A stretch of DNA of 60,488 bases from Nemertoderma westbladi (taxonomy: Eukaryota; Animalia; Xenacoelomorpha), in the NCBI GenBank assembly GCA_032718475.1, contig JAUCBJ010006657.1, positions 1 through 60,488 on the forward strand, read 5' to 3'. Positions 1 to 60,488 of this stretch are shown here, one piece after another. Numbering within the stretch: the first letter of the stretch is position 1; every line of letters begins with the position of its first letter. The position numbers were made by a program, and so were the translations under genes. The notes under the pieces are model-generated. The model made no database searches and was not told the origin of the DNA. It saw nothing but the letters and a program-made list of their open reading frames with translations.

Positions 1-2189
1 TAATATCTGATGTAGTTGGTGGCCACGTTGTCAGCATATACAGTATACAGTGGTTGGTTGGTTGCGTGAATAGGAAATAACTATGGAAATGTTCGTATAC
101 GTGTAGCCGGAAACGTGGCGGATTGGTAGGTTGCTCGGTTGAATGGATTGGTGACAGCCGTCGAAGAGTTGGCGATCGATTCGATATAATAGGGTAGTGT
201 GGGGCTAGCCACACGATGAGAGGTTTGGGTACGCGCGAAGATGAATATGCTATGGTTGGTTGATGCAACGACGCGAACCAATACTGACGGGAGGTAACAG
301 CTGTAGGAGTAAAGCGGGCATCGCGAGGTTAGGCTACGCGTAGGTGATAGGCAGCGATTGGTTGAAGGCAACGACGCGAATCAATATTGATGGTGACAGA
401 TGGTCATTAAACACCTCGATTTAGCACCGGAATTTGGCATATTTTAATTGCCTCCGAGATGTGGCCCGTAGCCCAGGCTAGGGAGGAGTTAGCCGAGAAC
501 TATGCTTCTCCTACTACTGACGGTGCATAGTGTGATGCACCAGACTGTTCCAAAACTAATATCTTAGCAGAATTTAGAGTGAGTTAACTATTAACTTTAG
601 GTCTCGATAAACGCCTGAGATACTTTAAAATTCATATTTGTACTAAACAATATACCCCCAAGTCACGATATGATGTTGACTAACAGTCGAAGGTTATAGC
701 TATGCGACGTGTGTTACATTTAATCTCTCAAAACTCTGGTAAGGTAGGCCTAGGGAATACTGCATTATAGTTATACTGTAAATTAAATTCTTGTTAAATT
801 GTCTTATTTGGTCTGTTGCTATGGTAACGTGGACTGTAAATGTCACCCGAATGTGCACAATATGACGGGAAGTATCACCATGCTTCTTAGCTGTAGTGAT
901 ATTTTCAAATAATTACAAATATAGAAGCAAATAGTTGAGTAAAGGTACACGAATTCTCCACTTAAACTTAATATTTTGATACTTGTGTAAATTACTCTGG
1001 TCCAAATAATGGGCCTGTGTCTGCGACATTGACGCTATTTGATTTTATATTGCCCTTGATGTGTTCCCAAGATGTCATATAAGTTGTGTGATGGGTTTTT
1101 TGATTTTTAAAACTGTTTGTTGATTTTCTCAGGAAAAGGAAAGGTGAGACAAAGAAATTGATAATTTAAATTTCATAAATCTGTTGCTAAGGCGGTTACT
1201 AGGCCCGGGTTGCCGGACTGCAATGGAATTTCGGAAATTTTCTTCTTTACCAAAGTGTTTATAACAGTTTCAGGACAACATTGATGCATTTTGATTAACT
1301 TTCAATTTATACACTAGTTATGAGACGAGATTCACTAACATTCACCATGAACTTGTATCCTAAAATTGAAAAAAACACATTTTTGAGCAAAAAACTTTGA
1401 AGCCCAAAAAAAGGCATTAAATCAAAAATGCAGAGGTGGCATCCGGCCTAGCTGGATTCGCCATGTCTTGAAGTACAAAAATCAGGTGGATGCCAACCAT
1501 TAACAAAAAATGCCATCTAAACTTAATTTTTGGGAGTTGGCAGGTAGACTATGATGGGTTTTGCCTACAATAGTGAATTCCTTGCTTGTGTGCCTGACTG
1601 CCTGGATGTGTTGCAACAGAGTCTGTATTCAGAAAATGTTTCACTTTAGGGCCTACCGACTTTCATACTGCTACATGTACTGTACAGCATTATTATGATG
1701 TCAACGTCTACGAGTCTGCATGTGTAGAACTATAGCAGCCAAGTCTGTCTTCAGGAAATGTTTCACTTTCACATTTGCAACCTACAGTATTGCGACCAAG
1801 GACAAACTTGTCAGATAAGTGCTAGAATATATCCTGTGTCTTTGTGGGGTCGGTAATCGCCACTAATCGGTATGCAGTTCTAGTTCCAGTTCTTCCCGCT
1901 AAAGGGCGAAATGTATGAAACTGAAAACATTCTCCCATTTCCGTCATTTTTAATTAGAATTAAAATTAATTTGAATCTTGGCATTGTTTGTACTATTGTA
2001 TATACTAAAGCTTATCTTATTTCGTTTTGTTATAAGCATAATCATAATATATAAATTTGTATCGCGCCCTTTACGTAGTGGTCAAAGGCGCACGTTACAC
2101 ATAATCTTAAAATTAAAAAAAACCAATCACTGTAAACTATGAACTGAATTAAAAGAGTTAAAAACAAAATTAAAAACACAACTGAAGAC

Positions 2190-2695
2190 ATGATTTCACT
2201 TGAAAAACGTGAGATTATAATTCATGTTAAAAAAAATTTAATTATAATCATTGGAATTCCATTTTGAATAAATGATTCTTTAATAGTTTCTTAAATATTT
2301 CTATCGAGGGAGATCGGCGAATGTTGATGGGAAATGAGTTCCAAATTGTTGGTGCAGCTACCGCGAAAGAACGTTTACCATAGCTTGCAAGATTGAATTT
2401 AGGAACGCTAAGAAGGGTCAGTTCAGCGGAACGTAGTTCGCGTTAGGCCGATGATGTGAATACATTTATAGGTCATTAGCGCAATCTTGAAATCGATCCG
2501 GCGTAGAATAGGTAGCCAATGCAATGTAGCTCTTTCAACACCGGTGTAATGTGGTCTCTTTTGCGTGTTCCTGTTAGCAGGCTTGCGGCAGAATTCTGGA
2601 CATACTGCAACTTTTTAACTACCTTCCAAGGAAGACCATAATATAACGAGTTGTTGTAATCTAGTTTGCTAGAGATCAGTGCGTGGATTAAAACT
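2190..2695 (-). mobile_element. 3' fragment of an L2/CR1-group LINE
   Basis: The minus strand encodes a degenerate C-terminal ORF2 (…RSFAVAAPTIWNSFP…, also LQYVQNSAA and HITPVL…LHWL-like), typical of L2/CR1 3' ends. Confidence 0.7.
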
Positions 2696-2874
2696 GTACT
2701 GTACTGTACTGGATTATAACCTGTACATATACTAATTTGTTTATTGTTTTGGTTAGATTCAGCCCTTCTGTAACCTGTTTTTTTGGTGAAAACCTAGTAT
2801 TCTTCACATGGGGGTAACTGCAAAGTGAAAATAACAGCAGAAAGTCTGATATTCTTCACATGGGCCCACTAAGT

Positions 2875-3095
2875 CACATCTTGTGTAGTTGTTAAATCCG
2901 TTGCCTTCATTTCACATGTATCCGGGAGGTCGTGGGTCCTGGACTACTGGGGCGCTTTTCATCCTTAAACGGTAGCTCAATGAGTAAACCAGTTTGCCAT
3001 GGGAGTATAGTTCCGGGTGGACCACACTGGAAATAAGTTATCAGACTTTGTGCGTAATAATACCTGGCACAACGGCTGAAGAAAATTTACTTCAC
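2875..3095 (+). mobile_element. tRNA-derived SINE with Deu/Nin-like core
   Basis: Decayed A/B-box head (GTGTAGTTGTTAAATCCG…GGAGGTCGTGGGTCC) followed by TTTCATCCTT…GGTAG…AATGAGTA. A second copy lies at ~58945-59160. Confidence 0.5.
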
Positions 3096-3169
3096 TATAA
3101 TAGCAGTATTATATGATAGATAAATATATCAATTTTTGAATAAAGTAATAGCGATTGCGGGTTCCTGGT

Positions 3170-3241
3170 GGTTCTATGGTGTAATGGCTAGCACTCAGGA
3201 CTCTGAATCCTGCAATCCGTGTTCGAATCTCGGTAGAACCT
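3170..3241 (+). tRNA. tRNA-Gln (anticodon CTG)
   Basis: 72-nt cloverleaf: acceptor GGTTCTA/TAGAACC, anticodon arm CAGGA-CT-CTG-AA-TCCTG, T-loop TTCGAAT. An oligo-T Pol III terminator follows ~5 nt downstream. One T-stem mismatch (CCGTG/CTCGG). Confidence 0.9.
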
Positions 3242-4818
3242 GTTGCTTTTTGCAATGTTCTCAATTTCTGGTGGCCTCCAGTGTTGTATTATTCATCCCC
3301 AAGCAACTTTTTCTTTATAATAATTGATATCATATTTTACGCGATGGAGCGCTATTTTTTCATCATAACTTTTATGTAATTACAATCACGCAGCTAAGCC
3401 TGTAATCTGGTCTACTAAGTGTACATAGCTCACAGCATGAGCCCTTTTGCTACCCCACCCCCACCTGCCCGGTACTCACACAATACATTAGGCTACACTC
3501 CTACACTAGCAATACTAGGTTACCAGTTCGATCCCACCTGGACGTCAATGCCGACTTTGTAAAGCTGTGCCCATCAAAAGTTATAATAATATATTATGTC
3601 ATGTTTAAATTTTATAATAAATAAAAATATGCTACTATGGAAAATGTTCTACACCACAGTTTAAGTCAGATATGCAGTAGACATCTAAGATTATGTAGCC
3701 TATACCACGGTCTTGGACCTGAGTATATCGTCTATCCGCTTATCCCGTATCTTCATCTGTTGGTGCTGGGTGAAGTCTCATCTCACTGCTTACTGTATAC
3801 AGGTAAACAGTTAAATAATCTATTCGGCTTCTAGACAGCCGATAACTTATAACCCTTCGGATGAATTCATTAATTTTAACCAACCAACCACCCCATTCTT
3901 CCTCCAAAAAATTATAATGTTTAGCGGAAAAAAAATATACGTTATAATGGTTTTAACAGTTACAGTATATGATTTATGATTTTTAAAAGATATTGATGAT
4001 AAGTGCGGATTATATAATTCCTTGCTTTTTGATTTCTATGCATGCTATTCATGTGCAGTGCATGATATACATACAATTACTATGCATTACTGTAGTAGTT
4101 ACCTTATTATTGAGTGTATATTGTAGGGTCCATATTCCCTCACCCTTTTCAAATATATGCCTTCCTTACAAGGCACTTTCACCCGATAAACAGTTGTTTT
4201 ATATTTGCAAAGGATAGAAGGATAGCACGACTGTATCATAAATGGGTGTTTAAAGTTTAAGGAACAATTCAAACCTTCCCGCTATTTTAGATAATACCAA
4301 TTTTCTATGTTCGTCAATAACTTTGTCAAAAATGAATGAAATTCAACGAGATTTTTTATGCTTGCTAAACAGATAACTAGTAAAACAACTTTCTAGCAAT
4401 TTTATTCATATCTGTACCGTGAGAGCCTTTTTTATGAAAAGTGCTCCGTACGATTGTGAAATATAGTGAAATAAAAAAAAATATAGTTAAAATAAATATA
4501 ATAAACATTGACTTTATTACCAACATATGGTGTAAAATAATAATACAGACAGACACTGACTTCAACCGACAGGTTAATTTAGTAAATTAAATATAATGTA
4601 ATTGATTAATTAATACTGTAGTTAGTAGAGAAATTGATTGAAAATAATTGAATTAAAATATGAAATTATGAGGGGCTAAAAAAGAAATAACTATTTGGTA
4701 GGGTTGGGATATTAAGTTTAAAAAATATGAAGTACATATGTTGTTAGGGTTAGGGTTGGGATATTAAGTTTAAAAGTATGAAGTACATATGAGTTGTTGA
4801 CCATGATAATAAAATAAA

Positions 4819-7100
4819 TCAAGTGGGCTGTTTACGTACATACATTGCTAAGGCGGTTTTAAATGCGGACGTTTCTGCTACCTCCGGACACGTGGCAGCG
4901 TGGAATTTTTCGGACGCCGATGCGTCACAGAAGGCGCAGACGCACGAAGGTGTCGGTTTCCAGCAGCGTTTGGTTCTGCACAGTTTATGGTGCGATCCAT
5001 TTGATATGTACTGCGCCGCATCTCGACGTCTTAGACCTGTTAGCTTCCTGAGAGAAATTATGTTGGTTATGTCAAGCGGGATGTCAACCGATTGTAGAAT
5101 CGCGGTGGATGATGCATATTTGCTCACCCCGCACCACAGTTTCCAGAAGAATACGCGAACGAGCTCCACGTGTGGTAAACTGGGTGCGTCGGCCGCGGCA
5201 ACGCCGTAGACGGAGCAACCGTATGTGGTAGACTGAAGGATGACCTGTTCGACCACAATGACCACAATCGACCTGCTGTTACCATCGATATTTTATTGAA
5301 ACTGACCCGTCAGGCCAGTCTCATGCAGAAGGAAACCCCTCGCTTGTGGAGATGATTATAGTGGCCTGACGCACAAGCGGTAGTAGTTACTACAATGCCG
5401 AGATACTCGAAGGTGTTGACGAACTCGAGAGGTGATCCTTGGTATATGAGGACGTCTGTCTTACAAAGCCGACCACCACGCTGGAATTTAATAGCCTTCG
5501 TTTTGGACTTGTTAACGATCAGATCGTATTCTTTGCAATAGTCGGAAAACTTGTCGAGTCCAGCTTGTACTTCCACGATTGTTGTTCCGGTAATGGCTAC
5601 ATCATCAGCACACATGAACATGTGACATCCAACTGAGAGTATTACAACTGGGAGGTCGTACAGAAATAGGCTAAATAGGAGAGGCGACAGTTTATCTCCT
5701 TGTACAACTCAAATTGTCTGTGTTATGGGGTCCATGACATAAACACCAAGGCAGATGTACACGAAGTTGGTCGATATTAGTGCCCAGAGGGCAGCGATGA
5801 ACGTCCGACTGATGCCCAACATGGACAGTTTGAAGCATAGCTTTCTACGGTTAACTGAGTCGAACGCTTTCGAAAAGTCGACGAACACGCAGTACACATG
5901 TCCTCCAGCGTTACTCAAGGTATGTCGGATTACTGTAATCAGCTTCGTAGCCGCTTGGATCGTAGAACGCCCCTTGCAGATACCGTACTGGCAGCATGGG
6001 AGAATCCCGGTGGATTCGGACCAGTAGTATAACCGATTATAGAAGATAGTCGTGTAGGTCTTTAATAGGCATGAAAGTAGAGCGATGCCCCGATACGAAT
6101 TCGGGGAGACTTTAGGGCCCTTTCCTTTATAAAGGGGGAGAAGGTATGAGTTTAACCAAAGAGCTGGGCAGGTTGCCGCCGACAAACACATTGGGAACAG
6201 AGTGAGGAGAAATGGAAGAAGGGAACTGAAACCAAGTTTAATTGATTCATTGGATACCCCATCAGGACCCGTTGCTTTGTGATTCTTCTGCGAGTGTACT
6301 GCGGAAGTAACCTCATCTGCATCTATCGGGTGGTCTAGGAAAGGGACGGTTTGTTCCGGTAAGTCTGGGAGTTTGGTGTCGACATCCCGAGTAAGTAGAG
6401 TGCTGAAGTGAGACGACCAGTCCTCTGACGGTACCTGTTGCGGTGCAGAGTGTTGGCGTTTTGCCTTAGTTATATTCCAGAATACCGCCTGGTCGGCTTC
6501 GCATTGGTCAATCAGGTTATGTTCTTTCTGAGCCTCGAACGAACTCTTCTTAGATCTAAGTAGCGATATATAAGTACGTTTCAGTTGGCAGTATTCCTCT
6601 CGGTTAGAGTCATTCGGATGCAAACGAACGCGTTGTTGACTGGCCTTTACGGTACGCTGGAGCTCGTAACAATCTTTTGTAAACCATGGTTTCGAGATTT
6701 TCTTCTGACGAGAGACCGCTGCGCCTTCCAACGCATCAGTAATGTAGTTACAGGCACCGTCGATATCCTGTTCAGTTAGATTATGATATTCGTCGATTTT
6801 CATTGACAGTTTGCCTTCTAAAATATCAGTATTAATATCATTGATTCGTTGCGTGCGTTCGTTCCGTGGAGGCGAGGCAGATGACAACGCGATGCGGGTT
6901 GAAACCCATTGGTGTTTGCAGTTTATGGTTGTTAATACTGACAAATCTGTACGATCTATTAAAATTTGGTCAATAAACGTAAGGCCAATGACGCTGTGGC
7001 CATTCCAACAAATGTAGGTTGGTATATCTGGGTCTGTTATACACGCTAGACCTAGACCTGCAAGTCAATCGCATAGGTGGTCGCCACGAGAGCTGCTGTC
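4819..7100 (-). mobile_element. Decayed non-LTR retrotransposon ORF2 (end of APE + RT; RTEX-like, clade uncertain)
   Basis: ORFs 5709-6944, 5310-5621 and 4819-5265 carry KATGPDG, SYRGIALLS, FVDFSKAFDSV, (VQG)DKLSPLLF, ADD and FEYLG. Interrupted by stops and frameshifts. Confidence 0.85.
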
Positions 7101-7796
7101 CCCATCGATGCGGCAGTTAAAAAATAAATAAAAAAATATAAATATCATAACATATAAATATAAATATAAATATAATATAAATAAATTATCAATAGAGTAG
7201 GCCTATAATCAATTATGCAATTAATTTATTAGCAATGCAACATATTCGCAACGTTTATATTAAAACAAATTATTGTTTAAAATATAATAAATTTTATAAA
7301 TTGAGACACTGTTAGAGGAGTGGCTCAATTTTTGCAGAGTTGTTTTCGGGGTTGTTCGGGTTTAGAGCTGTCGGTTTGACAATTTGTAGTCATCTAATAC
7401 GTCCAATAGATCAGATTTTTGTGAGACTATCATTCGCCATCAGTTAAATAGTATACCGCTAGAGGGCTACATTTTTAAGCATTAAATGTCCTCCAATTTC
7501 TTTGCATTTAATCCGTTCAAGCTGAAATCTTTCAGATATTTACTAGAACACAACATGTCTCTTTGTGGGGTCGGTAATCAGTCTGTAGTTCTCCAACCTT
7601 CCGTCCTTGGACTTAACCTTCCCCATTTCCTTGATATTAATAACGAACCTGTCTTTAGACATGGTAGTTCTTGTCATGAGTTGAGCCGTTCAAAAACACG
7701 ATGTGTGTGTGTATGTGTATATAACCATCCAATATCTCAAAAACTCAAGCAGGTACGCAACAATTTTTAACGCGACTATTTATCAATTAGTATCTA

Positions 7797-8508
7797 CAGT
7801 ACAGGCCACCAGAAAACGCAGATTTGTACAATTGTGAACACATTTTATCAAATGTGTACCAGTGTAATGTAATGTTGTTGAACGGAACAATTGAACATAA
7901 TTGAATTGGCAACAACCAAAATGTTTTCGCCAAAGGATACAATTGAATACTTTTGAAACGCTTAGTAATCTGGAAACTCTCTGTTATTTGCCGCGACCTG
8001 TCACTCACTGCAGCTGGAAATGCGATAAGGATTTTGTTTACCTTTATAGTGTGCGGTTAATAGTGTCTAGTAGGCAGGCCTATAGTTAGTGATGTTAAGG
8101 CATCTTCTGGTGTTTCTCTGTGCCCTCTCGGTGTCAGACTAATGGCGCGACATCTCCCTGCACTAAATTAATTATTCAATGGTCTAGGCTCCTCCATCCA
8201 CATACCCATCCACCCATACACTCCATGAACCTCCATGTGGTCTTGTATGTAGTTCTCTCTCTACCAATACAGCCCATGTCCACAATGTTACGCCCTGGGG
8301 GCTCTCTCATCTACCTGATATCAGACATACAGGCGCACCGCCTTTATGGGCACACGGCCACAAAGCCTTTGTCGGTCCCAGCAAGTTAGCCTCCTGCTGT
8401 GTGATCTAGAAGATGACTCGCCATAACATGCCAATCAGATGACTTGAACAAATGTGTTCACATGTGATCACATTGGATGAAATCTGCTTTTTCTGGTGGC
8501 CTGTACTG
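7797..8508. mobile_element. Tc1/mariner-type MITE
   Basis: TIRs CAGTACAGGCCACCAGAAAA.GCAGATT / AATCTGCTTTTTCTGGTGGCCTGTACTG, flanked by TA. Confidence 0.8.
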
Positions 8509-8884
8509 TAGTTGTTGAATAAAAAAGTTGGGAACGATTCGATGTGCGATATTCGAAATATTAGCATATTATCAACATTATGAAACGCGAAATTAAATAC
8601 CCACAGCTACACTTTTTCAGCTGAACAACATTTCACTACTTATTGTTAATTTGAGTTACGTACTACATTATTATTATATTATTACAGTTCTATCTCTATT
8701 TAGTCAGTTAGTGTAATGTCAAGCAGTACATCATTTATATATCGTATGTATCTATAGGGCCTAATTATCATCGTTATAATACTGTCATCAACGTTACAAC
8801 AGCTGTCGATTAAACTAACAAACCAGAAAACTGAACCAGGGTGGCTGCCAGCCGGGTACCAACGGCTGTTGGGTAGACTTAAGG

Positions 8885-10192
8885 ATTAATCGGATCAGGG
8901 ATCCCATTGAGAGACTGCTCCGTGGAAATTAGAATGGGTTCCGTAAAGGTCGTGGGACCATGGAGCCCATTTTGGCACTTAGAAGGATAATTTAAGAATT
9001 ATCAAAAAAGAAAGACAGGCATCTGGCTGTTATCTTTGTTGACTTCTTCAAGGCCTTTGATTCAGTCTCTCGCTCACGTATGTTCGGCATACTTTCATTA
9101 TATGGGATTCCTGATGAAATTATTGCAGCAATCAGATCAGTATACGATGGTTCGACAACATTTGTGTCTACTGTTGACGGTGACACATAACCATTTGAAG
9201 TGTTATGGGGCGTCCTCCAGGGAGACACACTTGCACCATTCTTGTTCATAATTGTTGTTGACTATGTTCTACGCATGTCCTTAGATCATCATAATGATGA
9301 TGGGGTGGTGATAACTCCACCTACTGGCTCCAGAAGTCGAGGAAATCCTGCCAAGTACCTAACTGATCTAGACTTTGCTGATGACTTAGGAGTACTCTCA
9401 GAATCACTAGAGGGAGCCCAACGGCTCCTCAGCTCATTAGAACATGCTGCTTCTAGTGTTGGTCTTTTTATTAACTCCAGAAAGAGCAAAATTTTGACAG
9501 TTAACTTTGAAAGTCCTCAGCAAGTCTCTGATCGGATGAGCATAAGCTCAAAAGATGGTATGCTTGATGTGGATGACTTCTGTTACCTGGGATCATGGAT
9601 CCGGAAGTCAGGTGAGGACCTTCGAATACGTAAGGGAAAGGCATGGGCAGCCTTAAATAGGCTTTCCAGGATTTGGAAGTCACCGAGAATTAATCGGAAA
9701 CTTAAGGTCCGATTATTTAGAGCAGCAGTAGTTCCCAGTACTCCTCTACGGGAGTCCATGCTGGGCTCTAACTGCTGAGGACACCAAATCTCTGGATGGC
9801 ACATTCACAAGAATGCTACTCCGGGTTCATTGTATCAAGTACAATGCACACATCTCCAACCAGACACTATATAACATTGGAGGTGTTTCATTGGTTCCCC
9901 CAAGCTTGACACTAGAACAAAATCGCCTCCGCTTTGCAGGACATTGCTTTCGCCGTGAGGACCAGCCAGTGCATAATCTTGTACTTTGGCACCCTCATGG
10001 AGTGAATAAGCATGGTGGACAGCCCATGACTTTCTTGAGACGCATCTTAAAGGACACTGGCCTTGAAGATGCGGATGATCTAGCAAATGTCATGGGTGAT
10101 AGGGAGTTGTGGCGATGCAATTTTGTCGATAAGCCGGCACAGCATTCTTAAAAATGCAGCTGCAATGCAGCATGCCGATCCTAGTAGTAGTA
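8885..10192 (+). mobile_element. 5'-truncated RTE-clade LINE with (TAG)n tail and 42-bp flanking direct repeat
   Basis: RT motifs VDFFKAFDS, GVLQGDTLAPFLF, DLDFADD, FCYLGS and RLRFAGHC; tail CTAGTAGTAGTA. Identical GGCTGCCAGCCGGGTACCAACGGCTGTTGGGTAGACTTAAGG at 8843-8884 and 10193-10234. Confidence 0.88.
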
Positions 10193-10399
10193 GGCTGCCA
10201 GCCGGGTACCAACGGCTGTTGGGTAGACTTAAGGGAACATTTCACAAACTTTCATTGGAGGCTTGTACTGTACATGTACATTATATTGGTTGCTCCGATG
10301 TTTTTATTAGGCTAACTGAGGATGTATCAGGTATAAATACTGTAATTAGTGTTTTATTTTATTTATCTAATCTAGCTAAGAAGTAGATCTCGTCCGGAA

Positions 10400-12766
10400 C
10401 AAACTGGCCATCAAAAGCCCAACTATTACCGGTATTATTTAAAAGTTCCTTTACTTGAGAGATACAAGTTTTACCGTTAAGTGACTTAAGGGAAATGTAC
10501 GCTTGCTTCACTAACCTAAAATCAGGCAGCTTAATAATTTATAACCAGAACTTTATAATTGACAATTTTCTTCTGATATCCAAGGGGAAAACACCAACTT
10601 GCCCGAAGCGTTTGAAGTTTGGAGTGTTAGAACAATTATTCAATATTCTATTCAAGAATTTACGGTGCAATTTCTCGAAATCTTGACACGCATGGAAGCC
10701 CCAGACCTGGCATCCATATTCTAGAATCGGCCTTATAAGAATGTTGTAAATAGATATCATTGTTTTTATAGACAGAAACGGGAAATAGTTGAAGAATCCC
10801 AATAGTGAAAAATATGCTTTGCTAGCCTTATCAGCTAGCGCACTCTGGACTGCATAGAAGGAGCCTGAAGAAGAAAGGTTTACACCTAGGTAGGATATAA
10901 TTGCTTACAAACTCCAGAACGTTGCCCTTAAAATTCAATTTCTCTTCAGAACGGACGCTACCACCTTTCCGAAAGACCACAATTTGGGACTTCTTCAGGT
11001 TAACCTCGAGGCCCCAGAATTCACAGAGGTAGCAAGGGTCTCAAAATATGTTTGGAGTTTGTTGACCTTATCCGAGATCATTACAATGTCATCTGCGAAC
11101 AGTAGAAGAACAATACGTATGAACCCAATTTCAATCTCATTTGCTGATGTTCTTGCTAATTCGCTCTCAAGTTCGTTAATGAATAACAAGAAAAGCAAGG
11201 GAGAGAGACTCTCACCTTGTAGGACACCCAGTAAGCAATCAAATGTATGTGAAATGGAACCATCTCATCTAACTCTAGAACTAAATGTCTCATAAATACG
11301 CTTTATTATATTTAAAATACAACCGCTGAAACCTAAACCTATTAATTTGCACCAAAGTGCCTTCCGATCAACTAAGTCGAAGGCTTTTTTAAGATCGACG
11401 AAACCGCAATAAAGCCTTCCACCCTTATTGTGCAAAATACATAGTTATAAGCGAGTTAATAATAAATATATTATCACAAGTACTATATCCTTTCCTGAAA
11501 CCACCCTGAGCCTGTACAATAACTCCAAACACATCAGCCCACCAGGTAAGCCTGGTATTTAAGATGGAAGTGAACAGCTTGCTGACAACACTAAGAAGAG
11601 TAATCCCCCTATAATTATTGTTGTCAATCCTATGATACTCTTGTAGACTGGTGATAATATTCCTGTAGACCAGGCAGATGGGAAATTTCCAGAAAAGAGA
11701 ATTAACTTAAATATCCCTGTAATGATGGGGACAACTTGAGAGTGCCCAAAGATTAAAAATTCATTTAGAATTAGGACCATGCCGCTCGCCTTACCTGTTT
11801 TCAGACGCCCGATTGCTTCCAAAACCTCATCTTCAGTTAAAGGCTGACTAAGTTGTGTTTTAAAAATACTTTTAGCATCTTCAAGATCAATGTTTGTTTC
11901 GGGAGTAACCCCCATGTCTTCGAATGACCCACCATTACCGGACAATACAGCAAAGTGTTGCAGGAAATTATCTTAACTAGGCCCTACCTTGTTAGCTTGC
12001 TTAACATTGGAAGATGACTTTAATAACTTCCAGTACTTCTTGTTGTCACTTACCTTGAGATTTTCCAACCTGGAACTCTGGCTTTTCTTAAATTTGTACT
12101 TTTCACTCTAATGGCCCTGGCAAAAGCTGCCCTTTTAGTTACAAGGTTTGCTCTTGATTCCGACGACCCACTGGATATCCAACGAAGTGTTGCTCTCCTG
12201 AAGGCATATTTGCACTCCAAGCATTCGATGTCATACCAAGGTTGAGTCTGAGACGGATATGTGATGTCGTCACTAATTTGGGTGAAGGATCTAAATAAGG
12301 GATCCGCAGCAGCTAAAATTGTTTCATTGAACTTGTTAACAACCTTGTCCACACCATCATCCTCATCCATGGCGTCAATACTATCATTGATCATATCTAA
12401 AATACAGTTCCAGTCACCAGTTAAATTAGGCGATTCTAGCCTTCTAACAAAGTCCTCGGAATAATTCTGGTTCCATTTATACTAAATACTTATCTTATCT
12501 TATACTTATATTAAAATACTTATACTCATCTACCCTACTTTGGATTGGAGCATTAGTCCTGGGTAAGGGATTTGGGAGTTCAACAAAAAAAAACTGTGCT
12601 GAAATCACACAATGTGTTGAAAAAATGTTAGGAGCCCCAATATCAAAACTCAGGCAACGCTTATGGACCGGCGTTCGTCCTAACATATAGTCAATTGTTG
12701 ATTGGCCCATTTTATTAAAGGATGTAAACTTACCAACAGATTTATCACTGCCAATTCGGCCATTAA
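10400..12766 (-). mobile_element. Decayed non-LTR retrotransposon (RTEX-like), RT part and 3' part of APE
   Basis: NGRIGSDK..GKFT..STIDY (APE end), VDLKKAFD, GVLQGESLSPLLF, LLFADD, LEYGCQVWG; many frameshifts. Confidence 0.85.
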
Positions 12767-12800
12767 CCCTTTGAGCCCTAAGGACGTATATATACGTCCT
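12767..12800 (+). mobile_element. piggyBac-like terminus inserted at TTAA
   Basis: TTAA|CCCTTTGAGCCCTA followed by the perfect palindrome AGGACGTATATATACGTCCT, starting exactly where the LINE breaks. The matching right TIR was not found. Confidence 0.55.
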
Positions 12801-12804
12801 CAAC

Positions 12805-13430
12805 AGTGTGGGGCGAGACACGTAGTCGGCGAGCCTTGGCATACGGTTCATATAGGGCAAATGGGGCATGTCCGTCTGTCTGTCTGTCTGTCCGTCCGTC
12901 CGTCTGGTAAATGTTTGAACGCGAATTTCTCGGCATCGCTCGTTCGGAATTGAACCAAACTTAGTAGGTAAGTAGTAGAGAGAAAGTTTAGAAAGTTTGT
13001 AAAGTTTGGTGAAAAATCATGCAGTCTGACGTCAGCTACGACAGATTATGTGGTTTTTAGAAAATGTTAAATTTCTCGGGAACGCCTCATTTTCCTGAGC
13101 TGAAATTTTGGTTGCTTGTAGAGAATCAGGAAGTCTATCTTTTACGAAATTGAAAAGTTAAGACATTTAATTGGGGATCCGCTAGAGACTCAGAAGTAAT
13201 GACATAGGCCTACCGGTACGATAGGCCTACTGCTGTAATGTGCAGCACTGGTACAGTAAGTACGAAATTGCAGAATAACAATTGGACACCACCTAGCGGA
13301 TTAATATATGATTGTATATCGAAAGAATACGCTTATAACATGGGGTATGGGATGTATATCGAAAGAATACACTTATAGTATGGGGTATGGGGTCCGAGCC
13401 ATGAAGTTGCGGAGCCTTTGCGAACTGACT
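12805..13430 (+). mobile_element. DINE-1/HINE-like non-autonomous rolling-circle element
   Basis: Short 5' inverted motif, (GTCY)n microsatellite at ~12869-12905, then a TTTCTCGG…AACCAAACTT core typical of Helentron-associated elements. Confidence 0.5.
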
Positions 13431-13434
13431 CCAT

Positions 13435-13592
13435 GACAGCCCATGACTTTCTTGAGACGCATCTTAAAGGACACTGGCCTTAAAGATGCGGATGATCTAG
13501 CAAATGTCATGGGTGATAGGGAGTTGTGGCGGTGCAATTTTGTTGACAAGCCGGCACAGCATTCTTAAAAATGCAGTTGCAATGCAGCATGC
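13435..13592 (+). mobile_element. Short 3' fragment of the RTE family at 8885-10192
   Basis: Nearly identical to 10018-10175. Confidence 0.85.
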
Positions 13593-14057
13593 TAACGGAC
13601 AATTTTTTTGTATCACAATCCATCATGCGCTCACACGTTTCATGAAATCTTGGCAAACTTCGAGGGTATCATACTACACCATCTTGGACAGTAATTTCTG
13701 TCATCCGTGATATATGCCGTTTGGCCCTTTTGGCACCAGAAATATGAGTAAGAGACATGACGTAAGAGACAGGATTAAACGGATTCCAAATTTCTGTCAA
13801 AGTAACAATCATTTATTAAATCAATAGCAATCAATTTTTTGTACTTCTTTGTACAAATTCGTCGGACCCTTAAATCTTTGAGTAATTCTTATATTTTCAA
13901 AGTTTAATTTCTGCTTGCATATTGTGATTTATGGGACCCTATAAGTTCTCAACTTTCTTGTTCCTGTAACTTTTAATAATAATAATAATAAATATCTGTA
14001 CGGTAGGCCATGGCCTACTATATTTATACGGCCTAACAGGTCACTTGAACTGGCCTC

Positions 14058-14886
14058 TTAAAAAGAGGCCAGTTTTTTTTTACAATATTTTGAGATTTTG
14101 ATATGGGGAGAGTTCTATGATTTTTAATTTGCTGTAATTTGGTCAATGGACGTATTTGAAGTCTCCTCATTAAGTAAGATACAAAATTTAGCTAGTAATT
14201 CCAACACTGGTTCCGACATCCTACTTCCTTCTATAAATATTTTTTAGTAGCTAGTTTTTATTACTATTTGTATACAAAATGTTCCAGAACATGTTAGCTC
14301 TTCATTTTTAAAAAAAAATATGTTCTAAAACAAATATTTGTTGTTCTAGAACCATTTTTTTGAAAAAAATCTGGATTATGTTTAAAACGCATGGAATCGT
14401 TCTAAAACGTGTTGAAAATCAATAAAAAACATTGTGAAAAAAAATATTGTTGAAAAATCTTGTTGAAAAAAAAAATTTCGAAAATTTTTTTTATTGATTT
14501 TCAACACGTTTTAGAACGATTCCATGCGTTTTAAACATAATCCAGATTTTTTTCAAAAAAATGTTCCAGAACAAAAAATATTTGTTCCAGAACATATTTT
14601 TTTTAAAAAAAATGAATAGCTAACATGTTCTGTAACATTTTCTATACAAATAGTAATGAAAACTAGCTACTAAAAAATATTTATAGAAGGAAGTAGGATG
14701 TCGGAACCAGTGTGGAAATTACTAGCTAAACCTACCTAAAACACTAGCTACCATAAAATTTAGTATCTTGCTTAATGAGGAGACTTCAATTACGTCCGTT
14801 GACCAAATTGCTGCTGATGAAAATTTATAAAACTCTTTCCATATCAAAATCTCAAAATATTGTTAAAAAAACTGGCCTCTTTTTAA
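14058..14886. repeat. ~830-bp near-perfect palindrome (foldback element)
   Basis: Left arm TTAAAAAGAGGCCAGTTTTT… pairs with right arm …AAAAAACTGGCCTCTTTTTAA; centre at ~14478 (A-run TTTCGAAAA T-run). Confidence 0.9.
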
Positions 14887-15024
14887 GGGTGCTGGACACC
14901 TCGCCGCACTGCCACTTCGCCGCAAGTCATCTCGCCGCAGATAATGTGCGGCGAGGTGTCTTGCGGCGAGGTGTCTCACTGTGAATGACATTTCGCCGCA
15001 AATTATCGGACACCTCGCCGCACT

Positions 15025-16042
15025 TAAATATTAATCATTCATTTCTATATTTACAGGAAAGCCTACTTATGGCATTGGACATTATTATAAGAAGAAATAA
15101 AATAATACGGTAAGGTTTGTTGTTCTATTATAATTACTGTATTATATTACATGTTATTATAGATACAGTAAGAGTATTTGAGTAACGTATTAAGGCCATG
15201 ATACACCACAGGAGCGGCGAGCGGCAGCGGCGGGCGGCCGCGGCGAGCGAGTTTTTAAGATTATAGTAAAATATGGTCATAGGCTATGAATGACATATAA
15301 TGAGTATTCTGATATAGAGGTCAGATCAGAATACGGTCATTGAAGTTGTTTCCATGTCATTGATTACTTTGCAGCGTTACGAGTAATTCACCAGAACGCT
15401 GTTAAGTTGACATAATGACATAACAATAACTATTTACGTACATGTACAATGCGTTCACGTAGTTTTTGTAGTGCAGTACCGGTAACTAAGTACGGAAACG
15501 TAAGTAAGGCAACATATGTAATAAGGTTAATACTGTATGTTTATGTTAAATCTTAATTACAAATGTAATGTTCTTAGTGGATTGATATACTTATATTTTT
15601 GTTGTCAGTAACTTTTTGTGTTAAGAGCAAAATTATGGTCGAATTACATTTCAAATTAATTTCCATGGCATTAATAATAATCAATAACTGAATAATATTG
15701 CATTAAATATTATAATTTTTTTTAATTTCTTACATTACCTATTTTATTTATTTGTGTGGAATTAATATCGCACTACCAAATCGCCAGGACAAATTTAAGA
15801 AATTCCAACAAATAATTATTTATTACATGAGAAAAAAGTAGAACTTTTTTTCACTATTCTCGAGGCATTTTTAATACGTTACTCAAATACTCTTACTGTA
15901 TCTATATTAATATAGTAATTATAATAGAACAACAAACCTTACTGTCTGACCGTATTATTCTATTTCTTCTTATAATATATAATGTCCAATGCCACTGCCA
16001 TAACTAGGCTTCCCTGTAAATATATAAATAAATGATAATATT
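15025..16042. repeat. ~170-bp inverted repeat pair (15025-15193 / 15871-16042) enclosing an unrelated insert
   Basis: …ATAGATACAGTAAGAGTATTTGAGTAACGTATTAA versus TTAATACGTTACTCAAATACTCTTACTGTATCTAT…. Confidence 0.8.
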
Positions 16043-16092
16043 CTTACTGACTTAGCTGATTCGAACATAATGTTCAGATGTTGCTCTGTAGT

Positions 16093-16637
16093 CCAGGCTG
16101 CAAATAAAGTGCAAAAATTGCAACGCGTTGTGCGCGTATTTGAAATAGCAGAATAGTGCGTGGTAAAAGCGCGCGGAATTGAAATAAAAGTGCGCGAAAT
16201 TATGTGAAAGACAACAAAAGCGTGCAGTAATCAGTGCAAAATATAAAAAGTCATAAAGTGCGCGGATAGGTCTGTAGGTGGATGAGGTGTAAAAAGGTTT
16301 ACATGCTGACATGCATCCATGCATGCAAAGTGAGAAAAATAATTTGCCATAAAAAGCTTCGCTCGCGTTTCTTTACGCTGTTACGTTGTCAAATTGCTCA
16401 AATGTCTAAATTTCGCTCACCTTGAGTTTTGCTCGCGTTTCTTTTCATTTTGCATTAGTTAATGAAAAAATTTTGCTCGCTTTGCTTGCGTATGTTTTTC
16501 GTTTTTTTTTTTGTTAAAATGTGGTGTGCGCGTTTTTTTCGGTGCATGTGCGGTATATTGTCCAATATTGCACGGCTGAAAAATTGTGTGCAGTCGTCAG
16601 GTCGTTGTGCGCGGTTCAGTGGTGGTTTGCAGCCTGG
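16093..16637. mobile_element. MITE with 8-bp TSD (hAT/P-like)
   Basis: TIR CCAGGCTGCAAA / TTTGCAGCCTGG; TSD TCTGTAGT at 16085-16092 and 16638-16645. Confidence 0.85.
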
Positions 16638-16749
16638 TCTGTAGTATGGCCTCTGGCTGTATGGGCCTATTCAATACCTGCAGGCCTATCAGCCTATCTA
16701 ACAGTCTAACGCTAACCTAACCAAAATACTAAATCGCACTACCCTGCTA

Positions 16750-17669
16750 CCAGGTTGGAATTCATGCATGAGCGCGCAGGTACGCTTTGTTGTTTTGAAA
16801 TCACCGCGCACCTGAAATTGGCTCGTCGCGCACCTCATCATAGGCCTATGTCATAATCCAAACAAAATCGCGCAGCTCATGTCATGCATATCTCAAAAAA
16901 TCGCACAGTTCATAAGAACAATTTTACATTCCTATTTTACAAGTTTGAGCGTTTTAAGCTTATCTTTACGTCTGTCTGTCTGTACGTTGAATCTAGGCTT
17001 ACATAATAAATGTAATTTTTGCAACATCAAAATTGTTAATATTAAAAAATATTTTTTTAATCCACTACTATGGTGGCCCATCGGGCTCACTGCAGCACTG
17101 CTTTTATAACAGAAAATATTATTTTAGATTACAAACAAAACATGTACCGGTAATTTCAAAAAAAACGAATATTGAAATAGGTACCAGTCTGCCAATAATA
17201 CTTTGTATAGGCCTACCTAACAATTAGGCTTAAACATACAGTTGGCTTATAATTAAGTCATACTTATAATACATTGTTACTTTCTGACTTTACCTGTTTA
17301 CTAACGTAACATCGGCATAGCATAGACCTAATAACAATACAACAATAGAGTAGTACTGTAGTTAAAATAAATAGACAAATTCAGCTCCGGTTGCCGGTAT
17401 TACAGTATTATGGTGAAGTGATTTGACTGTTTGAAGAATTGGAAATGAGAAACTAATGCGAGCGTAGCGAGCGAAATTTTTTTGTGTATTTTCGTGATTT
17501 CAATTAATTTGTGGTGCGCATCAGAGGCAGAGCTGCGCGCTGAGGCGCAACGCGCACCTGTCTCACACCCGAACGCGCACCTGTCTCACCCAAACGCGCA
17601 ACGCGCATCTGGTTTGCGGTCATTCGCGCAGGTACGCGTCCGAGTTTTGCAGCATGAATTCCAACCTGG
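16750..17669. mobile_element. MITE with 8-bp TSD (hAT/P-like)
   Basis: TIR CCAGGTTGGAATTCATGC / GCATGAATTCCAACCTGG; TSD CCCTGCTA at 16742-16749 and 17670-17677; subterminal CGCGCACCT repeats. Confidence 0.88.
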
Positions 17670-17704
17670 CCCTGCTACCGTTACCGAAACACATACTGAC
17701 CTGA

Positions 17705-18280
17705 CAGGGATGGCAAAGTAGGTTTTTGTAAACCTACGTTTTTGTCGATTTTGTTAAAAACCTAAAATTTGAAAAACCCAAAACTAGGTTTTTAGGTTTT
17801 TGATCACAAAAAGGAGCCAAATTGCTTGTCTTTTGCTAATTTCTGATGACAAAAATATTTTGGTTCCATGCATGAAACCCGCAGACTACAGACAGACAGA
17901 CTCTTGAGTTTCTGTTTTTAAACTAAGCCGACAATAAAACCTCACTCAGTTGTCAGTCACTGCTGGCAGCTGGACTGGACTGACTAATATTACCGTAACC
18001 CTTTCCAAAAAAAAAAATAAAATCGATTATTGTATGTAATATGCCGTATAAAATATAATCTTGAAGAAATGCGGTCCCATATAATTTATCTAACCATAAC
18101 AGATGAACTGATGGACCAATCAAGCTCCAGAGCGCCGGCCTTCATGTCAATCTAATCAATCAATATACAAAATACAGCTTGACAGAAATACTACAAAAAC
18201 CTAGCGATAACATTCAAAAACGTGCAAAAACCTAAAACCTAATTTTTGTTTTGAAAAACCTAAGGTTTTTGCCAGCCCTG
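17705..18280. mobile_element. hAT-type MITE
   Basis: TIR CAGGGATGGCAAA / TTTGCCAGCCCTG, subterminal AAAACCTA repeats, CATACTGA on both flanks (offset by 5 bp on the left). Confidence 0.7.
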
Positions 18281-20044
18281 CATACTGACCAGCTGACATA
18301 GGAAAGGAACCCAACCCTATACAAGACAACTTTACCCAGTTTCTGAGTTTATAGGCCTAGCCTACCTTTTTATAGGATATAAATTATTTTTGTCTTTTTT
18401 GGTACCGTACCGTGCCGATAATTATTTTAGGTAAATTATTGTGTTTTTGTGTTTTTGTTTGGTACCGGTAATTTTGTGTTTTTTGGGTAATTCGTAGGAC
18501 CGATCAGCCGATCTTAACTGAACTCTATCTATCCAGCTACAGAGCCATTTTATGATCGCGTGGGATGATATCTGATATCGGAGCGGATACCGTATTCTAT
18601 TTCTGTATTTATGATCAACAATCAATGACAGACAGCTGCCACATGGCTGCTGAGTAGAGGAGCGGCCTTCATCATTCATCTACTGATCGATATTGGAGGA
18701 TATGGCCCGCCCCCTGCTGCCTTGCCTCACCTCAAGCTGTCAAGTGTCAAGCGAAGAAGCAACCAACACAAAGGAATTACATAATAATGTAAACAGCGGT
18801 ACCGGTACCGGTAAGTGCTGAAGTGAGATGTTAAAAAATCTATAGTACAATAGTAGGCACTATACAGCCATTCCATCCACTCATTTTACAATGATATAAG
18901 AATAATATTTATTAGTTGTCCTTCCTAATTGGAAGCCCAGGAATGTCGCCACTAGACCATGCGGGGGCGGGCGGCTGCTTGAAAATAACAACTACCGGTA
19001 GTTGAGGTAAATTGCGGTTAGTTGCGGTTTTTAGTAGGACCGTTATTTTTTGGGGGGTTCCGGACCGGTAGGTAATAATTCAAATTCGTAAATTTGCAAT
19101 ATTTTGGGGTAAACAAAATTTCTAAAACAGGCTCAAAGGCAAGTATTTCTGTATTTTGGGGTAATTCAGTAATTGTAAACTATTTTGGGGTGATTTCAGA
19201 TTTTATACTATGTTGAGGTAATTCGTAGGACCGTCTAATTTATTATTAAACTATCAGAAGTATTTTATTTTCTGAATTTAAACGAAACTCTAACTTATTG
19301 TATTTGTTATATGCGATATTGTTGGAAAACATCAATCCAAAAAACGTCGTATTGCAGTATTTGTAAGCCTATCGTATTTCAGTATGTAAGGTTTTATTTT
19401 TTAAGATTTATTACATGTATTACGTTTTCTGAGCCGGGGGGGGGGGGGGGGGGGGGGGGTGGGGGGGAGGGGGACTGGATGCAAAACCCGCCTTGGCGAA
19501 TTAATATTCCGCCTCAATGTTAAATTCTCAATTTAGAGAAAGGAGCAGGTTACAGTGGCACGTTATTTTAACCAAAACAATAAACTAAACACAAGTTACA
19601 GTTTAATTTTTGAGAGTTATCACCTATTATTTGCGTCGAATTTCCCCTGGAAAGGGATTAATTTTTATTGAGTCCAGTTCCCCCCCCCCCCCCCCCCCCC
19701 CCTCGCCCCCTATCTGCGTTTTCTAGGGTCGTTCGAAATACCGGTACCCTAATATCGACTAATATGGGGCACTAGTGTCAAAAACTGAAATAGGGGACCC
19801 TCCTAATCTGCTAACTGATGAAACCACCTATGCTAATCCTGAAATTTAGCAGGTGATAACAATATTCCTAACTCTCGTTTATTGTTTTGGTTCCTTTCAA
19901 CTCGCCTCTGTAACCTGATCCTTTACTAACCGGGCACTAGTGACTTCAGTTTAGGTGATTTCAGGATTAGCAGGTTAGGAGGGTCCCCTATTTGACACAA
20001 GTGCCTAATATGGACTAATAATATAGGCCTACAGTTTTATACAC

Positions 20045-20330
20045 TAATAAACATTAATGCCTACAATATTGCAATGTTCTAGAATTAATATATGGAAATG
20101 ACAACCTAAAGCGAGTAAAACTGAATAATCACTGATGCCGTTCCAGAAGCAAATTAACCTGTATAATTACCGACTGACCGAGGCCCCAGGCCGAGGTTAT
20201 TATGCTAGGTTAATTTGCTGAAGGATAAGGCAGAAGTGATTACCGGTACCGGTATTACAGTTTTATGCACAGAAGGTTTTTATTTCCGTATATTAACTCT
20301 AGAACATTGCAAATTATTGTGTTTATTGTT
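20045..20330. mobile_element. Short palindromic MITE
   Basis: TTGCAATGTTCTAGAATTAATATATGGAAAT… pairs with …ATTTCCGTATATTAACTCTAGAACATTGCAA; GC-rich centre CCGAGGCCCCAGGCCGAGG. Confidence 0.7.
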
Positions 20331-21593
20331 AATTTTCGCATATTGCTACGGAAACTAGCTACAATTATTTTCGTATAATTTTAAATAAATGTTCTATAAA
20401 TGTTGTATAATACCATTTTTACCGATAATTAAACTATTTTTTAGATATTGCTTTGATACGGGATTCTAGAAAATATGTTATAGTTTATTAATACAATTTA
20501 ATGTATTATTATCCTATGGTATAGAAAATATACCGATCTTGCTACGGTTTCTTTCACATGTAGCTAATTCTCAAATCGTATCTCAGAGAAACTGCAATAT
20601 ATCCCCGTTAAGAAAAACTACCATCTCAATAAGATTGACAGAGTGGCACTTTAAATAATTCTACACGAGTATTCGTGAGAAATATAACTCTTATTAGAAA
20701 CCGCCATCACCAAAAGCCATGCTAGCATCATTAAATTAGATAGAAACAGCATGAAAAATAAAGATATCTTTTCGTTGTTTACCATCTAATTAATTTTATT
20801 AAATTTTAGTGTAGTAAAATTCAAGGAAATGCATTTAAATGCTATGTAAGGTGGGATTAAAAATCACTAGGAAAAATTGAATCTGCGTGTTATATTAGCC
20901 TGACAACAAATTGGGAGATAGTTTTTATTTCAGACATTTCACTCCCTAGCAGCAGACTGGAGAACTGAGACTGTTCGTCATCCTCAACAAAGACACTGCC
21001 TATTATGGTGTAGTACATCTCTTCCAAGTATCAGCAAAAAACATAAACAACGAAAATGGTTTTCACTTTCATTGGGAATTGCAAATTGGTCAGAGTCCTC
21101 CCCAAACACGCAGTCTATGGTGTAGCAAACCTCTCGCAAGTATCAACTTAAAAGCATTATTAATAAAGAAATGGGAGAAGGTTGTCACTTTCAGACATAG
21201 TGAAATCGTATCCTGGTTAAAACGTACCCGAACAAAAACATATCCGAATGCGAATATACTGGGTACGTTTTAACAATGATGCATTGGGTACGTTTTAGTA
21301 GTACAAAAATAAATAGTAAAAATAAACTAACCTGCGCTATTAACTCGTTTGTTGTTTTGGTTAGATTAATTCGTTACTGTATCCTGCTCGTTTCCTTTTA
21401 AATCTCCGATACTAATGATATTGATTGGTTGTATGAAGTTTTGTTAGGATGACTATAATGTATTGTGGTTCAAGTTAAAACGTATTCAAAATATGGTTAC
21501 GATATTGATCGGGTACATTTTAACCGAGGTAAGTTTTGACCTGTAACCCTTAGAACAGACTGTGTCTTCTTTTACATATACGAATATCAAAAT

Positions 21594-21800
21594 ATGCATA
21601 ATATAATGCATAATGCATAATATAATGCATAATATAATGCATAATATAATGCATAATGCATAATATAATGCATAATGCATAATATAATGCATAATATAAT
21701 GCATAATATAATGCATAATATAATGCATAATGCATAATATAATGCATAATATAATGCATAATATAATGCATAATGCATATAATATAATGCATAATGCAAA
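21594..21800. repeat. Simple satellite (ATAATGC / ATAATATAATGC)n
   Basis: Directly visible tandem 7/12-bp units; source of the spurious YALY/CIIL ORFs. Confidence 0.95.
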
Positions 21801-22094
21801 TATCACTCAAGCAAATGCATAAAACTTGCCTCTAGTTCGCAATGGTTTACGTGCTCATGATGAGAGCTTTCAATCGGTGTATAATTGGCTCCGATTGAGG
21901 CTCGTGTGTCGAAACGTAGAGCTTGGAAGGACTTACTTCCTCACTCACTCACATACAGACAAATACATATTTGTATATAATTATATATTCGATAATTTCT
22001 AGTTTAGTTGTATCAGTGCATGGCTGTAATTTAATAAAACGTTTTTTTTTTAATTTTTTTTTAGATTCCCAACCAAATGTGAAAACCTAAAGCA

Positions 22095-25000
22095 ATGTCT
22101 GATCAATTTATTGACATCTCCAGTGGCCATAATGATCTTGACATGCCAGTACAGCTTCCATATAAATGTTCTTTGTGTAGTAAAGCATTTTCATCTCTTC
22201 GTGGACTTAGTCTTCACAAACGCCGTTCGATGAAGTGTGCTACACTGTCTAATCAGACCCTGATGTCTAATCAATCTGGAGAAGCAGCTGATAGTATTGA
22301 TGAGAGACCTCTCTCTCTTAATTGTTATGTGTGTAATGCTGTATTTACCAGTGTCCGTGGACTTAATGTTCACCATCAGAGATCTGACATATGTGCAAAG
22401 GCTCAGTATAACCTGACAAAGATTAAAAAGCGGACATATTCCGAATTTAAACAGAAAGAGCAAGCAGTGGACACAGAGGCTGGGAGTAGAAAACGAACAT
22501 GTCCTCAATTTCGACTGGTTGAACAGTCTAAAGATACAGCAGCTAGACGGGAGAAACGTGTCTCATCTCCAGTTCGACTGATTGAACAGTCTAAAAATAC
22601 AGCAGCTAGACGGGAGAAACGTGTCTCATCTCCAGTTCGACTGATTGAACAGTCTAAAAATACAGCAGCTAGACGGGAGAAACGTGTCTCATCTCCAGTT
22701 CGACTGATTGAACAGTCTAAAAATACAGCAGCTAGACGGGAGAAACGTGTCTCATCTCCAGTTCGACTGATTGAACAGTCTAAAGATACAGCAGCTAGAC
22801 GGGAGAAACGTGTCTCATCTCAAGTTCGACTGATTGAACAGTCTAAAGATACAGCAGCTAGACGGGAGAAACGTGTCTCATCTCAAGTTCGACTGGTTGA
22901 ACAGTCTAAAGATACAGCAGCTAGACGGGAGAAACGTGTCTCATCTCAAGTTCGACTGGTTGAACAGTCTAAAGATACAGCAGCTAGACAGGAAAAACGT
23001 CACACATCTGAAGTTCGGCTGGTGGAACAGTCAAAAAATACTGCTTATAGACGAGAGAGACGGACCCTTTCAGTAAGACAGGATACATCCTCTGTTAATG
23101 AGCAGAACACAAATATACCACAGAGTTTCACATCTGCTGAAGAACCAGAACAAAGCTGTAGTTCTCAGGACAATGTACCTCATCAAAGGAGTAGAAGTCG
23201 CAAAAAGCCACCTGTTAAAATTCCTGTGTCTAGTTCTGATAGAGTTAAGTATTCTTCCAGGTGTGAGCTATACAAAGAACTTGAAAATGAAGTCAAGTTC
23301 TTGAAGAATACTCTCCATAATTGGGGAGTTCCAAAGTGCCACAAGGATATTGATAATGTTTTAAGTGGGATTGATTCTAAAAATGATGAAGAAGCAACTA
23401 TTTTTAAAACTGTTGTTTATCCTCCAATTAAGAAAGCATCTGAGAGAATGCAACTACCACTATGGTCCTGGGATCAAAGAGAACGTAAACATACCCAATA
23501 TTTGATTGAAACTGAACAGCTAGATGTTCAAAAAATGCGTCAACAGGATACTGAGTATGTAACGCAGGTTATGGATGATTGTGTCTTCAAATATTCATCA
23601 GGTTGGCAGCTGAAACAATGTTCTATGTGCCATGAAGTTACCATACGATTGGGGGTAGAGTTATTGAGTGGTGACTGCCTAAAATGTAAATTGGCTTCGG
23701 CGAGACGATCAAAAGCTGCTTCAAAGACATCACGCCAGGATGTTGCCCTTCAAGTAACATTATCTCCTAACGAGTTCAATAAAAGTATAGGAAAATTGCC
23801 TAAGTGTACAGCCTCAGAAAGATGTATGATTGCTAAGCAGCAAGCTTTCACAAGTGTGAAGTTTGATTTTATACGACGTCATCGTTTTGCATGCCACAGC
23901 ATTGTTGTAAGCCACAACTTGAAACAGACCATAGAAAATATGATACCACATACTGAATATGCTGATCATGTTGTTGTTGTAGCTAAAGATGTTAGTGGTG
24001 AACACATTCGCCGGATGAAAGTACGAAGTGATGTTGTTCGAATGTGGGCGCAACATCTACTAAGTAACAGATCTAGTTATAGGAAGATTATAAGCAATGA
24101 TAAGTTACTTGACAGTTTGCAAAGTGGAATTTACAACAGCCATTGTGAAAGACCATTGGGTATTGATCAGTTAACATGTGAGTCGGAGATCATCAATGAT
24201 GTACAGCACGATATGTATGCCCAGTCTGATAGTGCAGCACACCAAATGTTCCGAGTTGGCGATAACCTGAATGGTTACATTCAAACTGGCATTAGAGAAG
24301 CAGTACAAAAGCAGCTACGTGGTACTCGACATGATATAGAAATATCTGGGATGTGGAATGAAAAGGTGTCTTCTCATAACTGGAAACTACAAGAACAATT
24401 TCCAGATCTTCATGCTGACGGTCAGAAATCAATCACTGATATTCTGTTCTATGAAGATGACGATGGAAATACTCGACGCACTCATTTGGATATTCTTAAA
24501 CGAGCTCTTAGTCACCAGTTAAAGTATGCTGTTGAACAACCTGATGGATCCCATCGATGGCCATATGCAGAAGATGATGTTTATTCTTTTGTTGTATATG
24601 ATCAGTTACATCTTGTGTCTGCTTTTGATGGTATACGATTCTACCTACATAATGAAGGTGAGATAGATAATTTGAGCACAGATGAACTCCTCAAGGCGTT
24701 TAAGAATGGGCATCCTGAAACAGTTGCTCCTCTTTTAATAGCCCATTTACGAAGATACCCTCATTCAACAGAGAGGTGGAAACAGATAAGGTATGAATTG
24801 AATTCCTTGTGTATGTCAGCTGGATTTCCGAATCTATTTATCACATTCAATAATAACCTGAGAACTGATTATGGAGTGCGGCGAATTGTATATCTATCAG
24901 AATATGGCATTAACAAAATGTTTAATCCCACTTGGTTTGTAAAGAGAGACACTTGGAACAAACTATTAGATAAACATGCAGCTTTAGTTGAGCAATACCT

Positions 25001-28000
25001 ATATTTTAAGGTTGAGTTGATGTCAAGGACTTTCTTTCAGAAAGTATTAGGAGTTGATATTTCTACAGGATGGTACTGGGGTAGATCTGAATGGGGTCCA
25101 TCACGAGCTGTGCAGCACTGGCATTTCTTGGTGCGTATTGCCCAGGTACTTGAGCCAATATTGTTGGCTCACCTGGTCCACAGAGCTCGCTGTATAAAAG
25201 AGTACTGGTCTGCTGGAAAGATGGTAGAGAACTATAGGGATGAGGCTATTAGAATTCTGCGTGTCGGCCAGCTTGCTGAAACATACCTGAGAAATTTGTT
25301 TGATAGCTTAATTACAACAGACTTCATTGATACTTCTGGGAACCCAGTTAATTTGGACGAGCTACTGCGCAATCATAATCTACTTCCTGAGGAACAACAG
25401 TACAGCCCTGAGCATCATCCACTGATGCGTGATCCTGTGAATCAACCAGACCTTTGTGAACCGAAATGGTTTGATCAAGCAGTTCAGGCTGCTCTCGCTC
25501 AAGTTCACAAGTGCATTCCTGAGAATTGTGGTGGGAATCCCCAGGGAATTGGCTGTCGTCATGGTGGGATAAAGCCTCTCAGAGATTCAACTAAAGTAGG
25601 TTTCACAAAGTCCTCATCTACCATGGACTACACAGAGTGTCGGGTGCTTACAAAACGGAGCCACAAGTCATTCACTCGTCTAAATAATATAAATCCAATC
25701 TTACAGCGGTATTGGCGTGCCAACACAGATACAACTGTAATTTGTTGTGCTTTTACAGTCATCAGATATGCAGTCAAATATGCTGCGAAGTCAACATCTA
25801 GATTGTCTTGTATTGACGAGGTTGTGAGTAAATTAATGGAGCTTACAGAGAGCCAACCAGATGTGTCAATTCACAGCATTGTTCGTCGGTTGGCTATAGC
25901 ACATGCTTTCAATCCTGTTGATATGAGTAGACGGCAGCTACTTTTTCATGCTCTCCAGTTGCCTGATGTTATCAAATGCATGCCACGCATAATTTCATTG
26001 AAGTGCAGCCAAAGTGCTCCTATTCTTGCTAATGTTTCAAGAGTTTCAACTGATTCTAGCATGTTACATGTTGAGGAATGCATAGATGATATTGATAATG
26101 ATACTGATGATTTTAGTGACAACAGTGATGTGGAAGATGATAGGTTACCATCACAGACCAATGTATGTGAGAGAAGAGAGAATGTTGAAGCCAATGAAGA
26201 CATTTATAATGTTAAGAGTTTATTTATAGTTCCACCAAAATCAGCATTAAATTCTTACATTCAACGAAACAATTACTCAAATTGGCCAACTGAAAAAGTT
26301 GGTTGCATCGAAAATATTAGTTACTTTGATTATTTGTTATCGGTAAATCTTGTGTATAGAAAGGCACAACTGGAGTATATTCATCAGTCAGTCTCTCATA
26401 GATATCCACGAGTGCCTCATATTGTTCCTCAAATGGTAACTGATAGACCAGAATCTATTGTATTAGATCAAGGCACAACTTGGGGTAACCTACATCGAGA
26501 AACAAGGCAAGCTCTACAGAATCTGCGCATGGAATGCTTATCATTCATTCCATTTACATCCACTGAATTATTTATTAGTAAGGATCTTGCAGAATCCATT
26601 AAATGTGGTGAAAGTGATGTAATATGTGCCTATAAACAATTTCAAGACATATGGGTTAATAATTTGAAAGAGAGAAGTCTTCCAACCATAAATCGTATAG
26701 CAATTATCAATAATCAGTTACAACCATACAATGATCCTTGTTTTAGATTCAGGATCTTCCAGAACACATATAAATCTGAAATTGATCACAATAGACATAT
26801 CTTGTCAATTCGATCAGAATTTAATTGTGTACCCTTGGATATTGATCATAGTAGTCAAATGGACTCTGCTTCAGACAGTTTATTCGACCCAACTCTTGTT
26901 GATTTGGATGTAGAGAAAGTTTCTATTAATTTACTTCTTGCTGATGAGATTAATGTTGAGTGTTTCATTCAACCAGATCGATTATTGTCATCTTTTGTTG
27001 AGGAGACAGACAACAAATGTATTGAGTCTGTTGTATATATTAACGTTAAAGAAGCAACCTATGATTTCATGCTTAAACGTTGGAAACTCTTACGGTTATC
27101 ATCAAAGACGTTTAAGGGTGGTCCTAAGAAACCCAGGTCTGATTTGAAACAGTTAAATACACAACAACAACTTGCAGTAGACATGATGACCTTGAATACA
27201 GTAAATGGCAAACCATCAGTTAAAACATTACTACTTACTGGATTGCCAGGATCTGGTAAATCGGAGGTAATTAAACAGATACATTACCATCTTGGTGTGG
27301 AAAAGGTTTTACTTCTTGGTACCAGTGGTGTTGCTGCTGCAAATTTAAACTGTGCAACATTTGAGGGTTTTTTTGGTATTTATCAAAATAAAACTCAGTG
27401 GGACCACCATAAATTGTCAGATCGACAAACGCTGATTAAAGAACTCATTGGTGGTGTTGAAGGGGTGATTCTTGATGAAATATCAATGGCTGGTGCCAAT
27501 ACGTTGGCTCTTCTAGACTCTTCATTACGTCATGCGACTGGAAATGAACAGCTATTTGGCAGTAGAAAAGTCATGCTTGTTGGTGATTTTGCACAATTGC
27601 CGCCAGTACATTCTAAGCCTATTTGGGATAGACCAACAAACTTAGCTTCAGACAGGCCAACAAATCATCATATTCAAACATCCAGAGCAGTGGCCCAGAT
27701 TGGTTTTCAGATTTATCGAAACAATTTTCGAAAGAATGTAATTTGCCTTGATAAAGTCTACCGATACGACGATGAATTGAGTACAATTATTAACAACATT
27801 CGTAATGGTACACAAACTGAAAGAGATTACGATGAGTTGTTTAAGTCCATGAATAAACTTGGCATGGTTCCCAACCGGGCTACTCTTGGTGAGAAAGTCA
27901 TAAGCTTAATGTATGATAACCATCCACGAATGTTAAGAAATGCCATTGAATGCATGGATGAAGTATCAGAGCTAAACATTGATATATATTTATCAATTGC

Positions 28001-30278
28001 CAAATATAATTGCGACAATTCAAACTTCAGTAAATTGGGTCCGAATGAATTCAATACCATGTTAGAACATGTTATCCCTTTATATATTGGCATGGAAATA
28101 ATGTTTGTTGATAATATCAGTGTGCAGAAACGTGTGGTTAATGGAGGTCGCGGTATTGTCAAACAAGTGGTATATAATGAAGATGATCTAGAGTTTTTGT
28201 TAGGTCGGAAAGAACACCCACAACCCAACCATATTGTAGTTGATGTGTATGACCTCGATACAGACAGTGAACCATTACCTGAATTTCCAGACAACCCCAC
28301 ATGGGTTAGAATATTCCCCATAAGATCATATTTAAAACAGGCACGAAAACGTCATCATAAGTTTGCTGAAAATGTAGCACGTTTTAACCTTCCTGTTGTC
28401 CCAGTTCATGCAATAACTGTGCATAAATCTCAGAGTAATCAATATCCAGGCTCTCCAGTATATATTAATGTAAAAGCGGATGAGATTGCTCAAGGAAATT
28501 TGGCCTTGGCAAACCAATTATTAACAACAGCCGCATCTCGAGCAGATAGTTGCAAGAACCTTTTTGTGGAGCCTTTTTCACTGGAGACGTTTTTGAAGCT
28601 TGGTACTTCAAAAATGGATGTTAAGAGGCGAACTGAGGAAAATGAGCTTCTTACAAACTCAAAATCATTTTTACATAAATATGTCAGTAACATATCAAAA
28701 AAAGCAGTATCTGTGTCAACAACCGTTCATTCAAATGTTGTGGGGGGTGTGGGCCTGCCAGAACCAAGACATCAACCCAATCAAGTGATAACACGATCAG
28801 TTGGCATTGACCCGGGAACAGAAAACATGGGCATTGCTATTTGGCACAAAGAACCCCGATCAGCACCACTCTTGATATTTTGTGCAAAGGTGACACTTTG
28901 TAGTGCTGTAGACCGATCAACCAACAGTTCAAAGCTAATTGATATTATACTGAAGTCTGAACCAAGATTATTGCCATTTCTAACAACCAGAAATCCACAT
29001 GATAGCCCATATATTCCATCTTGTTCCATCTTAGCTGTAGTAGTGGAACAATTTCCATCTTATGCATCACTACGTTGGATGACAAAGAGTATCGTCGATG
29101 GTCTTCGTATCTTTGTTAATAACTGCTCACCATTTCGTCTCGAAAATAACACTCTAAAGGTGCATCATAATTCTGGGTTTTTGCTACATGCATCGCGGGG
29201 ACCTCTAGCTTATTTACCGAAGCTAGTGAAGGGTCTTCATATTACGCTTTATTTAAGAAGACCAACTTATGCTGATCAATTCAGTGATATACAACAACAG
29301 GAAAGAGCTAGAACTGCAGATAGAATTAACAGAAAACAACAATCAGCAAAATTAGCCAGATCAGTTCTTTCTGGAGAGTCAATGAAATTTTCAAATGAAT
29401 TGCAAGTTTCAGAAAGTGTAATAGACGAATTTAAAGATCTGGTTTTATCGAAGGCAGATGATTTTGGTGATGCTATGTTACATGGATTGTATGAACTGTT
29501 GATTCTTCGAATTGAATCCATGCATGCATCCCACTTTGTAGAGATGCATAGACAACAAACGTTGTTTCAAATTGGCAGTATTCGTTTGGTTGTCATTTCA
29601 CCAGGTCCAAAGTGGACTTTGTTAACCATCATGAGATGGAATGCCGTAAATTCCACAGTTATAGAAAGACTTATTCTTAAACGAACTCCTTATGATAAAT
29701 TTAAAGTTCCACTTGAGAATGCCAAGTTGTTTAGTGACAATGTAACTGTAGATGAACGAGTTATCGCTTGGCAGAACGAATTATCAGAACAGCTGTTAAC
29801 TAGTATTCGGTCACTAACTAACTCTGAAAGGTTTGGTTTTACAGCAACCAAGTTCGTTTTGATTCTAATGCGAAATTTACATCCTCGCGCACCAATGCAA
29901 CGATTTCTAACCAAGGATATGAAGACTCTATTCTCGCCAGCTAGAAACATCGAGGATGTTTTCTTCAAGACATTCAACGGTGTGCCCAACATCTGGCACA
30001 TGATTGGATCTGGAGAATCACGTTTCCTTCATGAAGCATGGGAAATTGTTCCAGAATTAATTACCAGAGTACAAGGTTACATCACTATCCGAGAGAAAGT
30101 CGAGGCATGTTTAGAGCTCATCACAGATGACACAACTTTCAGTAACCTCGAATTCACTCAACAATCTAAAACTGATATCGACCAGTTTCGTGAATGGGCT
30201 ATCCAAAAACGTATGATGGAAACCATTATACTTGGGCTTCATGCGTTGAAGAAACAAAAACATTTGAAGCTCCGATAA
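22095..30278 (+). CDS. Helitron-like (Helitron2/Helentron-type) Rep-helicase transposase with C-terminal RuvC/A22-like resolvase
   Basis: Uninterrupted 2727 aa. Two N-terminal C2H2-like fingers; DUF6570-like segment (LPKCTASERCMIA…VRSDVVRMWAQHLLSNRSSY). Rep motifs PNLFITF, EWGPSRAVQHWHFL (HUH) and YAVKY. Pif1 motifs GLPGSGKS, LDEISM, GDFAQLPPV, AITVHKSQ and AASR. C-terminal GIDPG…VVEQ…RKQQS…KADDFGDA. Confidence 0.9.
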   Translation: MSDQFIDISSGHNDLDMPVQLPYKCSLCSKAFSSLRGLSLHKRRSMKCATLSNQTLMSNQSGEAADSIDERPLSLNCYVCNAVFTSVRGLNVHHQRSDICAKAQYNLTKIKKRTYSEFKQKEQAVDTEAGSRKRTCPQFRLVEQSKDTAARREKRVSSPVRLIEQSKNTAARREKRVSSPVRLIEQSKNTAARREKRVSSPVRLIEQSKNTAARREKRVSSPVRLIEQSKDTAARREKRVSSQVRLIEQSKDTAARREKRVSSQVRLVEQSKDTAARREKRVSSQVRLVEQSKDTAARQEKRHTSEVRLVEQSKNTAYRRERRTLSVRQDTSSVNEQNTNIPQSFTSAEEPEQSCSSQDNVPHQRSRSRKKPPVKIPVSSSDRVKYSSRCELYKELENEVKFLKNTLHNWGVPKCHKDIDNVLSGIDSKNDEEATIFKTVVYPPIKKASERMQLPLWSWDQRERKHTQYLIETEQLDVQKMRQQDTEYVTQVMDDCVFKYSSGWQLKQCSMCHEVTIRLGVELLSGDCLKCKLASARRSKAASKTSRQDVALQVTLSPNEFNKSIGKLPKCTASERCMIAKQQAFTSVKFDFIRRHRFACHSIVVSHNLKQTIENMIPHTEYADHVVVVAKDVSGEHIRRMKVRSDVVRMWAQHLLSNRSSYRKIISNDKLLDSLQSGIYNSHCERPLGIDQLTCESEIINDVQHDMYAQSDSAAHQMFRVGDNLNGYIQTGIREAVQKQLRGTRHDIEISGMWNEKVSSHNWKLQEQFPDLHADGQKSITDILFYEDDDGNTRRTHLDILKRALSHQLKYAVEQPDGSHRWPYAEDDVYSFVVYDQLHLVSAFDGIRFYLHNEGEIDNLSTDELLKAFKNGHPETVAPLLIAHLRRYPHSTERWKQIRYELNSLCMSAGFPNLFITFNNNLRTDYGVRRIVYLSEYGINKMFNPTWFVKRDTWNKLLDKHAALVEQYLYFKVELMSRTFFQKVLGVDISTGWYWGRSEWGPSRAVQHWHFLVRIAQVLEPILLAHLVHRARCIKEYWSAGKMVENYRDEAIRILRVGQLAETYLRNLFDSLITTDFIDTSGNPVNLDELLRNHNLLPEEQQYSPEHHPLMRDPVNQPDLCEPKWFDQAVQAALAQVHKCIPENCGGNPQGIGCRHGGIKPLRDSTKVGFTKSSSTMDYTECRVLTKRSHKSFTRLNNINPILQRYWRANTDTTVICCAFTVIRYAVKYAAKSTSRLSCIDEVVSKLMELTESQPDVSIHSIVRRLAIAHAFNPVDMSRRQLLFHALQLPDVIKCMPRIISLKCSQSAPILANVSRVSTDSSMLHVEECIDDIDNDTDDFSDNSDVEDDRLPSQTNVCERRENVEANEDIYNVKSLFIVPPKSALNSYIQRNNYSNWPTEKVGCIENISYFDYLLSVNLVYRKAQLEYIHQSVSHRYPRVPHIVPQMVTDRPESIVLDQGTTWGNLHRETRQALQNLRMECLSFIPFTSTELFISKDLAESIKCGESDVICAYKQFQDIWVNNLKERSLPTINRIAIINNQLQPYNDPCFRFRIFQNTYKSEIDHNRHILSIRSEFNCVPLDIDHSSQMDSASDSLFDPTLVDLDVEKVSINLLLADEINVECFIQPDRLLSSFVEETDNKCIESVVYINVKEATYDFMLKRWKLLRLSSKTFKGGPKKPRSDLKQLNTQQQLAVDMMTLNTVNGKPSVKTLLLTGLPGSGKSEVIKQIHYHLGVEKVLLLGTSGVAAANLNCATFEGFFGIYQNKTQWDHHKLSDRQTLIKELIGGVEGVILDEISMAGANTLALLDSSLRHATGNEQLFGSRKVMLVGDFAQLPPVHSKPIWDRPTNLASDRPTNHHIQTSRAVAQIGFQIYRNNFRKNVICLDKVYRYDDELSTIINNIRNGTQTERDYDELFKSMNKLGMVPNRATLGEKVISLMYDNHPRMLRNAIECMDEVSELNIDIYLSIAKYNCDNSNFSKLGPNEFNTMLEHVIPLYIGMEIMFVDNISVQKRVVNGGRGIVKQVVYNEDDLEFLLGRKEHPQPNHIVVDVYDLDTDSEPLPEFPDNPTWVRIFPIRSYLKQARKRHHKFAENVARFNLPVVPVHAITVHKSQSNQYPGSPVYINVKADEIAQGNLALANQLLTTAASRADSCKNLFVEPFSLETFLKLGTSKMDVKRRTEENELLTNSKSFLHKYVSNISKKAVSVSTTVHSNVVGGVGLPEPRHQPNQVITRSVGIDPGTENMGIAIWHKEPRSAPLLIFCAKVTLCSAVDRSTNSSKLIDIILKSEPRLLPFLTTRNPHDSPYIPSCSILAVVVEQFPSYASLRWMTKSIVDGLRIFVNNCSPFRLENNTLKVHHNSGFLLHASRGPLAYLPKLVKGLHITLYLRRPTYADQFSDIQQQERARTADRINRKQQSAKLARSVLSGESMKFSNELQVSESVIDEFKDLVLSKADDFGDAMLHGLYELLILRIESMHASHFVEMHRQQTLFQIGSIRLVVISPGPKWTLLTIMRWNAVNSTVIERLILKRTPYDKFKVPLENAKLFSDNVTVDERVIAWQNELSEQLLTSIRSLTNSERFGFTATKFVLILMRNLHPRAPMQRFLTKDMKTLFSPARNIEDVFFKTFNGVPNIWHMIGSGESRFLHEAWEIVPELITRVQGYITIREKVEACLELITDDTTFSNLEFTQQSKTDIDQFREWAIQKRMMETIILGLHALKKQKHLKLR
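22512..23062 (+). repeat. 63-bp coding minisatellite, ~9 copies (RLIEQSKDTAARREKRVSSPV)
   Basis: Near-identical in-frame 63-bp units in the RepHel N-terminus. Confidence 0.95.
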
Positions 30279-33267
30279 TATACACTTTTATACGTTCTAC
30301 GTCGCCCTTAATTGGTACCGAGTTTAGCTTTATACATGAGAAAACTGATGGGATAGTCCTTCTAGAACGCATTATTCCTCTTGCGCGTTGTCATGGTGAC
30401 GACTACTTAATATTAGAAACTTAAAGTATTTTATCAATTCCGTATGTGTACTATTAATATCTCTTGGATGGATAAATAAAGACATTATTATTATATCTAT
30501 TTTTGCTTTATGTTTATTGTTATTTATATTCTAATTTATAAACTAATTTAGTTTTGGAACTTGTCATCAGTTTTTAAGCGTATTGGATCCTTTTTTTGTC
30601 CTTTTTTTCCATTGTTTTTTCTTTTCTTTTTTCGGAAAATTCACTCTGCTGTTACATGTTGTAGCAGGTGTCAATTCACTACAACAACTGTTGTCAACAA
30701 ATTAATGCAAATCTAATAATTGGTCATTGTTAATTTGTATTGTTCTGGGGTAATATCAACTCTTCTTATATTTTCAGTGTTTATATGGGACTAACAAAAC
30801 TGCAGTAGTAATTACATTGTTGTACTTTTAAATGTTCATAATTTTCTATTGTTCTATAGCTACCATTTATCAATTTAAATTAATTACACTTTATTTGAAC
30901 CAACTACAGCATCTATAATTGGCGTTGGGTTCATTCATTCACAATTTTAGCATTCCCGTTGATATCAAGTTTCCTTTCCCTCTTTCCGCATTTCCCTATT
31001 TTAATTAATTTACTTATGATCTCTTGCTGGTAATTTAAAACAGTGCTCTTCTTAAAGGGGATTCTATTCAACAACGCTAAAACACCTACACAACTTATTT
31101 AAATATTTCAAAGCACATTTCCTAGCTCTTTTTTTTTTTTGGAAATATCAATTCCTTTTAATACTTCTTTTGAACCTTGTTTTATCCTTATTTTCTTGCC
31201 TTGGAGTGCGTCTTATCCTTTTTTTACTTATTTTAAAATATCCATTCCTTTTTTTTCTCAATTTTTTTTGGCTGGGAGGGCTGCAACATAGTCACGGAGT
31301 GTTGTAGGCCGTCAATATAGACCTGTCTACAGAATCTCATTGTCTAAGAGGCGGTTCGTTATTATTATTTCTAAATTTTGTAAAGGGCTGGGAGAAGGCG
31401 TTCTAGAATGCTTTGGAAATTTAATATAGGAAACCACTGAAAATCGGAATGCATTCTAGAAGCTTTGAAGGGAACCACACATATAGGGAACAGTAGCCTA
31501 TAGAACTTGTATCTATGGTACACTCTCATTTGTGCAATCGTTTCATCTGCGTTAATTATATTATGTTTTGATTTTAAATCAACATTTAATACAATGATTA
31601 ATTCGATGATTATAATATACAATACATATCTATTTACATGCATTTACATTCATGTAATTAAATTAAAATGTCAATGGAAAATGCCATATAAAGTAAGTTG
31701 CTATTAAAAATGCATTTCTATCGGCAGATCTCTTCAGATTCGATGTTTAGCTATTGACGTTGTTTTTGTTTAAATAACTTTTTGATATGTTGATATTTCG
31801 TATATACTGTAACCTGCTCCTTTCCCTTAATTAATAATTAATATTGCTAATTTATCAGAGACAAGATATTAATTCGCCGAGATGGGCTTAAGAATACAAT
31901 TAAGTATTACGTTGTTAACTCCGTATAACATTTAATTCCATTACTGCTACTGGTCATAAAATATAATTTGCGTGTGGCCTTCCAGAAGCTAAGATAAAAG
32001 CAGTTAATTAAGCTTTAATTAAGTTATACGGTAAAAAAATATCATATTTCTGCCTGCCCTGTAATGGTAATTAATTATTTTATAGTATAATATATAAATA
32101 ATTATACAGCTGTAATCCCCATACGCCATTCCATTATAGTTTTTAATTAGTTCAAGTGATTTGCTTTAAGAAATGTGTTTTTAATTTAATAAACGTAGCA
32201 TAATCCATCATTCCATGGCGTGCTTGCTCTTGCCGGTGGTGCTGAGAATCAGTCCAACCAGTTCCACTTCACCACTACTCCAGGAAAGTGTAATTGCATC
32301 TATAGGACATGCAATAGTGTTAGGCGTTTAGGCCCCATACTAATAAGACAGCTTGCTTATTGTTTATCTCGCAAAATGATTGGCTGATTATTTAGAATAA
32401 CGATACGACTTGAATATATTATTTAAAAAAAAACAATTTTCTGTTAATACCTGCATGTCATCAACCGCATCTGTGTGCCTTTGGGTTGGGATGGTGCAGA
32501 TTAAAAGGGGGTTGAAAGCGATCAACTTTCCCCTCGCCCTCGATGATTTATTTGCGGTTTGGTTAATTTCTTAAAAAAATATATAGATTTTGTGATACAA
32601 TTGCTCAACTTTAATATAATCTCATAACTGAGCCTCGTGCTGCGCGAAGGCCCCACGAACGTGTCCTAAGGACGTATATATACGTCCTGGTGTTTATTGC
32701 TGCCAATGGGGATGATTCAAGTTTAGGTTATTCTAGCAGTGTTTATCCATTGCTTAGGACAGTATACTACCCGTTTTAGTTAAAAAAGTGATCGGAGTTT
32801 GAGTTAGAGGTTGGAATTCAACCAATCAGTGATGAGCTCCTTTTCAGAGACAGCAGGCTGCTTATTGAAAGCAGATTGATTGTACCTTGTACTGTACAGT
32901 AGGATATGGCAGAGGTTTGAATGAGTAGCCCTTGAGAATTCCAACCAATCAGAGTTTATTTCCCTGTCAAGCTTGACACTGTAATAATCTACTTTGTAAA
33001 TAAATAAATACATGACTGAAAAGTGAAAAGTGAAATCATGGTATTCTTCATATTGGTGAATTACGTAATTGTATTTCGTAAATAAAATAATGGGAATGAT
33101 GATTGTTCCTGTACTAGCATCCTGGTGGATTATTGTGGTAATTCTGCAATAATGAAGCTATATTGCATTTTAGTATTACAATAATTATTCATTTATATTT
33201 ATCATTCATTTATAGTTTATATCCAGGGCTCTGCCTTGATAAATGCTTTGCAGATTATCATTGCCAA

Positions 33268-33965
33268 TTTATCACTGCCAATTCGGCCATTAAATATTGT
33301 TATACCTGAAGCAATACATAAGGCTAAAAGTCTATGACCATATGTATTGACTACTATGTCCTTATTTACTCTACTAGACTGTACACAACTTGTTGCAAGG
33401 TCTAAGTCGTCACATACATAGTTATCCGGTAAATATTCCAGTAGATTGGACAGGCCAAGCGAATCATTATCAATATAATCATTTATAATGCCTGTTCCTG
33501 TGTTTAGTTCACCACAATTAACAACTTTTCAGAATCACTTATAGCACTAATAATAGTATTCTCGATAAAATCGAAGGTTGATATGGGATCACTTTCTTGT
33601 GCAGTCGATTTTGAAGGCGGGAATATAATATACTGCACATATTGGGAGACTTTGACCAGCTCTAAGCCAGAGTATGTCTTCATGAGGGAAAATATCCTCC
33701 AATGTGATTTAGGCGCTTAATTCCTGCTTATAATATATAATAATTATTCCACCACTAAAACGTTTTTATGCTTTGTCGCACTTTTATGCTTTGATTTACG
33801 ACAATTTACAAAAAATGTATAACCAAGAATATCAACACTGTGAACAAAGTTAGGGTTCAACCAGGTTTCAGCGCAGATAAATAGGTCATATTTACTAACG
33901 AGCATCAGGAAGTTAGGATCACCTAATTTCGAAATCAGTCCATCGACATTTAAAAAACCCACGTT
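33268..33965 (-). mobile_element. APE-endonuclease (5') part of an RTEX-like LINE
   Basis: GFLNVDGL…YDLFICAETWL, YIPPS, and VNTYGHRLLALC…IFNGRIGSDK; overlaps the 10400-12766 fragment by 26 bp. Confidence 0.8.
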
Positions 33966-34199
33966 TAAGTATGCTGGTGTAAAAGAAGAGAGGCCATTAT
34001 TGGAATATTACATAAGCTCTGTGTCATTATATTTGCCTGTCAGTGTTCAAACCTCTACGGCAAACGCTCGAGTCTTACACCCCATAAACGGCATAAACTA
34101 CAAAAGAATGTATAGAATCAGGCAGGACAGTTTCCAGTTTAGTTCCTGTATGTTTCAATATAGTTCGTGCGTTTAGATGGTTAAAGCTGTAAACGACGA

Positions 34200-34445
34200 T
34201 GGTGGTAGGTTGAAGGCCCTTCACATAATGTTGTTTATGGACGACACTGTTATTTTTGTGACCTCTCGCGAAAATTTGATAATGACATTTGATTACGTTA
34301 CATTTTCGCGCCCAGTCTGGTATGATTGTAAATCAAAAGAAAACTGAATTTCTTGCTGTGAATGGAACTCCAGAGGATAAAAGAAAGATCGAAATTGACG
34401 AAGTTACTGTAAATAATTGAGATAGATATGTGAACTTGGGGTAAG
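34200..34445 (+). mobile_element. Small LINE RT fragment
   Basis: LHIMLFMDDTVIFVTSRENL…GMIVNQKKTEFL (RT domains 5-6). Confidence 0.6.
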
Positions 34446-34978
34446 TTATGTGACTACACCGATGATATGCGGTTTCAAGATTACGTTTAATCGGGTATTA
34501 TAATCAATCATAAAAATGATCGATGTTATCCTCCCCCCCCCCCCCTAACACACTGACAACGTATTGTCAATGTGTTACTATACTGTAGCGGGCACAAATG
34601 ATAACTTCAAATATAAATTACATAAATTATATTTTATAATTAATTAATTATTGATACTAAATTAAATAAGTTATACATTAGGTATAAATTAATATTCTAA
34701 AAGACCACTGGGTAGGTCGACCTTCCTTTATCAGTTCCATTTGTTTGTTCCTACAATATTGTTGGATAGGGCCTCCTAAGTGGAACAATATTTATATTTC
34801 CGGTAGTAAAACTATAGAATTTTCTAGTAACAACTATTACAAAATAAAATGTTGTTTCTTAATAAAACGAATCCTAATATAATTTATTTAGTCTATTCTT
34901 CCTTGAGGGAAAGAAGAAGTTCAGGTAATTAATCAGATCGAGAGACTAGAGACTTTCCTTCCCTCGATAAACAACAGA

Positions 34979-37077
34979 TTACTGATTCTCCACGCTGTGC
35001 TGGTTGCGTTTATGGGTCGATAGATTCGATGTTTGGGAGAACGCTTTACCACAAGTATCACAGATGTAGGGTTTATCTCCTGTGTGGATACGTTGGTGGG
35101 TTTTTAGATCGGAACTCCTGGTGAATGATTTACTACAGACGTTACAACTGTAGGGTTTATCTCCTGTGTGGATACGTTGGTGGGTTGTTAGATAGGAACT
35201 TGTGGTGAATGATTTACTACAAACGTTACAAATGTAGGGTTTATCTCCAGTGTGGATACGTTGGTGGGTTGTAAGATGGGAACTGTTGGCGAATGATTTA
35301 CTACAGACGTTACAACTGTAGGGTTTATCTCCTGTGTGGATGCGTTGGTGGGTTGTAAGATGGGAACTGTTGGTGAATGATTTACTGCAGACGTTACAAC
35401 TGTAGGGTTTATCTCCTGTGTGAGTACGATTGTGTTGTATTAGAGAGCCGTTCTCTGAGAAAGCTTTGTTGCACATAATACATTGGAACGGTTTCTCACC
35501 AGAGTGAGTGCGTTGGTGGCGTGTTAGATGGGACTGTGTGCTGAAACCTTTACTACATGTAGAGCAGCTGAACGGTTTCTCCCCGGAATGAGTGCGTCGG
35601 TGGGTTGTTAGACTGGACTGTCGGCTGAAAGCTTTACTACATGTAGAGCAGCTGAACGGTTTCTCGCCTGAGTGAACCCGTTCGTGCTCCATTAGTTGGG
35701 ATTTATATCCAAACACTTTCCCACAAGAACTACATCCCAAACAATCAACAGGTTTATCTAAACTGGAACGTTCCTTAGGACCAGTAGGAACGTTGGAACC
35801 CGAACCTGTTGGAGTAGAACCGGGTTCCTTGTGTTTCCGTTTTAAATGGGAAACGAGAAAAGATTCCACGGTGTAGACGATGTCGCAATGTTCGCAAGGG
35901 AATTTATGTAAACTCTTATCGTGAACTAAATCTAATCTCTTCCGCTCAGCACATCCACCTCGACTACTTTGGTGTCTAAGAATTGCCTCCTGATTATCGG
36001 ACCGGTAACTTCCACACCCGGTACACAGAATCATCCCGTCTTCCATAACTTTCATCCCCAATATCTTATTCTTTGGTTGTTTGGTAATTAATCCCAATTC
36101 CTCCGCGTATTCCGTTCCGTACCAAACAAGGAGTTCCGTACCGGCTGCAACTGGTTTACAGACCCGATAATACATATCCTCTCTGAACTGGAAAGCACTA
36201 ACTGTTTGTTCCTCCTCCCATTTGGCGCAGTTTACGAAGCGCATCCAATTAGACTTGTACTCCCATCTCCCGCTGACAGTAAAGAATTTACCCACATCGT
36301 CCAACATCAACCAGCTGTAACCGTCAGACTTGCCGGGTTTAGGTTTACCAGGTTTCCTCTCTCCGCCATAAGGGCCAAATAATGTTCCCGGATTCAAGTC
36401 GACCTTGGTAAACACTCCTTTATTATGAATCTGAGATTTCTTTATCTCCAAACACGAGGGAATTGTTCTGCTGCCCCGGTTCCTTCCTCCACGAGTGGTT
36501 TCGGTATTCGGTACGAAGTTAAACTCCCCGTGTACCGGACACTGTAAGTCACTATATTCCTCGCTGCAATGGTCGCAGAATATAAAGTTATTGAATGATT
36601 TTATTGGACAGTTGCGGTTGGCGTAATCGACTTCCTTTCTGGGTCGTAAACCACATCGGGGTTCGAAAGGAGCCGTCGATTTAGGAGAGACGATGACATT
36701 TAAATCCGACTCAACTGTAGAAGAACCCGAAATCTCTTCAACTATTTCTTCTCCCTCGGCTACTGAGGCCGGACTTCCCCCACTAGAAGTCCTTCCCGCT
36801 CCCGAACCAACGCGTCCCAAACTGTTAGCGAGTTTATCGTTAACCGATTCCTCGGCACTCGGTACACATGGACCAACAGTATCCGAGTGTCTACCGGAAC
36901 TGACGTCATCCAACAGATCGATCGCTGTATCAGATCGATCCACATCGGGAATACATTCCAGCTGTCCTTTTATTTCCTCGATGGAATCAGTTGTAACGAT
37001 AAACGATGACGAATTAAAACCTCCTGTTTCCCTGATAATATCGGTCGGAGATAAAGTCACTGAGTTCCCTTCTGCGG
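34979..37077 (-). CDS. PRDM9: PRDM9-like histone methyltransferase, coding exon 2 (SSXRD, Zn knuckle, PR/SET, C2H2 array)
   Basis: SSXRD-like GLRPRKEVDY; knuckle FCDHC…CPVHG; SET with FGPYGG, SNWMRFVNCA, MYYR and ELLVWYGTEY; one post-SET finger plus 9 tandem C2H2 fingers with TGDKP/SGEKP linkers. Predicted acceptor TTTCAG at 37078. Confidence 0.88.
34995..35735 (-). repeat. 84-bp zinc-finger minisatellite
   Basis: Four nearly identical CNVCSKSFxxSSxLxTHQRIH units and two CSTCSKxFSxQSxLTxHxRTH units; variation is concentrated in the recognition helix. Confidence 0.9.
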
Positions 37078-37932
37078 CTGAAAGCGGCCATGTTTAATTA
37101 ATTACTAATTTTATAGAAGTTTTAATTGGTTAATAATATATCCACATATTAAATTCTTATTCATTGATATATTGATTGATTAAATGAATATTAGCATATC
37201 TCGAGATATGCACATTATTTTTGGGAACTTATTTATGATGCAAAATATACCAAATCTCTAGAAGTTTCAAACTTGTTATTATCATGCCGTGTTAATAAAA
37301 GTTAGTGTAATCGCCCACTCTGAGCAAGCAGGTAGTTTCATTTAGGCTATTAACCCTAGCTGGCCCGGGCTAATTTACTACCCGGTACGTAGGCTACAGT
37401 AATTGGCCCGTGGGGGTGGTGGGGAGGTCATTTTAGACAATTTTTAAATCTTTGTCTTAAAAATTCAAATTTTGAATGTATAAGAGTTTTCAAGATCGTT
37501 GATCACGATAATGCTAAAAATATTTTCTGGCGATTCAACCATCATTGTTAGTGTTATTTATAGCAAAATGCCTTTGGTTTGGCAATTCTGAAGCTATACA
37601 GGTGTTCAAGGTCGCTGATCACGATAGATCTCGTTAAAAATCATTCGAGGTAACGCAACAATCGTTTTGTTGAATTTCTCCAAATTAAATTCATATCGAG
37701 AAAAATCATTTTGAAATTACCAATTGAGGGAAAGGAACAGTTTATATAGATTGTACTTTCTAACAAAAATAATAAACGAATATCATTAATTAAATTAATA
37801 AGTAATTCAACAGGACTAAGAATGATCCAACTCTATAGCAAATGGAGCGGAAAAAAATGAATTAATTAAAAATCATTAATTAAAAATTAATAAAAATGAG
37901 TCTAGGTTACAGTGTCAGCATACTACAATATA

Positions 37933-39126
37933 GGGTAAACTGGGGTGAAGTGAGCTATTTTTTAATTTATTTTTTTAAATATAGAAATTTGTATTATTTC
38001 CATTCTCTAAAATCATTATAATGTCTACAAAATTGTACAAAATAACTTACGACAGTTTGAAATTTCGAAGCAATTAAATTTTTTACAAAATATGTAAAAA
38101 AAAAGTTGAAAATTCATGCATACAAACTTTTTGGTTATTTTTTTTAAAATACAAAATAATAAACAACGAATTAAGGTAGAGAGTTGTCATTACCGCAAAT
38201 AATGGTAAATACGTGATACTTGAGATATCCCGTGCAATTTTTGTCATTCTACAACTAATTATTTACTTAATTAATTAATTAATTTGGTTCACTTTACCCC
38301 TTAAATATATTGGCAATGGGGTAAAGTGAGCTATTGAAATTTTGGTGCTGTTTATGTTTTAGAAAATTTTATATTTCATTATTATCTCTTAATTTGTAAC
38401 AGAATGTTGTTTGGATGTCGGGGAGGCCCTAACTCTAGGTTTTAGCTGTCAGGTCAGGCCCGAGGTCGGTCTAATAAATAAAGGTCTTAGGCCTGCAGAT
38501 TAGTACCAGTAGTGCTACAATTTCCACTACTAGGCCTACTGTATTCAGGTTTCTTGTTTGTTTTTGGTTATTTAGATTTATAATAGGGCCTAATAATTTT
38601 GTAATGTTCTATAATTCATAATTCGTTGGCCTATAGCAGTATAGCCTACTGTATGTTTATCTATTTTTTACAAACATAAAAATGGTTCACTTTACCCCCA
38701 GAAAATTACTAAATGGGGTAAAATGGTTTTAGACCTCATTTTCGAGGGAAGCTCACTTTGCCTCATGAGTGGGGTAAAGTGAGCCATTCGAAATGTCAAA
38801 AAAAATAAATAATCTGCCTTTAATAGGCAAATTATCTCTTGATTTTTTCATAAGGCAATCACTGATTGGGGTTAAATGGTTTGGCAAATGATTTTAGAGC
38901 TAGCTCACTTTTCCCCATGAGTGGGGTAAATTGAGCTACTTGTGTGCTCTAAACAAAAGGTATAATTTGACTATTTAATAGGCAAATTATGTTATAATTT
39001 TTGTGAGATTGTTTAGAGCAATAATGTAGTGCACAAAGAAATACATTTGTATTTCCTCAATGAGAAAGTAACTATTTTTAAAACACGAAAAACTACAAAA
39101 GTAGCTCACTTCACCCCAGTTTACCC
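37933..39126. mobile_element. Non-autonomous DNA transposon with TA TSD (Tc1/pogo-like), inside the PRDM9 intron
   Basis: TA|GGGTAAACTGGGGTGAAGTGAGCTA … TAGCTCACTTCACCCCAGTTTACCC|TA; internal GGGGTAAAGTGAGC repeats. Confidence 0.88.
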
Positions 39127-39133
39127 TATTAAT

Positions 39134-40212
39134 TAGGGGTGTACCGGATTTCCGGCCGGTTTTTGAGAAAAAAATCCCTTTCCGGCTCAGGCTCCGGCCG
39201 GATTTCAATTTTTTCGCCGGATTTCAATTTCAACGAATTGTTGCCAAAATTTACAATTAATGTAAATTTTCAAAAAAAAACATCAAACTAAGTTTTATTT
39301 TAAATTAAAACAAATTTAAACATAAACAAATACAATGTAATACAAAACAATTATTTTCATAGTTTGTATCATATTCATTCATATTATGGATGATAAAGTC
39401 TGTAGCAGAGCTATTATTGTATGACTATCTACATGCTGAGCTGACCGACTACTTTTTACCAAGAATATTTGTATTTGGTTGGGCTCAGCCTCACTAACAC
39501 TTAATATATAATAAATAGTACATTGTATGGCCATATACTAATTAAGCTTACCACCGTGAATGACCAGTTTATATATTCGACAGGCAATTTAGAAACTAGT
39601 AAATACAATTTAAATCAGAGAGTATATACAAAAACTACACCTATTATTTCTTCGTTCTATTTTTCAATGTCCCTTTTTTATCAAATCAATTCATTATATC
39701 AAATCGGCTTAGGTTATGGTACAAAAATATTAGTTTCTCTCCACGATCCGGAAGTAGACGAGAGCGTTTCTCATCAAATACATTACCAGCCTCTACAAAT
39801 ATTCACTCGGAATAAATTGAAGACGCTGGTGATACTAAATATATGTACAAGTATTTGTAAATTAGGAAATAATTCCTTATTTGCAGCCAACCAACGCAAA
39901 ACGCACTTCTCGTCCCGTTTAGTAGGGATAATTGACATATACTTACTAATCTACTTCTGAATTATTGTTAAAGTCAAAGTAACCTTGCTGATCATGATCC
40001 AGCACGTTATCTACGTATCGACGCAGGACCTAACACCCAAAGGATCAAATGACGTGGTATCCTCCCTCCCTCCAGTTCTGTTCATGCATAAAGGTACCAT
40101 ATAGCTGATTCAAGGAAAAAATCCGGCTCTGGCCGGAATTCCGGCCGGATTTTTTCTACAAATCCGGCTCCGGCCTGGCCGGTTTGAAAGTAGTCAATCC
40201 GGCACATCCCTA
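39134..40212. mobile_element. hAT-type MITE inside the PRDM9 intron
   Basis: TIR TAGGGGTGTACCGGAT / ATCCGGCACATCCCTA with subterminal CCGG repeats. Confidence 0.8.
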
Positions 40213-40836
40213 ATATAAATGAATAAACATTTATAAATATAAACATTTGTTTGGTTAATGAATAATCAATGACATTGAATGAATAAAGTTCCCGTAAAAT
40301 ATTGGGAGAAACATCATATTTTGTGCGGGAAGTATCGCTTTTGGTTGAAAGTAAATTAAATTTGGGCAGAAATAACGGTTTGAGTAAATTAATTACTTTT
40401 TCGGATCGCCGAGATATTTAAATTGGGGGATGTAACCTGTTGGAGCTATTAAAGAACATTAACAAACACAACGGGAAATAATAGCAGCAAACTATATGGC
40501 AGAAATTGTGGAAGGGGGAGTTTACCAATTAATTATGCTAAATTAATTAATAAATGCTGAAGGTAATTAATTACCGATCCGGAAATATAATAGATAAATA
40601 ACTGTTTGAACTGTTACCGGTATGTATTGCTTTTTTACACAATATAGGCTATAGCGGGAAAAAATGTTTAAGAAGATTCCGTCCTACTGTGATTGGCCAT
40701 GACATTTCCCCAATAATTTTCCCTCAATAAATACGAGCGCGATTCTGTAACGAGTGAAATTTATGTTGAGATAAATAATATATCTCGGTGAAATATGTAA
40801 AAACAAAATTATTTAATTACTATGGCCGTTTTCAAC

Positions 40837-41401
40837 CACCGTGATTCTCTCCAGTGATAGACTCTGTTTCATTCACGTCTTTCATGTGAAAATCGAAACT
40901 TCCTTCTGCGCTCAGATAACTGCCACTTCCCTCGCTACGCTCGATGCTGTCGCAGTACCATTCATACGGACCTGGCGGAGAATCCGTCGCTTTCCTTCTG
41001 TAATAAGGAAGTACCAGATCCGAGTTGGTACAGGCCACGGATTCCTTGTCTGAATCATCCTCACAAACATCGACAATAATATCCTCAAATATGGAGTGAT
41101 CCATAGAGAGTGATCCATCTTCTTCTTCGTCTTCATCTAAAACATCCATTGGTTCGTCGTTGATACCAACTATCTTATCTTCAGGAATAACTTTCCTCCC
41201 AGACACTCTATTAGTCCTTTCCTTCATAAAATCTGGGGGTTCTATTGGCTTGGTTCTGAGTTCGTTAAAACCTAATGACGTCAGCATCTCGAATTGTTCC
41301 TTCAAGGCCAACGATCGACGCCTATCAAAGATGCTCATTAACTCCCATTCGTTGTCGGTGAAATATTGACGGATGGAATCGAACTCGGAATCCATTGACA
41401 T
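40837..41401 (-). CDS. PRDM9: PRDM9-like, coding exon 1 (ancestral KRAB domain + acidic linker)
   Basis: FDSIRQYFTDNEWELMSIFDRRR…LTSLGF…PPDFM matches the PRDM9/SSX KRAB pattern. A phase-1 GT donor at 40836 joins exon 2 in frame (predicted 887 aa). Confidence 0.8.
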
Positions 41402-41794
41402 CTCGAAGAGTAAATATATGATATAAAGTGATTTAAAAATACAATATACTATTACAATACAGTTGGAATTTTTGATATTCTAAAAGTAGAACATAAACTG
41501 CAAAACGAATAGAATATATTCAGTGATACAGTAGGTACTGTAGTAGCTTGCTAAATTAAGCTATTGTATACGGTGGCTGAAAGCGGCTGTAGGATAGGTG
41601 TCATACGGGCCTGGTCTGGACGGTGTCTGTCGGTCTGTAAGTAGGTCGACGGTTAACGCTATAAAAATAATCTACTGGAAAATGAAAAAATTAACGGAAA
41701 CAAACGCTCGCGATTGGCGGTTTCCAATGTGGGAATTTTGAAACTCACTATAGTTTTGTACGGTTGTTTAAGCGGTATACATAGTATATGCAGC

Positions 41795-41960
41795 ACCCTG
41801 GTTTAGTGTGACATTCCTGGTCTCCCAATCATTCCTAGCCCAAACCTGGCTTTCATCCTTATCTGGTGGATAAATGGGAACTTACTGTGGAAGATCACCT
41901 ATATTGGTGAACAGGCATTCCTTGGCTTAACGAGCCTAAAAGATTCTCCCATTCATTAAG
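41795..41960 (+). mobile_element. SINE remnant with Deu/Nin-like core
   Basis: CTTTCATCCTTATCTGGTGGATAAATGGG, similar to the core at ~2955-2990. Confidence 0.35.
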
Positions 41961-42174
41961 TGGTAGTATTCACTTGCAACATAAAGTTTATGTTTATTTT
42001 ACTGTGTATTACACTTTATTTTACTTTAATATCTGTACAATATATTTTCCGTAATTTTTCCTCTATTTTAAACAACAACCGAACAAATACAGAAATGTTG
42101 ATTGCATTTGTACCGTTATGTAGTCATTTGAATATAGGATCAGGTGACAAAGTCAGGTGGGATAACTACTACTA

Positions 42175-42517
42175 TAATCGGCCTGCTGCATTGAAACTGC
42201 ACATTGAGATGCTATGCCAGCTTAACAAAAACATATTCTCACCATCATGCAATCCACAGTTGACAAGCCCAATGGAGCGTGCATTAAGAATGCTATGCCA
42301 ATCAAAGTTGCACCGCCACAACTCCCTATCCCCCATGAATTTAAGGAAATTATTCACATTATTGAAAAGAGGATTTAGGAGGCGTTCCACGAAAGTCACG
42401 GGCTGCCACCATGCTTATTCACTCCATGAGGACGCCAATGTCCTGCAAAGCGGGGGCGGTTCTGTTCAAGTGTCAAGCTAGGGGAGACTAATGAAACACC
42501 TCCAAGGTTGTACAGAC
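42175..42517 (-). mobile_element. 3' piece of an RTE LINE (left flank of the BEL insertion)
   Basis: Reverse complement of ~9860-10170 (RTE 3' end), diverged. Confidence 0.75.
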
Positions 42518-43430
42518 TGATAGAGGCTACGGTTGGTGTTAGCTTATTCAATCCCGCTAACACCCCATAAAGTTATAAGCCGATAAGCAATATTGGGAGC
42601 CACGAGATTGGGCAATTAACCAACTCGTGCCATCCCAATAAGAATGGGAAGGAGAAGCACACAATGAGGGTCAGGGGCCAAACCCCTAACCCAGAGAGAA
42701 TAGGTGGAGTGAACGGGAACACTCCAAAGGGCGCCAACAAGGGTATCAACCAATCAGAGGGGGGAAAGGCATCGATTAGGTAGAGTAACAAGGCCAACCG
42801 TGCAATATAGCCACTTGGCAGTAATCATACCAATTTCAGTTATCTCAGTGCAATACCGGTGCTAGATTAAGTTACATAGTTTAGCTAGGGAAGGACCGGG
42901 ACTTTAGTTACCGTATCCCGCCTTCCGTATACGACAATATTATCTCATATCTATATCTATATCTATATCTGCATATCATATTATATACGACAAACAGCAC
43001 AAACTCATTCAGTCCTTATACACGGCGGGGACGCGTGAACTAACAACGGATAAACCGGGATCCCTCTTGGATCCCGTCACAGTAACTAAACCAGCTGCCG
43101 CCCTAGATAAACTCAGTAACCACCAGCCACCAAATCTGCAGAAGAAAGATGAGTCAGTCGGGTGAGATATCACCGACGCGGACCCCGGACGAAGAGCTAA
43201 CGATCCGCGAGGCCGCAACCAGGTGATACAGGCCCACAACGCCGGACCCATCGGTAACGGGTCATCCGGCAGTTCAGGACGAGGGGGGCCTGGAACCCGA
43301 GGTCGAGCCGAGAGGAAGAGAGAGCAAGACGGAGGGAGACGGAGACGAGTCGACACAAGGCGGGGGTCGACGCACCGGTGTCGCCGGCCAGCCTCAGGCC
43401 GAGGGCGACGAACGGGCCACCGAAACGGCG

Positions 43431-46108
43431 ATGGTGGGGCCGACGGTGCGGCCCCGGACGCAGAGAGACGAAGGAGATATCGGTACCGATGTCGCCGGCC
43501 AGCCACAGGCCGAGGGCGACGGACGGCCCGCCGGAACGGCGACGGTGGGGCCGCCAGTACGACGTCGGACCCGGAGAGACGGAAGAGAGATCGGCGACGA
43601 GGACGTCGGGGTTTCTGATCGACTTCGACGGGCCTACAACACGACCCAGAGACTACTAAAGGACGCTAAGAAGGAAGGGGCGAAGATAGACGAGGTGAGA
43701 CTGAGGAAACGACTAGGTGAGTCGGATAGACACTTTAATTACCTAATGCGTTTTGGGCAGAGAGAACTAGCCGAGGAGAGAGCGAAAGGGATTGCCAGTG
43801 ACTATGGGAATGTGGGAGTATGGAACCTAGCGTAGCGTCAGTGTACATAGGGCCATACTTGGTCGATGCCCGGGGAGTAAAATTAGTGGGTTGGAGGGGA
43901 CCAGAAGGAGGCGAATCCGAGGTTAACCCCGAGGATTCGGCCTCATCGGTCGGAGGAAGTTCCGGGAAGCGGGGGAAAGTTAGTAGATCGGGAAGGCGGA
44001 GGGAGTCCGTCGTAACCGATAAGTCTGCTACATCCTCCGCGAAAGAAAGACTGGTGAGAGAGGCAGGTGCCGCGTACCGTCTCGAGCTGATAGAGCAAGG
44101 TCAGAGGGAAATGGATAAACGGCTAGAGGAGGGGAGAATGCGGCTAGAGAGGGAAGCGGCATTGATTAGAGAAACCGGAGAGAAGGCCGAAAGGGCTTTG
44201 AGAAGCCTTAGGGAGTATGATGAAATAGAGTTGAAGGAACAAGAGGAGCGTGTGGCGAGAGAGAAAAGTGAACGCGAGAAACATGAGGTGAGAGAGAAAA
44301 GTGAACGCAAGGAGCGTGAGGCGAAGTGGGAAAGTGAACGAAAGGAACGTGAGGCGGAACGCGAGAAACGTGAGGCGAGGGAGGAAAGTGAACGCAGAGA
44401 GCGTGAAGCGAGACGAAGGGAGAGTGCTAGGAGAGTAGCAGAGTTGGCTGGCCAGGACGCGCGGGAGTGTGAGAGGAGAATGGCAGAAGCTGAGCGAGAG
44501 CAAAAGGAATTAGAGAGACGCCAAAGTGAGCTTTCGGGACACAGGATTAGACGCGCGCATGAGTTGCAAATGGTGCGGGCGGGGGCGTCTGAGAGCGAGA
44601 CTGGCTCGAGTATTTTAGAGGAGCCAGGGGCCGTGGATACATTTATTAATACCCCACTTACAGGGACCGCACGACAGACCCAAAACTGGTGTGACCGTAC
44701 GGGCGGGGGGGGGGGGGTAATAATGATAATGGTACAGTAGACGTGGTTAATATTAATAGTACCGTATGGGATAATTCTAATCAAACCTTTATTGCAGGAA
44801 ATACTTTACCTAGTGGTAGTAATTTAAATTTAAATCAGAACAATCCTAATGTTAATGTAGAAAATAATTCTAATAATGTGGTTATACAAAGTAATCCAAA
44901 TAATTTAAATAATGATCCAAGCCCGAATTTACAAAATAATTCAGATAGTGTAGTCGCGCAAGATAATTCAAATGATTTTATTTCGAACGAACAAATTAAT
45001 TCCGTTTCCAATACGGGTGCTATTAATGTAAACACGTCGGGCGTGTATGGCCAGACAGATGGGGCCCTGGTAGGCCACGTAGTTAGTAGGCCGGAAGTAG
45101 CTGGGTTAGGTAGACCCGGTGAGGGCCTGGTAGGCCACGTAGTTGGTAGGCAGGAAGTGGCTGGGTTAGGTAAACCCGGCGAGGGCCTGGTAGGCCACGT
45201 AGTTGGTAGGCAGGGAGTGGCTGGGTTGGGTAGACCCGGCGAGGGCCTGGTAGGCCACGTAGTTGGTAGGCAGGGAGTGGCTGGGTTGGATGGACCCAGC
45301 GAGGGCCTGGTAGGCCACATAGACGGTAGGCAGGGAGCAGAGGGCCTGGTAGGCCACGCAATAGCAGAGAGAGAGGCGGGGGTGAATAGACCCGACCGCG
45401 GTAGGGTTGATGTGTCGACTAGAGAGGGATATAGTAGCGGGATGAGAGATAGCGAAGTTAGATGTGGCGAGTGGTGGGGGGGGGGGGGGGCTACGAGAGC
45501 CCCACAACAGCGAGTTAGCGGCGAAAGGGGGGGGGGGGCAGAGAGTGTCCCACAGCCGTCAGCGGATAATGCGAGGGCCGAAATAGGTAAACGCAACAAC
45601 CGGCGACGGAAAGTAATAGGGGGATTGCGAGTATCCCCAGCGGCGTGCGACCGAGCAGAGAGAGACAGGTTGACGTCGTGAGAGGGCGGACGAAGCGTCG
45701 AGCCCGATCAGAAGAGGGAAGGAGAACAGGGGTTTAACCGGGAGGTCGACGAGAGATCTCACGAGCGGGAATACTACACTGAAAGGAGAAGAAGAGAAGA
45801 CAGTAGTAGAGGTATCGCCGCGAACGATAGAAGAACGAGGACGGATAGCGAGCTGTCGGTAGTTGAGATGAGGACGGAGAGTCAGTGGGGTCGGACTCCG
45901 GGAGATTGCCGTCGCCCCGGAGAGATGCGACCCGGCGAGGCGCACTACGCGCCGATGGAGGGGTACGCGATGTACCGGTACGAAGACGAGAACATTAGAG
46001 GGGGGGGGTCGAAGAGAAACTTTCCGACGGAATACACCTATCGATCGAGAATACGGTAGCCGCGGGGAGGACTATTCGAGAAGAATAAACTTCGATCCCG
46101 AACAACAC
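43431..46108 (+). pseudogene. N-terminal gag region (coiled coil, Asn-rich and Gly-rich repeats), frameshifted
   Basis: Consecutive ORFs 43431-43835, 43820-44740, 44743-45681 and 45868-46059; several breaks lie near poly-G runs. Confidence 0.6.
45058..45360 (+). repeat. 60-bp coding tandem repeat, ~5 copies (EGLVGHVVGRQGVAGLGRPG)
   Basis: Repeated GGGCCTGGTAGGCCACGTAGTT units at 60-bp period. Confidence 0.92.
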
Positions 46109-49100
46109 ATGCAGACTGTAGGACATACTGTAGGCCTTACTGCACATACCATAGGCCATACTGAGAGAGGCAATGTAGGCGATAGGATAGCGTGGACAAC
46201 GGGATTAAACCCGGAAGTCGCGGAGTACATACCGGTGGGTAGGCCAGAAGCTGATAGGCCTATACCGGTACCAGTACAGCAGTATGACTACAGCATGCAG
46301 GGACATAACATATACCCAGGGGAGGGGGAAATTATTGCGGATAGGTGCATGGGCCCCAACATATTAACATCAACCCCAGTACCAAACATACCGGTGGGGG
46401 GGGGACAGGGTGACATTCCCCCATCACAATATCAACAATATACCCCGATAGGAGCAAGAACAACGAGACCCTTGGATGAGAATAGGTCGTGTGATACAGA
46501 CATATGGAGGGGGCCGCTACCCCCGATGACATACCCAAGTCAGAGAAAGTCAAGAAATAGGACAGACGGAATGCACCAGACAGGAGAAACTATACAGCAT
46601 CCATCGAACCCATTGGAAGCACAGGCGATGGGGATGGCCACGTTGATCGATGCGTTGAAAACGAGGATCGAGCTACCACCCGTGGAACCATTCAAATTCG
46701 ATGGGAGCAGGCCGGAAGAATATCTACAGTTTCGGCGCATGTATAGTAACGAAATACTAACAAAAAACTTGACGCAGGCGGAGTGCCTAAAGTATCTGCA
46801 AGTGTACACGGGAGGCCCAGCATACGATATCGTGAGGCAATATCAAGGAATAGAGGGCGGCTTCACGACAGCATGGCGGGCACTGGATAGGGAATACGGG
46901 CACCCGGCCAAGATCATCAGGCAGATGCTGAGAGGCATAACATCGGGTGGCCTACAGGATAATCCCGTTAGCATTAAGACGTTCGCTAACAAAGTCGAAA
47001 AGGCGCTAATCGTGCTGAAGACGCTAGACGCGCCGTACGAGCTCAATGCGTCCAACAACATCACCACGATAGCGCAGGCACTACCAAACTGGCTGCGCAA
47101 CAAGTGGAGGAAAATCGCCTTCTCCACTCGAGATAAGAAGGGTGCGGAACCGGGTTTAGAAGAAATGTCAAACTTCTTAAACTACGAGGCTGAACTAATA
47201 ACTGACCCAGTCTATAGTGAAGATAGCCTGGGAAAGGGACCGAAGACAGACTACCATAAACCGAAACCAGAGCACAACACATCAAACGCATTACCGAGAC
47301 TTAGGCAATCATTGCCATATGCAGCGACGCAGGGGACTGCAAGTCCACAGCTAGCCGAGGATAAGACAACACCATGGAACGGACAGGGAAACAATAACAA
47401 CACGAATAAACATAACCCCAGTACGTCCAGTAGGCTAAATCCAAACAATAAGAATAGTAGGGACTTTGGTACAAACGCAACTGCGATACGCAATGCACTG
47501 TATAAAGAGGGCTACGACCCAAAGAGCAAATGCCAGCTACACGCAAATGCGCTTCATCAAACCATGAACTGCAGGTACTGGCAGGCGCTACCTAGGCAAG
47601 ATCAGATAGATTATGCGTTCAGCAATAAAATCTGCTCGCGATGTGTAATGAGTGGACATAGAGCAAGGGAGTGCAAGGAGAAGCCAATAAAATTTGGTCA
47701 AAGGAGAGGCCAAACGATGGCGACGAGCACAGTAGGGGCGAAGAAGAGGGGAACGGTGTTACTTGGAGTAGTACCAGTGCGAGTGATCGGGGAAGGCAAT
47801 CGATCAGTAACAACACTAATGCTGGTTGATAGTGGAGCTGCCTTCACATTAGTCGAGGAATGGGTGGCCGAGGAGATAGGATTGAGAACGAGGCCAAGCA
47901 GGATGGCGGTAACAACCATCTCTAGCAAAGATGAGATCCTGGAGATGAGAACAGGACGGTGCGCAATTGCAGCAGTGGCACCAGGATGCGACTATGGGGC
48001 AACCATTGACCCCATCCAAGTGATAGAGTCAATTAATATTAATGCCAGGCGACCAACCAACATCGAGGTCGAGCAGTATAAATTCCTGGACGACATTGAC
48101 TTCTCAATCCCAGACGTGGACGTTAGGAAGGTGTCCATCATAGTAGGCATGGACTGCCCAACGGCCCACGAAAGAATGCAAACGGTCTTCGGCGAAGACA
48201 AGCAGAGTGACCCGGTGGCCATATTAACACCATTCGGGTGGACGCTGATTGGTCCAATTAAGAGCAAGATACCATTTAGGATGTCGGAGACATCAGGATG
48301 CATGTTCGCGGGAACAATGCAGGAAATGGGTGACGAGGGAGCAGAGGAGCAGCTTAAAAGACTGCTCAGACAGGATTTCGAGGGACTGAAAGAAACCGGG
48401 GTCGGGACCTCGGTGGAAGACAACCAGGCTTTACAAAGCGTGGAGGAATCGATGACATGCGATGAGGGGCGGTATACTATAGGAATGGTATGGAAACTAC
48501 CGAAGATACCGCTGCCCGACAATAGGGGGATGGTACTCACGAGACTCCGCAAGCTGAAACAAACACTAAAACGGAGCCCCGAGAAGAATGAGTACATCCA
48601 CAGAACGATTAAGAAGTACGTCGAGAAAGGATGGGCCGTGGAGTTACCGGTCGACGAGCCGAACACGGACAGGACATATTACCTGCCACTACACGTGGCT
48701 TTAGATCCAAAAAAAGGTAAACTACGGATGGTAGTCGACGCATCGGCAAAGACCGACGGAAAGTGCTTAAACGACTACCTGTTAGAAGGCCCAAACATAT
48801 ACAATTCGGGCATAGAGGTGTTACTTAGATTTAGAAATGGGAAACACGCCTTCACGTGTGACATAGAAGGCATGTTCAACCAAGTCCGTGTAACGGAAGA
48901 AGATAGCGACAGTCAACGCTTCTTATGGTATAATGGCGAGGAAGAACCGTCGATAATACCGGCATATAAGATGGTAGTACAAAACATGGGGGCCAAGTCG
49001 TCTTCATTTACGACGACTATGGCAGTGAGAGACACAGTGAAGGGGAAGGAAGATAGATACAGCAGTAGGGCCGTCGATATGATTCGACGCGGCTTCTACG

Positions 49101-51723
49101 TAGACGACGGAATGGAGTCTGGAAATACGGTTAAGGAGATACTGGACACAGGGCGCGAGGTTCGCGACATCCTAAAAGGATCCGGCTTTAACCTGACCAA
49201 ATTCCAATCCAGTTCGGAAGAATTTATTAAGGCGATAGAGGACAGGAGACCAGAATCGACCATGGACAATCCCACAACAGCCAACGGGCAGGACATGGCG
49301 ATTAAGAGAACAGAATCTCAACAGAAGGCATTGGGAATCGTGTGGGATAGAGAGACAGACGAACTGAAGTATCAGCTGAGCCAGGAGGGCGCAGACATCC
49401 ACACGAAGAGGGGCTATGTATCGTATATAGCAAGGATATACGATCCCCTAGGCCTAGCATCCCCATTATTAGTCACGGGGAAACAGATACTCAAGAGAGT
49501 ATACAAACTGAAGGATGAGTGGGACGTAGAGGTACCAGAGGAAATCAATAAACAGTGGAGCAAGTGGACAGGAGACTTGGAGAAGATGGGAACATACAAC
49601 ATGCCGCGGGTGTATTTCCCGGATGGGAACATGACGAATCTGGACCTACACATGTTCTCCGACGCATCGTTGGAAGCGTACGGAGCGGCACTCTACTTAG
49701 TACAATGAGAGGGGGCTCATAAGCCAAGACTAGCCTTTAGCAAAGTAAAGTCAACGCCACCAGATTCAGCATCAGTTCCTAAGTTAGAATTGACAGCCGC
49801 GAGACTAGGAGTAAGAGCCACAGCCTACCTAGTGGATACTATTCCCAACATAGTAGAGACACACTACTGGACGGACTCCATGGTAGTGCTTGGTTGGCTA
49901 CACAACGAAAGAACGAGATACCCGATATTCGTCGCGAATAGAGTGGACGAAATAAGGGCGAGTACAGAACTGGAAAGGTGGCACTACTGCCCAACAGACG
50001 ATAACCCAGCGGACTTGTTGTTGAGGGGCGTGGTACGCCACACTTTCTTGAAGAAGGAAGTATTGTGGCAACATGGGCCACAATTTCTGAGCGATAAGGA
50101 AGCCTGGCCGCCGATGAGGAAGGTGGACCCGGGCTCGGAAGTAGTATCAGAAGGAGAAGAGGGAGATTCAGAGGGAGAAGAGATATACTCCCAGATGGTG
50201 AGGGAGATTAGGGACGTGCAACCAGGACGGGAACTGTGCGATAACCCGACGGATAAACTCCTCAGCTACAGTTCTAGTTGGTATAAGACCAAGAAACTAG
50301 TGGCGTACTGGAGAGCCTTCGGGAATTTCCTTGCGGGAGTTGGCAAGGACAAGAAGATCAGGACAACCATAGATCTGGAAGGAGCGGCCAAGGCAGTGAT
50401 CCACTATGAACAACGGAAGAACTATGGCGACGAGGTGGAACGCGTCGGTAACCAACAGCACCTCCGACGGGACAGCGAGCTGATTACGCTGTCGCCACAA
50501 CTCGATGACGACGGGATTCTAGTAATGAATTCTAGGGTGGGATACAACAACAGCATAGTCGTACCACCGAAACCCATCATCATTCCTACAGGATCGCCAA
50601 TAGTCCACCAGATTATATGGGACTCCCACAAATCGATATTGCATGGGGGCACCAACCGAACCCTCACAGAGATAAGGAGGAACTATTGGGTCAAACAACT
50701 GAGGAAGAAGGTAAAAGCGGTAGTGGGGCAGTGCCAGACCTGCCGACGAGCGAAGAAGGAGCGAGCCGTACAGGAGATGGCGCCACTACCGGCGAGTAGG
50801 GTAAGACAGCACGACCCGCCATTTACGCATTGCGGTGTGGACATGTTCGGGCTGATAAAGATCAAAGTGATGCGACACACGGAGAAACGCTACGGCATTA
50901 TCTTCGTATGCAACAAGGGATAGAACTCGCCCAAGATGCAACCGCATCAGCGTTCATTAACGCCTTAGAAAGGTTTAGGGACCGCAAAGGTGGGACGATC
51001 GCAGTGATATACAGCGACAACGGCACCAACTTTGTGGGCGCAGAGAGTGAGATGACAGAGGCCTTGGACATCTTGGAGGGGGAAGAAGTCAAGGCAGCCA
51101 TGAGACGACGACAAGTAAAGTGGGAGAGAAGGACGCCGTATGCACCACATACACTAGGATGCGTCGAGAGACTGGTGGGCAGTTCAAAGCGTCTAATGAC
51201 GAAGCTAATGAACACCCACATGGTCACTGAGGACGTCTTACGGACAGTACTTGCGAAGTGCGAGGGGATCATTAATAGCAGACCGCTATATCCGGAGAAT
51301 GATGACCCTGAGTCATTAGACGTGCTGACGCCTAGCCATTTCCTGATGGAAAGGCCAGCGACCATCGATATGCGGGGTGTAGACCCAGATGACATACACT
51401 CCCGCCAAAGTTGGAAAGTCGCTAAAGCAATAAGCGCAGAGTATTGGAGGAGGTGGGTCGAGGAATACCTACCCACACTCCATAAACGAAGCAAGTGGAG
51501 GAAGTCAAACAGGGAGTTAAGAGAGGGAGATCTCGTAATCGTTACGGATGATACTATCATCAACAACCAATGGCGGTTGGCGAGAGTTGTAGGCACCTAC
51601 TCCGACGAGGACGGAAGAGTCCAATCGATAGAAGTGCGGATAGGTGGAAAGATAGGTGCGAAGGACAGAAAAACCTACAGGAGAGCTGTAGGCAAATGCT
51701 GTCTGTTAGAAGGGGCACCTTAG
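46109..51723 (+). pseudogene. BEL/Pao gag-pol (gag, aspartic protease, RT, RNase H, integrase)
   Basis: KFDGSRP gag motif and CCHC knuckles, LVDSGA protease, FYVDDG RT, FSDAS RNase H, H-H-C-C, SDNGTNF and LTPSHFL integrase. In-frame TGA at 49706 and a frameshift at ~50915. Confidence 0.92.
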
Positions 51724-51871
51724 TAGAGTTAGAGAAATGTTTAGTCGTCCAAGTTTTGGACTGAGGGGGTGGGATTGAGGGCGAGACGCCCTTCCCACAC
51801 AAAAAAATAAAATAAATAAAAAAAAAATAATAGTACATGGTAGGTACGCAGTTAGTAGGCAGAAGTTAGTT

Positions 51872-52480
51872 AAGAGGTACGTAGTACCTAGTTAGTTAGT
51901 TAGTTAGAGGGTACGTAGTACCGCTAGTTAGTTAGAGAGTTAGAGGGTACGTAGTACCGCTAGTTAGTTAGAGAGTTAGAGGGTACGTAGTACCGCTAGT
52001 TAGTTAGAGAGTTAGAGGGTACGTAGTACCGCTAGTTAGTTAGAGAGTTAGAGGGTACGTAGTACCGCTAGTTAGTTAGAGAGTTAGAGGGTACGTAGTA
52101 CCGCTAGTTAGTTAGAGAGTTAGAGGGTACGTAGTACCGCTAGTTAGTTAGAGAGTTAGAGGGTACGTAAGTACCGATAGTTAGTTAGAGAGTTAGAGGG
52201 TACGTAGTACCGATAGTTAGTTAGAGAGTTAGAGAGTACGTAAGTACCGCTAGTTAGTTAGAGAGTTAGAGGGTAAGTAGTACCGATAGTTAGTTAGAGA
52301 GTTAGAGGGTACGTAAGTACCGTTAGTTAGTTAGAGAGTTAGAGGGTACGTAGTACCGCTAGTTAGTTAGAGAGTTAGAGGGTACGTAAGTACCGTTAGT
52401 TAGTTAGAGAGTTAGAGGGTACGTAAGTGCCGTTAGTTAGTTAGAATTAGAGTTAGAGGGTACGTAGTACCGTTAGTTAG
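51872..52480 (+). repeat. ~36-bp tandem repeat (~16 copies) between pol and the extra ORF
   Basis: Unit GAGGGTACGTAGTACCGCTAGTTAGTTAGAGAGTTA. Confidence 0.95.
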
Positions 52481-52970
52481 AAGAGAGAGAGTAAGAGGTA
52501 AAAGGGGATATAGATATAGATATTAGTTAGCAGTTAGTAGAGAGAGGGGGGCATATGAGTGCAGCTGGGTAAATCGTGTGGCCACACGACGCATACTGCT
52601 GTACTGCATAGGCCCACAGAGTAGGCCAGAATGTGGATTAGAGAATAGAATAATCCATAGGCAATAGTAAGTAGTAGGACAATAGAATCAAAGTTAAAAT
52701 AGATAAATAAATAGAATAAGGGCTGAAAGTTACAAAATAATGGCAACACTAGGAAAGTTATTCTAGAACATAACAAAAGTAACGGACAGAAATTGTAAAT
52801 TACGCTCATTTACTAGCTTCAAAATTAATTAGTAATAATTTAGGTTAAAAGGCGCAGTTAAGTAGGAAATAGGTCATTATCGAACCGTACAGAACATCCT
52901 AGATACATCACTCATCTGTATTGCGCCTTGGTAAGGCACCACCTTGCAGGTGAGCGAGTGAACGTTCGGA

Positions 52971-54086
52971 ATGGCGAGTAAGTTGATCAGAAAGAGAAAA
53001 GCGGAGTCAGGAGGAAAGGAGATACTGGTGGATTTCACCGAGAGACATCCGGAAGAGAAGACGAGAGGATACTACGAGAGGTTGGAAAGGGGTCACGCGG
53101 CGCGAGCGCTGCAGGATCACTTCAGGGAGATGCACGAACAGCGGCTGGTCGGGACCTACGGGACGCCGTCGCTGGACAACGCGATCTTCCAACACTTCCA
53201 CTACGTAGTGAAAGGGGACGAGGCGAAGTTCGGGATTCCGAAGTACCCGAGGGAATCACCGAGGAACGACTGGAAGAGATTTATAGAGTCCGTCAACAGA
53301 GGAGGATATATGATCCTAGACGACGAGGGAACCGTGGAAGACGAGGCGGGTTCGAGACGAGGAACGGCGGGGTCGGCCAGGACCATACTCCTACATTTGG
53401 CCGCGCCAAATGGGGACATCTTCTTATTCGATCTAGGAACGTATGGGAAGAAGGAGGGGCCGAAATTAAACCGGTTACCGAAAGCGGTACAAGTCTTAGT
53501 AAGAGAGAAGTCGACGACGAAAGTGGGATCGGCGATTCGCGAGGACGCGGAGAGGAACATCGGTCCGGACGCCACCAACCTCCTGGATATGCAGAAAGTC
53601 TTTATGGCTATGACGGCACCGGATGGGTTGGGGGTAGTCGAAAACACAGGCCAATGCGGGGCAGTGGCGATGGGCCAATTATTGGGGCTCGTATGCCACA
53701 AACCGATGGACTGGGGGAAGTTTAGGGAAGAATACGGAGCAGAACTAGCGAACTCGCTAAAGTGGGGAGCGAGACCGGGAAAGCAGGAGGTATATCAGTT
53801 CCGCAGGGGAGTGATAAAGGTATATCAGAAGCGATATATCCTGCAGGAGGACTGGATGATGATAAGTTTGCTTAACTTATTCATGACCGTGGTTATCGAG
53901 AGGGAACCAGGGGCATTTCTGTTATCGGGATCACCCCTAAGCTACAGGAGAGCCTTTAAGACGGCCTTTGACGGTCTGGTAGACCACCCGGGGCTGAAGG
54001 GCGAGTCGGTGTACTACAACAGCCAGCATCTGGTAGACGGGGAGACAGATACACAGAGACAGATGGGAGCAGCTAGAGACGGATAG
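52971..54086 (+). CDS. DEDDy 3'-5' exonuclease-like protein (WRN/EXD/Mut-7 type) carried by the BEL element
   Basis: ExoI ILDDEG; LLHLA…IFLFDL; LPKAVQVLV…TKVGSAIRED (ExoII); LLDMQ; QKRYILQED (ExoIII-like). Confidence 0.65.
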   Translation: MASKLIRKRKAESGGKEILVDFTERHPEEKTRGYYERLERGHAARALQDHFREMHEQRLVGTYGTPSLDNAIFQHFHYVVKGDEAKFGIPKYPRESPRNDWKRFIESVNRGGYMILDDEGTVEDEAGSRRGTAGSARTILLHLAAPNGDIFLFDLGTYGKKEGPKLNRLPKAVQVLVREKSTTKVGSAIREDAERNIGPDATNLLDMQKVFMAMTAPDGLGVVENTGQCGAVAMGQLLGLVCHKPMDWGKFREEYGAELANSLKWGARPGKQEVYQFRRGVIKVYQKRYILQEDWMMISLLNLFMTVVIEREPGAFLLSGSPLSYRRAFKTAFDGLVDHPGLKGESVYYNSQHLVDGETDTQRQMGAARDG

Positions 54087-55483
54087 ACGAGAAGCAAAGC
54101 GACTGGAAGAAGTTGCTAGACGGGAGAGGATAGAAGCAGAGGAGAGGGAAGAGGAGGCCAGGACACAGAGTTACGGCTTCGAGGAACAGGCAGGCCTAGA
54201 CGAACTTCATTGGACTTCATCAGGGAGTTCGGGGGAGTCTCTAGGGCGAGAATTGGGATGGACAGTGGGATCGCCGAAACAGTCGACGTCGGGGTTGCAA
54301 ACGATGCCCATACCAGCGGGCGCCGTGGGCGACCAACCGCCAAGGAAGTTAAGGGAGCTAGAGGGATGGAGAGCTACGGGCGAGAGCCAAGGCGGGAAGG
54401 GACATAGTGGATCCATCGGGATACCGGGGTTGGAGACACTGCCAGAAGAGGAGGACGACGACGACGACGACGAGTTCGGAGAGATGCCGCCCATTGAGAG
54501 GATAGGCCACTCGGACACGGACTGGGTTGGCGGAAGGGTGGTGACGGCCAGTGGGGCGAGGGCCTTCTGGAACAGATCTGGCAAGCGGACCTGGGTGCAC
54601 GAGGAGCCGGCGATGGATTTCGCAGGGAGCACCATCAGGTTGGGCGAGCAACCGGGGACGGCACCACGGGTAGTATTCGGGGAGACGATGCCCGAGAGGG
54701 GCGGAGAGATTGACGTAGATAGAGAGACCAACGTAGAGAAGTTCGCCTACCAGCGACTCCACAGACCGCGGAGATCGCTTGGTACTCGGCTGCGAATACT
54801 GTGGGAGACAGACCCATCGGGAAAGGAGCTGCCTATACCGGTTCCAGAAGGGAACCTTTTGTCTCTACTGCCGAGAACCAAGCCACAGGATGGGGGCGTG
54901 TCCACGGTTGCATAATCGATGTACAAAGTGCCACTTTCGGGGACACTACGGACGCGAGTGCGACTGGATGAACGACGAGGAGAAGTTCACAAGATTCGAG
55001 GAGTGGGCCGACGTCAGGGCCATGACGCGCCAGCGCATGAAGGCCCAGGAGTTCAAGTGGGGTTTCTTCCTTATCAATCAGGAGACTCACATGGAGATCA
55101 TAAAGCGGAGGCTACCGTTTAGCTACCAAGAGGTAGCAACGGCGGCGTCGTACGCCGGAGTGATGAACACGCAAAGGTATTTGGACAGGTGGACGCCAGA
55201 GAACCGAAGGGAGTTTAGGGATTTCTTGGCGGAGCACGTACCAAATGCAATGAAAATGATCCTATGGGACGCCACCAGAGGGAGACAACCGGGCCACTCT
55301 GAGGGGCCACCGGCGAAGCGATATCGGGCATTAATAACACCAACGCCCAAGGAGCCAACGACCGGGATCAGCAGGGAGGTGGCGGCGAAGGTCCGAAAGC
55401 AGAAAGCGGATGATGCCGGAGGAACGGTGATAACCAAGAAACGACCCAGGGAAGAAGACGCCAGTGATGTTCATTGTACTTGA
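54087..55483 (+). pseudogene. Frameshifted continuation of the extra ORF: acidic linker plus three CCHC zinc knuckles
   Basis: The +1 frame is open from ~54050 to 54915; ORF 54779-55483 has CEYCGRQTHRERSC, CLYCREPSHRMGAC and CTKCHFRGHYGREC. Confidence 0.6.
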
Positions 55484-55790
55484 CACAATGAGCTCAACAC
55501 AGCATTCTTGAGAAAATGCCATCCAGAGATTTGGTGTCCTCAGTAGCAGTTAGAGCCCAGCATGGATTCCCGTACAGGATAAGAGTACTGGTACTACTAC
55601 AGCCATAATAAATAATCGAACCTTAAGTTTCCGTTTTATTCTACTGGACTTCCAAATCATGTACAGACTATTTTACGCCGCCCATGCCTTCCCCTTACAT
55701 ATCGGAAGGTCTGAATTTTGAATCCATAATCCCAAGTACCAGAAGTCATCCACGTGCTCAAGCAAGCCGTCACTAGAGCTTAAATGCCCC
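55465..55790 (-). mobile_element. Upstream piece of the RTE LINE (right flank of the BEL insertion)
   Basis: Reverse complement of ~9540-9850; colinear with the 42175-42517 piece. Confidence 0.8.
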
Positions 55791-56124
55791 TTTCAAACAA
55801 TGACCATAAAATGACCCAAACCACCCGATTAGTAGCCAACTGCAAATGGGGTGTAAAAATCATGAAAAAAAAACACCGTAATTATTTGAGGAATCGGAAC
55901 AAAAGTGCGTGGTGGCATGAACAGAACATCGAAAATGAGCGGTAACATGAACAGAACACAACATCGAAAGTGCGCGGTAACACACAACACTGAAATACCG
56001 GTACGTGGTGATGTAAACATGAGTGGGCCTTTCGTGGAGCTGCGAACCAATAAAGAAACAATAATATAAATTATTACAGTATGATACACCATACAGCCAT
56101 ACAAAAATATATAGGCCTATCTAG

Positions 56125-56922
56125 GGTATTAGTACGTTTGAACGACACTAGCCGAACAAGCCTGAAATCTGATAGAAACTGATAAAAATTGGTACCGGTA
56201 CCGGTACAGCAGTATTGTTCGCCATCTTCAGCACAATGCGGATATTGTTTTATACTAATTGGGCCTATTACTTTTATTGTTTATTGTGTTATTTATATTG
56301 TTACTTTTAATAATTATATTGTGTTGTATTGTACTGTATTTATACAAGAGCACTAGGTCTACTATTACTGTATGGGCTTACTCTGTCTCTGTCATGGTAT
56401 GGCTGAATTTAATATCATTGAGGTCGGTAAACTGATCGAGACTGGAGGAGTGTGTTATTGAATTTGCGCTATTGAGGAGCTTCTCTCCCGTAGGCCTACT
56501 CTACAACCAAATGGACAACCAACCCAACCCTACGCAACCAACCCAACCCTTTGTCCCTTTCCAGGTTGTGCTGCACAATCCAAAGTTGTGCTATTACTAG
56601 GCCTAACGGTAGTACTGAATGTCTACTGTACTCATGTCCAACTACTGTACGATATGATCTAACCAACTCAAACGGCTCTTTTCAGGGCCGCCATATCAGC
56701 ATACAGTATGAAATATACAATTATGTCGCAACAACGCTTGCAATCCAATAGGCCTATAGCTGTATAGATTATATTAAAATTATAAATTCCCCTCCAAGAA
56801 CTTAATAAATAATACCGGCGCAATCCTTAAGATTGCTCACAATACTGCTATACCAGTACCGGTACCATGATTTATCTGATTTCAGGCTTGTTCGGCTAGT
56901 GTCGTACAAACGTACTAATACC
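56125..56922. mobile_element. Mutator-like MITE with 9-bp TSD
   Basis: ~50-bp TIR GGTATTAGTACGTTTG.ACGACACTAGCCGAACAAGCCTGAAATC; TSD CCTATCTAG at 56116-56124 and 56923-56931. Confidence 0.85.
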
Positions 56923-56928
56923 CCTATC

Positions 56929-59900
56929 TAGCTAGCTCTCAGCTTACTGTATACAGGTATACCGGTAGGCCTAATTTAAAAAAATATTTTATAGACTTAG
57001 GCCTAATGGCAGACTCGTCATTATTCTAGAAATCAAACTTATGATAAATGAAACTACCGGTACCGGTAGGCCTACTACCAACTACCGTTATTTACGAATC
57101 TACCTACTGTCAGACCGTACAGGCAGACTATACGAGAAACACAACAGCACCGTACTACCGGTACCTAATGCAGTAATGCATATCTGCATGTCGAAAGGGG
57201 AATGGTACGGAGTTAGAAAGTTTCACTTTATCGACTACCAGTACCGGTATCATACTAAAACTACAGTAAATGCCGGATGGGTATTGCCTACAATAGTGAA
57301 TTCCTTGCTTGTGTGCCTGACTGCCTGAATGTGTTGCAACAGAGTCTGTATTCAGAAAATGTTTCACTTTAGGGCCTACCGACTTTCATACTGCTACATG
57401 TACAGCCTATTATGATGTCAACGTCTACGAGTCTGCATGTGTAGAACTATAGCAGCCAAGTTTGTCTTCAGGAAATGTTTCACTTTCACATTTGCAACCT
57501 ACAGTATTGCGACCAAGGACAAACTTGTCAGATATGTGCTAGAATATATCCTGTTTCTTTGTGGGGTCGGTAATCGCCACTAATCGGTATGCAGTTATAG
57601 TTCCAGTTCTTTCCGCAAAAGGGCGAAATGTATGAAAGTGAAAACCTTTTCCCATTTCCGTCATTTTTAATTAGAATTAAAATTAATTTGAATCTTGGCA
57701 TTGTTTGTACTATTGTATATACTAAAGCTTATCTTATTTCGTTTTGTTATAATCGTAATCAATATATAAATTTATATCGCACCCTTTACGTAGTGGTCAA
57801 ACATAATCTTAAAATTAATAAAAACCAATCACTGTATGAACTGAATTAAAAGAGTTAAAAACATAATTAAAAACACAACTGAAGACATGAGTTCACTTGA
57901 GAAACGTGAGATTATAATTCATGTTAAAAAAATTTAATTATAATCATTGGAATTCCATTTTGAATAAATGAGTCTTTAATAGTTTCTTAAATATTTATAT
58001 CGAGGGAGATCGGCGAATGTTGATGGGAAGTGAGTTCCAAATTGTTGGTGCAGCTACACCGCGAAAGAACCTTTACCATAGCTTGCAAGATTTAATTTAG
58101 GAATGCTAAGAAGGGTCAGTTCAGTGGAACGTAGTTCACGTTAGGCCGATGTTGTGAATACATTAGGTCATTAGCGCAATCTTAAAATCGATCCGGCATA
58201 GAATAGGTAGCCAATGCAATGTAGCTCTTTCAACACCACCAGTGTAATGTGGTCTCTTACTCTTTTGCGTGTTCCTGTTAGCAGGCATGCGGCAGAATTC
58301 TGGACTTACTGCAACTGTTTAACTACCTTCCAAGGAAGACCATAATTTAACGCGTTGTTGTAATCTAGTTTGCTAGAGATCAGTGCGTGGATTAAAACTT
58401 ATTATCCGTTCAAGCTGCAACTTGGTAGATATACGTAATAGACCATCCCTAGGATGAGTCTTTGTGGGGATGCTACTCGTTAGTTCTCCAGTCTACCGCT
58501 AGTGGGCTGTCAATATACAGATGGACTGGAAAATCTAACCGAATTTAATCTACCCTTTACCGTTAAAGTGCTTAAACTCCTATGCTACGGCCAATGGAAG
58601 CTAATGTATCATACTTATATTTAAAAAAGGAATATCACTCATTAGGTACTCAATAATTCGCCCATGTGAAGAAGACCAGGATTTCACTTTTCGGTCGACT
58701 TTTTATTGGAATTTTATATAAAGATTTGTCATTTTTTTAATTTATCTTTATTAAGTGTTTTATAGCGCTTTATTTCTGTCTTATAACCTGTACATATACT
58801 AATTCTTTTTTTGTTTTGGTTAGATTCAGCCCTTCTGTAATCTGTATTTTTGGTGAAAACCTAGTATTCTTCACATGGGGGTAACTGCAAAGTGAAATAT
58901 AACAGCAGAAAGTCTGATATTCTTCACATGGGCCCACTAAGTCACATCTTGTGCAGTTGTTAAATCCGTTGCCTTCAATTCACATGTATCTGGGAGGTCG
59001 TGGGTCCTGGACTACTGGGGCGCTTTTCATCCTTAAACGGTAGCTCAATGAGTAAAAACCAGTTTGCCATGGGAGTATAGTTCCGGGTGGACCACACTGG
59101 AAATAAGATATCAGACTTTGTGCGTAATAATACCTGGCACACCGGCCGAAGAAAACTTTACTTTACTATAATAGCAGTATATATGGCAGATAAATATATC
59201 AATTTTTGAATAAAGCTAGCTAGCTAGCTAGCTCTCAGCTTACTGTATACCGGTAAGCCTAATTTAAAATATTAAAATGTTATTTTATAGACTTAGGCCT
59301 ACTGGTCATTATTCTAGAAATCAAACTTATGATAAATGAAACTATAGGCCTACTACCATCTACCGTTATTTACGAATCTACCTACTCTCAGACCGTACAG
59401 GCAGACTATACGAGAAACACTACGGTACCGTACTACCGGTACCTAATGCAGTAATGTATATCTGCATGTCGAAAGGGGAATGGTACGGAGCTAGAAAGTT
59501 TCACTTTATCGACTACCAGTACCGGTATCATACTAAAACTACAGTAAATGCCTGATGGGTTTTGCCTACAATAGTGAATTCCTTGCTTGTGTGCTTGAAT
59601 GTGTTGCAACAGAGTCTGTATTCAGAAAATGTTTCACTTTAGGGCCTACCGACTTTCATACTGCTACATGTACGTACAGCCTATTATGATGTCAACGTCT
59701 ACGAGTCTGCATGTGTAGAAACTATAGCAGCCAAGTTTGTCTTCAGGAAATGTTTCACTTTCACATTTGCAACCTACAGTATTGCGACCAAGGAGAAACT
59801 TGTCAGATATGTGCTAGAATATATACTGTGTCTTTGTGGGGTCGGTAATCGCCACTAATCGGTATGCAGTTCTAGTTCCAGTTCTTCCCGCTAAAGGGCG

Positions 59901-60488
59901 AAATGTATGAAAGTGAAAACATTCTCCCATTTCCGTCATTTTTAATTATAATTAAAATTAATTTGAATCTTGGCATTGTTTGTACTATTGTATATACTAA
60001 AGCTTATCTAATTTCGTTTTGTTATAAGCATAATCATAATTATAAATTTATATCGCGCCCTTTACTTAGTGGTCAAAAGCGCACGTTACACATAATCTTA
60101 AAATTAATAAAAACCAATCACTGTATGAACTGAATTAAAAGAGTTAAAAACATAATTAAAAACACAACTGAAGACATGAGTTTACTTGAGAAACGTGAGA
60201 TTATAATTCATGTTAAAAAAATCTAATTACATATAATCATTGGAATTCCATTTTGAATAAATGAGTCTTTAATGGTTTCTTAAATATTTCTATCGAGGGA
60301 GATCGGCGAATGTTGATGGGAAGTGAGTTCCAAATTGTAGGTGCAGCTACCGCGAAAGAACGTTTACCATAGCTTGCAAGATTGAATTTAGGAACGCTAA
60401 GAAGGGTCAGTTCAGCGGAACGTAGTTCACGTTAGGCCGATGTTGTGAATACATTTATAGGTCATTAGCGCAATCTTGAAATCGATCC
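56929..60488 (+). repeat. ~2.3-kb tandem repeat (one full unit plus a partial second unit)
   Basis: TAGCTAGCTCTCAGCTTACTGTATAC recurs at ~56929 and ~59228; the following sequence is colinear to the window end. Confidence 0.92.

Follow-up and report, generated by a model that had tools for sequence, protein, structure and literature searches.

An intact Helitron-like transposase gene of Nemertoderma westbladi carries, in frame behind its helicase, a 500-aa tail whose first domain (D1) is almost certainly a RuvC-branch domain and very probably an active nuclease. On balance, we take the element to be an HLE2-like rolling-circle transposon, present here as a young copy, in which the predicted D1 nuclease, together with a likely dead second domain (D2), nicks branched DNA at the insertion site. 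An earlier note on this DNA had called the fusion of a RepHel transposase with a resolvase undescribed, and none was found in the literature searched. The window referred to below is the whole stretch of DNA analysed (60,488 bp).

Reading frame, copies and extent of the element

The transposase gene (22095–30278, forward strand; 2,727 aa, single exon, intact) lies in a frame that runs uninterrupted between 22083 and its stop at 30278 (2,731 codons from stop to stop) and has its first methionine at 22095. Immediately upstream of this ATG there is a splice-acceptor-like site. The encoded protein begins with two C2H2 zinc fingers (22161–22391; Pfam zf-C2H2_4, E = 2.6e-4, two stretches under the curated cut-off), followed by tandem basic repeats with a 63-nt (21-aa) unit (22504–23070, from repeat detection), DUF6570 (23793–24104), a Rep (HUH) domain (Helitron_like_N, 24636–25800; PF14214, E = 7.7e-9) and a Pif1-like SF1B helicase (27150–28682; Pfam PIF1, E = 8.7e-20), all on the forward strand. 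The HUH motif reads H-W-H at 25116–25124 and is accompanied by two tyrosines at 25767 and 25779 (Y2), and the helicase has Walker A and B motifs at 27240 and 27474; this junction of a two-tyrosine HUH Rep with a Pif1 helicase identifies the protein as Helitron-like (RepHel). DUF6570, reported as an HLE2-specific marker (PMC11417382), was marginal, reaching 24.4 bits on the N-terminal piece against a cut-off of 24.3 and 22.4 bits on the whole protein. The C-terminal tail was undetected by Pfam and comprises D1 (28791–29519), delimited from the predicted model, HHalign and conservation, and D2 (29580–30254), which is also predicted to be RNase H-like and in which strands and helices follow the order seen in D1. 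The earlier note had covered D1, half of this tail, and missed the acid-less D2. At the base composition found here, the probability that the terminal 558 codons contain no stop is ~2e-17, which excludes a chance origin of the tail reading frame. With the tail conserved in relatives (see below), the chance read-through that had been named as grounds for rejecting the fusion is largely refuted.

Single contigs from each of three runs, which belong to two studies, read through the helicase–D1 junction in frame (X1, 26933–30758; X2, 27612–30758; X3, 26644–30765), and the transposase ORF agrees with the contigs of three runs, the repeat region excepted. The X1 contig has 0 differences from the window and is possibly its source, and a loose-ended X1 contig represents a diverged paralogue that reads across the KxDDxxD motif. 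A frameshifting insertion of 17 nt at 26536 marks the copies in a second sample, and a stop at 29787 occurs in one run. Because other copies in the species are broken, the gene in the window represents a young copy of a transposon, not a host gene; of the two options in the earlier note, that the frame was young or under selection, these lesions speak for youth.

The candidate extent of the element is a low-copy block (21549–31835, no strand assigned) whose read depth drops relative to the high-copy repeats on either side; 31835 is also where contigs from three runs stop. The ratio of element to flank depth differed between two runs of one sample and was not taken as copy number. An imperfect candidate terminal inverted repeat (21576–21595 and 31785–31805, 19/21) beat 1,998 of 2,000 shuffles, yet an unrelated AT-rich stretch at 7141 equalled its score, and it was not accepted at the block ends, being too weak. 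Neither GC-rich hairpins nor long inverted repeats capable of forming cruciforms were found at the candidate ends, and no empty insertion site came to light.

Fold and residues of the first tail domain

D1 contains SVGIDPGTENMG, with the catalytic D at 28809–28811, followed by AVVVEQ (catalytic E at 29046), DRINRKQQS (R at 29331, K at 29334) and KADDFGDAML (29451–29480; K at 29451, D at 29460 and 29469), each confirmed where the earlier note had placed it. All four catalytic acids are present (D 28809, E 29046, D 29460 and D 29469), as are the accessory residues N 28824, R 29331, K 29334 and K 29451. We used the fowlpox resolvase numbering of PMC6962361, which reports D7, E60, D132 and D135 as catalytic and N12, R101 and K129 as critical for activity; the accessory positions surrounding the active site, N12, R101/K102 and K129, all have their equivalents in D1. 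Counterparts of these residues, at the same local spacing, occur in the window and in 4/4 relatives spanning D1 (P0002, P0003, P0004 and P0008), except that K replaces the R101 counterpart in P0003; a further relative (P0005) spans only the last motifs of D1 and keeps them. The D1 residues are kept in relatives at 22–45% identity, and the four metal-binding acids with N, K and K are invariant down to 22%.

Alignment of the D1 profile with 20 giant-virus proteins of the Pox_A22 type was colinear (HHalign score 37.3, E = 4e-5); 0/40 column shuffles reached this score (maximum 21.4), and the reversed profile scored 14.2. None of the 8 alignment members matched a Pfam resolvase family, Pox_A22 and Ydc2-catalyt included, at E up to 10, while 6/6 giant-virus proteins used as a Pox_A22 control scored above the cut-off. 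Sequence searches with the tail against PDB and against phages returned nothing meaningful, and in the ESM Atlas the whole tail retrieved Pox_A22/Ydc2 clusters at 0.84, which we treat as a lead only. The A22 pattern is partly retained at the second acid: the E of AVVVEQ is present, and the glutamine expected at E+2 is replaced by F or I, the position reading E-Q-F, E-S-F or E-Q-I in the D1 family against E-x-Q in 79/79 giant-virus A22-like proteins (a set biased by the search motif used). Mutation of this glutamine (Q62) was reported to strongly reduce fowlpox resolvase activity (PMC6962361). Given the absence of E-x-Q and the missed Pfam thresholds, we place the D1 family outside Poxvirus A22 (PF04848) proper, as a separate family of the same A22/Ydc2/Cce1 branch with a likely A22-like mode of action.

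An AlphaFold model of the tail built from 8 family rows, no A22 sequence among them, had a mean pLDDT of 76.9 (an earlier fold from 2 sequences, pLDDT 36, was discarded for D1). When residues 59–305 of this model were searched against 48,161 PDB representatives, the best matches were TEFM (Z 12.6), canarypox resolvase (Z 12.0; 130/130 residues aligned, rmsd 2.6, 22% identity), herpes terminase (11.2) and Ydc2 (11.1), with phage bIL67 RuvC (10.9) and T. thermophilus RuvC (9.6) further down and Cas12, Cas9 and IscB lower (Z 8.7 or less). Direct superposition gave Z 13.0 for human TEFM, 12.9 for fowlpox resolvase (rmsd 2.8 over 147/148 residues) and 11.9 for Ydc2, and in BFVD the top matches bearing a name were a medusavirus and a phage PhiEaH1 Holliday junction resolvase (E = 3e-6 to 4e-6). 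The RNase H-like core predicted for D1, made up of an initial three-strand hairpin, a mixed sheet of five strands and C-terminal helices, superposes on solved members of the A22/Ydc2/Cce1 branch, to which the earlier note had assigned it, and the superposition suggests that the D/E/D/D acids cluster in one site. The fold alone gives no function, because the top match, TEFM, is a transcription factor not known to have nuclease activity and the herpes terminase nuclease is close behind. Capture from a large DNA virus, as suggested in the earlier note, is at most a possibility, since TEFM, fowlpox resolvase and Ydc2 tie within ~1 Z unit, and D1 identities near 20%, together with a giant-virus set biased by its search motif, would give a tree no power to show an origin.

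With A22 and giant-virus resolvases (fowlpox Fpr, 6p7a and 6p7b; canarypox, 5e6f), D1 shares nearly the whole-chain fold and the pattern D, N at D+5, E, RK and K-x2-D-x2-D. It differs from them in its size (~240 aa with insertions, versus ~150 aa), in lacking E-x-Q and a Pfam Pox_A22 match, and in being fused to a transposase and a second domain, whereas the A22 resolvase is a free homodimer. Ydc2/Cce1 and TEFM (1kcf, 5ol8) match D1 as well as the poxvirus enzymes do and over more residues (180–184, Z 11.9–13.0), but at only 11–12% identity and as mitochondrial proteins, in contrast to the nuclear transposon context here.

The second domain, relatives and other Helitron-like elements

D2 holds S, R and M where D1 has acids, and it was found in all 7 relatives reaching that region. 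Its profile match to D1 is weak but colinear (score 19.7, E = 0.058, HHalign probability 1%; 0/40 shuffles), and its match to the A22 profile was not above shuffles (8/40 reached the score). Structural matches were to generic RNase H-like/ASKHA folds (Z 7–8, up to 8.6, partly from the two-sequence fold with pLDDT 36), and D2 alone retrieved nothing above 0.79 in the ESM Atlas. We consider D2 likely to be a duplicate of D1 and, judging from its residues, likely catalytically inactive. It may serve as an intramolecular dimer partner of D1, a role that we find conceivable but lean slightly against: the two-domain model (pTM 0.49, with a low-confidence D1–D2 linker) does not predict packing of D1 on D2. 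Two complex predictions for D1 with D2, computed without the alignment and with an uncertain partner fold, scored 0.00 and carry no weight either way.

The same tail recurs in relatives, with an in-frame helicase–D1 join in three (P0002, P0008 and P0004, the last starting within the helicase end), which upholds the earlier proposal of a distinct lineage with a conserved fusion. Only two near-full-length relatives were found. Rep motifs are retained in P0002 and P0008; identity to P0002 is 44% in the helicase, 42% in Rep, 41% in D1, 33% in the inter-domain linker and 28% in D2, and P0008 has 27% RepHel identity. DUF6570 in P0008 scored 21.2 bits (E = 4e-4), below the cut-off, and its N terminus has an OTU-like motif, seen by eye and without a Pfam match. 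Scans of viral contigs, prokaryote genomes and metagenomes at the DNA level yielded no relatives. Two matches were discarded as antisense to a bacterial gene.

We regard the transposase as a variant of the HLE2/Helentron kind. Helentrons likewise have a RepHel with DUF6570 and an in-frame nuclease after the helicase (PMC4067079, PMC11417382), and the tail sits in the slot where, as the earlier note had stated, they carry an AP endonuclease (PMC4067079). That nuclease is Exo_endo_phos, in place of which the window has a RuvC fold and a second acid-less domain; Exo_endo_phos had no Pfam match in the window protein or alignment members, which sets the element apart from Helentrons in the strict sense. 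The window RepHel is moreover very divergent from those of Helentrons, and the comparison covers the transposase. Helraiser (HLE1, 7lcc) has the HUH Y2 Rep and Pif1 helicase in common but is without a C-terminal nuclease; it gave no phmmer match to the window RepHel at E = 0.001, and a profile match (E = 5.5e-11) in the helicase region only. RuvC-fold nucleases are also carried by Helitron2 elements, in the form of Helitron-associated Fanzor1 (PMC10530073, PMC3627910). Fanzors, however, are RNA-guided TnpB homologues with a split RuvC in their own ORF, whereas D1 is a compact, contiguous resolvase-type domain inside the transposase, and no TnpB-family Pfam match was found in the window protein or alignment members. 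HelenSM92, an HLE with a GIY-YIG domain, similarly joins a non-APE nuclease to an HLE2-like RepHel (PMC11417382). Its GIY-YIG domain is unrelated in fold to D1. SLX1 is a branch nickase, the activity proposed here for D1.

Possible roles of the tail

At stake is how a one-strand-cutting Helitron completes a double-stranded insertion: Helraiser is reported to cut and transfer the plus strand only, yet to integrate via dsDNA intermediates (PMC5876387). Our preference, held with modest confidence, is that D1 acts on the element's own integration intermediate. As in Helraiser, Rep would nick one transposon strand and transfer it while the helicase unwinds it. The opposite target strand would stay uncut, with the insert forming a loop between branch points. 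From its tethered position after the helicase, D1 would then cut the uncut strand at the branch, letting host polymerase and ligase complete the insertion; this step is modelled on the poxvirus (fowlpox) resolvase, reported to cut Y-junctions and both sides of bulges (PMC3439875). The resolvase is normally a dimer, and D2 would take the place of one of its subunits; a monomeric transposase with one active site would then nick branches as a single chain instead of making the two cuts of a resolvase. Helraiser is reportedly monomeric, going by a title (Kosek, 2021). As a counterpoint, Helraiser transposes without such a domain, so a D1-type tail is not essential to the superfamily. That an undescribed old lineage turned a dimeric resolvase into a helicase-wired single-chain branch nickase, with active D1 and dead D2, we propose only tentatively.

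D1 could instead act before strand transfer, nicking forks, cruciforms or other branched host DNA and so supplying an ssDNA target or the first nick. Target nicking is a published hypothesis for the Helentron AP endonuclease in the same C-terminal slot (PMC4067079), HUH enzymes are described as requiring ssDNA (PMC5876387), and the poxvirus resolvase as having broad branch specificity (PMC6962361); still, we think it unlikely, and A22-type enzymes reportedly spare plain duplex and plain ssDNA (PMC3439875), so such opening would need a pre-existing branch. We give less credence to a role of the tail in resolving concatemers, or the junctions that join transposon circles as they replicate, the weaker of the two mechanisms offered in the earlier note. 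The known job of A22 is to resolve poxvirus genome concatemers (PMC6962361) and Helraiser circles replicate and are reused (PMC5876387), but the two-tyrosine HUH with helicase is reported to make precise end-to-end circles unaided (PMC5876387), the candidate ends have no hairpins or long cruciform-extruding inverted repeats, and a one-active-site design would fit nicking better than paired cuts.

A TEFM-like, non-cutting clamp on branched DNA, raising helicase processivity or shielding the fork, would accord with TEFM as the top structural match (Z 12.6–13.0), with the missing E+2 glutamine and with a D2 that has no acids yet is retained in 7/7 relatives reaching it. Binding alone would not demand invariance of four metal-binding acids with N, K and K, and we judge a clamp improbable. 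An accidental fusion (read-through or assembly error) or a domesticated host gene is largely refuted and, in our estimate, scarcely credible, despite the low copy depth of the block and the splice-acceptor-like site. Independent relatives have the same tail in frame, contigs of two studies cross the junction, and GC3 is 0.26 in D1, matching the helicase (0.29) and the linker (0.26); against domestication stand the frameshifting insertion and stop in other copies, and run X5 of another study (library type unspecified), in which just 386 nt of the block beyond 21550 are present.

For the nucleases that Helitrons have captured, function "has not been determined", according to PMC8788227. Resolvase-type domains act on a narrow and well-studied class of substrates, branched DNA, and the copy here is intact; with so narrow a class, the second-strand question becomes testable with oligonucleotides and point mutants. 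Absence of the tail from a Pfam-based survey of 404 genomes would follow from its invisibility to Pfam, and other lineages of this kind may have escaped notice. For the resolvase family, a tandem RuvC with one active and one dead unit would represent a new architecture. This lineage probably brings along its own means of cutting the branched DNA that arises as it inserts. If branch nicking at the insertion site is true, D1 would add a third unrelated nuclease to those acquired in this slot, after the AP endonuclease and GIY-YIG/SLX1 tails of other lineages, and second-strand cutting at the target would be the step so far missing from Helitron integration.

A RepHel protein with a long tail

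A single long ORF occupies 22083–30278 of the forward strand (stop to stop; first Met at 22095) and encodes 2,727 amino acids. Pfam matches over the first 2,200 residues were zinc fingers, DUF6570, Helitron_like_N and PIF1, and the Pfam scan of this RepHel (a Helitron-type transposase with Rep and Pif1 helicase domains) placed no domain in the last 558 residues. The tail is a real feature of the protein, and the helicase–tail junction was crossed in frame by contigs of three public runs from two studies; one run is possibly the window's own source, and the other two runs represent one sample. Its RuvC-like first domain, D1 (28791–29519, forward strand), carries the four motifs claimed in the earlier note, and the translated sequence bore out every position: D at 28809, E at 29046, RK at 29331–29336 and KADDFGDAML at 29451–29480. 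Upstream, a polypyrimidine tract leading to TTTAG (22045–22066), about 29 nt ahead of the ATG, resembles a 5' UTR splice acceptor.

Predicted fold, active site and a probable duplication

An AlphaFold model of the tail, with eight family rows and no viral sequence as input, had a pLDDT of 76.9. When D1 was compared with 48,161 PDB representatives, its matches included TEFM (Z 12.6), canarypox resolvase (12.0), herpes terminase nuclease (11.2), Ydc2 (11.1), phage bIL67 RuvC (10.9), chloroplast MOC1 (10.3) and bacterial RuvC (9.6), with Cas12 and Cas9 rows at 8.7 or less. A second structural comparison gave TEFM 13.0, fowlpox resolvase 12.9 and Ydc2 11.9, and superposition on the fowlpox enzyme covered 147 of 148 residues (rmsd 2.8). 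In a Foldseek search of PDB the best E-values belonged to two-lobed ASKHA proteins, whose rmsd was poor; chains of RuvC, fowlpox, Ydc2 and TEFM had a probability of 1.0. The named rows at the top of the BFVD comparison were resolvases from medusavirus and from a phage. The RuvC-type fold expected in the earlier note was thereby recovered on the model, with poxvirus, Ydc2 and TEFM matches at Z 11–13, and as a prediction it is well supported. For the origin of D1, where the earlier note raised possible capture from a large DNA virus, mitochondrial TEFM and Ydc2 tie structurally with the poxvirus enzymes, and identity to D1 was 17–22% for poxvirus chains versus 11–12% for TEFM and Ydc2. Among the viral contigs searched, no relative was found.

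Sequence comparison used giant-virus resolvase-like proteins collected by a short motif (120 loci; 80 with full flanks, of which the 79 with the C-terminal motif were retained), and Pox_A22 matched above cut-off in all six tested as a control. The D1 profile gave an alignment with the 20 shortest of these proteins that takes in all four motifs (E 4e-5, probability 69%), a score reached by none of 40 shuffles. In fowlpox resolvase, D7, E60, D132 and D135 are catalytic, N12, Q62 and K129 are needed, and R101 less so (PMC6962361, in part); apart from Q62, each of these is matched by a residue in the window and in the four relatives spanning D1, which are 22–45% identical to one another and to the window (one closer pair at 70%). 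The D1 family lacks the E-x-Q motif of A22 proteins and stays below the Pox_A22 threshold in a Pfam scan, and we therefore keep it outside Pfam Pox_A22. Of the A22-type RuvC tail proposed earlier, the branch holds (by profile, fold and active site) and membership of Pox_A22 proper does not; we read D1 as a separate family within the A22/Ydc2/TEFM branch, with a likely A22-like mode of working.

After D1 lies a predicted RNase H-like second domain, D2 (about 29580–30254, forward strand), which the earlier account had overlooked. D2 is kept in 7/7 relatives reaching that region (P0002–P0008), and its strand and helix order in the model is that of D1. Its first strand reads VVISPG (VGIDPG in D1), the fourth ends in R, and the last helix carries M and E. 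The profiles of the two domains align weakly (score 19.7, E 0.058, probability 1%; shuffle maximum 16.9), in colinear order along 202 columns. Structural matches to D2 were generic RNase H-like ones (CasPhi RuvC Z 7.2; Z 7–8 on a low-confidence first model), and the two-domain model (pTM 0.49) does not fix D1–D2 packing. D2 is likely a duplicated, inactivated copy.

Relatives and copies of the element

The earlier note had suggested looking for other RepHel proteins with this tail, and both near-full-length ones found carry it. A word-seeded search with the tail returned one match among 6,328 candidates of 1,502–4,780 aa, the partial RepHel P0002 (34% identity over 98% of the tail); D1 was as conserved with it (41%) as Rep (42%) and helicase (44%). 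Querying with Rep and helicase, without the tail, gave one match among 5,347 candidates, P0008 (3,006 aa, 27% identity), whose C-terminus is the same tail (GIDQG, LEQ, RKRMS, KFDDLGDA). By eye, P0008 residues ~20–150 hold an N-terminal OTU-like cysteine protease motif with no Pfam match. A HMMER search of 1.84 billion representatives added five relatives: P0003, whose sequence opens with the first motif, on a contig of 2 kb, and so may be truncated, P0004, starting at the end of the helicase, and P0005–P0007, pieces only. These searches were seed-limited and the collections poor in eukaryotic genes; the counts are not a census. In the public run X1, one contig matched the window only across the KxDDxxD motif, with family-like sequence on both sides, which suggests that this genome also holds a diverged paralogue. 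Loose-ended contigs at 24825, 25964–25987, 27302–27403 and 28010–28590, some several-fold deeper, matched only Rep/helicase motifs and suggest that the species holds additional, diverged families of this lineage.

By title and abstract start, full-text literature searches yielded no RepHel–resolvase fusion, in line with the earlier note; a catalogue entry may exist in Repbase, in subscription journals, in Thomas and Pritham 2015 or in bioRxiv supplements, which lay outside these searches. The terms 'RuvC' and 'resolvase' were absent from the available parts of PMC11417382 (main text and one supplement file), PMC13085455, PMC11934779 and PMC8788227. Fanzors in Helitron2 elements (PMC10530073, in part) likewise represent a RuvC protein, but a different one from D1.

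DUF6570 in the window protein (marginal Pfam score; PMC11417382, in part) points to HLE2, the clade of Helitron-like elements that includes Helentrons; in sequence comparison the RepHel is far from the HLE1 element Helraiser. By read depth, a low-copy block from ~21549 to 31835 between high-copy repeats is the candidate extent of the element. In the second sample, the element carries a 17-nt insertion at 26536, a frameshift located between Rep and helicase, together with a deletion of 21 nt; one of the runs also has a stop codon at 29787, within D2. Among the differences listed (40 of 137), 18 of 27 coding ones changed the protein, mostly in the Rep–helicase linker, and five of six in the helicase were silent. 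Together these changes fit a transposon that was active recently and whose copies are decaying, rather than a host gene; of the earlier 'young or under selection', it is youth that stands.

The block stops exactly at one copy of a shared terminal motif, high in copy number and belonging to an inverted-repeat element (19515–19590, 19875–19930, 21345–21394, 31806–31835, 37715–37744), and an AT-rich satellite with units of 12 and 7 nt (21594–21800) lies just inside the candidate left end. Elsewhere, an uninterrupted 704-codon frame (34979–37093, reverse strand) is PRDM7/9-like: it encodes a PR/SET domain together with some ten C2H2 fingers, intron-free between them, and summed read depth is high over the finger end. 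Pao/BEL-type LTR retrotransposon ORFs (~43800–55500, forward; DUF1759, protease, RT, Peptidase_A17, integrase zinc finger) are interrupted by a stop at 49708 and by additional breaks. Reverse transcriptase fragments lie at 5709–7064 (reverse) and 9191–9778 (forward), and three copies of a 1.4–2.3 kb non-coding repeat (86–98% identity) at 1553–2988, 57067–59056 and 59345–60488.

Possible role of the tail

The function of the tail is what we infer from these features. D1 might open the target before strand transfer, which we regard as unlikely; resolution of concatemers by the tail seems more doubtful, and a non-cutting clamp slightly more so again. The tail is present in both near-full-length relatives (2/2), one recovered without it as query; an accidental fusion, or a domesticated gene, would be very surprising.

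The reading we favour is a branch nuclease. In Helraiser, only the plus strand is cut and transferred, via double-stranded donors and circles (PMC5876387, in part). When one strand is inserted, the opposite target strand would stay uncut and the insert would be flanked by branch points. Poxvirus resolvase cuts bulges on both sides as well as Y-junctions, and spares unbranched duplex and single-stranded DNA (PMC3439875, in part); D1 would make the second-strand cut at the branch. Resolvases of this fold are homodimers (PMC6962361, in part). An inactive D2 carried on D1's own chain would take over as partner surface, leaving one active site. Helraiser itself is reportedly monomeric, as the title of a study has it. 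Most likely, then, the tail would serve the transposon as a branch nuclease for the second target strand.

Follow-up and report, generated by a model that had tools for sequence, protein, structure and literature searches.

Strand nicking and joining in Helitrons are carried out by the HUH Rep domain. Resolvases of the RuvC/Ydc2/A22 family are specific for branched DNA and known as symmetric homodimers; A22, Ydc2/Cce1 and RuvC themselves work as separate proteins, in homodimers that have two active sites. Mus81-Eme1 and XPF-ERCC1, which have the ERCC4/PD-(D/E)XK fold, each combine one active and one inactive subunit. Mus81-Eme1 prefers nicked junctions (PMC2670506, in excerpt). The poxvirus resolvase dimerises via its helix B and has the catalytic residues D7/E60/D132/D135 (PMC6962361, in excerpt). 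Two separate mitochondrial proteins, both dimers of dead subunits, retain the resolvase fold for binding: TEFM is a pseudonuclease clamp (PMC9950373, in excerpt), and Mrs1, which derives from a resolvase, still binds but has lost cutting (PMC2813881, in excerpt). Among the transposons, Helraiser transposes by its Rep and helicase, with no further domain of the kind described below mentioned in the excerpted part of the account (PMC5876387), and some Helitrons carry Fanzor, a TnpB-like RuvC-fold nuclease (PMC13565253, in excerpt). In Helentrons, a ZnF-DUF6570-Rep-PIF1 transposase bears an extra C-terminal Exo_endo_phos AP endonuclease, which has been hypothesised to nick (PMC4067079, in excerpt) and whose role has been stated as undetermined (PMC8788227). 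The module reported here offers a direct handle on two open questions, namely the way in which Helitron integration is completed and the function of the additional nucleases in HLE2 elements.

The window, a 60,488-nucleotide stretch of Nemertoderma westbladi DNA (contig JAUCBJ010006657.1), contains an intact HLE2-like Helitron (rolling-circle) transposase in a single uninterrupted ORF with the domain order ZnF-Rep-helicase-D1-D2:

22095..30278, + strand, RepHel transposase ORF of HLE2-type, Helitron-like, 2727 aa without interruption
22161..22226, + strand, N-terminal C2H2 zinc finger, aa 23-44 (Pfam zf-C2H2_6, E 1e-3, under its cut-off; repeat family D3)
about aa 77-97, + strand, second C2H2-like zinc finger, resembling the first
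22378..23133, + strand, tandem repeats of a 63-nt (21-aa) unit, in frame (from the translation and a repeat family also labelled D1, distinct from domain D1)
23793..24104, + strand, DUF6570-like region, aa 567-670 (Pfam)
24636..25781, + strand, Rep (HUH) nuclease (Helitron_like_N, aa 848-1013; HWH, aa 1008-1010; YxxxY, aa 1225/1229)
27150..28574, + strand, PIF1-family SF1 helicase (Walker A, aa 1716; Walker B, aa 1792; C-terminal boundary approximate)
28791..29504, + strand, D1, predicted RuvC/Ydc2/A22-fold nuclease domain, aa 2233-2470 (PHROG, VIA, conservation)
29493..29582, + strand, D1-D2 linker of 29-30 aa (low pLDDT; its length does not vary among the window protein and the five homologues spanning it)
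about 29574..30260, + strand, D2, second RuvC/Ydc2-fold domain and predicted pseudo-nuclease, aa 2494-2722 (AF2, VIA, hhalign register, conservation)

The element is Helitron-like in that a single ORF has a two-tyrosine HUH Rep followed by a PIF1 helicase. The Helitron_like_N match is above its Pfam cut-off, and the Rep region carries HWH and YxxxY, which we take to be the HUH endonuclease motifs; the helicase region matches Pfam PIF1 at E 9e-20, along with a weak match to UvrD_C_2. Since this Rep is intact and already nicks and joins, the D1-D2 module would be accessory at most. DUF6570, given as an HLE2 marker (PMC11417382, in excerpt), is matched at the expected place upstream of Rep (E 1.8e-4), although at 22.4 bits against a cut-off of 24.3. 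The element is not a strict Helentron, for its C-terminus is RNase H-like and the transposase has no Pfam match to Exo_endo_phos at E <= 1, so the C-terminal AP endonuclease is missing. Like a Helentron, it joins an extra C-terminal nuclease to its transposase, but here the addition is a tandem RuvC/Ydc2-fold pair.

Six relatives were found, giving seven known sequences in all, several of them close (P0005 and P0006 are 69-75% identical). D1 and D2 lie in one chain in all five homologues that span the junction, and P0005 and P0007, the two homologues with upstream sequence, both have a helicase tail ahead of D1. An exhaustive search returned five matches among 1.84 billion proteins; word-indexed searches gave 1/6345, 0/7995 and 0/6827 candidates, and as the latter two missed the proteins of the exhaustive search, their zeros are not evidence of absence. 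Searches of PDB sequences with the 502-aa tail and with alignment A4 gave no match, metagenome and viral contigs held no related loci, and phage tblastn yielded only matches at E of at least 4, three of five on annotated RuvC genes. Neither a Helitron-fused resolvase nor a live/dead resolvase tandem was found in the open-access literature covered, Repbase apart. The terms RuvC, Ydc2, Pox_A22 and resolvase have no occurrence in the HELIANO supplement, nor has RuvC in its main text. Pfam does not detect the D1-D2 module, a possible reason that surveys of Helitron domains have overlooked it.

D1 is predicted to adopt an RNase H-like resolvase fold with all four acidic catalytic residues. It matches a PHROG RuvC-like family at E 0.003, and in VIA comparisons its model superposes on TEFM 5ol8 (Z 12.0, rmsd 3.5, 182 aligned) and on fowlpox resolvase 6p7a (Z 11.1, rmsd 3.1, 143 aligned). 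Five acids are invariant (D2239, E2318, D2455, D2456 and D2459, in 4/4 or 5/5 covering sequences), and the tetrad D2239/E2318/D2456/D2459, the D..E..DxxD pattern common to A22, Ydc2/Cce1 and RuvC, is kept in every homologue covering those positions. This pattern matches D7/E60/D132/D135 of the poxvirus enzyme by motif position, not by residue-level superposition. D1 also has a KxDDxxD C-terminal motif, and within the best 10 rows the top identity (19-23%) points to poxvirus A22-type resolvases. Helix B is well conserved, with L2326, V2334, G2336 and L2337 invariant. Herpesvirus and phage terminase nuclease domains score Z 9-10.2, the herpesvirus domains at Z 10.2 being close behind the resolvase-type matches, so that likeness of fold need not imply dimerisation of the resolvase type.

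For D2, an earlier note had proposed that the last domain parallels the preceding one but with its acidic catalytic residues replaced, giving a possible single-chain pseudo-dimer. The parallel is borne out by the topology of the AlphaFold (AF2) model, by the match of both domains to TEFM and by the hhalign register. The model was built from a seven-sequence alignment (a single-sequence AF2 run, with pLDDT 32, was set aside), and D2 is its better-predicted half, with pLDDT around 85 (mostly 80-90), the same RNase H topology as D1 and a parallel layout of b1-b2-b3-a-b4-aB-b5 and a C-terminal helix. The pTM of the two-domain model is only 0.49, and D1 residues 123-166 and 184-204 together with the linker have pLDDT below 50, so the D1-D2 orientation is not fixed by the model. 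Taken alone, D2 (model residues 257-495) matches TEFM 9mna_A in VIA at Z 10.3 (rmsd 4.3, 174 aligned) against a usual background best of Z 7-8, which makes the same protein the best structural match of both domains. Ydc2 is matched at Z 10.4-10.7 over a range lying mostly within D2 and is the top Foldseek match (E 8e-4). Among the 10 BFVD matches with E <= 1e-3, five are named resolvases or large-DNA-virus proteins, three are unnamed, one is a terminase and one is uncharacterised. Non-resolvase RNase H-like folds (NTPDase, terminases, Spt6) score Z 7-8.6 against D2. Both domains are predicted, with good support, to have the RuvC/Ydc2/A22 fold, and the unrelated fold that would have told against the pseudo-dimer idea did not appear.

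The usual two-metal site of RNase H enzymes does not tolerate basic side chains where the first Asp and the strand-4 Glu stand. Where D1 has acids, D2 has S2502, R/K2593, K2705, R2706 and E2709, conserved in 6/6 (S2502 and R/K2593) or 5/5 (the other three) covering sequences. Its tetrad positions are thus Ser, Arg/Lys, Arg and Glu, so that three of the four acids are replaced, not all of them as the note had claimed, and the fourth is kept as the invariant E2709. This set should not hold two Mg2+, and its sequence supports the view that D2 lacks a canonical two-metal site. The conservation is seen in a domain whose identity between the window protein and three long homologues is only 28-30%: Q2602, F2604 and D2608 of helix B are invariant, and H2646-E2647-x-W2649 is invariant across sequences about 29% identical. 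An antisense ORF at 29690-30001, within the D2 interval, was taken as a shadow frame.

All eight peptide motifs on which the proposed repeat was based lie in the + strand ORF 22095-30278: SVGIDPG (aa 2235), LAVVVEQ (2313), RKQQSAKLA (2413) and DDFGDAM (2455) in D1, and IRLVVISPG (aa 2496), FVLILMRN (2587), IREKVEACLEL (2665) and RMMETII (2706) in D2. A start of the repeat at 29560 is one base off frame and gives way to about 29574-30260. As single sequences, D1 and D2 show no similarity by BLASTP (E of at least 1.8). With seven-sequence profiles, hhalign aligned 111 columns, from strand 1 as far as helix B, in the proposed register (score 20.9, P 0.036, probability 1.4%; 22.96 and P 0.018 in the reverse direction), and it did not recover the pairing of RKQQSAKLA with IREKVEACLEL, both of which are helices in the AF2 model. 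The D1-D2 score was attained by 1/60 column shuffles and 0/60 block shuffles, reversed profiles reached about 15, and none of 18 RepHel windows exceeded 15.9 against D1 or D2; in global mode, the D1-D2 alignment was absent. Profile comparisons and PDB searches with alignments A2 and A3 followed mainly the full-length P0005 row and were uninformative on D1 and D2. At the sequence level, the repeat signal thus appears weak, if above chance, and the evidence from the modelled structures for a likeness of the two domains is the stronger. Given the weak sequence signal and the non-resolvase matches of D2, the pair may have arisen by duplication or by independent capture.

The solved Helitron transposase structure is reportedly monomeric, judging by the title of Kosek 2021, and this would be a reason for a dimer built into one chain. 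We propose, at just under an even chance, that D2 stands in for the second resolvase subunit and that the transposase, acting as a monomer, cuts branched intermediates once. D1, with D-E-D-D, would keep the single active site, while the S-R/K-R-E set of D2 is more likely to grip the phosphate backbone or form an internal salt bridge than to bind Mg2+. The two domains may contact each other by their B helices, in the manner of resolvase subunits; a single transposase chain would then engage branched DNA as a resolvase dimer does, yet cut one strand only. Unlike a two-site resolvase, it would make no double-strand break; its single site might trim or nick a fork, flap or D-loop arising from rolling-circle copying or from strand transfer into the target. 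The module would then be an accessory nuclease in the slot of the Helentron AP endonuclease. The nicking hypothesised for that endonuclease favours this proposal; the Helraiser account, with transposition by Rep and helicase, weighs against it, as do the unsettled role of the Helentron enzyme and the small number of known sequences. At a slightly lower probability, a Helitron lineage may have built a half-dead Holliday-junction resolvase in a single chain, by tandem duplication of a RuvC/A22 domain and replacement of the second copy's metal ligands by conserved basic residues, the resulting intramolecular pseudo-dimer recognising branched DNA and cutting one strand. Among RNase H-fold enzymes it would correspond to Mus81-Eme1, and it would be the third independently captured nuclease, after AP endonuclease and GIY-YIG.

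D1 might instead act as an ordinary homodimeric resolvase, formed by two transposases or a D1-D1 pair, that cuts in pairs and might serve to resolve multimeric circles or arrays joined head to tail, with D2 as a dead outer nucleic-acid-binding or clamp domain. The conserved helix B of D1 would suit this arrangement, TEFM (the best match of both domains) and Mrs1 offer precedents for such a D2, and tandem Helitron arrays and circles exist (PMC5876387, in excerpt). We consider it unlikely, however, as the invariant helix B residues of D2 and the fixed linker are expected of a defined D1-D2 contact, and the known transposase structure is, by its title, monomeric. Somewhat further down in probability, D1 could be a monomeric nuclease, in the manner of the viral terminase RNase H-fold nuclease or the Helentron AP endonuclease, nicking or trimming target or donor DNA while D2 packs in a non-resolvase geometry and binds DNA or stabilises the protein. 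The terminase matches of D1 and the location of the module at the C-terminus, where Helentrons have their endonuclease, agree with such a nuclease, which would make single cuts without a pseudo-two-fold, but the KxDDxxD motif and the closest identities of D1 point to A22-type resolvases, which are dimers.

It is far less probable that D2 is a live nuclease or nucleic-acid-processing domain with a rearranged active centre (E2709 with the invariant H2646/E2647 and D2608), which would place two activities in tandem. Rearranged active sites can occur among RNase H-like enzymes (PMC3985635, in excerpt), and S2502, K2705, R2706, E2709 and H2646-E2647-x-W2649 are invariant at about 29% identity; yet the replacement of the first catalytic Asp by Ser and of the strand-4 Glu by Arg/Lys in 6/6 sequences leaves basic residues unfit for a two-metal site. 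The least probable reading, that D2 is unrelated or its fold an artefact of the modelling, could appeal to an alignment of only seven sequences, to the lack of any BLAST, Pfam, PHROG, NCBIfam or PDB-sequence match for D2 and to Atlas search leads that are all below 0.9. It is largely refuted by the higher prediction quality of D2, by the TEFM match well above background and by the independent profile alignment in the same register.

The proposed live/dead pair shares its fold with A22, Ydc2/Cce1 and RuvC and differs from them in having two copies in one chain, one minus three of its four acids, in its larger domains (about 235-245 aa) and in its fusion to a transposase. TEFM and Mrs1 resemble D2 in their loss of cutting, whereas D2 is joined in one chain to a live domain. 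Mus81-Eme1 and XPF-ERCC1 follow the logic proposed here, an asymmetric pair making one cut in branched DNA, but in two polypeptides and with an unrelated fold. A Fanzor/TnpB identity was considered and rejected: Fanzor is RNA-guided and has a split RuvC with a zinc finger near RuvC-II, whereas D1 and D2 are contiguous RuvC folds in the model, in frame with RepHel, and aa 2230-2727 contain no CxxC and no TnpB-family Pfam match. If the pseudo-dimer reading is right, the conserved live and dead tandem would be a natural test of two-cut coordination and possibly a structure-specific nickase, and the captured nucleases would point to a step of rolling-circle transposition requiring a second nuclease. 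The substrates that the module prefers would then reveal which intermediate has to be processed.

No convincing terminal inverted repeats were found around the element, whose flanks are full of high-copy repeats, and no empty site was found in these repeat-dense flanks; a joint of 21365 to 31806 was rejected as an empty site because two copies of a dispersed repeat account for it. Contigs from an independent sample cover 26644-30765 without gaps and with five differences (run X3) and 27612-30758 with one difference (run X2). In run X5, only 30114-30499 is present, and it ends about 20 nt past an AATAAA at 30475.

The tandem domains close a Helitron RepHel transposase, in which a Rep (HUH) nuclease and a PIF1 helicase share one chain.

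22095-30278, + strand: transposase open reading frame (ORF), 2727 aa, no break, with the tandem domains at its end
28791-29504, + strand: D1, first resolvase-fold domain of the tail
29574-30260, + strand: D2, second, C-terminal domain

Pfam recognised C2H2 fingers, Helitron_like_N (aa 848-1013) and PIF1 (aa 1686-1910) in this ORF, whose HUH motif, tyrosine pair and Walker motifs are all intact. The helicase-D1-D2 join is genuine and no assembly artefact; contigs from an independent study (runs X2 and X3, one sample) cover 27612-30758 with one difference and 26644-30765 with five differences and no gap; a further run, X1, may be where the window sequence comes from. DUF6570, a reported marker of the HLE2 group (PMC11417382), is matched below the Pfam threshold at aa 567-670; the element is probably of that group.

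The tail past the helicase consists of D1 (aa 2233-2470) and D2 (aa 2494-2722). All eight motifs by which the earlier note had paired the two domains are present in the protein. BLASTP found no similarity between D1 and D2, neither domain had a significant match in Pfam or PDB-sequence searches, and NCBIfam had none for the tail; PHROGs returned a weak RuvC-like match (E 0.003) on the N-terminal 35 residues of D1, and none for D2. Profile comparison with hhalign gave a 111-column alignment spanning strand 1 to helix B (score 20.9, P 0.036; reverse direction 22.96, P 0.018) and pairing RSVGIDPG with RLVVISPG and LAVVVEQF with VLILMRNL. This score was reached by one of 60 column shuffles and by none of 60 block shuffles, and none of 18 real RepHel windows scored above 15.9 against D1 or D2. 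Taken alone, the hhalign evidence for a repeat is suggestive, and tandem duplication would be the simplest account of the two domains.

An AlphaFold model built from a seven-sequence alignment (residue 1 is aa 2230) had a mean pLDDT of 70, with D2 as the better half (mostly 80-90). Modelled D2 opens with three antiparallel strands and then helices, continues through strand 4, helix B and strand 5, and closes with further helices and a long helix at its terminus; D1 has the same order. Ydc2, a mitochondrial resolvase of yeast, was the best Foldseek match in the PDB (E 8e-4), and viral resolvases were frequent among the BFVD matches. VIA-align resolved the domains as separate matches: D1 matched TEFM (5ol8; Z 12.0, rmsd 3.5, 182 aligned), fowlpox resolvase (6p7a; Z 11.1, rmsd 3.1, 143 aligned) and a herpesvirus terminase nuclease (Z 10.2), and D2 (model 257-495) matched TEFM (9mna_A; Z 10.3, rmsd 4.3, 174 aligned), with Ydc2 matching a range mostly in D2 (Z 10.4-10.7, rmsd 4.6-5.1). 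The next D2 matches (NTPDase, terminases, Spt6 and Cas12) score Z 7-8.6, which is the background of the method, and the model makes it very probable that D2 adopts the RNase H fold in its resolvase form. The C-terminal segment is thus predicted to be resolvase-like and of no unrelated fold, and the proposal that it parallels the preceding domain holds in fold order, in the shared TEFM match and, from strand 1 to helix B, in the hhalign register.

Fowlpox resolvase uses D7, E60, D132 and D135 for catalysis and dimerises via helix B, as reported (PMC6962361). The corresponding acids of D1 are conserved in every covering sequence: D2239 (4/4), E2318 (4/4) and K-x-D2455-D2456-x-x-D2459 (5/5). Their D2 equivalents are S2502 (6/6) and R/K2593 (6/6), placed by the hhalign register, and K2705-R2706-x-x-E2709 (5/5), placed by motif spacing in the terminal helix. 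Three of the four acids are gone, two through charge reversal; the earlier note's view that the acids of D2 are replaced therefore stands for S2502, R/K2593 and R2706 and fails for E2709, which is kept. Judged by its sequence, D2 is a maintained domain and no decaying copy, because the replacement residues are themselves conserved. D1 is predicted, with good confidence, to be active.

Six relatives were found, all singletons from ENA or Logan contigs: P0005 (1783 aa), the one match among 6345 candidates, and P0006-P0010, which were the five matches in 1.84 billion representatives with a cut-off of E <= 1e-3. P0005 aligns across Rep, helicase, D1 and D2 at 37% identity, and P0007 begins within the helicase tail, so that both homologues having upstream sequence carry the helicase fusion. 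D1 and D2 share one chain in all five junction-spanning homologues (P0005-P0008 and P0010), where 29-30 aa of linker join them; the sixth relative, P0009, extends over D2 alone. The three long homologues are 39-46% identical to the window protein in D1 and 28-30% in D2. This arrangement, with a predicted live and a predicted dead resolvase fold in tandem at the end of a Helitron transposase, is real and conserved.

We propose that D1 and D2 pair inside one chain, and that the single live site would cut one strand of branched DNA. The two-domain model (pTM 0.49) has low confidence in the linker and parts of D1, and therefore does not fix the packing of D1 on D2. Indirect support for intramolecular pairing comes from the constant linkage and linker length, from conserved residues on helix B of both domains, from the dimeric nature of the resolvase family, and from a Helitron transposase structure published by Kosek in 2021, which is reportedly titled monomeric. 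Rival readings are that D1 forms a homodimer and D2, which matches TEFM, is a TEFM- or Mrs1-like binder, or that D1 is monomeric and D2 packs in another geometry; resolvase-like intramolecular pairing itself stands at about an even chance. A further rival gives D2 a rearranged active site. With a Ser, two basic side chains and a single Glu in its pocket, D2 should by established chemistry be unfit for two Mg2+; it is predicted, with the same good confidence as the activity of D1, to be dead. The whole single-cut mechanism, with a D1-D2 pseudo-dimer nicking once, is a shade less probable than the pairing itself.

The module would be accessory, since the HUH domain performs the core nicking. Helraiser reportedly moves one strand and needs double-stranded DNA donors and circles; it has been proposed to establish replication forks at the nick (PMC5876387). 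Such one-strand, fork-forming transposition makes forks, flaps and strand-transfer junctions plausible as substrates. The fold and residue pattern are well supported, and the pseudo-dimer and single-nick activity are offered as hypotheses.

Among known systems, Helentrons are alike in architecture, D1-D2 occupying the slot of their AP endonuclease, but the window element lacks this defining enzyme, which has been hypothesised to nick DNA (PMC4067079) and is elsewhere described as of undetermined role (PMC8788227). D1 shares both fold and catalytic residues with the RuvC, A22 and Ydc2 resolvases, whereas D2 shares the fold but not the residues. Fanzor, a reported RuvC-fold passenger of some Helitrons (PMC13565253), was rejected as an identity for D1-D2, which has no CxxC. 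HELIANO, a survey that lists 20 captured domains, has no mention of RuvC in its main text, nor of RuvC, Ydc2, Pox_A22 or resolvase in its supplement, as available (PMC11417382). The accessible text of a Paramecium Helitron paper does not mention RuvC (PMC13085455), and that of an RNase H-like superfamily survey names, for multi-copy proteins, RNase H plus integrase and no tandem resolvases (PMC3985635). Full-text searches of the open literature, outside Repbase, subscription journals and bioRxiv supplements and judged by titles and abstract openings, brought up no description of this fusion. The live-plus-dead tandem on a Helitron transposase is apparently new to the literature.

Related elements seem to exist in the same organism. 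At 29457-29492, a diverged contig of run X1 matches solely the DNA of the DDFGDAMLHGLY motif near the C-terminus of D1; read in frame by hand, its flanks (KA before, CPLVP after) continue like the homologues, pointing to a possible second, diverged family that has the D1 domain too. Other X1 and X3 contigs match only short conserved Rep and helicase pieces, in order, within 24466-28590 (joints 24908-25964, 25987-27318, 28010-28406 and 28483-28590) and, by this sequence pattern, are further diverged RepHel relatives.

The surroundings of the element contain the following.

34979-37060, - strand: PRDM-like ORF, 693 aa, PR/SET and ~10 C2H2 fingers in one frame (Pfam)
43000-56000 block, + strand: BEL/Pao-type retrotransposon split over several ORFs (Pfam)
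46109-49708, + strand: BEL/Pao part with DUF1759, protease, RT and Peptidase_A17 (Pfam)
49790-50923, + strand: BEL/Pao part with integrase zinc finger (Pfam)
5709-6944, - strand: ORF, 411 aa, reverse-transcriptase fragment (Pfam)

The 43000-56000 block is GC-richer and strongly skewed. The PRDM-like ORF and the BEL/Pao element together point to a probable animal host. An in-frame array of basic 63-nt (21-aa) units lies near the transposase N-terminus (22378-23133), and an AT-rich array, in which units of 12 and 19 nt repeat in tandem, lies ~300 nt 5' of the ORF (21551-21812); internal repeats are frequent in HLE2-type elements, so the latter may be inside the Helitron. The strongest DNA hairpin 3' of the ORF (31274-31313, -8.0 kcal/mol) is a candidate 3' terminal hairpin. 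A very high-copy short dispersed repeat flanks the Helitron at 19538-19585 (- strand), 19908-19924, 21347-21394 and 31807-31823, and these copies are possibly ends of non-autonomous elements.

Follow-up and report, generated by a model that had tools for sequence, protein, structure and literature searches.

A divergent PRDM9-family gene packed into two predicted coding exons in the xenacoelomorph Nemertoderma westbladi

Introduction

Full-length PRDM9 of vertebrates, as described in mouse and human (PDB 4C1Q, 4IJD, and 6NM4) and as salmonid alpha1, combines KRAB, SSXRD, a zinc knuckle, a PR/SET fold with three tyrosine motifs, an isolated post-SET finger, and a terminal finger array that varies at positions -1 and +3. 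These genes have about ten coding exons; in published PRDM9s, KRAB is spread over two exons and SET over two or three, and SSXRD and the fingers lie on separate exons. Full-length PRDM9 has already been published in cnidarians (bioRxiv 10.64898/2026.09.07.749791), where two KRAB and two SET exons are kept, and in termites (PMC12047536), while concerted evolution of fingers has been published for an anemone, a limpet, and a polychaete. An invertebrate with a complete PRDM9 has thereby ceased to be news. Other PRDM9 paralogues are off hotspot duty (salmonid alpha2.2, teleost beta, and nematode set-17); these have low array diversity and mostly lack KRAB, and salmonid alpha2.2 keeps the tyrosines. 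In the coelacanth, a PRDM9-type KRAB has been carried by single exons into an expansion of more than 200 zinc finger paralogues without SSXRD and SET (PMC8835667).

Here, we analyzed a 60,488-nucleotide stretch of the N. westbladi genome (contig JAUCBJ010006657.1 of assembly GCA_032718475.1), hereafter the window, in which a first-pass annotation had proposed a PRDM9 with all domains present and the hallmarks of a hotspot specifier. The locus shares its domain order, knuckle, PR/SET fold, tyrosine motifs, post-SET finger, and contact-varying terminal array with the vertebrate genes, and its KRAB-SSXRD-SET-finger order, tyrosines, and likely lineage-specific duplications with the invertebrate ones (cnidarian and termite genes and mollusc, tick, and sponge proteins). 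It differs from the vertebrate form in having two predicted coding exons, in having lost the acidic half of SSXRD, and in an array that is only partly homogenized. Like the paralogues off hotspot duty, it has low array diversity, but it retains a divergent KRAB; like the coelacanth genes, it is intron poor and likely multiplied, but it retains SET.

Results

The locus is a PRDM9-family gene whose coding sequence is predicted to occupy no more than two exons, both on the minus strand. Exon 1 (40840..41401; 562 nt), called from its open frame, carries the start codon, an ancestral KRAB (aKRAB), and an acidic linker. Exon 2 (34979..37077; 2099 nt) is one open frame that holds, in order, linker, SSXRD remnant, knuckle, PR/SET, post-SET finger, and finger array. 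The single predicted coding-region intron (37078..40839; 3762 nt) would be removed by GT...AG splicing in phase 1, with a donor that was picked from the phase-compatible GTs by phase match and is itself a prediction; the two-exon join would encode 886 residues. A candidate polyadenylation signal, recognized by motif, follows at 34883..34888 on the same strand. The layout, in which a single 2.1-kb open frame runs from SSXRD through the last finger and KRAB occupies one exon, is an oddity that the first-pass annotation had overlooked, and our literature search found no paper on an intronless or retroposed invertebrate PRDM9.

The predicted donor is a poor match to consensus and lies within an inverted repeat. 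It could accordingly be argued that the gene is a decaying duplicate, split by a transposon-like insertion, with its KRAB exon inefficiently joined and selection relaxed. We consider this distinctly unlikely: the minus-strand frames (41401-40832 and 37093-34979) are both open, at 189 and 704 codons, and GC content steps at the predicted splice sites, where the phases also agree. Just beyond 40820, GC drops from 0.47 to 0.17; it stands at 0.32 in the intron and 0.18 upstream of the ATG.

The N-terminal domain is a divergent aKRAB (41207..41383, minus strand) with a 6-residue insertion before its PPDFMK motif. A profile built from the N termini of 22 homologues matched it at 39 bits (E 2e-11), the sole significant match in 1004 six-frame segments of the window and a score inside the 13- to 106-bit range of 68 non-seed homologues. 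The best Atlas feature match was to a KRAB-bearing cluster (score 0.86), which we treat as a lead only; Pfam KRAB gave no match to the predicted protein. In exon 2, the knuckle (C-x2-C...C-x2-H; 36530..36577, minus strand) aligns with PRDM9 chains, and its four residues are conserved in at least 90% of 71 alignment rows. At the homologous position N-terminal of the knuckle, only the basic half of SSXRD could be recognized (36623..36658, minus strand; RCGLRPRKEVDY). The 14 residues preceding the knuckle contain no D or E, versus five or six in 113 of 170 homologues. The acidic half has been lost, and the intact SSXRD of hotspot-specifying PRDM9 is not present in the predicted protein. Pfam SSXRD did not match the protein, nor was there a significant match with two homologue-built profiles, the first too noisy and the cleaner one at E 1.4, although such profile tests have low power for so short a domain. 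Weak SSXRD matches are also known from some fish PRDM9s (Baker et al.), and a weak SSXRD is therefore no proof that the hotspot role has been lost. The proposal that all domains are present holds for aKRAB, knuckle, PR/SET, and array and only in half for SSXRD.

The PR/SET domain (36092..36442, minus strand) was recognized by Pfam PRDM2_PR at E 5e-32. Its three tyrosine codons (36368-36370, 36167-36169, and 36119-36121, minus strand) fall within FGPY, YYR, and VWY, which align with the PRDM9 tyrosine motifs, so the earlier statement that the three catalytic tyrosines are intact stands. We take these motifs to correspond to the residues labeled Y276, Y341, and Y357. Invariant and nearly invariant alignment columns are mostly retained, including the knuckle residues and the tyrosines, which also counts against decay. 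The catalytic site looks intact, and by analogy with the PRDM9 family, the product may methylate H3K4.

A structure model of PR/SET (pLDDT 81.9) had 4C1Q as its best fold match (rmsd 2.1 over 172 columns). Ranked against PDB sequences, the domain scored 120 bits with PRDM9, 100 with PRDM11, and at most 57.5 with the remaining PRDMs, and a fold search against the solved human and mouse PR domains returned the same order. Identity to the PRDM9 SET-domain chains is only 36 to 38%, no database protein exceeds 46% identity over the knuckle and SET region, and the named database matches are mostly PRDM9-like. A SET tree of 214 rows (a quick, unrooted run with no outgroup other than PRDM9/11, from which 9 of 222 fetched proteins had been excluded for short SET coverage) placed two PRDM11 rows among vertebrate sequences, apart from the query. 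Together with the sequence and fold rankings, this speaks against a PRDM11 identity. Grouping with another PRDM family, which the first-pass annotation had set against its own reading, was not seen in this tree without a true outgroup; a search for outgroup sequences from other PRDM families returned nothing. The query's branch is long (0.95), as might be expected of a decaying duplicate; its neighbors are long branches as well, and no lineage was drawn from them. A join with set-17-like rows was discarded as unreliable, lying among long branches, and P0084, P0001, P0085, and P0086 were discarded as closest relatives, their top scores reflecting several matched stretches per protein. The SET domain, aKRAB, knuckle, post-SET finger, and terminal array together place the gene in the PRDM9 (Prdm7/9) family.

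An isolated post-SET C2H2 finger (35831..35902, minus strand), identified by its sequence, is followed by a tandem array of nine C2H2 fingers (34997..35740, minus strand), eight of them canonical and the last ending in H-x4-H. The near identity previously ascribed to the terminal fingers was borne out for fingers 5 to 8 (35069..35404, minus strand; 88 to 96% DNA identity) and not for fingers 1 to 4 and 9, which are only 49 to 68% identical to the others, except for the pair 2/3 at 87%. Differences within the block had been described as confined to DNA-contacting positions. Eleven sites vary, of which 3 are contact codons (-1 and +3), 3 are noncontact residue changes, and 5 are silent, so confinement does not hold; when individual changes are counted, however, contact codons account for 6 of 14 (binomial p 0.009), a real enrichment. 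The pentapeptides quoted in the first-pass annotation begin at position -2.

Contact-site diversity of the eight canonical fingers, using the statistic defined by Baker et al. 2017, is 0.236. Other counts of all or most fingers gave 0.21 to 0.25, and fingers 5 to 8 alone gave 0.53. Published full-length PRDM9s range from 0.33 to 1.0 in vertebrates and from 0.29 to 1.0 in cnidarians (bioRxiv 10.64898/2026.09.07.749791), and a full-length trout paralogue with 0.367 has been interpreted as having lost its hotspot role. Among KRAB-bearing homologues with at least four fingers, 42 of 43 exceed 0.236 and one lies below it, a comparison with genes of other species for which the species' own finger genes would be the proper reference; later-fetched proteins were not scanned for KRAB, and two of them (P0225 and P0257) were placed in the group without it. 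The 0.53 of fingers 5 to 8 is middling, since the best four-finger window reaches at least that value in 46 of 101 homologues. The high contact-position share of array diversity that marks hotspot-specifying PRDM9 is absent from the array as a whole.

These data bear on whether the gene specifies hotspots in this organism, alone or alongside others, with fast-turning fingers 5 to 8, deposition of H3K4me3 and H3K36me3, and a KRAB that recruits the break machinery. KRAB, knuckle, SET, the three tyrosines, and the post-SET finger do stand in order, the homogenized block is enriched for contact-codon changes, and cnidarian genomes are reported to hold several full-length paralogues each. On the other hand, the whole-array value lies under the published full-length ranges, only four of nine fingers are homogenized, with contact positions +2 and +6 constant among them, SSXRD fails the profile tests, and in termites, with full-length genes and hotspots, no link to the predicted motif was found (PMC12047536). 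Because array diversity is low and the acidic half of SSXRD is gone, we doubt a hotspot role, though it is the most serious of the competing accounts. The claim of hotspot-specifier hallmarks is weakly supported.

The ends of the intron are inverted repeats. An arm at the donor end (40805..40843, minus strand) aligns with one at the acceptor end (37070..37112, plus strand) that contains the AG; their alignment score was reached by 0 of 5000 shuffles and by 5 of 20000 random window pairs. A third copy of the end motif (41569..41591, plus strand) lies about 170 nt upstream of the ATG and points away from the gene; it is 17/22 identical to the donor arm, a score that 0 of 5000 shuffles reached. 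The motif begins CAC or TAC and, we presume, resembles Transib ends; a text search of the literature for it returned nothing, and the Transib identity is not confirmed. Within the intron lie a nested MITE-like insertion (37930..39129) with 42-nt inverted ends (88%) and a second element (39134..40212) with short inverted ends. Contigs assembled from four DNA sequencing runs (X1 to X4) contain, in X1 and X3, a joint (37766-40252) that bypasses both.

Terminal inverted repeats that bear both splice sites are a hallmark of introners and other transposon-derived introns (bioRxiv 10.1101/2022.06.06.494994), and they are present here. Unlike introners, this is one 3.8-kb case; within the window, the only DNA searched, neither similar introns at other sites nor a target-site duplication was shown. 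A more sweeping possibility is that the gene is cargo of a Pack-TIR or Transib-like mobile element, which would explain the missing introns, the copies, and the end motifs. Three end-like copies do flank exon 1, the neighborhood is made up of transposons, and contigs branch at 41586, where those of X1 to X3 end and that of X4 has extra letters. However, the gene is not enclosed by the motifs, which point outward from exon 1, and the window yielded neither a partner end nor a target-site duplication. Depth at the intron ends resembles that of the exons rather than that of high-copy repeats, and depth stays raised upstream as far as 42192 at least, the pattern of a segmental duplication. We regard cargo status as very improbable. 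A 55.7-kb direct repeat near the window ends was rejected as the duplication unit; it is dispersed and accounts for only some 1.6 kb.

All four runs contain contigs that are 9 to 13% diverged, have the same layout, and span SSXRD, knuckle, SET, and post-SET finger without large gaps, although those of X4 barely cover the SET stretch. Joints mark copies that lack the start-codon region (41386-41485) or 71 nt of exon 1 (40853-40925), and several listed differences common to all contigs versus the window alter residues; both observations would suit a decaying duplicate. In X1 to X3, the exons have several times the summed contig depth of the 3' flank, a measure that does not amount to a copy number. 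The 12%-diverged contigs in these runs are shallow (depth 7 to 142 versus 134 to 550 in the flank) and might represent either rare haplotypes or DNA from a second organism that was sampled along with the first. The KRAB exon in X4 has a depth equal to that of single-copy DNA, and no extra copies are visible there. Several copies of the gene are likely present, and their number may be small.

The array does vary between runs, in keeping with the earlier expectation, although alleles, paralogues, and cross-laid fingers are inseparable in these contigs. Five differences are listed within fingers 1 to 8; all five alter a residue, and three fall at contact positions (+3, +3, and +6 of fingers 3 and 4), which fits diversifying selection. 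X1 also has a 168-nt (two-finger) skip. Both kinds of change would favor a hotspot specifier.

Discussion

The reading that we prefer, and hold at roughly even confidence, is that this is a divergent two-exon PRDM9-family gene, likely one of several recent birth-and-death paralogues, that regulates genes rather than hotspots. An ancestor would have shed its introns, by retroposition or as part of an intron loss across its lineage. The linker may then have received an insertion of an element with inverted ends, to be spliced out as the sole intron, after which the locus would have been duplicated together with its flanks; the copies would now be drifting apart, some of them broken, while recent duplication or conversion may have made fingers 5 to 8 alike. 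The product's fingers would bind DNA, and the enzyme would methylate nearby histone H3, most likely for gene regulation. The regulatory role is suggested by analogy with PRDM9 paralogues that lost rapid finger turnover (salmonid alpha2.2) and with nematode set-17. Against a regulator, fingers 5 to 8 reach a diversity of 0.53, and three of the five cross-run differences are at contact positions.

A bolder version, which we consider unlikely, is that a retroposed, intron-free PRDM9 acquired one intron anew when a DNA transposon was domesticated, and then founded a growing family of SET-bearing KRAB zinc finger genes, with fingers that diverge between copies at contact positions. Literature searches on mollusc PRDM9 expansions and transposon silencing, and on PRDM9 and ZCWPW1 in protostomes, added nothing.

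In sum, the case for this gene as a controller of hotspots is weak, and the gene carries a caution that four domains and three tyrosines are insufficient for calling hotspot function. Its value lies in its structure, given that the domains of described PRDM9s sit on separate exons. If it is a multiplied retrocopy, it would show one way in which PRDM9 gives rise to expanded finger families that keep the enzyme; were it also the seed of a SET-bearing family, it would offer an invertebrate snapshot of PRDM9 becoming a KRAB-finger-like family that still holds its methyltransferase.

Family identity and exon structure

The minus-strand gene at 34979-41401 is a genuine member of the PRDM9 family. 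Its knuckle and SET region matched the solved chains of PRDM9 best (120 bits), ahead of PRDM11 (100 bits) and all remaining PRDMs (57.5 bits or less), and the first fold match of the predicted model (mean pLDDT 81.9) was the PRDM9 SET structure 4C1Q (E 3e-20, rmsd 2.1). A search space of 5.8 billion clusters yielded 83 hits out of 337 candidates, the majority named PRDM9-like, from sponges, cnidarians, molluscs, ticks, termites, lampreys, and sharks; in the full HMMER search, the best 150 of 1944 hits showed 32-45% identity. In an unrooted tree of 214 rows, built in a quick run, the query forms a long branch whose placement is not firm and has no close vertebrate relatives, and two PRDM11 rows fell inside the vertebrate sequences. 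The absence of near vertebrate relatives, a CpG ratio of 0.89, and the kinds of transposon around the gene fit an invertebrate source. As the first-pass annotation had proposed, a KRAB is present and all three catalytic tyrosine motifs are intact in SET. The KRAB, in exon 1, is genuine, though divergent, and of the ancestral type.

The gene comprises two minus-strand open frames (41401-40832 and 37093-34979), with GC content dropping near 40820 and rising again near 37078. A phase-1 donor at 40839 and a phase-1 acceptor before 37077 give a predicted join of 562 and 2099 nt (886 residues); additional phase-compatible donors are present farther 5' of 40839. The exon structure is unusual. In published PRDM9 genes, KRAB takes two exons, SSXRD and the fingers one each, and SET is spread over two in cnidarians and three in vertebrates (bioRxiv 10.64898/2026.09.07.749791; PMC11703093; PMC8835667), whereas here KRAB sits in a single exon and SSXRD through the fingers in a second, so that at least four of the usual introns are absent. 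The sole predicted intron lies in an unconserved linker, and its ends are inverted repeats enclosing GT and AG (0/5000 shuffles; 5/20000 random pairs); a third copy of the motif lies 170 nt before the ATG and points away from the gene. Such ends would fit an old transposon insertion converted into an intron, the origin described for Introners (bioRxiv 10.1101/2022.06.06.494994), but neither a target-site duplication nor a family of like introns turned up in the window. No relevant paper on a PRDM9 without introns or of retroposed origin in invertebrates came out of a literature search.

The surrounding transposons

As far as open frames were read, four of them scanned against Pfam, the remainder of the window is transposon sequence, and no second host gene was recognised among these frames. 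An intact Helitron-like plus-strand frame of 2731 codons (22083-30278) carries N-terminal fingers, 63-nt tandem repeats, DUF6570, Helitron_like_N, and PIF1; its C-terminal 550 residues had no match in Pfam or PDB and contain a GIDPG motif, which may resemble that of RuvC-type resolvases. A plus-strand Bel/Pao-type LTR retrotransposon (about 43000-55500), interrupted by a stop at 49706-49708 and a frame break near 50800-50923, includes a 36/73-nt tandem array (51868-52487) and additional frames (52962-55483). A unit of roughly 2.3 kb is tandem at the right end (56924-60488) and partial at the left (1552-3145), with 92-96% identity. Broken reverse-transcriptase frames resembling LINE fragments were read by eye at 5310-7064, 9191-10151, and 10539-13016, and long palindromic or foldback elements lie at 14057-14887, 15027-16042, 20063-20320, and 56124-56923. 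Just upstream of the gene, at about 41776-42042, is a short repeat, possibly a SINE, of very high depth in all four DNA runs. That a mobile element carries the PRDM9-family gene itself is, even in this setting, very improbable.

Marks of hotspot specification

The gene had been annotated as bearing the hallmarks of a hotspot specifier, and it fails two tested marks of a hotspot-specifying PRDM9. A basic motif resembling that of homologues stands at the SSXRD position; the acidic half is replaced, with no D or E in 14 residues, while 162 of 170 homologues have at least two. SSXRD is present only in part. For SSX, nucleosome binding has been assigned to the basic half and preference for ubiquitylated H2A to the acidic half, and PRDM9 peptides are reported not to bind in the same nucleosome assay (PMC7714695).

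The second mark concerns the array of nine fingers. Contact positions, scored after Baker et al. (PMC5519329), account for a 0.236 share of diversity over eight fingers. Published values for full-length genes span 0.33-1.0 among vertebrates and 0.29-1.0 among cnidarians, and those for truncated copies start at 0.16 (bioRxiv 10.64898/2026.09.07.749791). Among 101 fetched proteins with at least four tandem fingers, 43 had a KRAB hit, and one of these scored as low or lower; nine of the other 58 did so. The homogenised block described in the first-pass annotation is genuine but covers four of the nine fingers: fingers 5-8 are 88-96% identical, with a contact share of 0.53, and contact codons take 6 of their 14 changes. 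A four-finger window equal or better occurred in 46 of the 101 homologues. A hotspot role, for which KRAB, the tyrosines, and this block speak and against which the SSXRD and whole-array share weigh, is unlikely, though it is the strongest alternative.

Diverged versions

Contigs covering the gene came from four DNA runs (X1-X4) of three studies on a single organism. Pieces 9-13% diverged span SSXRD, knuckle, SET, and post-SET linker without large gaps, so the diverged versions have the intron-free layout too. Contig joints reveal shortened versions: some lack both elements nested in the intron, others the region of the start codon, 71 nt in exon 1, or two of the fingers. Relative to the 3' flank, summed contig depth was 3-8x over KRAB and up to 7-30x over the fingers in X1-X3, and about 1 in X4. 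The gene is likely present in several copies; this is only likely, since summed depth does not measure copy number and the contigs that diverge furthest have low depth.

Of 472 substitutions, 40 were listed, and 14 of these 40 are coding. Five of those listed lie in fingers 1-8, all residue-changing, with three at +3 or +6 of fingers 3-4 and one possibly a misalignment of adjacent fingers. These differences between runs are the best support for what may be ongoing selection on binding, among alleles or paralogues. The reading of the gene as a decaying copy is improbable.

Implications for PRDM9 outside vertebrates

Prdm7/9 is ranked among the old metazoan subfamilies, with loss inferred in pancrustaceans by Vervoort et al. 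(PMC4760075); in contrast, we observed PRDM9-like knuckle and SET proteins in one butterfly and several beetles (P0090, P0122, P0129, P0174, P0202, and P0220). Full-length PRDM9 is reported in 28 of 28 cnidarians examined (one doubtful), ten with several copies (bioRxiv 10.64898/2026.09.07.749791). Two termites are also reported to carry it, although their hotspots showed no connection with the predicted motifs (PMC12047536). As early as 2009, an anemone, a limpet, and a polychaete were described as showing concerted evolution of their fingers (PMC2779102). Additional literature considered includes PMC8885841 and bioRxiv 10.64898/2026.08.26.747230. About twenty PRDM9-like paralogue clusters of Dreissena polymorpha fall in one clade, mostly of low finger diversity, which is another invertebrate PRDM9 expansion.

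For the Nemertoderma westbladi protein we propose, as the likeliest reading but with confidence evenly balanced, a predicted function as a DNA-binding and H3-methylating paralogue freed from hotspot duty. It would resemble the trout alpha2.2 copy, which is full-length and read as having left hotspot duty (PMC11703093); the fingers of the array would contact DNA, and the SET domain would methylate H3.
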